This document shows, one piece after another, positions 1 to 64,000 of a stretch of 64,000 bases of DNA (positions within the stretch are counted from its first letter, which is position 1; the number at the start of each line of letters is the position of its first letter). This DNA comes from Squalus acanthias (taxonomy: Eukaryota): NCBI GenBank assembly GCA_030390025.1, contig CM059431.1:137518001-137582000 (forward strand), in the 5' to 3' direction. The notes under the pieces were generated by a model that saw nothing but the letters and a program-made list of their open reading frames with translations, searched no databases and was not told where the DNA came from. The position numbers and the translations under genes were made by a program.

Positions 1-2293
1 TTAAAGGGTAAGACGACACATGATCAGTGGTGTACATTCAAGGAGTTATTTTACAACTTCCAAAAAAAATATATTCCACTGAAAAGAAAAGGGTGTAAAA
101 GAAAGGACAGTCATCCGTGGCTAAGTAAAGAAATTAAGGATAGTATTCGACTAAAAACAAGGGCATATAAGGTAGCGAATCTAGTGGGAGGACAGAGGAT
201 TGGGAAAACTTTAAAAGGCAGCAAAAAATAACAAAAAGATTGATTAAGAAAGGGAAGATAGATTATGAAAGTAAATTAGCAAAAAATATAAAAACAGATA
301 GTAAGAGTTTTTATAGTTATATAAAAAGAAAAAGGGTGGCTAAAGTAAATGTTGGTCCCTTAGAGGATGAGACCGGGAAATTAATGGTGGGAAATATGGA
401 GATGGCAAAAACACTGAATGAATATTTTGTATCAGTCTTTACAGTAGAGGACACTAAGAATATCCCAACACTGGACAAACAGGGGGCTATAGCGGGAGAG
501 GAGCTAAACACGATCAAAATCACTAAGGAAGTGGTACTCGGTAAAATAATGGGACTCAAGGCGGATAAATCACCTGGACCTGATGGCTTACATCCTAGAG
601 TCTTGAAGGAAGTGGCGGTAGGGATTGTAGATGCAGTGGTAATAATTTTTCAAAACTCCCTGGATTCCGCTAAGGTCCCAGCAGACTGGAAAACTGCTAA
701 TGTAACACCCTTATTTAAAAAGGGCAGTAGACAGAAGGCTGGTAACTATAGACCGGTTAGCCTAACATCTGTGGTAGGTAAAATTTTGGAGTCCATTATT
801 AAGGAAACAGTAACAGGACATTTGGATAATCTTAATTTAATAGGACAAAGTCATCATGGTTTTACGAAGGGGAAGTCATGTTTGACAAATTTGCTGGAGT
901 TCTTTGAGGAAGTAACATATAGAGTGGATAAAGGGGAACCAGTGGACGTAATGTATTTAGACTTCCAAAAGGCATTTGACAAGGTGCCACACAAAAGATT
1001 ATTGCTTAAGGTAAAAAATCACGGGATTGGGGGTAATATTCTGGCATGGATAGAGGATTGGCTATCTAACAGAAAGCAAAGAGTTGGGATAAATGGTTCA
1101 TTCTCAGACTGGCAATCAGTAACTCGTGGTGTTCCACAGGGGTCAGTGCTGGGTCCCCAACTCTTTACAATCTATATTAACGATTTGGAGGAAGGGACCA
1201 AGTGTAACATATCAAAATTTGCAGATGATACAAAGATGGGAGGGAAAGTAGTGAGTGAGGAGGACATAAAAAACCTGCAAGGGGACATAGACAGGCTAAG
1301 TAAGTGGGCAGAGATTTGGCAGATGGAATACAACACTGGAAAGTGTGAGGTGATGCACTTTGGCAGGAAAAATCCTAGAGCAATTTATTATCTTAATGGC
1401 AAGAAACTGGAGAGTACTGAAGTGCAAAGGGATCTGGGGGTCCTGGTGCACGAAACTCAAAAGGTTAGTATGCAGGTGCAGCAAGTGATTAAGAAGGCAA
1501 ATGGAATGTTGGCTTTCATTGCTAGGGGGATAGAATATAAAAATAGGGAGGTATTGCTTCAGTTGTACAAGGTATTGGTGAGACCGCACCTGGAATACTG
1601 CATACAGTTTTGGTGTCCTTACTTAAGGAAAGACATCCTTGCTCTCGAGGCAGTGCAAAAAAGGTTCACTCGGTTAATCCCGGGGATGAGGGGATAGACA
1701 TATGAGGAGAGGTTGGGTAGATTGGGACTCTACTCATTGGAGTTCAGAAGAATGAGAGGCGATCTTATTGAAACATATAAGATTGTGAAGGGGTTTGATC
1801 GGGTGGATGCGGGGAGGATGTTCCCGATGACGGGTGAGACTAGAACTAGGGGACATAGTCTTAGAATAAGGGGCTGCTCTTTCAAAACTGAGATGAGGAG
1901 GAACTACTTCACTCAGAGGGTGGTAGGTCCATGGAATATGCTGCCACAAAAAGCTGTAGAAGCTACAACATTAAATAAATTTAAAACAGAAATAGACATT
2001 TCCTAGAAGTAAAGGGCATTAAGGGTTACGGGGAGCGGACAGGAATTTGGGCATGAGTCTAGGTTCGGATCGGTCATGGCCCTGTGGGTAGTGGAGCGGG
2101 CCCAGGGACCGTGTAGCCTGATTCTGCTCCTATTTCGTGTGTGCAATTCTGTTAGATGCAGGAGATGGTTCTGTGATAGATAGTAGATTGGCGGTTAGGA
2201 TCAGATCAGCCATGATCTTATTGAATGGCGGAGCAGGCTCGAGGGGCCGATTGGCCTACTCCTGCTCCTATTTCTTATGTTCTTATGTTCTTA
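1..2293 (+). mobile_element. CR1-clade LINE, 3' portion (5' end outside window), ending in (TTCTTATG)n tail
   Basis: ORF2 RT motifs (KSPGPDG, NYRPVSLTS, LDFQKAFDKV, GVPQGSVLGP, FADD). 3' UTR stem-loop GAGCAGG...CCTGCTCC and octamer tail ttcttatgttcttatgttctta at ~2272-2293. Confidence 0.95.
240..2006 (+). pseudogene. CR1 ORF2 reverse transcriptase with one in-frame stop (TAG 1695-1697)
   Basis: ORF 240-1697 continues in frame after the TAG (TYEERLGRLGLYSLEFRRMRGDLIETYK...) to 2006. Confidence 0.9.
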
Positions 2294-2318
2294 CCCTGTA
2301 ACCATTGTGTACTGTCTA

Positions 2319-2440
2319 CAGGACCAGTGTGTATGAGTCAATGGGACTCTCTCTGACCTTTCTCCCCAGTCCATCTCCAGGACCAGTGTGTATCTGAGTC
2401 AATGGGACTCTCTCTGACCTTTCTCCCCAGTCGATCTCTG
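2319..2440. repeat. ~61-bp minisatellite, ~2 copies
   Basis: Unit caggaccagtgtgtatctgagtcaatgggactctctctgacctttctccccagtccatctc. The same unit occurs at 5.58-5.74 kb. Confidence 0.9.
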
Positions 2441-2542
2441 GAAGCTCTTTGAATCGGAAGGGTTCTCTCTGGTTGGTGCTCTCACAATCCGGTGCTGGTT
2501 CACCTGCTGTTGTTCCTCAGTCTACAATCCCTGTTTACTTAC

Positions 2543-2585
2543 AGCTGTGGACCTTCCTCAATCACTCCATCATTCACCGGGAGAT
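2543..2585 (-). other. Candidate 43-nt internal exon of an unidentified host transcript
   Basis: Minus strand: polypyrimidine acceptor ttctcattttctgctctgccataattag, then the exon, then donor GTAAGT. No product recognisable. Confidence 0.35.
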
Positions 2586-2849
2586 CTAATTATGGCAGAG
2601 CAGAAAATGAGAATATTTATCGAAAGCGTGAAATAATGTAATGTAGACTTTTCTTCTGCTTTCTAAAAATTAAATTCCAAGGCCGAGTATTTGTTTGATT
2701 TTGTCCCTTTCCTCAGATCCCCAGTTCCGGGGCTGTGTGTTTAGTTTGGAGATTTTCCTCACAGTAAATTTCCTGCCGCCTGAGACGCCCCCATTCTCAC
2801 TGCTCTGGATGGAAATGCGCCATTTTGTGTCCAAAGTGCATGAACCCAC

Positions 2850-3245
2850 CGCGCCCTCCACCCCCGGCCCAGCTCCTGTATTGTGAGCCGGTTCAGCACA
2901 TTCCCCGGGAGCGGATGCTGACAGGAATCTCCCCTCCGTTTCTCTGCCGAGTTACAAAGCGGGTCTGTGACAGTGTGAAGCCCCTCCCTCCCTCGCTGTG
3001 ATCTAAACTCTGGGCTGAGCAGCTGCGCTGTCAGGCCGTGTGCTGAATGGAGCCGAGTTCCCTCAGTCACAGAGCGCAGCCCCTGTAACCCGGGCAACCA
3101 TCCTGTTTCTTACCGTCACACAGCAAACCCCGCCCACTGCACATCCCCGGATCAGCAAGGGAGCGGCACCGCGCCTGCGCGGGAGAGTAATGTGACGCGA
3201 ACTCATCACTATAGCGCCGCCAGTGGTGGGAGGACTACATCGGAA
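2850..3245 (-). promoter_or_regulatory. CpG-rich unique island, possible promoter/first exon (donor GTAAGA at 3113 on minus strand)
   Basis: Locally CpG-rich non-repeat DNA with a minus-strand splice donor ACG|GTAAGA. Confidence 0.3.
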
Positions 3246-3290
3246 CATATTAGCAGGAGGCAGCCATTCAGCCCCTCCAGCCTGTTCCAC

Positions 3291-4906
3291 CAACCAATTC
3301 GATTCACTCCATTTGATTTAAGGAAAGGGTTGAGCACACTGGATACAGCAAAGGCTATATGGACCCTGACAACATCCCGGCTATCTTGCTGAAGACTTGC
3401 GCTCCAGAACTAGCCGCGCCTCTAGGCAAGCTGTTCCAGTACAGCTACAACACTGGCATCTATCCGACAATGTGGAAAACTGCCCAGGTATGTCCTGTCC
3501 ACAAAAAGCAGGACAAATCCAATCCGGCCAATTACCGCCCAATCAGTCTACTCTCAATAATCAGCAAAGTGATGGAAGGTGTCATCGACAGTGCTATCAA
3601 GCGACACTTACTCACCAATAACTTGCTCACTGATGCCCAGTTTGGGTTCCGCCAAGACCACTCGGCTCCCGACCTCATTACAGCCTTGGTCCAAACATGG
3701 CAAAGGAGCTGAATTCCAGAGGTGAGGGGAGAGTGACTGCCCTTGACATCAAGGCAGCATTTGACCGTCTGTGGCATCAAGGAGCCCTAGTAAAACTGAA
3801 GTCAATGGGAATTGGGGGAAATTCACCACTGACTGGAGTCAGACCTAGCACAAAGGAAGATGGTTGCGGTGGTTGAAGGTCAATCATCACAGCCCCAGGA
3901 TATCGCTGCAGGAGTTCCTCAGGACAGTGTCCTAGGCCCAATCATCTTCAGCTGCTTCATCAATGACCTTCCCTCCAACATAAGGTCAGAAATGGGGATG
4001 TTCGCTGATGACTGCACAGTGTTCAGCACCATTCACAACTCCTCAGATAATGAAGCAGTCCATGCCTACATGCAGCAAGACCTGGACGACATTCAGGCTT
4101 GGGCTGATAAGTGGCAGGTATCATTCGCGCCACAGAAGTGCTAGGCAATGACTATCTCCAACAAGCGAGATTGTAACCACAACCCCTTGACATTCAACAG
4201 CATTACCATCGCCAAATCCCCCACCATCAACATCCTGGGGTTCACCATTGACCAGAAACTTAACTGGACCAGACACATAAATAGTGTGTCAACAAGAGCA
4301 GGTCAGAGTTGAGGTATTCTGCAGCAAGTGTCTCACCTCCTGACTCCCGAAAGCCTTTCCACCATCTACAAGGCACAAGTCAGGAGTGTGATGGAATACT
4401 CTCCACTTGCCTGGATGAGTGCAGCTCCAACAACACTCAAGAATCTCGACACCATCCATGACAAAGCAGCCCGTTTGATTGGCACCCCATCCACCACCTT
4501 AAATATTCACTCCCTCCACCACCGGCGCACCGTGGCTGCAGTGTGGACCATCTACAGGATGCACTGCAGCAACTCGCCAAGGCTTCTTCGGCAGCACCTC
4601 CCAAACCCGCGACCTCTTCCACCGAGAAGTACAAGGGCAGCAGGCGCATGGGAATACCACCACCTCCAAGTTCCACTCCAAGTCACACACCATCCTGACT
4701 TGGAAATATATCGCCGATCCTTCATCGTCGCTGGGTCAAAATCCTGGAACTCCCTCCCTACCAGCACTGTGGGAGTACCTTCACCACACGGACTGCAGCG
4801 TTTCAAGAAGGTGGCTCACCACCACCCTCTCGAGGGCAATTAGGAATGGCCAATAAATGCTGGCCTTGCCAGCGACGCCCACATCCCATAAACGAATTTA
4901 AAAAAA
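3291..4906 (+). mobile_element. 5'-truncated CR1-group LINE of a second family (A-rich tail), ORF2 RT broken by stops/frameshifts
   Basis: PDNIPAILLKTCAPEL, NYRPISLLS, QFGFR, GVPQDSVLGP, FADD, YKAQVRSVMEY in ORFs 3359-4843. Ends aataaatgc...aatttaaaaaaa. Confidence 0.85.
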
Positions 4907-4989
4907 TTAGACCACGGCTGATCTGTGCCTTAACTCCATGGACCTGCCTTGGTTCTGTATCCCTTAATGCCCAACAAACATCTATTAAT

Positions 4990-5089
4990 ACAATAGTAAA
5001 ATACTGTGGATGTTGGAAATCCAAAATAGCAACAGAAAATGCTGGAAACACTGAGCAGGTCAGGCAGCAGCCGTGGAGAGAGAAAAACG
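4990..5089. mobile_element. Short insertion resembling a Penelope-type terminal repeat fragment, with 9-bp TSD
   Basis: Direct repeat tctattaat at 4981-4989 and 5090-5098. Sequence aaatgctggaaacactgagcaggtcaggcagc resembles a common fish/shark Penelope-like repeat (family call from memory). Confidence 0.5.
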
Positions 5090-5197
5090 TCTATTAATCT
5101 GAGTTTTGAAATTTTTCAATGGACCCCCCAGCCTCAACAGCTTGTCGGGGGAGAGTTTTCCAGATTTCCACTACCCTTTGCGTGAAGAAATGCTGTC

Positions 5198-5352
5198 CGC
5201 CACCCAAATGGAACTAGATAAGTACCTGAAAATAATTGCAGGGCTACGGAGAAAGGGCGGGGGATTGAGTTGAAGTGCTCTTGCAGAGAGCCAGCACGGG
5301 CTGGGCGGGCCAAATGGCCTCCTACTGTGCCGTAACGATGATTCTATGATCC
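5198..5352 (+). mobile_element. CR1 3' end fragment
   Basis: gggccaaatggcctcctactgtgccgtaa...attctatgat, a CR1-type terminus. Confidence 0.6.
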
Positions 5353-5577
5353 TATCAACCCCTAACTGCCTAGCTCTAATTTGAAGAAGTTTATGCCTCA
5401 TTGTTCTGGACTCCCCCACCAGAGGAAAAATAGTTTTTCTCTATCTACCCTGTCAAATCCTTTAATCATCTTAAACACCTCAATTAGTACACACCTTGAT
5501 CTTCTATATTCAAGGCAATAGAAGCCTAGTCTTTGCAACCTGTTCTCATAATTTATCCATTTTAGCTCAGGTCTCAT

Positions 5578-5743
5578 CCCCCAGTCAATCTCCAGGACCA
5601 GTGTGTATCTGAGTCAATGGGACTCTCTCTGACCTTTCTCCCCGGTCCATCTCCAGGACCAGTGTGTATCTGAGTCAATGGGACTCTCTCTGACCTTTCT
5701 CCTCGGTCCATCTCCAGGACCAGTGTGTATCTGAGTCAATGGG
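5578..5743. repeat. 61-bp minisatellite, ~2.7 copies
   Basis: caggacc unit starts at 5593, 5654 and 5715 (period 61). Confidence 0.9.
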
Positions 5744-5934
5744 TCTACCTCCCTCTCCCTTTATGACAGAGGCGGGCTGTGTTTGGCTGTGCGGGGCAGG
5801 GCAGGAAGGTTTCTAGCGATAAGTGAGGCATCTTAATCAGAATATTCAACAATCAGAACCGGCATTAACTGTGGCGCAGTGCAGGAACACTCAGACTGAA
5901 CTGTCCCCGTGTTGGAGAGCGAGAGACAAGAGGA

Positions 5935-8900
5935 TCACATACATCGGATTACATCGGATATACAGGCGCAGTAACAGGCCATTCGGCCCAAACAGGCCAC
6001 GCTGGCGTTTATGCTCCTCTTGCCTTTTCTCATCGAAATTTATCAGCATAATCCTCTATTCCCTTCTCCCTCATATGCTTGTCTAGCCTCCCCTTAAATG
6101 CATCTATACCTTTCAGTTCAACCACTCCCTGTGGCAGCGAGTTCCACATTCTCGCCACTCTTTGGGTAAAGATGTTTTTTCTTAATTCCCTGTTGGATTT
6201 CTTGGTGACTATCTTTGATTGATGGCCTCTAGTTATGCTCCTCCCAACAGAGTGGATACAGAGAGAATGTTTCCACTTATCAAAAGCTTTCATAATTTTA
6301 AAGACCTCTATTGGGTCACCCCTCAGCCTTCTTTTATCGAGAAAAGAGACCCTGTTCATCCTTTCCTGATATGTATACCCTCGCATTTCTGGTATCATTC
6401 TTGTAAATCATCTCTGTACCCTCTCCAGTGCCTCTATATCCTTTTTATAATATGGCGACCAGAACTGTACACAGTACTGCAATTGTGGTCTAACCAAGGT
6501 TCGATACAGCTTTAGTATAACCTCCTTACTTTTCAATTCTATAGCTCTAGAAATAAACCCCAGTTCATGGTTTGCTTTTTTTTTTAAGGCCTTGCTAACC
6601 GGTGTCGCAACTTCTAGTGATTTGTGTATTTGTACTCCTAGATCCCTTTGTTCCTCTACCCTACCTAGACTCGCACCCTCCAAGTGATGTGACCTCCCTA
6701 TTCTTCCTACCGAAATGTAATACCTCACATTTATGTGTGTTGAACTTCATTTTCCAATTATATGCCCATTCAGCAAGTTTATTAATGTCCTCCTGTATCT
6801 TGTTGCAGTCCTCCTCAGTATTGACTACCCCCCCGCCAATTTGGTATCATCCACAAATTTAGAAATTGTGTTTTTGATTCCTAAGTCTAAATCATTAATG
6901 TAAATTGTGAACAGCATTAATCCCAGCACTGATCCTTGTAGAACACCACTACCCACCTTCTGCCACTGTGAATAGCTACTCTTTACTCCTACTCTCTGCT
7001 CTGTCCTGAAGCCAGCCAGCAATCCATTCTGCTACTTGTCCCCTGACTCCACATTCACTGACCTTGTTCATCAGTCTATTATGGGGTACCTTATCGAAGG
7101 CCTTTTGAAAATCCAGAAAAATTACATCTACTGCATTACCATTATCTACTCTCTCGGTTACCTCTTCAAAAAATTCAATAAGGTTGGTCAAGCAAGACTT
7201 TCCCTTTTGAAATCAATGTTAAATATTCATTATTATTTTTGGTTTCTAGATGTTCTATTTTCTCCTTTAGTAGGGATTCCATTATTTTTCCTACCACCGA
7301 TGTTAAGCTGACTGGTCTATAATTCCCTGGATATGTTCTGTCCCCCTTCTTAAATATCGGTGTTACGTTAGCTATCCGTCAGTCCTCTGGCTCTATACCT
7401 TTTTCTAGCGAATTATTAAATATGTGTAATAATGCCTCTGCTATCTACATAGAACAGTACAGCACAGTACAGGCCCTTCGGCCCTCGATGTTGTGCCGAG
7501 CATTGTCTGAAACCAAGATCAAGCTATCCCACTCCCTATCATTCTGGTGTGCTCCATGTGCTTATCCAATAACCGCTTGAAAGTTCAGAAAGTGTCCGAC
7601 TCCACTATCACAGCAGGCAGTCCATTCCACACCCCAACCACTCTCTGAGTAAAGAATCTACCTCGGACATCCCTTCTATATCTCCCCCCATGCACCTTAT
7701 AGTTATGCCCCCTTGTAACAGCTACCTCCACACGAGGAAATAGTCTCTGAACATCCACTCTATCTATCCCCCTCATCATCTTATAAACCTCTATTAAGTC
7801 GCCTCTCATCCTCCTCCGCTCTAAAGAGAAAAGCCCTAACTCCCTCAATCTTTCCTCATAAGACCTCCCCCCAAACCAGGCAGCATCCTGGTAAATCTCC
7901 TTTGCACTCTTTCCAATGCTTCCACGTCCTTCCTATAGTGAGGTGACCAGAACTGCACACAATATTCCAAATGTGGTCTCACCAAGGTCCTGTACAGTTG
8001 CAGCATAACCTCACGGTTCTTAAACTCAAACCCCTTGTTAATAAACGCTAACACACTATAGGCCTTCTTTACTGCTCTATCCACTTGAGTGGCAACCTTC
8101 AGAGATCTGTGGATATGAACCCCCAGATCCCTCTGTTCCTCCACGTTCCTCAGAACCCTGCCGTTGACCCTGTAATCCTTATTCAAATTTGCCCTACCAA
8201 AATGAATCACCTCGCACTTATCAGGGTTAAATTCCATCTGCCATTTTTCGGCCCAGCTCTGCATCCTATCAATGTCTCTTTGCAGCCTACAACAGCCCTC
8301 CACCTCATCCACTACTCCACCAATCTTGGTGTCATCAGCAAATTTACTGATCCACCCTTCAGTCCCCTCCTCCAAGTCATTGATAAAAATCACAAACAGC
8401 AGAGGACCCAGCACCGACCCCTGTGGCACACCGCTGGTAACTGGTCTCCAGTCCGAAAATTTTCCATCCACCACCACCCTCTGCCTTCTATGAGATAGCC
8501 AGTTACTTATCCAATCGGCCAAATTTCCCTCTATCCCACAACTCCTTACTTTCTTCATGAGCTGACCACTCTCATCCTCAAAATCTCTTGCCTAGATTCT
8601 TTTAAAATGCGTGGATTCAATCCATCCAGACCAGGGGTTTTATCCTCTTTGAGTTTGATTAATTTATTTACTATATCACCTTCCTTATTTTAAATTCACT
8701 TATATCATTACTAATCTCATCATCCAATGTCATGTCCACCTGTTTTATCTCCCTGGTAAATACTGAAGCAAAACAATTATTTAATATTTCTGCCATCTCT
8801 CTGTCGTTACCTGTGGTTTTGCCCTGACTATCCCTTAATGGCCGTATTCCCATCACAACCTTCCATTTTTTATTGATGTGCCTATAAAATATTTTACTGT

Positions 8901-10022
8901 TTTGTTTTATGGTCCCTGATAATTTAATTTCATAGTTCCTATTTGCCACACAAATTGTTTTTTTGACTTCTCTCCTAATCTTTTCGTATTCTCTCTCATC
9001 ATGCACTCCCCTGCTGTCTATGTACTTAATGTATGCCTCTTTCCTTACCCTCAATTGTTCCGTTATGGCTTTATTCATCCACGGAGTCTCATTTTGTTTA
9101 GTTTGTTCTTTCCTTTTAGTGGAATATATTTTTCCTGCACTCTGTTGAACACCATTTCAAATGTTTCCCATTGCTATTCTGCATCATTGCTTGCAAATAT
9201 TGTTCCCCATTTTTATTTCCCAAGTTCTATTCTCAGCCCCTCAAAATCAACTTTTCCCCAATCTATTAACCTGGTTTTCATCATACTTGTGTCCTTCTCA
9301 ATTATCATCTTAAAGCATATTATATTGTGGTCACTATTGCCTATATGTTCCCCTACCTTTACTTCTCTTATCTGCTCTGGTTCATTCCCCTTTACTAGAT
9401 CCAATATCGAATCCTCCCTGGTTGGGCTTTTTACATATTGGGTTAGAAAGGAGTTCTGTAGACATTGTAGGAACTCCATTCCCTTATCCCCTTTACCTAT
9501 CTCTTCTGTCCAATTAATATTGGGGTAGTTGAAATTCCCCATGACTATTTTTCTGTTTTTTACTCATTTCCCTAATTTGTCTGCATATTTCTTCCTCCAC
9601 CTCCCTTCCACTATTAGGTGGTCTGTAGACTACGCCTATTAGTGTGATTGATCCTTTATTATCTTATCTCTATCCATACGGATTCTATTTTGTCTTGCTG
9701 ATATCTGCATCACTTTTTTCTACTGCCATTATGTTATCCCTAATAAGTACAGATACTCCACCCCCCCCCCTTTATCCTCTCTATCTTTTCTAAATATGTT
9801 ATATCCTGCAATGTTTAATTCCCAGTCCTGATTTTTCTGTAGCCATGTCTCAGTAATCCCTACTATGTCTGGTTCCTCGCGATGTATGATTGCCTCCAGC
9901 TCCCCTGTTTTATTACAGACACTGTGTGCACTGCTGTACAGACAGTTTAACTCATTTTTAATAGGATTTTCTCTCACTTTATGTTTAACCATCTTACTAA
10001 AGTAAACCGAGTCTCTCATCAT
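5935..10022 (-). mobile_element. Long decayed CR1 LINE (APE endonuclease + RT), interrupted at ~7447-8570 by another CR1
   Basis: APE motifs in 9729-10022 (PDIVGITETWL, GYNIFRKDR) and 9213-9542 (GNFNYPNINW, ILDLV, NSDHNII). RT pieces at 6030-7191. 3' UTR/tail near 5935-6030. Confidence 0.9.
7447..8570 (-). mobile_element. Younger 5'-truncated CR1 nested in the older CR1
   Basis: ORFs 7845-8558 and 7585-7848 (GVPQGSVLGP, FADD, LERRRMRGDLIE). It has its own 3' UTR at 7447-7580, and the host CR1 resumes after 8570. Confidence 0.88.
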
Positions 10023-10819
10023 AGCTCAGTCCCTTCATCTCAGCTCTCACCCTGAACAATTCCAGCCGGACTCCCTCCAGAGACAATCTGTCCTTCCTGG
10101 GACAGGCGTCCCAAGCTCAAAACACCGAGTTCCAGCTCACTGAACAACTGCAGTGACCTCGAGTGTTGTTTAGAGCTGGAATCCAAGGTTTAGTGATTTC
10201 TGTATCTAGAGTGAACTCCGTGTGACCCTCTCCCAGTCATTCCCTATTCACGCTGTATTCCAGTCTGTAACCCTTCAATCCAGAGTGTATTGTCCCACAT
10301 TGTGTTACATTAAACTACTTCCACAATCCCACCACTGTCTGCCTGACCAGCCTAGGATTGGCGGACACTGTGGAGCCCGTGTTCCAGGTCACTCTCGCTC
10401 GACCCCTCTGAACAATGAGAGGGATGGTGGGGAACGGGAGCAGGTTGAGCCGAGGGTCCCAGTGTTGGACAGACCATCCTCGGTCACTGTCCGAGCGGAC
10501 ACAGAGAATGGCGATAGCCGCCCGGGAATGGATTGCCCACAGCGGCCCGTGGAACAGAATCTCCCCGGGAGAGCCCGGCTTTAAACGGGTAGAGTAAAGA
10601 ATCAATGCCGAGTGAGACAGAATACAGGTTCAGAGCTCCATTCACATTACCTTGGTCCCCGGGATTCTCCGTCTCTCTGCAAGCTCCGTCTGTGGAGAGT
10701 CACTGCAGCCAATGGCTGGTTTTCACGGAGCGACTCACAGTTTGATCATTTGAGCTGATCCTTGTTGTTGAGATTTGGGCCCGAGTTTCACCCTCTGGGG
10801 AAAAGCTGCTTTCTGCTCG

Positions 10820-11473
10820 GAGACTCCACTGCGCATGCCCGGGAAACCGGAACTTCCGGTCTGGTGAAAGAAGCGGTTCAAGGGTCAACCGCGTGCGCGG
10901 GAGAGGCCGCGCGCGCGCAGCGAACTTCCGGTTTTTAAAGGTTTTGGAGTGAGGTTAAGTCAAGGCCCGTTTTTAACAAGGTAAGTGGGGAATTAACTAA
11001 AATTAAAACATTTTCCCCACAGGTTTATCTTTCTTAAATACTTTAAAGAAAGGTAAGTTTATTTTTAGCCCCGTTAAAAACTGTAATTAATTTTTTCAAA
11101 AATGTAAATTATTGTTTAAAATAGTTAATTTATGTAATTTATAGTTATTTTAAAAATGTGATGTTTTTTTAAATTTATTTTAAGTTTTACTTAGGTTTTG
11201 GGGCCGATCTCTATTCATAGATTTGACAGGTCTTCCTGTCAAATCTATGAATGGAGATTCCCTGCTCCAATTGGCTCTCCATGGCCCACGTGATCCCAGG
11301 GGACGCTTAGAACTAACTGCGCCTCTGGGATACGTGAGCACTGCGCGCCGGCAGCTGGAGGAGGCCCAGGATCGGAATCCCACGCGGGCCCACAGCACAA
11401 CGGCAGGCGCGCTAGGTAAGTGCAGGTTGGGGGCTTGCACCCGCGGGAAGCCTCCGACCCGAATTTCTGGCCC
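10820..11473 (+). mobile_element. Harbinger-derived MITE copy A (left end eroded)
   Basis: Right TIR gacccgaatttctggccc ends at 11473. Body is the inverted homologue of 16693-17190. Internal palindrome at ~11215-11252. Confidence 0.8.
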
Positions 11474-12262
11474 ATCTTTGGCCCTGAAATTCCATTCCCC
11501 GCGGGTGTGTACGCGCTGTGTACTCACCCGTAGGGCCAACGGAAGTGCCGGTTTCGCGCATGCGCTGGAAACCGGAACTTCCGCTCTCTTGAAGGAAGGG
11601 GTCCACAGGTCAACCGCGTGCGCAGGAGAGGCAGCGCGTAGACCTGGAACTTCCGTGTTTTTCTCAGTTGGTGCAGTGCGGGTAAGTCCCTAGCAGCTGC
11701 GCGTGGAAAAAGCAGGCGTACAGCCTTGGCAGAAGCTCCTGGACAGTCAGGAAGAACTCTTTCAGCATTGGGGCTACTAAACGGAACATTTTTAATTGTG
11801 AAAGGGAGCAAAGTTCTTTTCAGAAAGTCTGAGGTAAGTTTCCAACTTTAAAAATTTGTAAAAAACGGGTTTGGACCATGTTTTGAGTTGTGTAGTTATA
11901 AGGAGCAACTCTTGCTGTGTGCAAGACCTAATTGAATTAGATTTTTTCTTAAATGTGAAAATGACTGTTTAAAAATGAATTCTGTAATATTTACAAAAGT
12001 TTAAAAAAAGAAATTATCAATTATATTCCTTTAAGTATGTAAGTATGACTTTCTGAAAATGTTAGTTATTGGAAAATCATCTTGGGCCGTGATATTGATC
12101 AGGCGGGTATGACGTGTGCCCGATCCGATACCGCACGTTTCCCACCAGAGCCCCACTTGATTTTCTAGCAACTCACTTTATTAAAATTACTTTTACAACT
12201 CTTTCCATTTTTTCCTTACAAGTACTTTACCTGTTTAAAGAGGAAGCCTGTGAGGGAGAAAC

Positions 12263-13406
12263 ATGCCCCTTGAGGATGTTGCCCTGATCCTCGGTGCGAT
12301 TTTGCTTCAGAGAATTGGAAACGCCAGGGAACAAGAAAGAAGACTGAGGAACCATAACCGTCTCCAGATCAGGAGAAACTACTACCCACCCCAGAGAGTG
12401 TACAAGGAGAGGCTGTCATTTGAGATGCTGTTGGAGGAGTTGTGTGTGAGGAGGCTGCGCTTCAGTAAAGAGGCAATCGGCCGACTATGTGACATGTTAA
12501 AGGAGGACCTTCAAACACGCTCGAAGACCGTCACTGCCTTGTCAATGAATATGAAGGTAACCACAGCACTGAACTTCTTTGCAAGTGGGTCATATCAGTC
12601 AAGCACCGGTAACATTACCAACATCTCCAAGAATGCTGCGAGGGCCTGCATTCACCAGGTCACAGATGCCATTTTCCGTAGGGCTTCAGAGTTCATTGAC
12701 TTTGACTTGTCCACTCGCCATCAAAAGGAGATGGCCCTTGCATTTTATAGCATTGCTGGATTCCCCAAAGTGATTGGGGCCATTGATGGAACCCATGTTG
12801 CATTGAAGGCACCACTGGGTGCACCTGTGACATACATCAACTGGAAGGGGTTTCATTCATTGAATGTCATGATAGTCTGTGATGCGCAACTCAGGATCCT
12901 AAACGTGAATGCAGAGCACCGGGGAAGTAATCATGACTCCTTCGTCCTCCATAACTCGAACTTATATGGCGCCCTCAGCGCATTGCCTCTAGGATCCGCA
13001 TGGATATTGGGCGACAAGGGCTACCCGCTAAGACCATGGCTGATGACTCCCTACCGCAAGACCAATAATGAGGCTCAGGAGAGATACAACCGGGCACACG
13101 TGTCCACACGGCAAGTGGTGGAGAGGACAATCAGACTTCTGAAATCACGCTTCCGGTGCCTGGACAGGTCAGGGGGGACCTTGCAGTATTCTCCTCAGAA
13201 AGTGGCAAAGATTGTGGTGGCCTGTTGTGCTTTGCATAACTTTGCCCTGCGGGAAGAACCTTAACCCTGCAGAGGAGCTCCCTGCTGAAATGGAGGACGT
13301 GGACAATGCCAATGTGCCTGTGGCCAGGCCTGATGGGGAGGAGCCAAGTGCTGCTGAAAGTAAGGCTGCTCGGGAACTGCTAGTAGCCAACACCTTCACG
13401 AGGTAG
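12263..13406 (+). CDS. Harbinger/PIF DDE transposase (HARBI1-like), probable frameshift near 13260
   Basis: GFPKVIGAIDGTHV, GSNHDSFV, LGDKGYPL, YNRAH..TRQVVERTI..LKSRFRCLD, ACCALHN. The acidic tail continues in another frame to 13406. Confidence 0.92.
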
Positions 13407-14019
13407 TGTCGCCTTGTACCTCCCCCTCCCCCAGCAAGGCAAAGAAAGGAACAGACACAATTTAAAGTGAAACAGTGAACTTTTATTGCAGCATCAAAGA
13501 CTTTTGAGGTTCAGTTTTGATGTACATAGTTTATAACTTTTAAATGTTAACTAGCTATTTTCTACTTTTCAAACATTCGCAAACATAATAGTTTAGAATA
13601 AAATTTGTAAACAGTTTAAAGTGACTTTTTTGGTTTCTTAGCGCAATAAAGACATTCAAGATGGAAACTAGCTATTTTCTAAATTTCAAACAGTTGTAAT
13701 TTTAAATATTTTTGCAAGTAAAAAAAGTTGAACTTTTTTTCAAAGTGATTAGAGGCTGTACTTTTTAAACGAAAAGGTTACATACACTTTCAGTCCCAAA
13801 TATATATTTCAATAAAAAAAGCAACAACAACATTTAACATTTAAATAAAATGAAAAATTAAACAATTGAACGATTTGCCCCCTTGCATCTGTGCCTGAGG
13901 GTCAAAGGAGGTGGATTGTGCAATAGGTGGCACCCTACTGTCTCCTGCGCTTTCCCCCTCCCCGTGACCGGAGCCCTCTGCTGCCAAGTGAAAGGCCCCT
14001 GTGTACAATCTCTGGCCCT

Positions 14020-16180
14020 TCAGCAATTGGCTCCTGACAGGGTTGCTGCTGCTGCTGCTGCAAGGCAACGTTTGCTTGCATCACGACTGGCGGAGCAGCT
14101 GGCTCTTGGGCCCGCACTGTTTCTGCGCTGGGAGCAGGTAAGGGCGGTTCTGCGTTCAAGCAACTGCAAGAGTCGAACGAGAGACTCATTTATTTGATTA
14201 AGCGCCACTGTAACATGATCTTGTTTTTGCAACTGCAATACTATCTGATTAAGTGACATGTTAACATCTTTACCAAGATCATCAATTCCCTGCCTGATGA
14301 AGGCAAGAGAGTCAACTTTCTTCTCAGTAAGAGAACACATCGATTGCCTCAACCCTTCAATCTGTTGCACCTGAGCTTGTAAGTCATTCCGTTCTGTTGA
14401 ATGTCTTTCTGCTTCTCCCACCTGCTCTGCAGTATCAGGCTGGTGTCTGTCTGTGGAACAACAGTCATCTGTGCCTCGCACAGAGCCACAGGGGCCAGGA
14501 GATGGAGAGGTCCTGTGCAGCAACCCAGGGTCCATACCCTCCTCTTCCACTAGCTGACAAAGCACAAATTGCTCCTGCTCCACCACCACCTCACTCACTG
14601 CTCCCACTGTATCAGTAACCCCCTTCCCAATGCCCTCTGCGGCCGCAGACTCAACGCACTGCTCATCCCGTGTGTCAGAGGTCTGCTGTCCACCTGTGGA
14701 AAGGAAACAGTAAACATTTGCAAAGGTAAAGCATGATCTGCCACATCACAGAAGCTGATATTCAACACACACCTAACAGTTTTAAACATATAGCTGGCCA
14801 GAGCAACTCACATTTACGTATCCCAATGTCTGATTCTACACCAGCCAAGGGGCAACCGCTACTAAATCCAAACAGCTGCTCGAGCCTTTCCTCATGTTGG
14901 GATAAATCCCTTAGCGTGACAACAGCACCGCCTGTCAGTGCACGTTCTCTGGCGTTGGGAACAGTTTTACTCCAAAATGAAAACAGAAAATATGAAACGT
15001 CAGCTTTTTCTGCAGATTACACCCACCTGCATTTGAAACATGGACACAGCCTGCTTTGCAGACGTTTTTTTTTTTCACTAATTGAAATTTTACAACTCAA
15101 ACCAGTGGAATCCAGATAAGAGCACAATGGATGACCCTGAACGGGCCCCAAAGCCATAAAATTTTATGGTAAGCTCAGGTCGTCTTCTTCTTAGGTAGTC
15201 CCTCGGAACCGAGGATGACTTGCTTCCACATTAAAAATGAGTTCACAGGTGACTGATGAGTCCAATGTGGGACCTACAGTCTCTGTCACAGGTGGGGCAG
15301 ACGGTGGTTGAAGGGGCGGGTGGGTGGGGTGCTTGGGTTGACGTGCGCTCCTTGCGCTGCCTGTGCTTCGCTTCCGCTTGCTCCCGGCGAAGAGACTCGA
15401 GGTGTTCGGCGCCTTCCCGGATGCTTCTCCTCCACTTTGTGCGGTCTTGGGCCAGGGATTCCCAGGTGTTGGTGGGGATGTTACACTTTTTCAAGGATGC
15501 TTTGAGAGTGTCCTTGAAGCGTTTCCTCTGCCCACCTGGGGCTCTCTTGCCGTGCCGGAGCACGAGTAGAACGCTTGTTTTGGGAGTCTCGTATCGGGCA
15601 TGCGGACAATGTGACCCGTCCATCGGAGCTGATCGAGCGTGGTCAAAGCTTCGATGCTGGGGATGTTGGCCTGAGCAAGAACACTGACATTGGTGCGCCT
15701 ATCCTGCCAATGGATTTGCAGGAACTTGCGGAGGTAGCGTTGGTGGTACCTCTCCAGTGCTTTGAGGTGCCTGCTGTACATGGTCCATGTCTCTGAGGCA
15801 TACAGCAAGCTCAGGTGCCTGGATAAAGAAGTCACTTGACTACACACATGCATTGAATAGCTTTTTAAAACTAGTTCAGTTAAATTTAAAGAAATATTAC
15901 AGTTGACTTTTCTAATAACTGCACGAACCTTGACAGATCGCAATAAATCACTAAATTTCTTGCGGCATTGTTCCGCTGTCCGTGTAATGGTGGAGTTCGC
16001 GCTGACAGCCTGGGCAACTTCTCACCAAGCTGTCATCTGTCCTTTGCGCGGCGCCCTGGACTTCTCATTCCCCATGATCCGCAGGCACTTCGCCTCAACC
16101 TCATTGAGGAGTGTGCTGAGGACATCGTCACTTAAATTCTGAGTTCTCTTATTGATGTGAATTGTGCTCATTCCAGCCAT
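14020..16180 (-). pseudogene. Harbinger Myb/SANT-like DNA-binding partner gene, 3 coding exons (16180-15929, ~14971-14818, 14693-14020)
   Basis: Hand translation. Exon 1: MAGMSTIHINKRTQNLSDDVLSTLLNEVEAKCLRIMG...AW*EVAQAVSANSTITRTAEQCRKKFSDLLRSVK. Exon 2: SKTVPNARERALTGGAVV..LSQHEERLEQLFG. Exon 3 joins ORF 14020-14607 in matching phase. In-frame TGA at 16024-16022, and the exon-2 acceptor reads GG. Confidence 0.85.
15181..15806 (-). mobile_element. 5'-truncated RTE-clade LINE inserted in the Myb-gene intron, 10-bp TSD
   Basis: TSD aagctcaggt at 15171-15180 and 15807-15816. LLYASETWT, QLRWTGHIVRMPDTRLPKQ, GGQRKRFKDTLK and CPTCDRDCRSHIGLISH motifs. (AAG)n-like tail. Confidence 0.92.
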
Positions 16181-16692
16181 TTCACTTTGCTGATTAAATA
16201 AAATGAATGAAAAAAATGCTTTCAGGGCTTTTACAACTCTTTAAATTGCTTCAAATCTCTTTAAAACTATTTAAGATTCTTCCAATCCATGTAAAAGTCT
16301 TTAAAAGTTTCCAAAAGTTAGCAAAAGATTCATAAAAATACAAAGAACCTACTTACCATGCTGTTCTGCATCTACCAAAGCTTTGGATCATCTGAAAAAA
16401 ATTGGGGGCGTGGCCTATGCAAATTCAACTTCTGAGGGCGGGTCTCCCCTACCCTCCGCGCCGGAGGATCCGCGCACGCTGCGCTCCTGGGCGGTGTGAA
16501 ATCAGACACTGCCCGGGAGTCCTCTTCATTAAAACCGAATTCCACGCGAGCCCAGAGCACAACGGTAGGCGCGCTTCTTAAGTGCAGGTCGGGGGCTTGT
16601 GCCCGCGGGAAGCCTCCGACCAGCATTTACCTGGAACCGCAGATTCTCCCTTTCCGTGTGCAGCCTGCCAGTTCTGACTTTGTAAACTCATT

Positions 16693-17445
16693 GGCCCAGA
16701 AATTCGGGTCGGAGGCTTCCCACGGGTGCAAGCATAGCGGGTGCACTTACCTAACGCGCCTGCCGTTGTGTCTGGGCCCGCGTGGGATTCTGATCCTGGG
16801 CCTCCTCCAGCTGCCGGCGCGCAGTGCTCGCGTATCCCAGAGGCGCAGTTAGTTCAAAGCGTCCCCTGGGATCACGTGGGCCATGGGGAGCCAATCGGAG
16901 CAGGGAATCTCCATTCATAGATTTGACGGGAAGACCTGTCAAATCTATGACTAGAGATCGGCCCCAAATCCTCACTAAAACTTCAAATACATTTTTAAAA
17001 AACATCACATTTTTAAAATAACTATAAATGACATAAAATAACTATTTTAAACAATAATTAAAATTTTTGAAAAAATTAATTACACTTTTTAATGGGGCTA
17101 AAAATAAACTTACCTTTCTTTAAAGTATTTAAAAATAATAAACCTGTGGAAAAAATGTTTTAATTTTACTTAATTCACCTCTTACCTTGTTAAAGGCAGG
17201 CCTTGCGCCTGCTTTTTCCCCGCGCAGCTGCTCGGGACTGACCCGCACGGAGAAACCTGTAAAAAAAATCGGAAGTTCCAGGTCTACGCGCTGCCTCTCC
17301 GGCGCCCGCGTTTGACCTGTGAACCCCTTCCCTCAAGGGAACGGAAGTTCCAGTTTCCAGCGCCTGCGCGAAACCGGCACTTTCGTTGGGCCTACGGGTG
17401 AGTACACAGCGCGTACTCACCCGTGGAGACCCGAATTTCTGGCCC
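16693..17445 (-). mobile_element. Harbinger-derived MITE copy B, complete, 3-bp TSD ATT
   Basis: TIRs ggcccagaaattcgggtc (16693) and gacccgaatttctggccc (17445). att at 16690-16692 and 17446-17448. Both ends match the ends of the adjacent autonomous element. Confidence 0.9.
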
Positions 17446-17909
17446 ATTGCCACCATTCAGGAGGCTGTTCCTGGTTTTCTTCCTGCCAATCACAGTTTGG
17501 TAATTGGAGCTGATCCTTGTTATTTGAGATTTGAGCCAATCTCCGCCCTCTGACTGGAAGCTGCTGTTTCAAAATACTAATTGAACCGTTTGATAACTCG
17601 TTTAACTATGAACAAAGTGAGTTAGAAACAATTCTTTATTAAGTATTATTCCAATAAAAGAGACCCAGCTCTGGGAATGAATTGTAACGCCTCGATCTGG
17701 GTCTTTATGAACCGTTCCACGGATTCCCTGCTGTTTGATCTTTCAGACCAACACCTCAGAGCCAGTGTCTGGTGTTTCAGTGCGGAGAGCACGAGCCGCC
17801 TCGAAGAGCCAACACATTAACCATTTAACTGCTGAATGACGGTGTCCTTGAATGGGGAGGAAATGATGTCTCCATGGTCACTTCTCTCATGTGACTGGAT
17901 GGTATTCAG

Positions 17910-18300
17910 TGCCGCTCCCTGTTCACCCATCACCCCTGTGCTCACTGACCTACATTGGCTCCCGGTCCAGCAACGCCTCGATTTTAAAGTTCTCATCCAT
18001 GGCCTCCCTCCTCCCTATCTCGGTAACCACCTCCAGCCCTGCAACCATCCGAGATCTCTGTACTCCTCCAATTCTGGTCTCTTGTACATCCCGATTTCCT
18101 TCATCCCTCCATTGGCCTTCAGCTGCCTGGGCACTAAGCTCTGGAATTCCCTCTCCGCCTCTCTCTCCTCCTTTAAGACTGTCTTTAAAACCTCCCTCTG
18201 TCAACAAGCATTTGTTCACCTGTCCAAATATCTCCTGACGTGACTTGGAGTCAATGATTTTTCAGATTACGCTCGAGACATTTTAATTCATTAAAGGAGC
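17910..18300 (+). mobile_element. L2-clade LINE 3' fragment
   Basis: PITPVLTDLHWLPVQQRLDFK...AFSCLGTKLWNSL...FKT motif typical of L2 ORF2 C-termini. Confidence 0.75.
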
Positions 18301-18351
18301 TACCGAAATTTCTATTTGTGTTCTGAGACAGTGAAACGACAGGGAGCGGAT

Positions 18352-21300
18352 TAGACCGAGACAGAGGGTGGTTCAGTCTGAGAGAGGGGGCGGTTCAGTC
18401 TGAGAGAGGGGACGGTTCAGTCTGAGAGAGGGGGTGGTTCAGTCTGAGAGAGGGGGCGGTTCAGTCTGAGAGAGGGGGGGGTTCAGTCTGAGACAGAGGG
18501 TGGTTCAGTCTGAGAGAGGGGACGGTTCAGTCTGAGAGAGGGGACGGTTCAGTCTGAGAGAGGGGACGGTTCAGTCTGAGAGAGGGGACGGTTCAGTCTG
18601 AGAGAGAGGGGCGGTTCAGTCTGAGAGAGAGGGGGCGGTTCAGTCTGAGAGAGGGGGCGGTTCAGTCTGAGAGAGGGGACGGTTCAGTCTGAGAGAGGGA
18701 ACGGTTCAGTCTGAGAGAGGGGACGGTTCAGTCTGAGAGAGGGGGGTGGTTCAGACTGAGAGAGGGGGGGTTCAGTCTGAGAGGGGACGGTTCAGACTGA
18801 GAGAGGGGGGGTTCAGTCTGAGAGGGGACGGTTCAGTCTGAGAGAGGGGACGGTTCAGTCTGAGAGAGGGGGTGGTTCAGTCTGAGAGAGGGGACGGTTC
18901 AGTCTGAGAGAGGGGGCGGTTCAGTCTGAGAGAGGGGGCGGTTCAGTCTGAGAGAGGGTGGTTCAGTCTGAGAGAGGGGGTGGTTCAGTCTGAGAGAGGG
19001 GACGGTTCAGTCTGAGAGAGGGGACGGTTCAGTCTGAGAGAGGGGGCGGTTCAGTCTGAGAGAGGGGGCGGTTCAGTCTGAGAGAGGGGACGGTTCAGTC
19101 TGAGAGAGGGTGGTTCAGTCTGAGAGAGGGTGGTTCAGACTGAGAGAGGGGACGGTTCAGTCTGTGGCAGGGGGTGGTTCAGTCTGAGACAGAGGGTGGT
19201 TCAGTCTGTGGGAGGGGGTGGTTCAGTCTGAGAGAGGGGGTTCAGTCTGAGAGAGGGGACGGTTCAGTCTGAGAGAGGGGACGGTTCAGACTGAGAGAGG
19301 GGACGGTTCAGTCTGTGGGAGGGGCGGTTCAGTCTGAGAGAGGGGACGGTTCAGACTGAGAGAGGGGACGGTTCAGTCTGTGGGAGGGGGTGGTTCAGTC
19401 TGAGACAGAGGGTGGTTCAGTCTGTGGGAGGGGGTGGTTCAGTCTGAGAGAGGGGGTGGTTCAGTCTGAGAGAGGGCGGTTCAGTCTGAGAGAGGGGACG
19501 GTTCGGACTGAGAGAGGGGACGGTTCAGTCTGAGACAGAGGGTGGTTCAGTCTGAGAGAGGGGACGGTTCAGTCTGAGAGAGGGGACGGTTCAGTCTGAG
19601 AGAGGGAATGGTTCAGTCTGAGAGAGGGGGTGGTTCAGACTGAGAGAGGGGACGGTTCAGTCTGAGAGAGGGGACGGTTCAGTCTGAGAGAGGGGACGGT
19701 TCAGTCTGAGAGAGGGGGTGGTTCAGTCTGAGAGTGGGAATGGTTCAGTCTGAGAGAGGGGGTGGTTCAGACTGAGAGAGGGGGTGGTTCAGACTGAGAG
19801 AGGGGGGTTCAGTCTGAGAGAGGGGGTGGTTCAGTCTGAGAGAGGGAATGGTTCAGTCTGAGAGAGGGGGTGGTTCAGACTGAGAGAGGGGACGGTTCAG
19901 TCTGATAGAGGGGACGGTTCAGTCTGAGAGAGGGGGTGGTTCAGACTGAGAGAGGGGACGGTTCAGTCTGAGAGAGGGGACGGTTCAGTCTGAGAGAGGG
20001 GGTGGTTCAGTCTGAGAGAGGGGACGGTTCAGTCTGAGAGAGGGTGGTTCAGTCTGAGAGAGGGGGCGGTTCAGTCTGAGAGAGGGGGCGGTTCAGTCTG
20101 AGAGAGGGGACGGTTCAGTCTGAGAGAGGGGGCGGTTCAGTCTGAGAGAGGGGGACGGTTCAGTCTGAGAGAGGGGACGGTTCAGTCTGAGAGAGGGGAC
20201 GGTTCAGTCTGAGAGAGGGGACGGTTCAGTCTGAGAGAGGGGACGGTTCAGTCTGAGAGAGGGGACGGTTCAGTCTGAGAGAGGGGACGGTTCAGTCTGA
20301 GAGAGGGGACGGTTCAGTCTGAGAGAGGGGACGGTTCAGTCTGAGAGAGGGTGGTTCAGTCTGAGAGAGGGGACGGTTCAGTCTGAGAGAGGGGACGGTT
20401 CAGTCTGAGAGAGGGGCGGTTCAGTCTGAGAGAGGGGGCGGTTCAGTCTGAGAGAGGGGACGGTTCAGTCTGAGAGAGGGGCCGGTTCAGTCTGAGAGAG
20501 GGGACGGTTCAGTCTGAGAGAGGGGACGGTTCAGTCTGAGAGAGGGGGTGGTTCAGTCTGAGAGAGGGATGGTTCAGTCTGAGAGAGGGGGTGGTTCAGT
20601 CTGAGAGAGGGGACGGTTCAGTCTGAGAGAGGGGACGGTTCAGTCTGAGAGAGGGGCCGGTTCAGTCTGAGAGAGGGGGTGGTTCAGTCTGAGAGAGGGG
20701 ACGGTTCAGTCTGAGAGAGGGGACGGTTCAGTCTGAGAGAGGGGACGGTTCAGTCTGAGAGAGGGGGCGGTTCAGTCTGAGAGAGGGGACGGTTCAGTCT
20801 GAGAGAGGGGGGGGTTCAGTCTGAGAGAGGGGGGGTTCAGTCTGAGAGAGGGGACGGTTCAGTCTGAGAGAGGGGGTGGTTCAGTCTGAGAGAGGGGGTG
20901 GTTCAGTCTGAGAGAGGGGGTGGTTCAGACTGAGACAGGGGACGGTTCAGACTGAGAGAGGGGGGTTCAGTCTGAGAGAGGGGGTGGTTCAGTCTCAGAG
21001 AGGGAATGGTTCAGACTGAGAGAGGGGGTGGTTCAGACTGAGAGCGGGGACGGTTCAGTCTGATAGAGGGGACGGTTCAGTCTGAGAGAGGGGGTGGTTC
21101 AGACTGAGAGAGGGGACGGTTCAGTCTGAGAGAGGGGACGGTTCAGTCTGAGAGAGGTGGTGGTTCAGTCTGAGAGAGGGGACGGTTCAGTCTGAGAGAG
21201 GGTGGTTCAGTCTGAGAGAGGGGGCGGTTCAGTCTGAGAGAGGGGGCGGTTCAGTCTGAGAGAGGGGACGGTTCAGTCTCAGAGAGGGGGCGGTTCAGTC

Positions 21301-24300
21301 TGAGAGAGGGGGACGGTTCAGTCTGAGAGAGGGGACAGTTCAGTCTGAGAGAGGGGGCGGTTCAGTCTGAGAGAGGGGACGGTTCAGTCTGAGAGAGGGG
21401 GTGGGGGTTCAGTCTGAGAGAGGGGGCAGTTCAGTCTGGGAGAGGGGGTGGTGGTTCAGTCTGAGAGAGGGGGTGGTTCAGTCTGAGAGAGGTGGTTCAG
21501 TCTGAGAGAGGGGGCGGTTCAGTCTGAGAGAGGGGACGGTTCAGTCTGAGAGAGGGGGTGGTTCAGTCCGAGACAGAGGGTGGTTCAGTCTGAGAGAGGG
21601 GATGGTTCAGTCTGAGAGAGGGGGCGGTTCAGTCCGAGACAGAGGGTGGTTCAGTCTGAGAGAGGGGGGGTTCAGTCTGAGAGAGGGGGGGTTCAGTCTG
21701 AGAGAGGGGACGGTTCAGTCTGAGAGAGGGGGCGGTTCAGTCTGAGAGAGGGGACGGTTCAGTCTGAGAGAGGGGGCGGTTCAGTCCGAGACAGAGGGTG
21801 GTTCAGTCTGAGAGAGGGGACGGTTCAGTCTGAGAGAGGGGGCGGTTCAGTCTGAGAGAGGGGGCGGTTCAGTCTGAGAGAGGGGATGTTTCAGTCTGAG
21901 AGAGGGGGCGTTTCAGTCCGAGACAGGGTGGTTCAGTCTGAGAGAGGGGGGGGTTCAGTCTGAGAGAGGGGGGGTTCAGTCTGAGAGAGGGGGGGGTTCA
22001 GTCTGAGAGAGGGGGGTTCAGTCTGAGAGAGGGGACGGTTCAGTCTGAGAGAGGGGACGGTTCAATCTGAGAGAGGGGGGGGGTTCAGTCTGAGAGAGGG
22101 GACGGTTCAGTCAGAGAGGGGGGGTTCAGTCTACGAGAGGGCGGTTCAGTCTGAGAGAGGGGGCGGTTCAGTCTGAGAGAGGGGCAGTTCAGTCTGAGAG
22201 AGGGCGCGGTTCAGTCTGAGAGAGGGGGCGGTTCAGTCTGAGAGAGGGGTCGGTTCAGTCTGAGAGAGGGGACGGTTCAGTCTCAGAGAGGGGGCGGTTC
22301 AGTCTGAGAGAGGGGGCGGTTCAGTCTGAGAGGGGGGTTCAGTCTATGAGAGGGCGGTTCAGTCTGAGAGAGGGGGCGATTCAGTCTGAGAGAGGGGCGG
22401 TTCAGTCTGAGAGAGGGCGCGGTTCAGTCTGAGAGAGGGGGCGGTTCAGTCTGAGAGAGGGGTCGGTTCAGTCTGAGAGAGGGGACGGTTCAGTCTGAGA
22501 GAGGGTGCGGTTCAGTCTGAGAGAGGGGGCGGTTCAGTCTGAGAGAGGGGGCGGTTCAGTCTGAGAGAGGGGGCGGTTCAGTCTGAGAGAGGGAGCGGTT
22601 CTGTCTGAGAGAGGGGGCGGTTCAGTCTGAGAGAGGGGGCGGTTCAGTCTGAGAGAGGGGGGGGTTCAGTCAGAGAGAGGGGGCGGTTCAGTCTGAGAGA
22701 GGGGACTGTTCAGTCTGAGAGAGGGGGCGGTTCAGTCTGAGAAAGGCGGCGGTTCAGTTTGAGAGCGGGGACGGTTCAGTCTGAGAGAGGGGGCGGTTCA
22801 GACTGAGAGAGGGGGCGGTTCAGTCTGAGAGAGGGGGCGGTTCACTCTGAGAGAGGGGGTGGTTCAGTCCGAGACAGAGGGTGGTTCAGTCTGAGAGAGG
22901 GGACGGTTCAGTCTGAGAGAGGGGGCGGTTCAGTCCGAGACAGAGGGTGGTTCAGTCTGAGAGAGGGGGGGTTCAGTCTGAGAGAGGCGGTGGTTCAGAC
23001 TGAGAGAGGGGACGGTTCAGTCTGAGAGAGGGGACGGTTCAGTTTGAGAGAGGGGACGGTTCAGTCTGAGAGAGGGGGTGGTTCAGACCTAGAGAGGGGA
23101 CGGTTCAGTCTGAGAGAGGGGACAGTTCAGTCTGAGAGAGGGGACGGTTCAGTCTGAGAGAGGGGGCGGTTCAGTCTGAGAGAGGGGACGGTTCAGTCAT
23201 AGAGAGGGGGGGGTTCAGTCTGAGAGAGGGGGGGTTCAGTCTGAGAGAGGGGACGGTTCAGTCCGAGACAGAGGGTAGTTCAGACTGAGATGGAGTGGTT
23301 CAGTCTGAGAGAGGGGACGGTTCAGTCTGAGAGAGGGGGGGGTTCAGTCTGAGAGAGGGGGGGTTCAGTCTGAGAGAGGGGACGGTTCAGTCTGAGAGAG
23401 GGGGTGGTTCAGTCTGAGAGAGGGGGTGGTTCAGTCTGAGAGAGGGGGTGGTTCAGTCTGAGAGAGGGGACGGTTCAGTCCGAGAGAGGGGTGGTTCAGT
23501 CTGAGAGAGGGGGCGGTTCAGTCTGAGAGAGGGGACGGTTCAGTCTGAGAGAGGGGTGGTTCAGTCTGAGAGAGGGGGTGGTTCAGTCTGAGAGAGGGGA
23601 CGGTTCAGTCTGAGAGAGGGGGGGGGTTCAGTCTGAGAGAGGGGGCGGTTCAGTCTGAGAGAGGGGTGGTTCAGTCTGAGAGAGGGTGGTTCAGTCTGAG
23701 AGAGGGGGCGGTTCAGTCTGAGAGAGGGGACGGTTCAGTCTGAGAGAGGGGGTGGTTCAGTCTGAGAGAGGGTGGTTCAGTCTGAGAGAGGGGACGGTTC
23801 AGTCTGAGAGAGGGGGCGGTTCAGTCTGAGAGAGGGGTGGTTCAGTCTGAGAGAGGGGGGGTTCAGTCTGAGAGAGGGGGGGTTCAGTCTGAGAGAGGGG
23901 ACGGTTCAGTCTGAGAGAGGGGGCGGTTCAGTCTGAGAGAGGGGACGGTTCAGTCTGAGAGAGGGGGCGGTTCAGTCCGAGACAGAGGGTGGTTCAGTCT
24001 GAGAGAGGGGACGGTTCAGTCTGAGAGAGGGGGCGGTTCAGTCTGAGAGAGGGGCGGTTCAGTCTGAGAGAGGGGACGGTTCAGTCTGAGAGAGGGGGCG
24101 GTTCAGTCTGAGAGAGGGGTGGTTCAGTCTGAGAGAGGGGGGGTTCAGTCTGAGAGAGGGGGGGTTCAGTCTGAGAGAGGGGGGGTTCAGTCTGAGAGAG
24201 GGGGGTTCAGTCTGAGAGAGGGGGCGGTTCAGTCTGAGAGAGGGGGCGGTTCAGTCTGAGAGGGGGGGTTCAGTCTGAGAGAGGGCGGTTCAGTCTGAGA

Positions 24301-27300
24301 GAGGGGGCGGTTCAGTCTGAGAGAGGGGCGGTTCAGTCTGAGAGAGGGGCGGTTCAGTCTGAGAGAGGGGGCGGTTCAGTCTGAGAGAGGGGTCGGTTCA
24401 GTCTGAGAGAGGGGACGGTTCAGTCTGAGAGAGGGGGCGGTTCAGTCTGAGAGAGGGGGCGGTTCAGTCTGAGAGAGGGGGCGGTTCAGTCTGAGAGAGG
24501 GGGCGGTTCAGTCTGAGAGAGGGAGCGGTTCAGTCTGAGAGAGGGGGCGGTTCAGTCAGAGAGAGGGGACGGTTCAGTCTGAGAGAGGGGACGGTTCAGT
24601 CTGAGAGAGGGGGCGGTTCAGTCTGAGAGAGGGAACGGTTCAGTCTGAGAGAGGGCGCGGTTCAGTCTGAGAGAGGCGGCGGTTCAGTTTGAGAGCGGGG
24701 ACGGTTCAGTCTGAGAGAGGGGGCGGTTCAGACTGAGAGAGGGGGCGGTTCAGTCTGAGAGAGGGGGCGGTTCACTCTGAGAGAGGGGGGGTTCAGTCTG
24801 AGAGAGGGGGGGTTCAGTCTGAGAGAGGGGACGGTTCAGTCTGAGAGAGGGGGTGGTTCAGTCTGAGAGAGGGGGTGGTTCAGTCTGAGAGAGGGGGAGG
24901 TTCAGACTGAGAGAGGGGACGGTTCAGTCCGAGACAGAGGGTGGTTCAGACTGAGAGAGGGGGCGGTTCAGTCTGAGAGAGGGGACGGTTCAGTCTGAGA
25001 GAGGGGTGGTTCAGACTGAGAGAGGGTGTGGTTCAGTCTGAGAGAGGGGACGGTTCAGTCTGAGAGAGGCGGGGGGGTTCAGTCTGAGAGAGGGGGCAGT
25101 TCAGTCTGAGAGAGGGGGTGGTTCAGTCTGAGAGAGGGTGGTTCAGTCTGAGAGAGGGGGCGGTTCAGTCTGAGAGAGGGGACGGTTCAGTCTGAGAGAG
25201 GGGTGGTTCAGTCTGAGACAGAGGGTGGTTCAGTCTGAGAGAGGGGACGGTTCAGTCTGAGAGAGGGGGCGGTTCAGTCGAGAAGAGGGGGGTTCAGTCT
25301 GAGAGAGGGGGGGTTCAGTCTGAGAGAGGGGGGGTTCAGTCTGAGAGAGGGGACGGTTCAGTCTGAGAGAGGGGGCGGTTCAGTCTGAGAGAGGGGACGG
25401 TTCAGTCTGAGAGAGGGGGCGGTTCAGTCCGAGACAGAGGGTGGTTCAGTCTGAGAGAGGGGACGGTTCAGTCTGAGAGAGGTGGCGGTTCAGTCTGAGA
25501 GAGGGGGCGGTTCAGTCTGAGAGAGGGGACGGTTCAGTCTGAGAGAGGGGGCGGTTCAGTCCGAGACAGGGTGGTTCAGTCTGAGAGAGGGGGGGTTCAG
25601 TCTGAGAGAGGGGGGGTTCAGTCTGAGAGAGGGGGGGGTTCAGTCTGAGAGAGGGGGGGTTCAGTCTGAGAGAGGGGACGGTTCAGTCTGAGAGAGGGGA
25701 CGGTTCAGTCTGAGAGCGGGGGTGTTCAGTCTGAGAGAGGGGACGGTTCAGTCAGAGAGGGGGGGTTCAGTCTACGAGAGGGCGGTTCAGTCTGAGAGAG
25801 GGGGCGGTTCAGTCTGAGAGAGGGGCGGTTCAGTCTGAGAGAGGGCGCGGTTCAGTCTGAGAGAGGGGGCGGTTCAGTCTGAGAGAGGGGTCGGTTCAGT
25901 CTGAGAGAGGGGGTGGTTCAGTCTGAGAGAGGGGGCGGTTCAGTCTGAGAGAGGGGACGGTTCAGTCTGAGAGAGGGGGCGGTTCAGTCCGAGACAGAGG
26001 GTGGTTCAGTCTGAGAGAGGGGACGGTTCAGTCTGAGAGAGGGGGCGGTTCAGTCTGAGAGAGATGGCGGTTCAGTCTGAGAGAGGGGACGGTTCAGTCT
26101 GAGAGAGGGGGCGGTTCAGTCCGAGACAGGGTGGTTCAGTCTGAGAGAGGGGGGGTTCAGTCTGAGAGAGGGGGGGTTCAGTCCGAGAGAGGGGGGGGTT
26201 CAGTCTGAGAGAGGGGGGGTTCAGTCTGAGAGAGGGGACGGTTCAGTCTGAGAGAGGGGAAGGTTCAATCTGAGAGGGGGGGTTCAGTCTACGAGAGGGC
26301 GGTTCAGTCTGAGAGAGGGGGCGGTTCAGTCTGAGAGAGGGGCGGTTCAGTCTGAGAGAGGGCGCGGTTCAGTCTGAGAGAGGGGGCGGTTCAGTCTGAG
26401 AGAGGGGTCGGTTCAGTCTGAGAGAGGGGACGGTTCAGTCTGAGAGAGGGGGCGGTTCAGTCTGAGAGAGGGGGCGGTTCAGTCTGAGAGGGGGGTTCAG
26501 TCTGAGAGAGGGGCGGTTCAGTCTGAGAGAGGGGGCGTTCAGTCTGAGAGAGGGGCGGTTCAGTCTGAGAGAGGGCGCGGTTCAGTCTGAGAGAGGGGGC
26601 GGTTCAGTCTGAGAGAGGGGTCGGTTCAGTCTGAGAGAGGGGACGGTTCAGTCTGAGAGAGGGGGCGGTTCAGTCTGAGAGAGGGGGCGGTTCAGTCTGA
26701 GAGAGGGGGCGGTTCAGTCTGAGAGAGGGGGCGGTTCAGTCTGAGAGAGGGAGCGGTTCAGTCTGAGAGAGGGGGCGGTTCAGTCTGAGAGAGGGGACGG
26801 TTCAGTCTGAGAGAGGGGACGGTTCAGTCTGAGAGAGGGGCGGTTCAGTCTGAGAGAGGGGACGGTTCAGTCTGAGAGAGGGGCGGTTCAGTCTGAGAGA
26901 GGGGCGGTTCAGTCTGAGAGAGGGGACGGTTCAGTCTGAGAGAGGGGGCGGTTCAGTCTGAGAGAGGGGGCGGTTCAGTCTGAGAGAGGGGGCGGTTCAG
27001 TCTGAGAGAGGGGGGGTTCAGTCTGAGAGAGGGGGGGTTCAGTCTGAGAGAGGGGACGGTTCAGTCTGAGAGAGGGGGTGGTTCAGTCTGAGAGAGGGGG
27101 TGGTTCAGTCTGAGAGAGGGGGAGGTTCAGTCTGAGAGAGGGGACGGTTCAGTCTGAGAGAGGGTGGTTCAGTCTGAGAGAGGGGCGGTTCAGTCTGAGA
27201 GAGGGGACGGTTCAGTCTGAGAGAGGGGTGGTTCAGTCTGAGAGAGGGGTGGTTCAGTCTGAGAGAGGGGACGGTTCAGTCTGAGAGAGGGGGGGGTTCA

Positions 27301-30300
27301 GTCTGAGAGAGGGGGCGGTTCAGTCTGAGAGAGGGGGTGGTTCAGTCTGAGAGAGGGGGGTTCAGTCTGAGAGAGGGGCGGTTCAGTCTGAGAGAGGGGA
27401 CGGTTCAGTCTGAGAGAGGGGGTGGTTCAGTCTGAGAGAGGGTGGTTCAGTCTGAGAGAGGGGACGGTTCAGTCTGAGAGAGGGGCGGTTCAGTCTGAGA
27501 GAGGGTGGTTCAGTCTGAGAGAGGGGGGGTTCAGTCTGAGAGAGGGGGGGTTCAGTCTGAGAGAGGGGACGGTTCAGTCTGAGAGAGGGGGCGGTTCAGT
27601 CTGAGAGAGGGGACGGTTCAGTCTGAGAGAGGGGGCGGTTCAGTCTGAGAGAGGGGGGTTCAGTCTGAGAGATGGGACGGTTCAGTCTGAGAGAGGGGCG
27701 GTTCAGTCTGAGAGAGGGGGCGGTTCAGTCTGAGAGAGGGGACGGTTCAGTCTGAGAGAGGGGGCGGTTCAGTCTGAGAGAGGGGGGTTCAGTCTGAGAG
27801 AGGGGGGGTTCAGTCTGAGAGAGGGGGGGTTCAGTCTGAGAGAGGGGGGGTTCAGTCTGAGAGAGGGGGGGTTCAGTCTGAGAGAGGGGACGGTTCAGTC
27901 TGAGAGAGGGGACGGTTCAGTCTGAGAGAGGGGGGTTCAGTCTGAGAGAGGGGACGGTTCAGTCTGAGAGAGGGGGGTTCAGTCTGAGAGAGGGGCGGTT
28001 CAGTCTGAGAGAGGGGGCGGTTCAGTCTGAGAGAGGGGCGGTTCAGTCTGAGAGAGGGGCGGTTCAGTCTGAGAGAGGGGGCGGTTCAGTCTGAGAGAGG
28101 GGACGGTTCAGTCTGAGAGAGGGGACGGTTCAGTCTGAGAGAGGGGGCGGTTCAGTCTGAGAGAGGGGGCGGTTCAGTCTGAGAGAGGGGCGGTTCAGTC
28201 TGAGAGAGGGGCGGTTCAGTCTGAGAGAGGGGGCGGTTCAGTCTGAGAGAGGGGCGGTTCAGTCTGAGAGAGGGGCGGTTCAGTCTGAGAGAGGGGGCGG
28301 TTCAGTCTGAGAGAGGGGTCGGTTCAGTCTGAGAGAGGGGACGGTTCAGTCTGAGAGAGGGGGCGGTTCAGTCTGAGAGAGGGGGCGGTTCAGTCTGAGA
28401 GAGGGGCGGTTCAGTCTGAGAGAGGGGCGGTTCAGTCTGAGAGAGGGGACGGTTCAGTCTGAGAGAGGGGCGGTTCAGTCTGAGAGAGGGGACGGTTCAG
28501 TCTGAGAGAGGGGGCGGTTCAGTCTGAGAGAGGGGCGGTTCAGTCTGAGAGAGGGGACGGTTCAGTCTGAGAGAGGGGGCGGTTCAGTCTGAGAGAGGGG
28601 CGGTTCAGTCTGAGAGAGGGGACGGTTCAGTCTGAGAGAGGGGCGGTTCAGTCTGAGAGAGGGGGGGTTCAGTCTGAGAGAGGGGCGGTTCAGTCTGAGA
28701 GAGGGGACGGTTCAGTCTGAGAGAGGGGGGTTCAGTCTGAGAGAGGGGAGGTTCAGTCTGAGAGAGGGGGCGGTTCAGTCTGAGAGAGGGGACGGTTCAG
28801 TCTGAGAGAGGGGGACGGTTCAGTCTGAGAGAGGGGACGGTTCAGTCTGAGAGAGGGGCGGTTCAGTCTGAGAGAGGGGCGGTTCAGTCTGAGAGAGGGG
28901 CGGTTCAGTCTGAGAGAGGGGCGGTTCAGTCTGAGAGAGGGGCGGTTCAGTCTGAGAGAGGGGCGGTTCAGTCTGAGAGAGGGGCGGTTCAGTCTGAGAG
29001 AGGGGGCGGTTCAGTCTGAGAGAGGGGTCGGTTCAGTCTGAGAGAGGGGACGGTTCAGTCTGAGAGAGGGGGCGGTTCAGTCTGAGAGAGGGGGCGGTTC
29101 AGTCTGAGAGAGGGGGCGGTTCAGTCTGAGAGAGGGGGCGGTTCAGTCTGAGAGAGGGGGCGGTTCAGTCTGAGAGAGGGGGCGGTTCAGTCTGAGAGAG
29201 GGGGCGGTTCAGTCTGAGAGAGGGGGCGGTTCAGTCTGAGAGAGGGGCGGTTCAGTCTGAGAGAGGGGCGGTTCAGTCTGAGAGAGGGACGGTTCAGTCT
29301 GAGAGAGGGGGCGGTTCAGTCTGAGAGAGGGGGCGGTTCAGTCTGAGAGAGGGGTCGGTTCAGTCTGAGAGAGGGGACGGTTCAGTCTGAGAGAGGGGGC
29401 GGTTCAGTCTGAGAGAGGGGACGGTTCAGTCTGAGAGAGGGGCGGTTCAGTCTGAGAGAGGGGGGTTCAGTCTGAGAGAGGGGGGGTTCAGTCTGAGAGA
29501 GGGGGGTTCAGTCTGAGAGAGGGGGGGTTCAGTCTGAGAGAGGGGGGGTTCAGTCTGAGAGAGGGGACGGTTCAGTCTGAGAGAGGGGACGGTTCAGTCT
29601 GAGAGAGGGGGGGTTCAGTCTGAGAGAGGGGACGGTTCAGTCTGAGAGAGGGGGGGTTCAGTCTGAGAGAGGGGCGGTTCAGTCTGAGAGAGGGGGCGGT
29701 TCAGTCTGAGAGAGGGGCGGTTCAGTCTGAGAGAGGGGCGGTTCAGTCTGAGAGAGGGGGCGGTTCAGTCTGAGAGAGGGGTCGGTTCAGTCTGAGAGAG
29801 GGGACGGTTCAGTCTGAGAGAGGGGGCGGTTCAGTCTGAGAGAGGGGGCGGTTCAGTCTGAGAGGGGGCGGTTCAGTCTGAGAGAGGGCGGTTCAGTCTG
29901 AGAGAGGGGGCGGTTCAGTCTGAGAGAGGGGGCGGTTCAGTCTGAGAGAGGGGCGGTTCAGTCTGAGAGAGGGGCGGTTCAGTCTGAGAGAGGGGGCGGT
30001 TCAGTCTGAGAGAGGGGTCGGTTCAGTCTGAGAGAGGGGACGGTTCAGTCTGAGAGAGGGGGCGGTTCAGTCTGAGAGAGGGGGCGGTTCAGTCTGAGAG
30101 GGGGGTTCAGTCTGAGAGAGGGGCGGTTCAGTCTGAGAGAGGGGGCGATTCAGTCTGAGAGAGGGGCGGTTCAGTCTGAGAGAGGGCGCGGTTCAGTCTG
30201 AGAGAGGGGGCGGTTCAGTCTGAGAGAGGGGTCGGTTCAGTCTGAGAGAGGGGACGGTTCAGTCTGAGAGAGGGGGCGGTTCAGTCTGAGAGAGGGGGCG

Positions 30301-33300
30301 GTTCAGTCTGAGAGAGGGGGCGGTTCAGTCTGAGAGAGGGGGCGGTTCAGTCTGAGAGAGGGGCGGTTCAGTCTGAGAGAGGGGCGGTTCAGTCTGAGAG
30401 AGGGGCGGTTCAGTCTGAGAGAGGGGCGGTTCAGTCTGAGAGAGGGGGCGGTTCAGTCTGAGAGAGGGGACGGTTCAGTCTGAGAGAGGGGCGGTTCAGT
30501 CTGAGAGAGGGGCGGTTCAGTCTGAGAGAGGGGACGGTTCAGTCTGAGAGAGGGGGCGGTTCAGTCTGAGAGAGGGGGCGGTTCAGTCTGAGAGAGGGGG
30601 CGGTTCAGTCTGAGAGAGGGGACGGTTCAGTCTGAGAGAGGGGACGGTTCAGTCTGAGAGAGGGGAGGTTCAGTCTGAGAGAGGGGACGGTTCAGTCTGA
30701 GAGAGGGGGCGGTTCAGTCTGAGAGAGGGGCGGTTCAGTCTGAGAGAGGGGACGGTTCAGTCTGAGAGAGGGGGCGGTTCAGTCTGAGAGAGGGGGGTTC
30801 AGTCTGAGAGAGGGGGGGTTCAGTCTGAGAGAGGGGGGGTTCAGTCTGAGAGAGGGGACGGTTCAGTCTGAGAGAGGGGCGGTTCAGTCTGAGAGAGGGG
30901 ACGGTTCAGTCTGAGAGAGGGGCGGTTCAGTCTGAGAGAGGGGGCGGTTCAGTCTGAGAGAGGGGCGGTTCAGTCTGAGAGAGGGGCGGTTCAGTCTGAG
31001 AGAGGGGCGGTTCAGTCTGAGAGAGGGGCGGTTCAGTCTGAGAGAGGGGCGGTTCAGTCTGAGAGAGGGGGCGGTTCAGTCTGAGAGAGGGGTCGGTTCA
31101 GTCTGAGAGAGGGGACGGTTCAGTCTGAGAGAGGGGGCGGTTCAGTCTGAGAGAGGGGGCGGTTCAGTCTGAGAGAGGGGCGGTTCAGTCTGAGAGAGGG
31201 GCGGTTCAGTCTGAGAGAGGGGACGGTTCAGTCTGAGAGAGGGGGCGGTTCAGTCTGAGAGAGGGGACGGTTCAGTCTGAGAGAGGGGCGGTTCAGTCTG
31301 AGAGAGGGGACGGTTCAGTCTGAGAGAGGGGCGGTTCAGTCTGAGAGAGGGGGCGGTTCAGTCTGAGAGAGGGGTCGGTTCAGTCTGAGAGAGGGGACGG
31401 TTCAGTCTGAGAGAGGGGGCGGTTCAGTCTGAGAGAGGGGACGGTTCAGTCTGAGAGAGGGGGCGGTTCAGTCTGAGAGAGGGGTGGTTCAGTCTGAGAG
31501 AGGGGGGGTTCAGTCTGAGAGAGGGGCGGTTCAGTCTGAGAGAGGGGGGGTTCAGTCTGAGAGAGGGGCGGTTCAGTCTGAGAGAGGGGACGGTTCAGTC
31601 TGAGAGAGGGGACGGTTCAGTCTGAGAGAGGGGGGGTTCAGTCTGAGAGAGGGGACGGTTCAGTCTGAGAGAGGGGGGTTCAGTCTGAGAGAGGGGCGGT
31701 TCAGTCTGAGAGAGGGGGCGGTTCAGTCTGAGAGAGGGGCGGTTCAGTCTGAGAGAGGGGCGGTTCAGTCTGAGAGAGGGGGCGGTTCAGTCTGAGAGAG
31801 GGGGCGGTTCAGTCTGAGAGAGGGGACGGTTCAGTCTGAGAGAGGGGGCGGTTCAGTCTGAGAGAGGGGGCGGTTCAGTCTGAGAGAGGGGCGGTTCAGT
31901 CTGAGAGAGGGGCGGTTCAGTCTGAGAGAGGGGCGGTTCAGTCTGAGAGAGGGGGCGGTTCAGTCTGAGAGAGGGGCGGTTCAGTCTGAGAGAGGGCGCG
32001 GTTCAGTCTGAGAGAGGGGGCGGTTCAGTCTGAGAGAGGGGTCGGTTCAGTCTGAGAGAGGGGACGGTTCAGTCTGAGAGAGGGGGCGGTTCAGTCTGAG
32101 AGAGGGGGCGGTTCAGTCTGAGAGGGGGGTTCAGTCTGAGAGAGGGCGGTTCAGTCTGAGAGAGGGGGCGGTTCAGTCTGAGAGAGGGGCGGTTCAGTCT
32201 GAGAGAGGGCGCGGTTCAGTCTGAGAGAGGGGGCGGTTCAGTCTGAGAGAGGGGTCGGTTCAGTCTGAGAGAGGGGACGGTTCAGTCTGAGAGAGGGGGC
32301 GGTTCAGTCTGAGAGAGGGGGCGGTTCAGTCTGAGAGAGGGGACGGTTCAGTCTGAGAGAGGGGACGGTTCAGTCTGAGAGAGGGGACGGTTCAGTCTGA
32401 GAGAGGGGCGGTTCAGTCTGAGAGAGGGGGCGGTTCAGTCTGAGAGAGGGGACGGTTCAGTCTGAGAGAGGGGACGGTTCAGTCTGAGAGAGGGGACGGT
32501 TCAGTCTGAGAGAGGGGGCGGTTCAGTCTGAGAGAGGGGCGGTTCAGTCTGAGAGAGGGGACGGTTCAGTCTGAGAGAGGGGGCGGTTCAGTCTGAGAGA
32601 GGGGGCGGTTCAGTCTGAGAGAGGGGCGGTTCAGTCTGAGAGAGGGGACGGTTCAGTCTGAGAGAGGGGCGGTTCAGTCTGAGAGAGGGGACGGTTCAGT
32701 CTGAGAGAGGGGGCGGTTCAGTCTGAGAGAGGGGACGGTTCAGTCTGAGAGAGGGGACGGTTCAGTCTGAGAGAGGGGACGGTTCAGTCTGAGAGAGGGG
32801 ACGGTTCAGTCTGAGAGAGGGGCGGTTCAGTCTGAGAGAGGGGGGTTCAGTCTGAGAGAGGGGCGGTTCAGTCTGAGAGAGGGGGCGGTTCAGTCTGAGA
32901 GAGGGGCGGTTCAGTCTGAGAGAGGGGACGGTTCAGTCTGAGAGAGGGGCGGTTCAGTCTGAGAGAGGGGCGGTTCAGTCTGAGAGAGGGGCGGTTCAGT
33001 CTGAGAGAGGGGCGGTTCAGTCTGAGAGAGGGGCGGTTCAGTCTGAGAGAGGGGCGGTTCAGTCTGAGAGAGGGGCGGTTCAGTCTGAGAGAGGGGCGGT
33101 TCAGTCTGAGAGAGGGGACGGTTCAGTCTGAGAGAGGGGCGGTTCAGTCTGAGAGAGGGGCGGTTCAGTCTGAGAGAGGGGCGGTTCAGTCTGAGAGAGG
33201 GGGCGGTTCAGTCTGAGAGAGGGGCGGTTCAGTCTGAGAGAGGGGCGGTTCAGTCTGAGAGAGGGGGCGGTTCAGTCTGAGAGAGGGGCGGTTCAGTCTG

Positions 33301-35093
33301 AGAGAGGGGACGGTTCAGTCTGAGAGAGGGGGGGTTCAGTCTGAGAGAGGGGCGGTTCAGTCTGAGAGAGGGGACGGTTCAGTCTGAGAGAGGGGCGGTT
33401 CAGTCTGAGAGAGGGGGCGGTTCAGTCTGAGAGAGGGGACGGTTCAGTCTGAGAGAGGGGACGGTTCAGTCTGAGAGAGGGGCGGTTCAGTCTGAGAGAG
33501 GGGACGGTTCAGTCTGAGAGAGGGGGCGGTTCAGTCTGAGAGAGGGGGGTTCAGTCTGAGAGAGGGGGGGTTCAGTCTGAGAGAGGGGGGTTCAGTCTGA
33601 GAGAGGGGGGGTTCAGTCTGAGAGAGGGGGGGTTCAGTCTGAGAGAGGGGACGGTTCAGTCTGAGAGAGGGGACGGTTCAGTCTGAGAGAGGGGGGGTTC
33701 AGTCTGAGAGAGGGGACGGTTCAGTCTGAGAGAGGGGGGTTCAGTCTGAGAGAGGGGCGGTTCAGTCTGAGAGAGGGGGCGGTTCAGTCTGAGAGAGGGG
33801 CGGTTCAGTCTGAGAGAGGGGCGGTTCAGTCTGAGAGAGGGGCGGTTCAGTCTGAGAGAGGGGGCGGTTCAGTCTGAGAGAGGGGACGGTTCAGTCTGAG
33901 AGAGGGGGCGGTTCAGTCTGAGAGAGGGGCGGTTCAGTCTGAGAGAGGGGCGGTTCAGTCTGAGAGAGGGGCGGTTCAGTCTGAGAGAGGGGGCGGTTCA
34001 GTCTGAGAGAGGGGCGGTTCAGTCTGAGAGAGGGGCGGTTCAGTCTGAGAGAGGGGCGGTTCAGTCTGAGAGAGGGGGCGGTTCAGTCTGAGAGAGGGGT
34101 CGGTTCAGTCTGAGAGAGGGGACGGTTCAGTCTGAGAGAGGGGCGGTTCAGTCTGAGAGAGGGGGCGGTTCAGTCTGAGAGAGGGGGCGGTTCAGTCTGA
34201 GAGAGGGGGCGGTTCAGTCTGAGAGAGGGGGCGGTTCAGTCTGAGAGAGGGGGCGGTTCAGTCTGAGAGAGGGGGCGGTTCAGTCTGAGAGAGGGGACGG
34301 TTCAGTCTGAGAGAGGGGCGGTTCAGTCTGAGAGAGGGGCGGTTCAGTCTGAGAGAGGGGACGGTTCAGTCTGAGAGAGGGGCGGTTCAGTCTGAGAGAG
34401 GGGCGGTTCAGTCTGAGAGAGGGGGCGGTTCAGTCTGAGAGAGGGGGGGTTCAGTCTGAGAGAGGGGGGTTCAGTCTGAGAGAGGGGACGGTTCAGTCTG
34501 AGAGAGGGGCGGTTCAGTCTGAGAGAGGGGGGGTTCAGTCTGAGAGAGGGGGGTTCAGTCTGAGAGAGGGGACGGTTCAGTCTGAGAGAGGGGACGGTTC
34601 AGTCTGAGAGAGGGGACGGTTCAGTCTGAGAGAGGGGGGTTCAGTCTGAGAGAGGGGGGGTTCAGTCTGAGAGAGGGGACGGTTCAGTCTGAGAGAGGGG
34701 ACGGTTCAGTCTGAGAGAGGGGACGGTTCAGTCTGAGAGAGGGGCGGTTCAGTCTGAGAGAGGGGACGGTTCAGTCTGAGAGAGGGGGGGTTCAGTCTGA
34801 GAGAGGGGGGGTTCAGTCTGAGAGAGGGGACGGTTCAGTCCGAGACAGAGGGTGGTTCAATCTTAGAGAGGGGGCGGTTCAGTCTGAGAGAGGGGACGGT
34901 TCAGTCTGTGAGAGGGGGCGGTTCAGTCCGAGACAGAGGGGGGTTCAGTCTGAGAGAGGGGGGGGTTCAGTCTGAGAGAGGGGGGGTTCAGTCTGAGAGA
35001 GGGGACGGTTCAGTCTGAGAGAGGGGACTGTTCAGTCTGAGAGAGGGGGGGGTTCAGCCTGAGAGAGGGGACGGTTCAGTCAGAGAGGGGGGG
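18352..35093 (+). repeat. G-rich ~22-bp minisatellite array (consensus GGTTCAGTCTGAGAGAGGGG[A/G]C), ~16.7 kb
   Basis: Directly visible tandem units of 20-23 bp, varying mainly in the G-run. Confidence 0.99.
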
Positions 35094-35719
35094 TGTAAGT
35101 ATGGGGCTCCGCACCCCCTGGTGCTCGCATCCCACCTCATCCCCTGTCCGTTATCCTGCCACTGGTTAATAAAGAATATGGAGATGCCTTTGGGGCAAAC
35201 GTACTTTGACCCCCACATACAAACATAAATCCCCTCATCCGGTTCCCACCATTTGTCCCAACAGACTTTCACTTGTCCGTTTGTCCCCGTAATTGTCCGA
35301 TGGGTATTATTACCCAGTCGCTCCCACTCAACCGAAGAGTTCCTCATAGTTTTGCTCAGCTTTCGCAGCCCCCACCATCGGCTCAATGGGACATTCCCAC
35401 TGCAGGTCAAACAAATCCGTTTGCAGACGGTGACGCTGATCCTGGGTGCGACGATCCGTACTTTGGGGCACATTAAAGAAGTCTCTTTGTAGGCGAACCC
35501 CGATGTGCTGGAATACTCCGTTGAGTTCGTTCCCAGCCATCCTGGCCACCTTCCCTTGTGGAAATAGGTGCTGGTCCCTTCTGCCTTCCGTCTCCCGGTC
35601 CCATCCACCGCGATGGGGGCCGTGTCCCCGGAACATCCAAACACCACGACATCCTTGGTGAGGCCCCGATAGGCCAATCCACATCCGATTGCCGCGAGCA
35701 ATACTATGAGTCGTTCCAT
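35054..35719 (-). CDS. ORF3 in env position: signal peptide + putative Ig-like domain, C-terminally truncated (last ~13 aa come from satellite)
   Basis: MERLIVLLAAIGCGLA leader; ICLTC106...W115W116...DEGIYVC167; N-glycosylation sequons NST, NSS, NNT; splice acceptor ctcattctatctgatcacAG 13 nt upstream of the ATG. Confidence 0.7.
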   Translation of the reverse strand: MERLIVLLAAIGCGLAYRGLTKDVVVFGCSGDTAPIAVDGTGRRKAEGTSTYFHKGRWPGWLGTNSTEYSSTSGFAYKETSLMCPKVRIVAPRISVTVCKRICLTCSGNVPLSRWWGLRKLSKTMRNSSVEWERLGNNTHRTITGTNGQVKVCWDKWWEPDEGIYVCMWGSKYVCPKGISIFFINQWQDNGQGMRWDASTRGCGAPYLHPPSLTEPSPLSG

Positions 35720-36003
35720 CCTTCCTTGGTTCCTGTGATCAGATAGAATGAGGTAGCCAGCCTCGCAAAAAGTCTCTGGCTTTTGTGAAGGGTGAGCGGG
35801 TCCCCTGACCTCGCCTCACGTAAACTTCAACGTTTGCTAAATAGACTTCCTCTAAACCTAGCCTTAAAACTCCCATCATTTTATCGTTATCTGTTAAAAA
35901 CACTACAAACTTAACCTTATTAAAACTACTTAAAACTTTAAACTAAAACTTAAAACCTTAAACTAATAACTTTACAATGCCGCCCGTTCTCAGGGCGGCC
36001 CCT

Positions 36004-39000
36004 TTAAATCCTGAGAAGGCTGCTGCGAGCTCTTCCCGACGGTGGGAGGGCACTGACCCTTCCCTCTGATCTGCCGCAGCCTGTTACTGCTTCGATGTGG
36101 CCTGTCTCTACCCGGGTTATCTTAACCTGAAACTTACGCCCTGGGGCAGCCTGTGGACCTGACCACATCTTCCTGGGCTGGGGTACTCTGCTTGACCTAC
36201 GGGGAATTGCTATGGGCGGGGGCTCCGTGACGGACGGACCGGGTCCCGAGACCTTCAACGGGATGACCTGGGGTTCCATCACAGGCGCCAGCCCCGCCTC
36301 CGCTGACTCCGCCTCCCTAACCTCGGGGCTGGTAGTTCGGGGCCCCGCCCTGCTCGGCCCAGCAGGCGGCCCTTCACTCGCGAACTCTGCCTCCCCTGAG
36401 GACTGGACGTTCAAAGCGGGCGGCCACACCTCTGGGAACCACATAGCGGCTGGCCCGGCCTCCTCTAGCTCCTTCCTCCTGCTGTCGGGACCTGCAGCTT
36501 GTGTGTCCACCCCGTATGGATCTCTACCTAGCGGCCCCAATCCTTCCAGACCGTTCCTCTGAAACCACCCGTCATCATCACTATGCTCATCTGCACTATC
36601 CTCATCTGACCAGGGTACCCTGGGGTCCTCGTCATCTAACCCCCAACTCCAGAAAAACGCTGCATGATCGTCCGGGATGTCCCTTCCCCTGATGCAAGCT
36701 GCTACGCCTGCCTGTGTGCCTTGTGGTCCTACCTGGGGCTGTGTTTTCCCATTGGCGGGATTTACCCCTGTAGTTTTCCCTTGCGCACCCGGCTGGTACA
36801 GTTTACATTGGTTTATGTGGAACCACTTAGTGCGCCGAGGTACTTTTACGGCGTAAACCATGGGACTTGCCTTGTCTACAATGTTGTAGGGTCCCATATA
36901 CAGTGGTTCCAGACTCCCTACTCTGGCGTAGTTTCTGACCATGACCTGGTCTCCTACTTCCCACTGCCGCGTTTTGCGGGGTTCCAGCAACAAGCGATTG
37001 CCCTGGTGCTGCCTTCCCATGTTCCCAGCCGCCTGCTCATAAACTTGCTTCAGGCGCTCCAAGAGAGTTTGGGCGAACTTGTCCCTGCTGATCTCTTGAA
37101 GCTGACCCTCAGTGAGCACCGGGGCTAGCACATGGGTGGGGGTTCGCATGAGCCTGCCGGTCATTACCTCGTGCGGGGAGTACCCCGTACTTTTTGACTG
37201 ACTGGCCCGGACCCCCATGAGGACTAAAGGCAGAACTTCCGCCCATTTTTGGGGCGAGTTCCTAGTCTCTTTCCTCAATTTCTCCTTCAGGGTCCGGTTC
37301 ATACGTTCAACAATCCCGGATGACTGGGGATTGTGTGCTACGTGCCACTTCCCTTCAATGCCCAAAAGCATGAGGGTGTTCTGCATCACCTGGCCGGTGA
37401 AATGACTCCCTTGGTCTGACTCCACGAAACGGGGGAGTCCCCACCGCGAGAACACTTCCCGGACCAAGATTTTTGCTGTACCCAGTGCCGTAGCTGTTCG
37501 ACAAGGGAAGGCTTCCACCCACTTGGAAAACACATCCACCAGGACGAGGCAGTACTTATAACCTCCCTGGGTGGTGGGCAGGGGTCCTATATAGTCGATC
37601 TGTATCGACTGCCATGGTCCCTCTACCCTTCTTACGTGTCCCATGGGCACCTTCCTTTTCTGGGGGTCTGGGTTATTTGCAGCGCACACAAGACAGTTTG
37701 CACAGAACTCGCGGACTTGTTCCCTGAGCCCTGGCCACCATCCCGCTTGCTCTACCCGTTGCCAGGTAACCTCGGGCCCGGGGTGCCCTGCCCCTGGTCC
37801 CTCGTGAGCCAACTGGAGGAATTCCCTCCTGTGCTGCTGCGGCACAACCCACTGCTCCTCGCGGAACAGCATGCCTTCCTTAACTGAGAGGGTTGCCGTA
37901 CTGTACGGACCTTCTACCTGCCTCCCCTCAGCAATCGTTTTTAGGACTGCTTTTAGGGCGGGATCCTGGGCTTGGACGGTCTTAAGGTCTAGGGGCAATG
38001 CTACCCTGGTGTTCCCGGTATTCCCGTCCCCGCCTCGGACCGCTGCTATGGGTCCGGTTCTATAGGGGTTCCAGAAAGTACCGTCGCGGGCACCCTCCCT
38101 GGCTAGCGCATCCGCCTGCCGGTTGCCCTCCCCACGGGGCTCTGTGGAGGAGTGAGCTTTCACCTTATGGATGAAAATCTCCCCTTCCTCCCCTACTGCT
38201 GCTGCTAAGATCTTCTCCAGCAAGGGCTTTACCGTTAAAGGTCGCCCGTCCGCGGAGGTGTATCCACGGCGGGACCAAATGGCCAGGTATTCCGTACACG
38301 AATTGCAGGTGAACATACTGTCCGAGCAAATCGTGTATGGGGTTGGGAAAATGTCTGGGTGGGTTACCACGTACACCACGGCAGACAGCTCAGCCTGCTG
38401 CGCGCTCATGGTGCTAGGGAGCTTGATCGCCAGGGCAAGGTCTGCCGCAGGGTCATAAACTCCACACCCTGTGAGTCGCTCGCCAGCAGATACTGTGCTA
38501 GACCCATCAACATAAATCTCGCGCCCAGTGGGATGTATCCCGGCCCGTAAACCTATGTTGACGTCCCACACCCCTTCCACCGAACACCGGTGGGCTGTAC
38601 CGGGGTATACCAAATTGGCCGCAAGCCTGGGCTCGCAAAGACCTTTTACTCTAAGATCCAACTGGGAGAGAAGAAGGGTCCAACGCGCAATGCGTGCGCT
38701 GCTTACGGTCCCGTCTTTAATCCTCCCATCCAGAAGCATCTTAGTTGGTGTGTGATGTGTGAGGAGAGTGATGGGAGAGAGCCCTGTGAAGATCGCTGAT
38801 CTTTTCACAGCCCAATGCGTGGCTAAAAGGTGCCTTTCGCAATTGGAAAAACTTCTCTCCACATCCGTTAATACCCTGGATGAATAGACAACCGGCCTCA
38901 GCTTGCCGTGACGCTCTTGGAGCAGCACGGCGCTTAAGCTGTCTCCGCTGGCAGCTACCTCCAGGAAAAACTCCTTCCCCCCATCTATGGCCCCTAAGGC

Positions 39001-40467
39001 TGGCGCGGTCTGCAGATCCCTTTTTAACTTCTCGAAGGCTGCTTGGCAGCCCTCGTCCCAAAGCCACTCTACCCCCTTATGGAGGAGTCGGAGGAGCGGC
39101 GCCGCTGTGGCCGCATAATCCTCGATAAAATCCCTGCAGTAACCGGTCAGTCCCAAGAAGGACCTCACACCCCTTACGTTGTTGGGAATCGGTAATTCTT
39201 GCACCGACTCCCTCCTTGCTTTGTCTATGGCTCTTTCCCCAGCGCGTAGGGTCAGTCCCAGGAATTTTACTTCCTGCTGACCGATACGTGCTTTCTTTGG
39301 GTTTACTTTAAAACCCTTTCTCGCTAACAGCTCCAATAACTCGTCCAGTAGTGGTCCGTGCTCCTCCCTTGAGTCCGTAAATAGGAGCAAATCATCCACA
39401 TACTGTACTATCTGATTGGGCTGACTAAACTCCTTTAAACTTCCTGCCATACACTGGTGAAAAATACTGGGGCTATTGTGGAAACCCTGTGGCAAGCAGT
39501 TCCACGTGTACTGTTGCCCTTTAAACGTAAAGGCAAACTTGTACTGGTCCTCTCGCCGCAGCGGGATGGACCAAAAACCGTTCGAGATATCCAGCACCGT
39601 GAACGTGGCCGCGGACGCTGGGATGCTCCCTATTAGGTCAGCAACTGCTGCTACTGTGGGCGCGCAGGCGGGGATGTTACTGTTAAGGACTCTGTAGTCC
39701 ACCGTGGCTCTCCACGAATTATCCGGCTTCCTAACCGGCCATAATGGGGAGTTCACGTGTGTGGCTATCGGCCTCAACACGCCCTGCTGCACCAAGGAAG
39801 ACATTGCTGCCTCCATATCGGGTTCTGCTTCTTTGGGGAAGTTATACTGCTTTTGGGGTCGGGTCATGGGGTCCCCATCTACGCTGACCTCAAACCCGAC
39901 CACCCTCCCACAATCGTGCTTGTGGGTTGCAAACGCGTGCATATTATCTGTCACGTACGTTTGCATGTCCGTTGGGACATCTGCGACCATAAGCCTGAGG
40001 TCGTAGCCTCCGGATGGCTGTACGGTACACAGGACCCCTGTTTCTTCCTCCCCTTGAATTACCATTACCTCGCCCTTTTCACCTTTAGCCCCCCAGAGAC
40101 AGTGATTCCTGAGGTCCACGAGGATCCCGTGTCCCGCTAGGAGATCGGACCCGAGAATACCTCTTCCACCCCCCTTTTGCCATGCCATCAGTATACACTT
40201 CCACTTAAGGCGAAGTGTTCCTAACCGAATGGATAGCGGGAGGGAAAACGTGCCAGCCTGTTCTTTCCCTGTGAACCCTGCTAGCGTGAATGGGACCTTG
40301 GTAGATAGCGGCGAGTCAAAAGGGTCATCTGTATGGATTATGGTGCAAGAAGCTCCCGTATCCAACAAATAACTGCCCTTTTGTTTCTCTACCTCCATCT
40401 CCACCACAGGTCGCCTCCACGCATCATAGCTGAGCGGACACAGGTAGACGGGCTGTGCTGGTTCTAG
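36004..40467 (-). CDS. pol: Pol: protease, RT, tether (degenerate RNase H), RNase H, integrase, long acidic/Pro-rich tail
   Basis: LLDTGA...ILGSD; LDISNGFWSIP, LPQGFHNSP, YVDD; IYVDGS...SAQQAEL...SDS...KVKAH...GNRQADALA; HEG..AGH..CANCLVC; IQIDYIGP..SDQGSHF..GIVERMN; GPY. Open from the gag stop onward. Confidence 0.97.
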   Translation of the reverse strand, partial: LEPAQPVYLCPLSYDAWRRPVVEMEVEKQKGSYLLDTGASCTIIHTDDPFDSPLSTKVPFTLAGFTGKEQAGTFSLPLSIRLGTLRLKWKCILMAWQKGGGRGILGSDLLAGHGILVDLRNHCLWGAKGEKGEVMVIQGEEETGVLCTVQPSGGYDLRLMVADVPTDMQTYVTDNMHAFATHKHDCGRVVGFEVSVDGDPMTRPQKQYNFPKEAEPDMEAAMSSLVQQGVLRPIATHVNSPLWPVRKPDNSWRATVDYRVLNSNIPACAPTVAAVADLIGSIPASAATFTVLDISNGFWSIPLRREDQYKFAFTFKGQQYTWNCLPQGFHNSPSIFHQCMAGSLKEFSQPNQIVQYVDDLLLFTDSREEHGPLLDELLELLARKGFKVNPKKARIGQQEVKFLGLTLRAGERAIDKARRESVQELPIPNNVRGVRSFLGLTGYCRDFIEDYAATAAPLLRLLHKGVEWLWDEGCQAAFEKLKRDLQTAPALGAIDGGKEFFLEVAASGDSLSAVLLQERHGKLRPVVYSSRVLTDVERSFSNCERHLLATHWAVKRSAIFTGLSPITLLTHHTPTKMLLDGRIKDGTVSSARIARWTLLLSQLDLRVKGLCEPRLAANLVYPGTAHRCSVEGVWDVNIGLRAGIHPTGREIYVDGSSTVSAGERLTGCGVYDPAADLALAIKLPSTMSAQQAELSAVVYVVTHPDIFPTPYTICSDSMFTCNSCTEYLAIWSRRGYTSADGRPLTVKPLLEKILAAAVGEEGEIFIHKVKAHSSTEPRGEGNRQADALAREGARDGTFWNPYRTGPIAAVRGGDGNTGNTRVALPLDLKTVQAQDPALKAVLKTIAEGRQVEGPYSTATLSVKEGMLFREEQWVVPQQHRREFLQLAHEGPGAGHPGPEVTWQRVEQAGWWPGLREQVREFCANCLVCAANNPDPQKRKVPMGHVRRVEGPWQSIQIDYIGPLPTTQGGYKYCLVLVDVFSKWVEAFPCRTATALGTAKILVREVFSRWGLPRFVESDQGSHFTGQVMQNTLMLLGIEGKWHVAHNPQSSGIVERMNRTLKEKLRKETRNSPQKWAEVLPLVLMGVRASQSKSTGYSPHEVMTGRLMRTPTHVLAPVLTEGQLQEISRDKFAQTLLERLKQVYEQAAGNMGRQHQGNRLLLEPRKTRQWEVGDQVMVRNYARVGSLEPLYMGPYNIVDKASPMVYAVKVPRRTKWFHINQCKLYQPGAQGKTTGVNPANGKTQPQVGPQGTQAGVAACIRGRDIPDDHAAFFWSWGLDDEDPRVPWSDEDSADEHSDDDGWFQRNGLEGLGPLGRDPYGVDTQAAGPDSRRKELEEAGPAAMWFPEVWPPALNVQSSGEAEFASEGPPAGPSRAGPRTTSPEVREAESAEAGLAPVMEPQVIPLKVSGPGPSVTEPPPIAIPRRSSRVPQPRKMWSGPQAAPGRKFQVKITRVETGHIEAVTGCGRSEGRVSALPPSGRARSSLLRI

Positions 40468-42279
40468 TCATGGGGCACTATTAGACGGTCCTGCGGCACC
40501 TACGGGGCCGGTTGCGACCGCCACCTGTCCACGCGCATTCAAAACCATCTTGCGCATGACTCCTAACACTGCTTCGAGGTCTTCAGGAGAGGTGGGTGCC
40601 TTTGCTTCCTTAGCCGGGACAGGCGCCTGGGTTCGGACCGCGGGATTTTTATCCTTGGAATCCTTCCAAGGGTTCCTGCAGTGCTTGCGCCAGTGCCCTG
40701 TCTTCCCACACCCGTAACAGGCATTACTTGCCTGTGGGGCGCGATTACCCTCCTGATGCCACTCTCTTTGAGTCGGGGCTGCGGGTCGTACCTCATGTAC
40801 TCTTCCCTTAAAGGGACGTGTCGTCATACCCCTTATGTTACGGTAACCTAACGTGAGTCGATTCAAGACCGACTCTTCCGTAAGGTTGAGGTCATTGGGA
40901 TCGAACCAGGCTTTTGCCTGCTCTCTAACGGCTGGTAAACTGTTGGCTATTATGCACCTAAGCCAATGAATTAAAGCGGCGCCTTCCACATCTTCGCGTT
41001 CGGGCGCACCTAGACAGCTGCGCTCATATACTGGCCACAGCCTGTCGGCAAAAACCTTCGGGGGTTCTCCCTCCATCTGCACTGTCTGTCCCACTCTAGC
41101 AAACGGACCTCCGTCGTTCGCTCCCACTACTTCTAGGACCTCATTTTTCAATTCCTCATAACTTTTATTACCCCTCTTGCTATCGCCTGAGAGACACTGA
41201 AGGACCGAGCTATCTAAAGAGAACAGCAGCATTTTTGCTGTCTCCCCATCATCGCAGCCGTTGATGGCTGCGGCTTGCTCAACTTCCCTAAAATGTACGG
41301 AAGGGTCGTCTATCTCGGTCAGCTTCCTTACGTGGTTTATCATGGCCCTCAGCTGATGTGAACTGTGAGGCAACACCAGCTGTCCGAGGAGATCCCCCGG
41401 TTCTTCCCCACCGTTTCTGCTTGGGCCCCTTTTAATCCCCGTTACGGGATACAACGATCCCTTTTCTACCTCCTTTTCAACGGGCTCTTTTGCTTCTTCC
41501 GTTGCTTCCTCCCTAACCCAGGTTTCTGAATAGCTGGGTGGCGCGGAGGGCGCAGTGGCTACTACTTCTTCTGCTTTACTTGGTGGGGAATTTCTAAATC
41601 TCTCATTTACTAGCGGCTGGCGTGCCGACGGATTAATAAGGCACACCATGCCGTTCGCATTATTCACGGCCTTTTTGAGGCTCTCTATCTCTTTTTCGCA
41701 GGCGCTATGGTCGGCTCCCTGAAACTTATCCTCAAGGGCCAACTTATACGCCGACCTAACCCCCATTAAGCTCTCTTCTTGAGTTCTTATCTGGGCAGCT
41801 TGACGGTTACATCTTTCCTTCATCCTACTCTCGTTTAATTTTGCTTCAGTGATCTGGCACTCGAGATACTCTACCCTTGTTTTAAGGTAACTGGAGACTT
41901 CCTGGCTTTCCTGGCGTAACTCATTTAAACTCTTAATGAGCGCCTCCCCTCCAGAAACCTTCTCCTCCATTTCCTCCTCTAGATGCTTGATTCGAGCGGT
42001 TAGCGCTGTATTGGTCTGGTTTGAAATCTGAACCTGCCTTTTGTAGCACATAAGCCAGACTGCTTTCTCAACTGCCTTTTTATGCTCCTTACTATCCGTC
42101 CACCTTTCAGCTGCCTCTAGTGGGCTCTTATCCGCTAACAATTCGCTTATCCACTTTTTAGTTAGATTAACCTTTCCAAACACATAATCCGCTATCTTTT
42201 CCTGCATAACATTTCGTACAGTCATTCCAAAGTCTAACACATTACCCTCTCGCTGCCAGCGTCCTGCCGCGGTCGCCAT
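40468..42279 (-). CDS. gag: Gag (603 aa): N-terminal coiled coil, capsid-like region, one CCHC zinc knuckle
   Basis: Lies between PBS and pol. CYGCGKTGHWRKHC knuckle, heptad-like E/K/L-rich segment at ~aa 85-205, PSAPPSY late-domain-like motif. Confidence 0.92.
   Translation of the reverse strand: MATAAGRWQREGNVLDFGMTVRNVMQEKIADYVFGKVNLTKKWISELLADKSPLEAAERWTDSKEHKKAVEKAVWLMCYKRQVQISNQTNTALTARIKHLEEEMEEKVSGGEALIKSLNELRQESQEVSSYLKTRVEYLECQITEAKLNESRMKERCNRQAAQIRTQEESLMGVRSAYKLALEDKFQGADHSACEKEIESLKKAVNNANGMVCLINPSARQPLVNERFRNSPPSKAEEVVATAPSAPPSYSETWVREEATEEAKEPVEKEVEKGSLYPVTGIKRGPSRNGGEEPGDLLGQLVLPHSSHQLRAMINHVRKLTEIDDPSVHFREVEQAAAINGCDDGETAKMLLFSLDSSVLQCLSGDSKRGNKSYEELKNEVLEVVGANDGGPFARVGQTVQMEGEPPKVFADRLWPVYERSCLGAPEREDVEGAALIHWLRCIIANSLPAVREQAKAWFDPNDLNLTEESVLNRLTLGYRNIRGMTTRPFKGRVHEVRPAAPTQREWHQEGNRAPQASNACYGCGKTGHWRKHCRNPWKDSKDKNPAVRTQAPVPAKEAKAPTSPEDLEAVLGVMRKMVLNARGQVAVATGPVGAAGPSNSAP
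42261..42278 (-). promoter_or_regulatory. Primer-binding site complementary to tRNA-Arg(TCG)
   Basis: TGGCGACCGCGGCAGGAC, 5 nt inside the LTR. It is the 18-nt complement of the vertebrate tRNA-Arg-TCG 3' end GTCCTGCCGCGGTCG-CCA (tRNA sequence from memory). Confidence 0.88.
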
Positions 42280-42283
42280 TTTC

Positions 42284-43906
42284 TGTAAGGGACACTCTCC
42301 TGACCCTGCGTGTCTCGTAACCTGTGAGGTTCACGCGGCTCTGTGCAGCCTGTATGTCAGTGCGGGTCTAGGCCTGGTCTCCAGCCAGTCTGGGAACACT
42401 AGACACCCCTGTGAGTGGTTCGAATCACTCTCCCTTACGGTTCTAGACACTGGACTTAGATGCGAGAGCAGTAATGGAGATAAAACTCATGTAGACTTGG
42501 TTTGAACGGTACGAAATGGAAAATCTTTATTGCATGATACTGAAAATTATGAAATACATGTCATATGCACAGATTAATGACAGTACAATCTTACAAACAG
42601 TTATAAATACTCTTAGGGAAACGAGGAACGACCAGCACAACGTAAATAGGGCACACATTACAAATATCCTTAATCTTTAAAACCCTCCCCTATTAATGTC
42701 TATCCTAAAACTAGCTTCGTAGGATCCCGAGACTCATGCTCACCACTCGTAATAACTCGGAGAAATCCCGAATAGCTGATCGGATGTTTTTCACCGCAGC
42801 ACCCACGTGTTGGTCAGGAGATCTCCTGGTCCCACTTGTTTACTGCTTCTGCTGCTCGGTCAGTCGGCTGGACCGTCCGCTGTAGTGAAGACCTCTGTTG
42901 GTTGGATACAGGGTATGGTGGAGCACCGTTGTCAATATCGCTGATACGATGTGTTTGCACAGTCCAGTTATCGTCGATGCAATATGTCTTGTTAAAGAAG
43001 AAAACTTCCTGTCGAGAAGACTTGGCTGATCGACCTACAGGCGCGGTCGGGATTTACTGACCGTGGCGATGGATAAGGTCTTCTTCTCTTCTCCTCTCAT
43101 CTCATCTCATCTCATCTCATCTCATCCCGGGCCTTCGGTTCCGCTGCCAGCTACCAACATAGGTCTTTGCAACAGTCTTTTACCCAGGAGCAGCCACGAG
43201 GTTACGAATCGACCGGATAAAACACAGGAGCAGCCACGATGATAACAGCAGCAAGCGGCAAGAGTCAAGAGCAAAAGAGCAAGAGAGCGAATGGACGGTT
43301 TGGGCCTGCAATTATAGTGCACAGTTCTTCCGTTTCCCGCCCAACTACAATGTCCATTCTTTTGTTTAAGGTTTGGCGCCCAAAAATGTCCTGTATGGGT
43401 GATCTCTGTCCTTAATGGGTTTCGGGGCTACTCCTGAATGTTTGAGTATCTGTCAATATTTCTCCCATTGTTAAATCGGTCGGTGTTCCCCCTGGAGGGG
43501 TTTGGGGCTTCCAAGTGTCCTGTATAACTACCTGCTAACGGCTCTCTCATCGTAGAGCCGTTGGGAGTTTACATACTAATGTCTTTTGGATGGGCCCTTG
43601 ATGGCTTTCCTTTGTACCTGGGAGACCGATTCCAGTATCGATGTTTATACTGTAAACCCATAATGTCCTGTGTATTGTCTTCACTGTGCTGAATCGTTAT
43701 CGATCTTGCAAGAATGTTTATTGGAACGCCATCTTGTCTGCCTGCTGAAAAGTCTAGAATGTTCTGTCACGAGGTGCGGCGGCCATTTTACAGGCTGCTT
43801 GTGTCCAATTTAAACCTGACAGCATTCTGCTGAAATAAAAGCTGTTTGAACGAAACTTTGTGTTTTCTCCTTATTAAATCAAATCGCGATAATTGCGAAT
43901 TCTACA
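42284..43906 (-). repeat. 5' LTR (1623 bp)
   Basis: TGT...ACA termini. Minus-strand GC/E2F-like box ~43333-43342, TATAAT 43316-43311, AATAAA 42531-42526. Confidence 0.95.
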
Positions 43907-46900
43907 GGGGTTAAGTCTACGAGAGGGCGGTTCAGTCTGAGAGAGGGGGCGGTTCAGTCTGAGAGAGGGGCGGTTCAGTCTGAGAGAGGGCGCGGTTCAG
44001 TCTGAGAGAGGGGGCGGTTCAGTCTGAGAGAGGGGTTGGTTCAGTCTGAGAGAGGGGACGGTTCAGTCTGAGAGAGGGGGCGGTTCAGTCTGAGAGAGGG
44101 GGCGGTTCAGTCTGAGAGGGGCGTTCAGTCTATGAGAGGGCGGTTCAGTCTCAGAGAGGGGGCGGTTCAGTCTGAGAGAGGGGCGGTTCAGTCTGAGAGA
44201 GGGCGCGGTTCAGTCTGAGAGAGGGGGCGGTTCAGTCTGAGAGAGGGGTCGGTTCAGTGTGAGAGAGGGGACGGTTCAGTCTGAGAGAGGGGGCGGTTCA
44301 GACTGAGAGAGGGGGCGGTTCAGTCTGAGAGAGGGGGCGGTTCAGTCTGAGAGAGGGGGCGGTTAAGTCTGAGAGAGGGGGCGGTTCAGTCTGAGAGAGG
44401 GGGCGGTTCAATCTGAGAGAGGGGGCGGTTCAGTCAGAGAGAGGGGGCGGTTCAGTCTGAGAGAGGGGGGGGTTCAGTCAGAGAGAGGGGGCGGTTCAGT
44501 CAGAGAGAGGGGACGGTTCAGTCTGAGAGTGGGGGCGGTTCAGTCTGAGAAAGGCAGCGGTTCAGTTTGAGAGCGGGGACGGTTCAGTCTGAGAGAGGGG
44601 GCGGTTCAGACTGAGAGAGGGGGCGGTTCAGTCTGAGAGAGGGGGCGGTTCAGTCAGAGAGAGGGGGCGGTTCAGTCTGAGAGAGGGGGGGGTTCAGTCA
44701 GAGAGAGGGGGCGGTTCAGTCAGAGAGAGGCTACGGTTCAGTCTGAGAGTGGGGGCGGTTCAGTCTGAGAGAGGGGGCGGTTCAGTTTGAGAGAGGGGTC
44801 GGTTCAGTCTGAGAGAGGGGACGGTTCAGTCTGAGAGAGGGGGCGTTTCAGTCTGAGAGAGGGGACGGTTCAGTCTGAGAGAGGGGGCGGTTCAGTCCGA
44901 GACAGAGGGTGGTTCAGTCTGAGAGAGGGGGGGGTTCAGTCTGAGAGAGGGGGGGTTCAGTATGAGAGAGGGGACGGTTCAGTCTGAGAGAGGGGACGGT
45001 TCAGTCTGAGAGAGGGGGGGGTTCAGTCTGAGAGAGGGGACGGTTCAGTCAGAGAGGGGGGGTTCAGTCCACGAGAGGGCGGTTCAGTCTGAGAGAGGGG
45101 GCGGTTCAGTCTGAGAGAGGGGCGGTTCAGTCTGAGAGAGGGCGCGGTTCAGTCTGAGAGAGGGGGCGGTTCAGTCTGAGAGAGGGGTCGGTTCAGTCTG
45201 AGAGAGGGGACGGTTCAGTCTCAGAGAGGGGGCGGTTCAGTCTGAGAGAGGGGGCGGTTCAGTCTGAGAGGGGCGTTCAGTCTATGAGAGGGCGGTTCAG
45301 TCTCAGAGAGGGGGCGGTTCAGTCTGAGAGAGGGGGCGATTCAGTCTGAGAGAGGGGCGGTTCAGTCTGAGAGAGGGCGCGGTTCAGTCTGAGAGGGGGC
45401 GGTTCAGTCTGAGAGAGGGGTCGGTTCAGTCTGAGAGAGGGGACGGTTCAGTCTGAGATAGGGGGCGGTTCAGTCTGAGAGAGGGGGCGGTTCAGTCTGT
45501 GAGAGGGGGCGGTTCAGTCTGAGAGAGGGGGCGGTTCAGTCTGAGAGAGGGGGCGGTTCAGTCAGAGAGAGGGGGCGGTTCAGTCTGAGAGAGGGGGGGG
45601 TTCAGTCAGAGAGAGGGGGCGGTTCAGTCAGAGAGAGGGGACGGTTCAGTCTGAGAGAGGGGGCGGTTAAGTCTGAGAAAGGCGGCGGTTCAGTTTGAGA
45701 GCGGGGACGGTTCAGTCTGAGAGAGGGGGCGGTTCAGACTGAGAGAGGGGGCGGTTCAGTCTGAGAGAGGGGGCGGTTCACTCTGAGAGAGGGGGCGGTT
45801 CAGTCTGAGAGAGGGGGGGTTCAGTTTGAGAGAGGGGATGGTTCAGTCTGAGAGAGGGGGGGGGGGTTCAGTCTGAGAGAGGGGGTGGTTCAGTCCGAGA
45901 AAGAGGGTGGTTCAGTCTGAGAGAGGGGACGGTTCAGTCTGAGAGAGGGGGCGGTTCAGTCCGAGACAGAGGGTGGTTCAGTCTGAGAGAGGGTGGGTTC
46001 AGTCTGAGAGAGGGGGGGGTTCAGTCTGAGAGAGGGGACGGTTCAGTCTGAGAGAGGGGGCGGTTCAGTCTGAGAGAGGGGACGGTTCAGTCTGAGAGAG
46101 GGGGCGGTTCAGTCCGAGACAGAGGGTGGTTCAGTCTGAGAGAGGGGGGGGTTCAGTCTGAGAGAGGGGGGGTTCAGTCTGAGAGAGGGGACGGTTCAGT
46201 CCGAGACAGAGGGTGGTTCAATCTTAGAGAGGGGACGGTTCAGTCTGAGAGAGGGGGCGGTTCAGTCTGAGAGAGGGGGGGGTTCAGTCTGAGAGAGGGG
46301 GGGTTCAGTCTGAGAGAGGGGGGGGTTCAGTCTGAGAGAGGGGGGGGTTCAGTCTGAGAGAGGGGACGGTTCAGTCTGAGAGAGGGGACTGTTCAGTCTG
46401 AGAGAGGGGGGGGTTCAGTCTGAGAGAGGGGACGGTTCAGTCTGAGAGAGGGGACTGTTCAGTCTGAGAGAGGGGGGGGTTCTGTCTGAGAGAGGGGACG
46501 GTTCATTCAGAGAGGGGGGGTTCAGTCTACGAGAGGGCGGTTCAGTCTGAGAGAGGGGGCGGTTCAGTCTGAGAGAGGGGCGGTTCAGTCTGAGAGAGGG
46601 CGCGGTTCAGTCTGAGAGAGGGGGCGGTACAGTCTGAGAGAGGGGTCGGTTCAGTCTGAGAGAGGGGACGGTTCAGTCTGAGAGAGGGGGCGGTTCAGTC
46701 TGAGAGAGGGGGCGGTTCAGTCTGAGAGGCGGGGGTTCAGTCTGAGAGAGGGGTCGGTTCAGTCTGAGAAAGGGGGCGGTTCAGTCTGAGAGAGGGGATG
46801 GTTCAGCCTGAGAGAGGGGGTGTTCAGTCTGTGAGAGGGGGGTTCAGTCTGAGAGAGGAAACGGTTCAGTCTGAGAGAGGGGACGGTTCAGTCTGAGAGA

Positions 46901-48637
46901 GAGGACGGTTCAGACTGAGAGAGGGGGGGTTCAGTCTGAGAGAGGGGTGGTTCAGTCTGAGAGGGGGGGTTCAGACTGAGAGGGGGGGTTCCATCTGAGA
47001 GAGGGGACGGTTCAGTCTCAGGGGGCGGTTCAGCCTGAGAGAGGGTCGGTTCAGTCTGAGAGAGGGGGGGTTCAGTCTGAGAGAGGTGGGGTTCAGTCAG
47101 AGAGAGGGGGGGGTTCAGTCTGAGAGAGGGGGGGTTCAGTATGAGAGAGGGGACGGTTCAGTCTGAGAGAGGGGACGGTTCAGTCTGAGAGAGGGGGGGG
47201 TTCAGTCTGAGAGAGGGGACGGTTCAGTCAGAGAGGGGGGGTTCAGTCCACGAGAGGGCGGTTCAGTCTGAGAGAGGGGGCGGTTCAGTCTGAGAGAGGG
47301 GCGGTTCAGTCTGAGAGAGGGCGCGGTTCAGTCTGAGAGAGGGGGCGGTTCAGTCTGAGAGAGGGGTCGGTTCAGTCTGAGAGAGGGGACGGTTCAGTCT
47401 GAGAGAGGGGGCGGTTCAGTCTGAGAGAGGGGGCGGTTCAGTCTGAGAGGGGCGTTCAGTCTATGAGAGGGCGGTTCAGTCTCAGAGAGGGGGCGGTTCA
47501 GTCTGAGAGAGGGGGCGATTCAGTCTGAGAGAGGGGCGGTTCAGTCTGAGAGAGGGCGCGGTTCAGTCTGAGAGAGGGGGCGGTTCAGTCTGAGAGAGGG
47601 GTCGGTTCAGTCTGAGAGAGGGGACGGTTCAGTCTGAGATAGGGGGCGGTTCAGTCTGAGAGAGGGGGCGGTTCAGTCTGAGAGAGGGGGCGGTTCAGTC
47701 TGAGAGAGGGGGCGGTTCAGTCTGAGAGAGGGGGCGGTTCAGTCAGAGAGAGGGGGCGGTTCAGTCTGAGAGAGGGGGCGGTTCAGTCAGAGAGAGGGGA
47801 CGGTTCAGTCTGAGAGAGGGGGCGGTTAAGTCTGAGAAAGGCGGCGGTTCAGTTTGAGAGCGGGGACGGTTCAGTCTGAGAGAGGGGGCGGTTCAGACTG
47901 AGAGAGGGGGCGGTTCAGTCTGAGAGAGGGGGCGGTTCACTCTGAGAGAGGGGGCGGTTCAGTCTGAGAGAGGGGGGGTTCAGTTTGAGAGAGGGGATGG
48001 TTCAGTCTGAGAGAGGGGGGGGGGGGTTCAGTCTGAGAGAGGGGGTGGTTCAGTCCGAGAAAGAGGGTGGTTCAGTTCTGAGAGAGGGGACGGTTCAGTC
48101 TGAGAGAGGGAGCGGTTCAGTCCGAGACAGAGGGTGGTTCAGTCTGAGAGAGGGGGGGTTCAGTCTGAGAGAGGGGGTGGTTCAGTCTGAGAGAGGGGAC
48201 GGTTCAGTCTGAGAGAGGGGGCGGTTCAGTCTGAGAGAGGGGACGGTTCAGTCTGAGAGAGGGGGCGGTTCAGTCCGAGACAGAGGGTGGTTCAGTCTGA
48301 GAGAGGGGGGGGTTCAGTCTGAGAGAGGGGGGGTTCAGTCTGAGAGAGGGGACGGTTCAGTCCGAGACAGAGGGTGGTTCAATCTTAGAGAGGGGACGGT
48401 TCAGTCTGAGAGAGGGGGCGGTTCAGTCTGAGAGAGGGGACGGTTCAGTCTGTGAGAGGGGGCGGTTCAGTCCGAGACAGAGGGGGGTTCAGTCTGAGAG
48501 AGGGGGGGGTTCAGTCTGAGAGAGGGGGGGTTCAGTCTGAGAGAGGGGACGGTTCAGTCTGAGAGAGGGGACTGTTCAGTCTGAGAGAGGGGGGGGTTCA
48601 GCCTGAGAGAGGGGACGGTTCAGTCAGAGAGGGGGGG
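43907..48637 (+). repeat. 22-bp minisatellite block (unit 1 of higher-order repeat)
   Basis: Same satellite. Variant pattern is duplicated in 50259-54986. Confidence 0.98.
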
Positions 48638-50258
48638 TGTAAGGGACACTCTCCTGACCCTCGTGTCTCGTAACCTGTGAGGTTCACGCGGCTCTGTGCA
48701 GCCTGTATGTCAGTGCGGGTCTAGGCCTGGTCTCCAGCCAGTCTGGGAACACTAGACACCCCTGTGAGTGGTTCGAATCACTCTCCCTTACGGTTCTAGA
48801 CACTGGACTTAGATGCGAGAGCAGTAATGGAGATAAAACTCATGTAGACTTGGTTTGAACGGTACGAAATGGAAAATCTTTATTGCATGATACTGAAAAT
48901 TATGAAATACATGTCATATGCACAGATTAATGACAGTACAATCTTACAAACAGTTATAATCACTCTTAGGGAAACGAGGAACGACCAGCACAACGTAAAT
49001 AGGGCACACATTACAAATATCCTTAATCTTTAAAACCCTCCCCTATTAATGTCTATCCTAAAACTAGCTTCGTAGGATCCCGAGACTCATGCTCACCACT
49101 CGTAATAACTCGGAGAAATCCCGAATAGCTGATCGGATGTTTTTCACCGCAGCACCCACGTGTTGGTCAGGAGATCTCCTGGTCCCACTTGTTTACTGCT
49201 TCTGCTGCTCGGTCAGTCGGCTGGACCGTCCGCTGTAGTGAAGACCTCTGTTGGTTGGATACAGGGTATGGTGGAGCACCGTTGTCAATATCGCTGATAC
49301 GATGTGTTTGCACAGTCCAGTTATCGTCGATGCAATATGTCTTGTTAAAGAAGAAAACTTCCTGTCGAGAAGACTTGGCTGATCGACCTACAGGCGCGGT
49401 CGGGATTTACTGACCGTGGCGATGGATAAGGTCTTCTTCTCTTCTCCTCTCATCTCATCTCATCTCATTCATCTCATCCCGGGCCTTCGGTTCCGCTGCC
49501 AGCTACCAACATAGGTCTTTGCAACAGTCTTTTACCCAGGAGCAGCCACGAGGTTACGAATCGACCGGATAAAACACAGGAGCAGCCACGATGATAACAG
49601 CAGCAAGCGGCAAGAGTCAAGAGCAAAAGAGCAAGAGAGCGAATGGACGGTTTGGGCCTGCAATTATAGTGCACAGTTCTTCCGTTTCCCGCCCAACTAC
49701 AATGTCCATTCTTTTGTTTAAGGTTTGGCGCCCAAAAATGTCCTGTATGGGTGATCTCTGTCCTTAATGGGTTTCGGGGCTACTCCTGAATGTTTGAGTA
49801 TCTGTCAATATTTCTCCCATTGTTAAATCGGTCGGTGTTCCCCCTGGAGGGGTTTGGGGCTTCCAAGTGTCCTGTATAACTACCTGCTAACGGCTCTCTC
49901 ATCGTAGAGCCGTTGGGAGTTTACATACTAATGTCTTTTGGATGGGCCCTTGATGGCTTTCCTTTGTACCTGGGAGACCGATTCCAGTATCGATGTTTAT
50001 ACTGTAAACCCATAATGTCCTGTGTATTGTCTTCACTGTGCTGAATCGTTATCGATCTTGCAAGAATGTTTATTGGAACGCCATCTTGTCTGCCTGCTGA
50101 AAAGTCTAGAATGTTCTGTCACGAGGTGCGGCGGCCATTTTACAGGCTGCTTGTGTCCAATTTAAACCTGACAGCATTCTGCTGAAATAAAAGCTGTTTG
50201 AACGAAACTTTGTGTTTTCTCCTTATTAAATCAAATCGCGATAATTGCGAATTCTACA
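48638..50258 (-). mobile_element. Solo LTR copy 2 (1621 bp)
   Basis: Nearly identical to 42284-43906, with satellite on both sides. Confidence 0.97.
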
Positions 50259-53200
50259 GGGGTTAAGTCTACGAGAGGGCGGTTCAGTCTGAGAGAGGGG
50301 GCGGTTCAGTCTGAGAGAGGGGCGGTTCAGTCTGAGAGAGGGCGCGGTTCAGTCTGAGAGAGGGGGCGGTTCAGTCTGAGAGAGGGGTTGGTTCAGTCTG
50401 AGAGAGGGGACGGTTCAGTCTGAGAGAGGGGGCGGTTCAGTCTGAGAGAGGGGGCGGTTCAGTCTGAGAGGGGCGTTCAGTCTATGAGAGGGCGGTTCAG
50501 TCTCAGAGAGGGGGCGGTTCAGTCTGAGAGAGGGGCGGTTCAGTCTGAGAGAGGGCGCGGTTCAGTCTGAGAGAGGGGGCGGTTCAGTCTGAGAGAGGGG
50601 TCGGTTCAGTGTGAGAGAGGGGACGGTTCAGTCTGAGAGAGGGGGCGGTTCAGACTGAGAGAGGGGGCGGTTCAGTCTGAGAGAGGGGGCGGTTCAGTCT
50701 GAGAGAGGGGGCGGTTAAGTCTGAGAGAGGGGGCGGTTCAGTCTGAGAGAGGGGGCGGTTCAATCTGAGAGAGGGGGCGGTTCAGTCAGAGAGAGGGGGC
50801 GGTTCAGTCTGAGAGAGGGGGGGTTCAGTCAGAGAGAGGGGGCGGTTCAGTCAGAGAGAGGGGACGGTTCAGTCTGAGAGTGGGGGCGGTTCAGTCTGAG
50901 AAAGGCAGCGGTTCAGTTTGAGAGCGGGGACGGTTCAGTCTGAGAGAGGGGGCGGTTCAGACTGAGAGAGGGGGCGGTTCAGTCTGAGAGAGGGGGCGGT
51001 TCAGTCAGAGAGAGGGGGCGGTTCAGTCTGAGAGAGGGGGGGGTTCAGTCAGAGAGAGGGGGCGGTTCAGTCAGAGAGAGGCTACGGTTCAGTCTGAGAG
51101 TGGGGGCGGTTCAGTCTGAGAGAGGGGGCGGTTCAGTTTGAGAGAGGGGTCGGTTCAGTCTGAGAGAGGGGACGGTTCAGTCTGAGAGAGGGGGCGTTTC
51201 AGTCTGAGAGAGGGGACGGTTCAGTCTGAGAGAGGGGGCGGTTCAGTCCGAGACAGAGGGTGGTTCAGTCTGAGAGAGGGGGGGGTTCAGTCTGAGAGAG
51301 GGGGGGTTCAGTATGAGAGAGGGGACGGTTCAGTCTGAGAGAGGGGACGGTTCAGTCTGAGAGAGGGGGGGGTTCAGTCTGAGAGAGGGGACGGTTCAGT
51401 CAGAGAGGGGGGGTTCAGTCCACGAGAGGGCGGTTCAGTCTGAGAGAGGGGGCGGTTCAGTCTGAGAGAGGGGCGGTTCAGTCTGAGAGAGGGCGCGGTT
51501 CAGTCTGAGAGAGGGGGCGGTTCAGTCTGAGAGAGGGGTCGGTTCAGTCTGAGAGAGGGGACGGTTCAGTCTGAGAGAGGGGGCGGTTCAGTCTGAGAGA
51601 GGGGGCGGTTCAGTCTGAGAGGGGCGTTCAGTCTCTGAGAGGGCGGTTCAGTCTCAGAGAGGGGGCGGTTCAGTCTGAGAGAGGGGGCGATTCAGTCTGA
51701 GAGAGGGGCGGTTCAGTCTGAGAGAGGGCGCGGTTCAGTCTGAGAGGGGGCGGTTCAGTCTGAGAGAGGGGTCGGTTCAGTCTGAGAGAGGGGACGGTTC
51801 AGTCTGAGATAGGGGGCGGTTCAGTCTGAGAGAGGGGGCGGTTCAGTCTGTGAGAGGGGGCGGTTCAGTCTGAGAGAGGGGGCGGTTCAGTCTGAGAGAG
51901 GGGGCGGTTCAGTCAGAGAGAGGGGGCGGTTCAGTCTGAGAGAGGGGGGGGTTCAGTCAGAGAGAGGGGGCGGTTCAGTCAGAGAGAGGGGACGGTTCAG
52001 TCTGAGAGAGGGGGCGGTTAAGTCTGAGAAAGGCGGCGGTTCAGTTTGAGAGCGGGGACGGTTCAGTCTGAGAGAGGGGGCGGTTCAGACTGAGAGAGGG
52101 GGCGGTTCAGTCTGAGAGAGGGGGCGGTTCACTCTGAGAGAGGGGGCGGTTCAGTCTGAGAGAGGGGGGGTTCAGTTTGAGAGAGGGGATGGTTCAGTCT
52201 GAGAGAGGGGGGGGGGGTTCAGTCTGAGAGAGGGGGTGGTTCAGTCCGAGAAAGAGGGTGGTTCAGTCTGAGAGAGGGGACGGTTCAGTCTGAGAGAGGG
52301 GGCGGTTCAGTCCGAGACAGAGGGTGGTTCAGTCTGAGAGAGGGTGGGTTCAGTCTGAGAGAGGGGGGGGTTCAGTCTGAGAGAGGGGACGGTTCAGTCT
52401 GAGAGAGGGGGCGGTTCAGTCTGAGAGAGGGGACGGTTCAGTCTGAGAGAGGGGGCGGTTCAGTCCGAGACAGAGGGTGGTTCAGTCTGAGAGAGGGGGG
52501 GGTTCAGTCTGAGAGAGGGGGGGTTCAGTCTGAGAGAGGGGACGGTTCAGTCCGAGACAGAGGGTGGTTCAATCTTAGAGAGGGGACGGTTCAGTCTGAG
52601 AGAGGGGGCGGTTCAGTCTGAGAGAGGGGGGGGTTCAGTCTGAGAGAGGGGGGGTTCAGTCTGAGAGAGGGGGGGGTTCAGTCTGAGAGAGGGGGGGGTT
52701 CAGTCTGAGAGAGGGGACGGTTCAGTCTGAGAGAGGGGACTGTTCAGTCTGAGAGAGGGGGGGGTTCAGTCTGAGAGAGGGGACGGTTCAGTCTGAGAGA
52801 GGGGACTGTTCAGTCTGAGAGAGGGGGGGGTTCAGTCTGAGAGAGGGGACGGTTCAGTCAGAGAGGGGGGGTTCAGTCTACGAGAGGGCGGTTCAGTCTG
52901 AGAGAGGGGGCGGTTCAGTCTGAGAGAGGGGCGGTTCAGTCTGAGAGAGGGCGCGGTTCAGTCTGAGAGAGGGGGCGGTACAGTCTGAGAGAGGGGTCGG
53001 TTCAGTCTGAGAGAGGGGACGGTTCAGTCTGAGAGAGGGGGCGGTTCAGTCTGAGAGAGGGAGCGGTTCAGTCTGAGAGGCGGGGGTTCAGTCTGAGAGA
53101 GGGGTCGGTTCAGTCTGAGAAAGGGGGCGGTTCAGTCTGAGAGAGGGGATGGTTCAGTCTGAGAGAGGGGGTGTTCAGTCTGTGAGAGGGGGGTTCAGTC

Positions 53201-54986
53201 TGAGAGAGGAAACGGTTCAGTCTGAGAGAGGGGACGGTTCAGTCTGAGAGAGAGGACGGTTCAGACTGAGAGAGGGGGGGTTCAGTCTGAGAGAGGGGTG
53301 GTTCAGTCTGAGAGGGGGGGTTCAGACTGAGAGGGGGGGTTCCATCTGAGAGAGGGGACGGTTCAGTCTCAGGGGGCGGTTCAGCCTGAGAGAGGGTCGG
53401 TTCAGTCTGAGAGAGGGGGGGTTCAGTCTGAGAGAGGTGGGGTTCAGTCAGAGAGAGGGGGGGGTTCAGTCTGAGAGAGGGGGGGTTCAGTATGAGAGAG
53501 GGGACGGTTCAGTCTGAGAGAGGGGACGGTTCAGTCTGAGAGAGGGGGGGGTTCAGTCTGAGAGAGGGGACGGTTCAGTCAGAGAGGGGGGGTTCAGTCC
53601 ACGAGAGGGCGGTTCAGTCTGAGAGAGGGGGCGGTTCAGTCTGAGAGAGGGGCGGTTCAGTCTGAGAGAGGGCGCGGTTCAGTCTGAGAGAGGGGGCGGT
53701 TCAGTCTGAGAGAGGGGTCGGTTCAGTCTGAGAGAGGGGACGGTTCAGTCTGAGAGAGGGGGCGGTTCAGTCTGAGAGAGGGGGCGGTTCAGTCTGAGAG
53801 GGGCGTTCAGTCTATGAGAGGGCGGTTCAGTCTCAGAGAGGGGGCGGTTCAGTCTGAGAGAGGGGGCGATTCAGTCTGAGAGAGGGGCGGTTCAGTCTGA
53901 GAGAGGGCGCGGTTCAGTCTGAGAGAGGGGGCGGTTCAGTCTGAGAGAGGGGTCGGTTCAGTCTGAGAGAGGGGACGGTTCAGTCTGAGATAGGGGGCGG
54001 TTCAGTCTGAGAGAGGGGGCGGTTCAGTCTGAGAGAGGGGGCGGTTCAGTCTGAGAGAGGGGGCGGTTCAGTCTGAGAGAGGGGGCGGTTCAGTCAGAGA
54101 GAGGGGGCGGTTCAGTCTGAGAGAGGGGGCGGTTCAGTCAGAGAGAGGGGACGGTTCAGTCTGAGAGAGGGGGCGGTTAAGTCTGAGAAAGGCGGCGGTT
54201 CAGTTTGAGAGCGGGGACGGTTCAGTCTGAGAGAGGGGGCGGTTCAGACTGAGAGAGGGGGCGGTTCAGTCTGAGAGAGGGGGCGGTTCACTCTGAGAGA
54301 GGGGGCGGTTCAGTCTGAGAGAGGGGGGGTTCAGTTTGAGAGAGGGGATGGTTCAGTCTGAGAGAGGGGGGGGGGGTTCAGTCTGAGAGAGGGGGTGGTT
54401 CAGTCCGAGAAAGAGGGTGGTTCAGTTCTGAGAGAGGGGACGGTTCAGTCTGAGAGAGGGAGCGGTTCAGTCCGAGACAGAGGGTGGTTCAGTCTGAGAG
54501 AGGGGGGGTTCAGTCTGAGAGAGGGGGGGGTTCAGTCTGAGAGAGGGGACGGTTCAGTCTGAGAGAGGGGGCGGTTCAGTCTGAGAGAGGGGACGGTTCA
54601 GTCTGAGAGAGGGGGCGGTTCAGTCCGAGACAGAGGGTGGTTCAGTCTGAGAGAGGGGGGGGTTCAGTCTGAGAGAGGGGGGGTTCAGTCTGAGAGAGGG
54701 GACGGTTCAGTCCGAGACAGAGGGTGGTTCAATCTTAGAGAGGGGACGGTTCAGTCTGAGAGAGGGGGCGGTTCAGTCTGAGAGAGGGGACGGTTCAGTC
54801 TGTGAGAGGGGGCGGTTCAGTCGAGACAGAGGGGGGTTCAGTCTGAGAGAGGGGGGGGTTCAGTCTGAGAGAGGGGGGGTTCAGTCTGAGAGAGGGGACG
54901 GTTCAGTCTGAGAGAGGGGACGGTTCAGTCTGAGAGAGGGGGGGGTTCAGTCTGAGAGAGGGGACGGTTCAGTCAGAGAGGGGGGG
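50259..54986 (+). repeat. 22-bp minisatellite block (unit 2)
   Basis: Near-identical copy of 43907-48637. Confidence 0.98.
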
Positions 54987-56608
54987 TGTAAGGGACACTC
55001 TCCTGACCCTCGTGTCTCGTAACCTGTGAGGTTCACGCGGCTCTGTGCAGCCTGTATGTCAGTGCGGGTCTAGGCCTGGTCTCCAGCCAGTCTGGGAACA
55101 CTAGACACCCCTGTGAGTGGTTCGAATCACTCTCCCTTACGGTTCTAGACACTGGACTTAGATGCGAGAGCAGTAATGGAGATAAAACTCATGTAGACTT
55201 GGTTTGAACGGTACGAAATGGAAAATCTTTATTGCATGATACTGAAAATTATGAAATACATGTCATATGCACAGATTAATGACAGTACAATCTTACAAAC
55301 AGTTATAATCACTCTTAGGGAAACGAGGAACGACCAGCACAACGTAAATAGGGCACACATTACAAATATCCTTAATCTTTAAAACCCTCCCCTATTAATG
55401 TCTATCCTAAAACTAGCTTCGTAGGATCCCGAGACTCATGCTCACCACTCGTAATAACTCGGAGAAATCCCGAATAGCTGATCGGATGTTTTTCACCGCA
55501 GCACCCACGTGTTGGTCAGGAGATCTCCTGGTCCCACTTGTTTACTGCTTCTGCTGCTCGGTCAGTCGGCTGGACCGTCCGCTGTAGTGAAGACCTCTGT
55601 TGGTTGGATACAGGGTATGGTGGAGCACCGTTGTCAATATCGCTGATACGATGTGTTTGCACAGTCCAGTTATCGTCGATGCAATATGTCTTGTTAAAGA
55701 AGAAAACTTCCTGTCGAGAAGACTTGGCTGATCGACCTACAGGCGCGGTCGGGATTTACTGACCGTGGCGATGGATAAGGTCTTCTTCTCTTCTCCTCTC
55801 ATCTCATCTCATCTCATCTCATCTCATCCCGGGCCTTCGGTTCCGCTGCCAGCTACCAACATAGGTCTTTGCAACAGTCTTTTACCCAGGAGCAGCCACG
55901 AGGTTACGAATCGACCGGATAAAACACAGGAGCAGCCACGATGATAACAGCAGCAAGCGGCAAGAGTCAAGAGCAAAAGAGCAAGAGAGCGAATGGACGG
56001 TTTGGGCCTGCAATTATAGTGCACAGTTCTTCCGTTTCCCGCCCAACTACAATGTCCATTCTTTTGTTTAAGGTTTGGCGCCCAAAAATGTCCTGTATGG
56101 GTGATCTCTGTCCTTAATGGGTTTCGGGGCTACTCCTGAATGTTTGAGTATCTGTCAATATTTCTCCCATTGTTAAATCGGTCGGTGTTCCCCCTGGAGG
56201 GGTTTGGGGCTTCCAAGTGTCCTGTATAACTACCTGCTAACGGCTCTCTCATCGTAGAGCCGTTGGGAGTTTACATACTAATGTCTTTTGGATGGGCCCT
56301 TGATGGCTTTCCTTTGTACCTGGGAGACCGATTCCAGTATCGATGTTTATACTGTAAACCCATAATGTCCTGTGTATTGTCTTCACTGTGCTGAATCGTT
56401 ATCGATCTTGCAAGAATGTTTATTGGAACGCCATCTTGTCTGCCTGCTGAAAAGTCTAGAATGTTCTGTCACGAGGTGCGGCGGCCATTTTACAGGCTGC
56501 TTGTGTCCAATTTAAACCTGACAGCATTCTGCTGAAATAAAAGCTGTTTGAACGAAACTTTGTGTTTTCTCCTTATTAAATCAAATCGCGATAATTGCGA
56601 ATTCTACA
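54987..56608 (-). mobile_element. Solo LTR copy 3 (1622 bp)
   Basis: Nearly identical to the other two LTRs, with the same flanks. Confidence 0.97.
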
Positions 56609-57521
56609 GGGGTTAAGTCTACGAGAGGGCGGTTCAGTCTGAGAGAGGGGGCGGTTCAGTCTGAGAGAGGGGCGGTTCAGTCTGAGAGAGGGCGCGGTTC
56701 AGTCTGAGAGAGGGGGCGGTTCAGTCTGAGAGAGGGGTTGGTTCAGTCTGAGAGAGGGGACGGTTCAGTCTGAGAGAGGGGGCGGTTCAGTCTGAGAGAG
56801 GGGGCGGTTCAGTCTGAGAGGGGCGTTCAGTCTATGAGAGGGCGGTTCAGTCTCAGAGAGGGGGCGGTTCAGTCTGAGAGAGGGGCGGTTCAGTCTGAGA
56901 GAGGGCGCGGTTCAGTCTGAGAGAGGGGGCGGTTCAGTCTGAGAGAGGGGTCGGTTCAGTCTGAGAGAGGGGACGGTTCAGTCTGAGAGAGGGGGCGGTT
57001 CAGACTGAGAGAGGGGGCGGTTCAGTCTGAGAGAGGGGGCGGTTCAGTCTGAGAGAGGGGGCGGTTCAGTCTGAGAGAGGGGGCGGTTCAGTCTGAGAGA
57101 GGGGGCGGTTCAATCTGAGAGAGGGGGCGGTTCAGTCAGAGAGAGGGGGCGGTTCAGTCTGAGAGAGGGGGGGGTTCAGTCAGAGAGAGGGGGCGGTTCA
57201 GTCAGAGAGAGGGGACGGTTCAGTCTGAGAGTGGGGGCGGTTCAGTCTGAGAAAGGCAGCGGTTCAGTTTGAGAGCGGGGACGGTTCAGTCTGAGAGAGG
57301 GGGCGGTTCAGACTGAGAGAGGGGGCGGTTCAGTCTGAGAGAGGGGGCGGTTCAGTCAGAGAGAGGGGGCGGTTCAGTCTGAGAGAGGGGGGGGTTCAGT
57401 CAGAGAGAGGGGGCGGTTCAGTCAGAGAGAGGCTACGGTTCAGTCTGAGAGTGGGGGCGGTTCAGTCTGAGAGAGGGGGCGGTTCAGTTTGAGAGAGGGG
57501 TCGGTTCAGTCTGAGAGAGGG
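56609..57521 (+). repeat. 22-bp minisatellite block (start of unit 3, runs into gap)
   Basis: Same variant order as 43907 onward. Confidence 0.98.
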
Positions 57522-57721
57522 NNNNNNNNNNNNNNNNNNNNNNNNNNNNNNNNNNNNNNNNNNNNNNNNNNNNNNNNNNNNNNNNNNNNNNNNNNNNNNN
57601 NNNNNNNNNNNNNNNNNNNNNNNNNNNNNNNNNNNNNNNNNNNNNNNNNNNNNNNNNNNNNNNNNNNNNNNNNNNNNNNNNNNNNNNNNNNNNNNNNNNN
57701 NNNNNNNNNNNNNNNNNNNNN
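57522..57721. other. Assembly gap (200 N)
   Basis: Run of N. Confidence 1.
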
Positions 57722-57739
57722 ACTCATAAAGCTCGGCGT

Positions 57740-58130
57740 GATACAGGACAAACCATTCTGCTTGATTCTAATTCCATAATATGCACCCCGTCCAGCATCA
57801 GTGCACTAATGCTGCAGTATGTATAATCCACAGAAATTCACAAAGATAAATCGACATCACCACTCAGACCAACGCTCTCTACCACTGATAACGATAAGAA
57901 CAGCGACATTGTGAGATACCCGCTGCTCCAATGTCCCCTGCAAGTGACTGGCCATCCTGACCTGGGCACATATTAAGGTTCCTTCACCGTTGGTGAGTCA
58001 AAATACTGAGATTACCTTCTTGGCACAATCCTAGTAACATCATCACCACAAGGATTGCAGCGGTTGGTAAAGGCCAACAAGGACCTACCTGAGGCAGCTA
58101 GAGACGTCACATTATAACAAACGGTTCGAG
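57740..58130 (+). mobile_element. Highly decayed LINE 3' fragment, similar to the family at 3291-4906
   Basis: Diverged matches to 4460-4860 (gctgcagtatgtataatccac; ccttcaccgttggtgagtcaaaat; caccacaaggattgcagcggtt). Confidence 0.55.
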
Positions 58131-58669
58131 TGATAAACAATGGACCATTTTCGATATGGAGACGGGTGAGCAAAAGGAAAGGCATATTGAAGAGAAACAT
58201 GAGGCCACTGCTGGCCTGATATTGTGGGTGCCATGTTTCCAGTCGGTAACTGCATTCGGTGAAGCTCATATGAGATGGACTCTGTTGTTTATGGGGTAAT
58301 TTGCGCACACTTAGTGTAATGCTGGAGTACTTTGAATAGCTTTGCAGTGTCCTTTCTGATGAATGGAAAATCAGACACGACGCAGAATGGAGAGGAAAGC
58401 AGGGAAGATAATAAGGTATAGAAGAGATGGAAAGGGAAGCATCAGATATAGAGACGGAGAGCAAACGGATCAAGGGACAGAATCAGGAATCTTGCAGGAG
58501 GAAAGGAAGGAGAAGCGGAGAATAAGGATTGTAGCAGGTGGGGGAGGGAAGGAAACATCAGGAGCAGAATAGGTGAGGAACCAAACATGTAGCACTGGAA
58601 GGAGTGGCACGGAGAGGGAGGAAGAGGATTCAGGCACATAAGAGTCGGGAGTCCAAAAATTTACCTGTC

Positions 58670-59441
58670 TCGACGTTGAATATACCCAACGATTCAACAT
58701 CCACAGCTCTTCGTGTTAGATAATTCTAAAGATTCACAACTCTGAGTGAAGAAATTCTTCCCTATCTCAGTCTTCAATTGTAAACCCCTTATCCTGAGAC
58801 TCTGCCCCCTATTTTAAGAGTCTCCAGCCAGGGGAAACAACCTCTCAGCATTTACCCTATCAATCCCCCTCAGAATCTTATGTGTTTCAATGAGATCACC
58901 TCTCATTCTTCTAAACTACAGAGAGCATAGACCCAATCTGCTCAATCTCTTCTCAGAGGACAACCCTCGCAACCCAGGGATCAATCTACTGAATCTTCGT
59001 TGCGCCAAGGCAAGTATATCATTCCTCAGAAATGGAGACCAAAACTGTGTGCAGTACTCCGGGTGTGGTCTCAAAAAAGCCCTGTACAATTGTAGCAAGA
59101 CTTCCATACTGTTGTACTCCAACCCGGCTTGCAATAAAGGCCAATATGCCGTTCGCCCTCCTAATTGTTTGTTCTACCTGCATGCTAGGTTTCTGTGTTT
59201 CATTTACGAGGACACTAAATTTCTCTGAATACCAAAATGTAATAGTTACTCACCGTTTAAAAATGTTTCTGTTATTCTATTTTTCATACCAAAGTGAATA
59301 ACCTCACAGTTCCCCACATTATAATCGATCTGCCACCTTATTGCCCACTCACTTAACCTGTCGATATCCCTTTGCAGGGTTTTTGTGTCCTGCTCACAGC
59401 TTAATTAGCCACCTAGATTTGTATCATCAGCAAATTTGTAT
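58670..59441 (-). mobile_element. Decayed CR1 ORF2 fragment, cut by the ERV LTR
   Basis: LLQLYRAFLRPHPEYCTQFWSP in ORF 58916-59134. The FADD-encoding gtatcatcagcaaa lies just before the LTR. Confidence 0.85.
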
Positions 59442-59973
59442 TGTAAGAGTAAAAAAAATAATTGTAATAATGTAAGGGCAAATCAGTTGTAATGTATAAG
59501 ATTAGTTGATCTGCTTAAAGGACTATAGTAAAGGTCAAAGTATCTCCCTTAGGCATGGAGACGGGTATAATTAGATAAAAGACCAACTTGCTTAGGCTGC
59601 AGTATAGATAATGCAGACACTGCAGAACAAAAATGTGAATCATTGTTTTTCTATAAACTAACCTCGAATAGGTGTAAGAATGAAACCTTGCAGCGCAGAT
59701 GGCTGCCGAAAAGCAGAAGTAAAAAATAAGTTTCGCTAACAGTGTAAAATTCTAATCAAGTTGTTTTTAGAGATCATAAGTGTCGCTTATGATGTAATAA
59801 CTGTGCTGAGGTTTGTATTTTCTGGCTTCTGGAAGTATATAAAGAAGCTTGGGTGAGCACTGTTAGATTGAGAAGCTGGTCATTAGGCCGTAGGCTGTGA
59901 CCTTTCTCCCAGAGCGCTCTGAATAATAAACTGTGATCTTTTGCTTCTCGAGTGAATTAATTTTTCACCAACA
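59442..59973 (+). repeat. 5' LTR of second ERV (532 bp)
   Basis: Starts TGTAAG and ends CCAACA. TATATAAA at 59836, AATAAA at 59925, PBS immediately downstream. Confidence 0.8.
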
Positions 59974-59975
59974 AT

Positions 59976-59993
59976 TGGCATAGTCGGCAGGAT
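59976..59993 (+). promoter_or_regulatory. Primer-binding site, tRNA-Ser(AGA/TGA type)
   Basis: TGGCATAGTCGGCAGGAT, one CpG-type mismatch from TGGCGTAGTCGGCAGGAT (tRNA sequence from memory). Confidence 0.85.
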
Positions 59994-60552
59994 GCTCTGG
60001 GACTGAAAGACCGCCCGTTCCAGTGAAGCCGGAGGAGAAGTCAAATTTTAACCGTCCAGAAAATGAATCGCTTGGGACGGCAGAGAGACAGTGCCATAGC
60101 ATCACGAATCAAGTGAAAGTCTGTTAGAGGTAGAACACAGCTGTGTAAGTGTGGATCGCGTGTACTAAGGGAACACTGTGTAGCGATAAATGTCGCGAAG
60201 GTATGAGTGATTGACTGATCGACATGGACAAGGAGGGCGCCTGTCTCACACACCTAGCCTGAGCCGGAATTAAGAGGGCGATTGGGCCCCACGTAATGGC
60301 CAAGATCAAGTAGGCGTAGAGAACCAAAGTACCCTGGGATCGTGAAGTCAATTAATATATGTGTGTGTGTAATGTGACTATGTAACCGCTTGAAAGTCTT
60401 TAAAGTATCAACAGAAGTCCGGGTAGAGGAACTCAGCATTTGATAAGACTGTAAGTTGGACTATATTTGGCGTCGGGGAAAGAAATAGAATAGGGACGAA
60501 TGGTGCCCTTACTAGGTTCTATATAGACGACCAGACGGGTTTAGTTGATAAG

Positions 60553-60924
60553 ATGATGAAGGAGGGGTGGGACCCGCTCCAGAATCGGAAGGTAGAAGAG
60601 AGTGTTAGAGGATCAAAAACAATAAAGACCAAAAAGGCGAGGGTAATACTAGTAAACCAATTAGTCGCATTAACTGACAAGGTGCAACGACTCTACACTA
60701 AACTTGCAAGTAAAAATGAAAGAATTCTTGAATTAGAACAAGAGCTATTATTATACAAAGGAGGTTGCAAGTATGGTCTCACTCTGCGGGAGAAAGGAAG
60801 AGACGTACCTCTGACAACAATTAACCGATTGAAGATGATTAAGAAAGGGTATGAGTCAGGAAACAAACCAACATGGAAGTTATTAATATTCGTGCCGAGA
60901 CAAATAAAACTCAAGGTTTGCTAA
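60553..60924 (+). pseudogene. Possible gag N-terminal remnant (coiled-coil-like)
   Basis: First sizeable ORF after the PBS; LTDKVQRLYTKLASKNERILELEQEL. No diagnostic motif. Confidence 0.4.
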
Positions 60925-61899
60925 TTGACAGGAACCTTGGAAAAATAAAAAATGCTGGGATCTCAGTTTGTGTAGAAAGTGTGTGTTAAATAGTAAAAGT
61001 TTTCCTGACTGTGAATGTGTAAGAAGTTACAGTATTTATTTTGTCTGAAAGTCTGTTTTAAAAAAAAAGTGGAAGTCATTTTTGTTTTAGCTCCACCCAC
61101 TCTTTTGTTCGGAGAGCTAGAAGCTGTTTAACCCTTTGAAGACCTGTCTTGAATGACGGACAAGTATGTGTTGTTTTAAGTTTGTTAATTGTTTTACAAA
61201 AGATAAGCTTCAGCCTTGAAGTCACAGTTGCCAATATGCCTGGAAGAAAATGAATTTGAATGTTTACAAGGCATGAGTAATTGTTTCTTTGTTAATGTGG
61301 TTTCTTTCTTTTCCAAATGATACTGGTTAGTTTTAAAAAACTGATCTGGATTGAATTGGAGTTAGAGGTGAATTAACCTATTAAAACCAGACTTTCATTG
61401 TGATCACGGTGAAATTCTGGTTGGTGTAAATTTGTGTATAAGATTGTGCACCCAGAATTGAAACAAAACTTCACACTACAATTTAAGTTATGCTGGTGTG
61501 TAAAAACTGAGAAGAAAAACAAAAAGTTGGTTTAACAAAAGATTAAGTTTCAGTCTAAGATTTAACTTTGGAGTCGCGGTTGCTATGGTGGAATCCTCCG
61601 AAGCAATTTGTTTAAAAGTGAGAAACTAATTTTTCTCCAGTTGTAAGCAACAACTTTAGTATGGCTGAACAAAATTTAAAGATATTGGACATTATTAAAT
61701 TTAAGTGTCCTAATTTTAAGTTAGTATTTCCCCACAGTGATGGAAGGAAAATTAAGATTTGATAAATTAACCCCTTGGGCTCTTAAAAAGAACTATATCA
61801 GATAGCCAGAAAGCAAAGTGGGAAACAATCCTCTGACCAAGAGATGGATCAGTATTAATACAAAAACACACTGCAATAAACCCAGCATCCGGAATATTT

Positions 61900-62460
61900 A
61901 CAGAGGGAGTTATATGACCTCCATTGGAAAGGTAGTAAAACATGGAAAGCTAATAGAAAGGTTAGTTAAGGTAACACAGGCACCTTTAGAAACCGTGGTA
62001 ATTAAAATAAATGCCCACACGAAGATAGACATGGACTCATAGGAGTCTCAGGATCAGGCTCCCATAGGAAATCGGAATGCAGATTTGGCCGCAAAACTAG
62101 CCGTGGAGGAACTTAAACCAGAAGCCGTGTTAAATATGGTCATGACAGCCAGTGGGGTACAGGAAGTGAATATAATGGAGGTACAAGAAAATACTAGTAA
62201 AGAGGAAAAGGAGAGATGGAAACAAGCTGGCGCACAGTTACGAGATGGAATTTGGAGATGGGGCCCACGAAACCAGGTGGTGGCACCGGAATGCGGTAGA
62301 CAACAACTGATGGGGCTGTACCATGGTGTAACACATACCGGCAGAAGTAACATGTTGCACCTACTGACACAGTACTGGTAGTGGCCAAAGATGGGTCTAG
62401 AGGTGGCGAAGTATTGTCACCGTTGTATAATATGCGCTAAGAATAATGTAGGACAGAGAT
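61900..62460 (+). pseudogene. pol fragment 1: RNase H C-terminal half + integrase HHCC zinc finger
   Basis: VKHGKLIERL..VVIKINAH..GNRNADLAAK..LYHGVTHTG..YW*WPKM..YCHRCIICAKNN, with internal stops. Confidence 0.8.
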
Positions 62461-62469
62461 GCAGAGTTA

Positions 62470-63980
62470 GAGTAGCAAACCAACTGTGATGGCAGGGGAT
62501 ATCGTCTTACACACTCGGCATACACTGGTAGAGATGTTAAATACCGGGAAACTACGGTCAGTTTCCAATATGCGGCGAGCTCGTTGGGAAGCAGTCCTAC
62601 TGCCGATAGACCAGACAGTTAAGATAATTCGGGATACAGGGGAAAACCCCGCGGAAGGCATCCTGAGCGAGGGAAGCCCCCATCAGTGCTCAGAGACGAT
62701 GGAGATCTAGACGAAACCCTCGTGCAGGACAAACCGCTGGAGGAAGCTCAGATGACACTGTACGTAGACGGGTCAAGGAAATATGTAGAGGGATCTCCCC
62801 GGACAGGATGGGCAGTAGTAAATGATCAGTTGGAAACAGAAATGTCGGGAAGGTTAGACGGAGGCTTGTCGGCACAAGTAGCCGAGATAGTAGCGTTAAC
62901 AAAGGCGCTAGAATTAGCAAGGGGAAAGACAGTAAACATCTACACGGATAATAGATATGCATTCGGAGTGGTACACGATTATATGACAGCTTGGGGGAGC
63001 AGGGGGTTTGTGACAACTGGAGGGGATCACATAAAACACCAGCAGCGAATAGAGGCCCTCTTGGAAGCCACAAATGCCCCAGCACAAGCTGCAGTAATAA
63101 AAATCAAAGCGCACCAGAAGATACAGAATCAGGAGCAAAAAGGGAACCAGGCCGCTGATCTAGCAGCACAGCGAGCTCTTGAACAAGAAATGGTTGAAGG
63201 GAACGTAGCTAGTGCACAGGTAGAGGAAATAGATATCAGTAAATTGCATGTAGGCGCCCCAGAGGACGAAAGACAGGAATGGTACCGAGTAGGGGGTAGA
63301 TCAAATGAAGAGGCAATATGGCGAAAGAATGGAAAGGTGATAGCCCCCGCGTGCATCAGACAGACACTTTTAGAACTACATCATGGAAAGAATATATGCA
63401 GATGGATGGGCATAAAACAGAAATTCCACATCCCATAGCATCGTCAAAGTTCTGGAATGGTAGAAAGAATGAATCGCACCTTAAAAACTGCGGTAGCCAA
63501 AGCATTGGGGGAAAAACAGCAACGGTGGGTGGATGTGCTACCCACAGTATTAATGAAACTAAGAGCCACCCCAAATCGAACCACGGGCCTATCACCATAT
63601 GAGCTAATGACGGGGAGGGCAATGCAGCTCCCCCCATGGTATAATGACTGGAGGAGAAGATGTGGGTCCCCTAAAGGATAAACTCCGCAGATATGTCCTG
63701 GAAATGAGTAACCAATTAAAATAAATGAAACAGCAAACTAGGAAAAGACAGGAAGAAAGAGATAACGATTTGGAATTGACCGCATTTCCATATATCCCTC
63801 CAGCGAGGACCAAGGTAATGGTTAAGAATCTACCAGGAAAACTCGGGTTCGCCCCAAAAATGGTCGGGACCATATCAGAGTTTAATTAGTGGGGATACGT
63901 GTGCTTGCATTAATATAAAGGGCATGGGACGATGGAAGCACTGGACACAGCTGAAAGCCTATGACCCTTCTCCAATTTAA
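62470..63980 (+). pseudogene. pol fragment 2: tether, RNase H, internally deleted integrase
   Basis: RRARWEAVL; LYVDGS..SAQVAEIVAL..IYTDNRYAFGVVH..KIKAH..GNQAADLAA; HIP*HRQSSGMVERMNRTLK; GLSPYELMTGR; GPY..WKHWTQLK. Several frameshifts and stops. Confidence 0.88.
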
Positions 63981-64000
63981 GAATGGATACACCAGAACAA

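Follow-up and report, generated by a model that had tools for sequence, protein, structure and literature searches.

The explanation that we consider probable as a whole is that the 64-kb window (the entire stretch of Squalus acanthias DNA that was analysed) holds a 3′-truncated copy of an endogenous retrovirus (ERV) of a cartilaginous fish, this ERV being young and very abundant, and that the third open reading frame (ORF) of this copy is the cut-off front end of its env gene, which joins an immunoglobulin (Ig)-like head to a paramyxovirus F-like fusion machine. Such an Env type is unusual, though precedented among retroviruses. The retroelement lies on the minus strand, where gag and pol precede the env-derived ORF, which a 22-bp satellite cuts after codon 207 (Table 1).

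Gag contains one CCHC knuckle (weak zf-CCHC match in Pfam, E 0.084), and its stop codon, as read from the stop context, is in frame with pol. Pfam identified RVT_1 (2.7e-35), RT_RNaseH_2 (2e-21), RNase_H (2e-19), Integrase_H2C2 (1.6e-17) and rve (4.8e-15) in Pol, with RT_RNaseH_2/RT_RNaseH at residues 470–602 and RNase_H at 650–793. Pol thus shows the order protease, RT, RNase H, integrase, with a degraded tether RNase H and a second RNase H, a feature that other retroviruses share. Its PDB matches were the Ty3, MLV/XMRV and foamy virus RTs and, as the best integrase match, PFV integrase. The 5′ LTR aligns over 1628 columns, at 98.7% identity, with the sequence that follows env in a full copy from the same genome (L021). 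Direct repeats within 35000–44100 consisted of satellite only, indicating that the window copy is without a 3′ LTR.

Table 1 Features of the provirus and its flanks in the window.
Feature	Positions	Strand	Basis or detail
5′ LTR	42284..43907	-	Begins TG at 43907; AATAAA near 42533; read from sequence
Splice donor G/GT within LTR	42742..42744	-	Exon ends 42744, GT 42743-42742; sequence GAGTG/GTGAGC
gag	40468..42279	-	ATG 42279, TGA 40470-40468; from ORF list
pol	36004..40467	-	Protease, RT, tether RNase H-like domain, RNase H, integrase, long C-terminal tail
env splice acceptor AG	35733..35734	-	Exon starts 35732; sequence and spliced contig
Signal-peptide-like leader, aa 1-16	35672..35719	-	MER, hydrophobic run, GLA; read from translation
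env remnant, codons 1-207 (signal peptide and N-terminal head)	35099..35719	-	Comparison with L021
Predicted Ig-like β-sandwich core, aa ~85-176 (C103, C106, W115-116, C153, D161-C167)	35192..35467	-	AF2, Foldseek, VIA, motif
Satellite-encoded tail, 14 codons (residues 208-221) and stop, closing the truncated ORF	35054..35098	-	Translation
22-bp satellite array abutting the truncated 3′ side of the provirus	18358..35093	.	TRF: 774.5 copies, 92% matches
Same 22-bp satellite, 5′ LTR side	43921..54986	.	TRF: 507.3 copies

The env remnant is 99.3% identical at the nucleotide level to positions 5477–6469 of L021, and 204 of its 207 residues are the same, the changes being I90V, G99C and W117G. Because L021 differs at these sites, the extra Cys99 and the loss of the third Trp are specific to the window copy. 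Identity to the full copy, as aligned by blastn, stops at window position 35098, the satellite reaches 35093, and the stop codon is satellite-encoded, confirming that the ORF is truncated, as had been proposed from the sequence. On its own, the window copy is unable to produce a fusogen; a secreted head of ~205 aa is the most that it could yield.

The ORF runs from stop to stop at 35815..35054, with its Met codon at 35719–35717 and an AG at 35734–35733 directly upstream. A first-pass annotation of this DNA had described a hydrophobic leader, an Ig-type pattern with a Cys–Cys spacing of 61 aa, an additional C103/C153 pair and three N-glycosylation sequons, and the translation bore out every one of these. 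It shows MERLIVLLAAIGCGLA, ICLTC (C103 and C106), W115/W116, C153 and DEGIYVC (C167), with sequons at N65, N127 and N137; C106 and C167, separated by 61 aa, both lie in strands predicted by AlphaFold (AF2). The conserved Trp of strand C and the DxGxYxC of strand F, which mark V/I-set Ig domains, are present at W115–117 and D161–C167 and also in relatives. The pattern [LIVF]xC-x(8-16)-W-x(30-65)-DxGxYxC had a single match in the full protein (783 aa), at aa 104, and relatives at 51–76% identity keep the F-strand motif as DEGIYMC, DEGMYVC, DQGIYLC, EQGIYVC or EEGIYVC. The reading frame is also kept in diverged lineages at 51–73% amino acid identity; given this and its conservation in all 150 scored genomic matches, the ORF is more than a chance frame.

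Full-length copies were recovered from the same genome. At least 150 copies, drawn from 5905 first-look candidates, were scored, and 150 of 150 carry the same frame at 96–100% amino acid identity. The open frame is 815 aa long in 121 of them and 801–857 aa in 10 more (131 of 150 taken together); the remaining 19, among them the window copy, have shorter frames. L021 encodes a 783-aa Env with the furin-type site RQRR327–330, a fusion-peptide-like stretch, heptad helices and a transmembrane (TM) helix. RQRR327–330 is followed by GLVNDAFTAF..., and the model places helices at 352–444 and 679–714, a β region at 477–645 and a TM helix at ~734–756; the most hydrophobic 19-mers of the protein lie at 730–756. 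The order of cleavage site, fusion peptide, HRA, β domains, HRB and TM is that of F-type class I fusion proteins. The furin site, fusion peptide and TM helix that are missing from the window ORF are therefore all present in full-length copies, whose C-terminus consists of a paramyxovirus F-like fusion part and a TM helix. The suggestion of an unusual Env was upheld as well, the ORF being the N-terminal part of an Env that is not of the gamma type.

The predicted structure shows an F-like fold in the core of Env, matching the F proteins of paramyxoviruses and pneumoviruses. An AF2 model of the full protein, built on a 39-row alignment, had pLDDT values of 82–96 over ~240–310 and 420–650. Foldseek aligned it to human parainfluenza virus 3 F in the PDB (E 1.8e-10, prob 1.0, TMt 0.51), followed by the F proteins of PIV5, RSV, Hendra, Nipah, Langya and NDV; there were 230 PDB matches at E≤0.001, and on these matches the model is assigned the F fold (domains I–III). 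In BFVD, 59 matches reached E≤0.001, among them mononegaviral G/F, baculovirus F and the Envs of WEHV-1 and WDSV. At the sequence level, the family profile matched foamy virus Env gp130 in the PDB (8rm1_D, E 0.0018; 8rm0_A, E 0.0081), the other 15 rows having E≥0.33, and one relative gave a Baculo_F match in Pfam (E 0.0011). The paramyxovirus F family PF00523 had no match at E≤10 for the full Env, nor at E≤0.1 for 18 relatives.

For the head, models support an Ig-type β-sandwich with moderate confidence. AF2 prediction of aa 17–240 reached a pTM of 0.60, with pLDDT 70–87 for aa ~87–176; the five head models had mean pLDDT values of 58.7, 52.8, 48.3, 46.8 and 44.7, of which one is moderately confident, and in the full-length model the head had pLDDT 22–64. 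Strands were predicted at 86–90, 101–107, 115–121, 133–135, 141–146, 149–155 and 163–169, placing C106 and C167 in separate strands and W115–117 in a strand between them. The best 50 Foldseek matches listed for the head were entries with antibody, nanobody, TCR or VNAR variable domains (for example 8gs9_K: prob 1.0, TMt 0.57, rmsd 2.8 over 87 columns), with a best E of 1.1e-2 and none at E≤0.001. In a wide VIA search, the best 50 matches listed had Z 7.0 to 6.0 and rmsd 1.9–3.2 over 72–86 residues, no match reaching Z≥8 and values of 7–8 being typical of models without a clear match. By title, these 50 were Ig-type domains or antibody-chain complexes, including a Fab L chain, CD79b, CD8, titin I-set, IgNAR V, NCAM2 and TCR. 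The β-sandwich that the first-pass annotation had anticipated was thus predicted by AlphaFold at moderate confidence, and the matches listed by Foldseek and VIA point to the same fold.

Sequence profiles pointed in the same direction at lower scores. Ig_3, V-set or ig matches were found in seven family members, all below threshold (Pfam, E 0.0027–0.49); the best relative had 18.6 bits (E 0.0027) against a gathering cut-off of 30, and the window lineage had 11.4 bits for Ig_3 (E 0.49). With all scores below this cut-off, we describe the head as having an Ig-like fold but do not assign it to a Pfam Ig family. The window ORF alone matched no Pfam family at E≤0.1. Weak PDB sequence matches of the head were mostly Ig domains, and the UniRef name of a Chiloscyllium homolog is 'Ig-like domain-containing protein'. 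In the ESM Atlas, the head of the window lineage scored 0.78–0.80, a level often reached by shuffled proteins and hence a lead only, and the N-terminus of a distant homolog (P0037) scored 0.93, with 185 shared features, with V-set clusters.

Relatives of the Env occur in sharks, a skate, coelacanth and frogs. Between two lineages of the genome, the head is 53–65% identical, compared with 72–88% for the fusion part; this faster divergence of the head fits a receptor-binding role, which we infer for it. Among skate, shark and within-genome relatives, head identity is 44–76%, indicating that the module is old within the lineage. Ig-like motifs occur at the same place in distant frog and shark relatives. 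A profile–profile comparison (hhalign) of the lineage head with five distant heads was insignificant (prob 0.1%, E 0.56) and so does not support the descent of all heads in the family from one ancestral domain. No cellular Ig domain matched the head significantly, the best in the PDB being contactin-3 (E 0.13) and JAM (E 0.78). Among 1.84 billion representatives, every E≤0.001 match covering the head was either an Env relative or a gene model in which such a relative is fused.

Expression of env seems to proceed through a spliced mRNA, with its donor in the LTR at 42744 and its acceptor at 35732. The AG at 35734–35733, noted earlier as a good acceptor, is used in one spliced contig, which joins 42744 to 35732 with GT..AG ends. 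This contig has 23 letters on its shorter side and comes from a single run (X3), whose RNA label is a guess.

The Ig-like assignment has to be weighed against the idea that the head is a β-rich domain of another or lineage-specific fold, with a coincidental motif and with AlphaFold and the aligners defaulting to the commonest sandwich in the PDB. We regard this as unlikely. It would agree with Ig profile matches that all stay sub-threshold, with VIA Z values of at most 7.0 (and that tool's caveat) and a Foldseek best E of 1.1e-2, with four of five head models below a mean pLDDT of 53, and with the insignificant comparison of distant heads. However, a four-part motif with canonical spacing that occurs once in 783 aa and is kept in relatives speaks against coincidence, as do the AF2 strands, which set C106 and C167 apart with W115–117 between them. 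In addition, the weak matches of four independent methods fall nearly all in one clan, and a distant family member has a V-set score of 0.93. Where the Ig-like module came from is a separate matter. The first-pass annotation had proposed capture of a host Ig domain; its Ig-like module stood, through structure prediction, fold searches and recurrent sub-threshold Ig matches, whereas host capture is not supported, the best cellular PDB matches having E 0.13–0.78. In particular, the recent capture of a host Ig-superfamily (IgSF) exon by a shark virus, for which the IgSF-type signature would speak, is very unlikely. Contactin-3 and JAM are the best PDB matches and no cellular match is significant, the heads of skate, shark and within-genome lineages are only 44–76% identical, and Ig-like motifs recur at the same place in distant frog and shark relatives. 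We rejected this candidate, as the head is old in the lineage and lacks a significant cellular match.

Two further readings concern what the ORF does. The truncated copy might itself be functional, its 5′ LTR driving a spliced env mRNA whose secreted head blocks the receptor of related viruses, like the truncated-Env restriction factors of mammals; antiviral truncated Env genes have been reported (PMC9245640). The LTR, donor, acceptor, start codon and leader are intact, and the frame is open to the satellite-encoded stop. Against this, the copy lies within a 22-bp satellite array of more than 27 kb, G99C and W117G fall in the predicted B and C strands, and the spliced contig is not assignable to this locus among thousands of copies, leaving a functional window copy highly improbable. 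The other reading, raised in the first-pass annotation, takes the third ORF to encode not an Env but a secreted Ig protein with a separate accessory or immune-modulating role. The lack of a TM helix and of a fusion peptide in the window ORF would suit it, but the frame continues to 801–857 aa, joined to the F-like fusion subunit, in 131 of the 150 scored copies, and in L021 it holds the furin site, heptad helices and TM and is predicted to fold as one F-like protein. With the open frames of the full copies, the full 783-aa ORF and the F-like fold, an accessory gene was rejected for the family, and we find it scarcely credible.

Taking the ORF as the front end of an F-like Env, we propose the following organization. 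Env of the full copies is one 783-aa type I membrane protein, with a signal peptide (1–16), an N-terminal module (~17–234, Ig-type core ~85–176), an F2-like segment (~235–326), the furin-type RQRR327–330, a fusion-peptide-like stretch and long heptad helices, followed by a β-rich F1-like body, a membrane-proximal helix, the TM helix (~734–756) and a short tail. The head may be the receptor-binding part, providing in a single-gene element the attachment function for which paramyxoviruses use a separate protein, and receptor binding would trigger F-type refolding and fusion. It is possible, if doubtful, that the provirus represents a deep, hitherto undescribed branch of retroviruses common to cartilaginous fishes, coelacanth and frogs. 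Its Env would then serve attachment and fusion in one protein, with an IgSF V-type domain, acquired long ago from a vertebrate host, joined to the N-terminus of a paramyxovirus F-type fusogen. On this view, very recent activity of the lineage in this genome would be reflected in the large number of nearly identical copies whose env frames are long and open. The nearest Pol relatives, a lead only, are frog 'NYNRIN-like' (43–46%) and coelacanth 'GIN1-like' (41%) proteins; after this frog and coelacanth group, the nearest listed are fish ERVs, only 28–31% identical.

F-type envelopes on retroviruses bear on the origin of retroviral env genes and on the sharing of one fusion scaffold by RNA viruses, baculoviruses, retroelements and retroviruses. 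Retroviral F-type Envs are known from lokiretroviruses (PMC7947760) and, structurally, from foamy viruses (PMC11468914). With this family, an F-type Env is placed in cartilaginous fishes; the lokiretrovirus screen of 2020 reported none from Chondrichthyes (supplement row Orectolobiformes: 3 genomes, 0 positive; PMC7947760). Its attachment solution would be an N-terminal Ig-like head, as opposed to a separate protein or a receptor-binding domain (RBD) inserted in domain III. If the head turns out to be a genuine IgSF domain with a host receptor as its ligand, the family would clearly exemplify the exchange of head modules on an F scaffold, and its abundant natural variants would be a tractable set for studying such exchange. 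Our search of the open literature, with subscription journals outside its coverage, found no published description of an F-type retroviral Env with such a head.

Among known systems, the lokiretroviruses are retrovirus-like elements with the order PR-RT-tether-RNase H-IN, and their Env, which resembles paramyxovirus and pneumovirus F, combines signal peptide, basic cleavage site, fusion peptide, coiled coil and TM helix (PMC7947760). Their hosts include coelacanth and frogs, in which relatives of the present family are also found, and their integrase has been linked to CGIN1 (PMC7947760). The fusion part of the present Env is of the paramyxovirus F type already described for lokiretroviral Env, which goes halfway towards the refuting outcome named in the first-pass annotation; the passages of PMC7947760 covered here make no mention of an N-terminal Ig-like domain. 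Lokiretrovirus Env matches PF00523 at 2.2e-7 (PMC7947760), whereas this Env has no such match. When 18 short words from the Pol and Env of the present family were compared with the accessible part of the lokiretrovirus supplement, one matched; it is a generic RT word and occurs in two of the Pol sequences. XtrFLERV and CmiFLERV appear in that part as tree labels only; a foamy-like shark and frog clade is described in PMC5512871.

Foamy virus Env alone among PDB entries matched the sequence profile significantly (E 0.0018), and the best integrase match, to PFV (118 bits), is a further likeness. A splice donor within the LTR is also a foamy virus feature, and a cartilaginous fish endogenous foamy virus has reportedly been found. 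To our knowledge, foamy viruses have neither a CCHC knuckle in Gag nor an in-frame stop before pol, both of which are present here. Foamy Env gp130 has an F-like core of domains I–III (PDB 8RM0/8RM1; PMC11468914). Its RBD interrupts domain III at a point between HRC and the furin site, and the protein has a long leader (PMC11468914), whereas the extra module here lies at the very N-terminus, with a short 16-aa leader, and is not of the foamy type.

Epsilonretrovirus Env models in BFVD matched the full model (WEHV-1, E 1.8e-13, rank 2; WDSV, E 4e-10, rank 21). An in-frame gag-pol stop is an epsilon and gamma trait. The WDSV and WEHV Envs are 1159–1317 aa long, and HMMER detected no sequence similarity between them and this Env. 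Elephant-shark ERVs group with the epsilonretroviruses of walleye and amphibians (PMC4422223).

The model of the present Env matches many solved paramyxovirus and pneumovirus F proteins in fold (Foldseek, E 1.8e-10 to 1e-7) and has the same order of cleavage site, fusion peptide, HRA, β domains, HRB and TM. Unlike F, its N-terminal subunit is ~314 aa long with an added head of ~220 aa, and it has no Pfam-level sequence match. For attachment, F proteins depend on a second, separate protein. In gamma-type Envs, such as that of MLV, an N-terminal receptor-binding domain is built on an Ig-like β-sandwich; we know of no such domain with an IgSF sequence signature, and it sits on a short gamma-type TM subunit. 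In contrast, the Env described here combines an IgSF signature with a fusion subunit that is predicted to be F-like.

In translation, the minus-strand ORF that follows pol begins with the leader MERLIVLLAAIGCGLA, and the sequence features listed by the first-pass annotation were all present: the ICLTC motif (C103, C106), W115/W116, C153, DEGIYVC167 and three sequons (N65, N127 and N137). Nucleotide identity of the window copy to full copies ended at 35098 and a 22-bp satellite reached 35093, indicating that only codons 1–207 of the ORF are viral; its last 14 codons and stop are satellite-encoded. The satellite covers more than 27 kb and flanks the provirus on both sides, and a direct-repeat search around the provirus found no 3' LTR. 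Apparently the provirus landed in the satellite array, and 4 kb were subsequently lost from its 3' side. The copy in the window, truncated by the satellite, is a dead member of an env family.

Pfam identified protease, RT, a tether RNase H-like domain, RNase H and integrase in Pol. The gag stop codon lies in frame with pol, which suggests stop-codon read-through rather than frameshifting, as judged from the window copy. A TGGCGACC... stretch overlapping the first gag ATG is a candidate that could be the primer-binding site. Reads seem to be cut at a (TCTCA)n microsatellite within the LTR. Relative to the window, contigs of all four sequencing runs and the full-length copy L021 carried a ~38–39-nt duplication encoding 13 extra residues in the pol C-terminal tail, which represents an indel difference between copies.

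Features of the provirus and its surroundings (window positions)
Feature	Position	Strand	Remark or basis
5' LTR	43907-42284	minus	1624 nt; alignment to full copy and sequence
(TCTCA)n microsatellite	43085-43126		within LTR
env splice donor G/GTGAGC	42742-42744	minus	~1160 nt into LTR, upstream of AATAAA at ~42533
gag ORF	42279-40468	minus	ORF list
gag stop TGA	40468-40470		pol continues in same frame
pol ORF	40467-36004	minus	ORF list
Duplication in other copies	36053-36090		~38–39 nt
env remnant ORF	first Met 35719	minus	translation
22-bp satellite, unit about GAGGGGGCGGTTCAGTCTGAGA	18358-35093, 43921-54986, 56623-57521

When the window's own assembly (3.7 Gb) was searched in six frames, 5905 first-look candidates emerged, 150 of which were scored. 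All 150 were at 96–100% identity; the open frame was 815 aa long in 121 and 801–857 aa in another 10; the other 19, among them the window copy, had shorter frames. The family is very abundant and looks recently expanded. In L021, whose env ORF encodes 783 aa (numbering used hereafter), the part retained in the window leads through a linker and an F2-like segment to RQRR327-330. Downstream of this site come a hydrophobic stretch starting with Gly, long helices, a beta region rich in Cys, a membrane-proximal helix, a hydrophobic helix (~734–756) and a 27-aa tail. The furin-type site, fusion-peptide-like stretch and TM helix suspected to have been deleted were therefore found in this copy. Because full copies continue the same ORF as Env, through the F2-like segment, RQRR, helices and hydrophobic helix, its alternative reading as an accessory gene is excluded for the family. 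The genome also holds additional diverged lineages (loci L022–L033), with N-terminal heads 51–58% identical to that of the window; many of these loci have stops or short frames.

The env splice acceptor predicted from the sequence was used, paired with a donor inside the LTR, in one contig of one of the four runs (X3, presumed to be RNA), which joins 42744 to 35732 on the minus strand with GT..AG ends and is not assignable to the window locus.

An AlphaFold2 model of the full Env (39-row alignment) had pLDDT 82–96 over ~240–310 and 420–650. Foldseek matched this model to solved paramyxo- and pneumovirus F in the PDB (best, hPIV3 F, E 1.8e-10, prob 1.0, TMt 0.51); in all, 230 PDB matches had E ≤ 0.001. 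Among predicted viral structures, 59 matches at E ≤ 0.001 included baculovirus F, paramyxovirus F0, glycoproteins of arli-/lispiviruses and of negative-strand RNA viruses related to them, and two epsilonretrovirus Env models (WEHV-1, E 1.8e-13; WDSV, E 4e-10). A Pfam search of the Env sequence gave no match to F. Searching the PDB with the family profile yielded foamy virus Env gp130 as sole significant match (E 0.0018 and 0.0081; the remaining 15 rows had E ≥ 0.33), which fits the link between foamy Env and F described in PMC11468914. By predicted structure, the fusion part of Env is F-type.

The head (aa ~17–234, Ig-like core ~85–176) was all-beta between aa 86 and 169 in the full-length model, at pLDDT 22–64. 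Folded alone (aa 17–240, 19-row alignment), it reached pTM 0.60 and pLDDT 70–87 over aa ~87–176 in the best model, with the other four scoring lower. Foldseek returned nothing for this head at E ≤ 0.001 (best 1.1e-2); the matches listed were variable domains from antibodies, nanobodies, TCRs or VNARs, and several of them had prob 0.99–1.0 and rmsd 2.6–3.3 over 84–90 columns. The VIA search, independent of Foldseek, found 253 chains with Z of at least 5 and no chain that reached Z 8; by title, the best 50 of the 253 (Z 7.0–6.0, middling values) were Ig-type domains or antibody-chain complexes. Pfam Ig_3, ig or V-set appeared in seven family members (E 0.0027–0.49, all sub-threshold), and Ig chains topped the weak, sub-threshold PDB sequence lists. 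UniRef names a Chiloscyllium homolog 'Ig-like domain-containing protein'. In the ESM Atlas, the head of P0037, a distant full-length Env homolog, scored 0.93 with V-set clusters, and the window lineage's own head only 0.78–0.80. A profile-profile comparison of close heads with five distant heads was not significant. Fold prediction, fold searches and sub-threshold Ig matches together back the proposed Ig-like head of an unusual Env; we consider an Ig-like fold with an IgSF signature quite probable, and refrain from assigning the head to any Pfam Ig family.

Between two lineages of the genome, heads were 53–65% identical versus 72–88% for the fusion part, and HMMER alignments to distant relatives started only at aa ~221–235, indicating a fast-evolving head. 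Such a head, glycosylated and membrane-distal on a single-gene fusogen, fits a putative receptor-binding module. The further suggestion that its Ig-like domain was captured from a host is unproven; PDB sequence searches gave no significant match of the head to any cellular Ig domain.

Env relatives were found in sharks (Mustelus, two Chiloscyllium species, Heterodontus, Pristiophorus and Scyliorhinus), the skate Rhinoraja, coelacanth and the frogs Xenopus tropicalis, Pelodytes and Mantella. One frog gene model places an Ig-headed env start directly behind pol, showing that both belong to one element. Public gene models (P0004, P0005, P0039, P0070) join env pieces to host-like genes or pol: Niban-like and ZFP2-like in sawshark, fbxo15 in horn shark and upstream pol in frog; these fusions are likely annotation chimeras. 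The nearest Pol relatives were one at 89%, then frog 'NYNRIN-like' (43–46%) and coelacanth 'GIN1-like' (41%) proteins; farther ones were fish ERVs (28–31%) and Ty3/gypsy (30–35% over RT only). Against the PDB, Pol matched Ty3 (246 bits), MLV/XMRV RT (239) and foamy PR-RT (217) about equally, and integrase matched PFV integrase (118 bits).

The lineage has three candidate placements. A lokiretrovirus-related position would fit the F-like Env, the coelacanth and frog hosts and the link of the integrase to CGIN1 described in PMC7947760; against it, that study reports none in Chondrichthyes, and the supplement sequences compared have almost no short words in common with our family. Alternatively, the family could belong to a shark–frog foamy-like clade (PMC5512871), or be epsilon-like, as are some elephant-shark ERVs (PMC4422223). 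The first-pass observation is confirmed. In this cartilaginous fish, the family encodes a retroviral Env of F type that carries an Ig-like head at its N-terminus.
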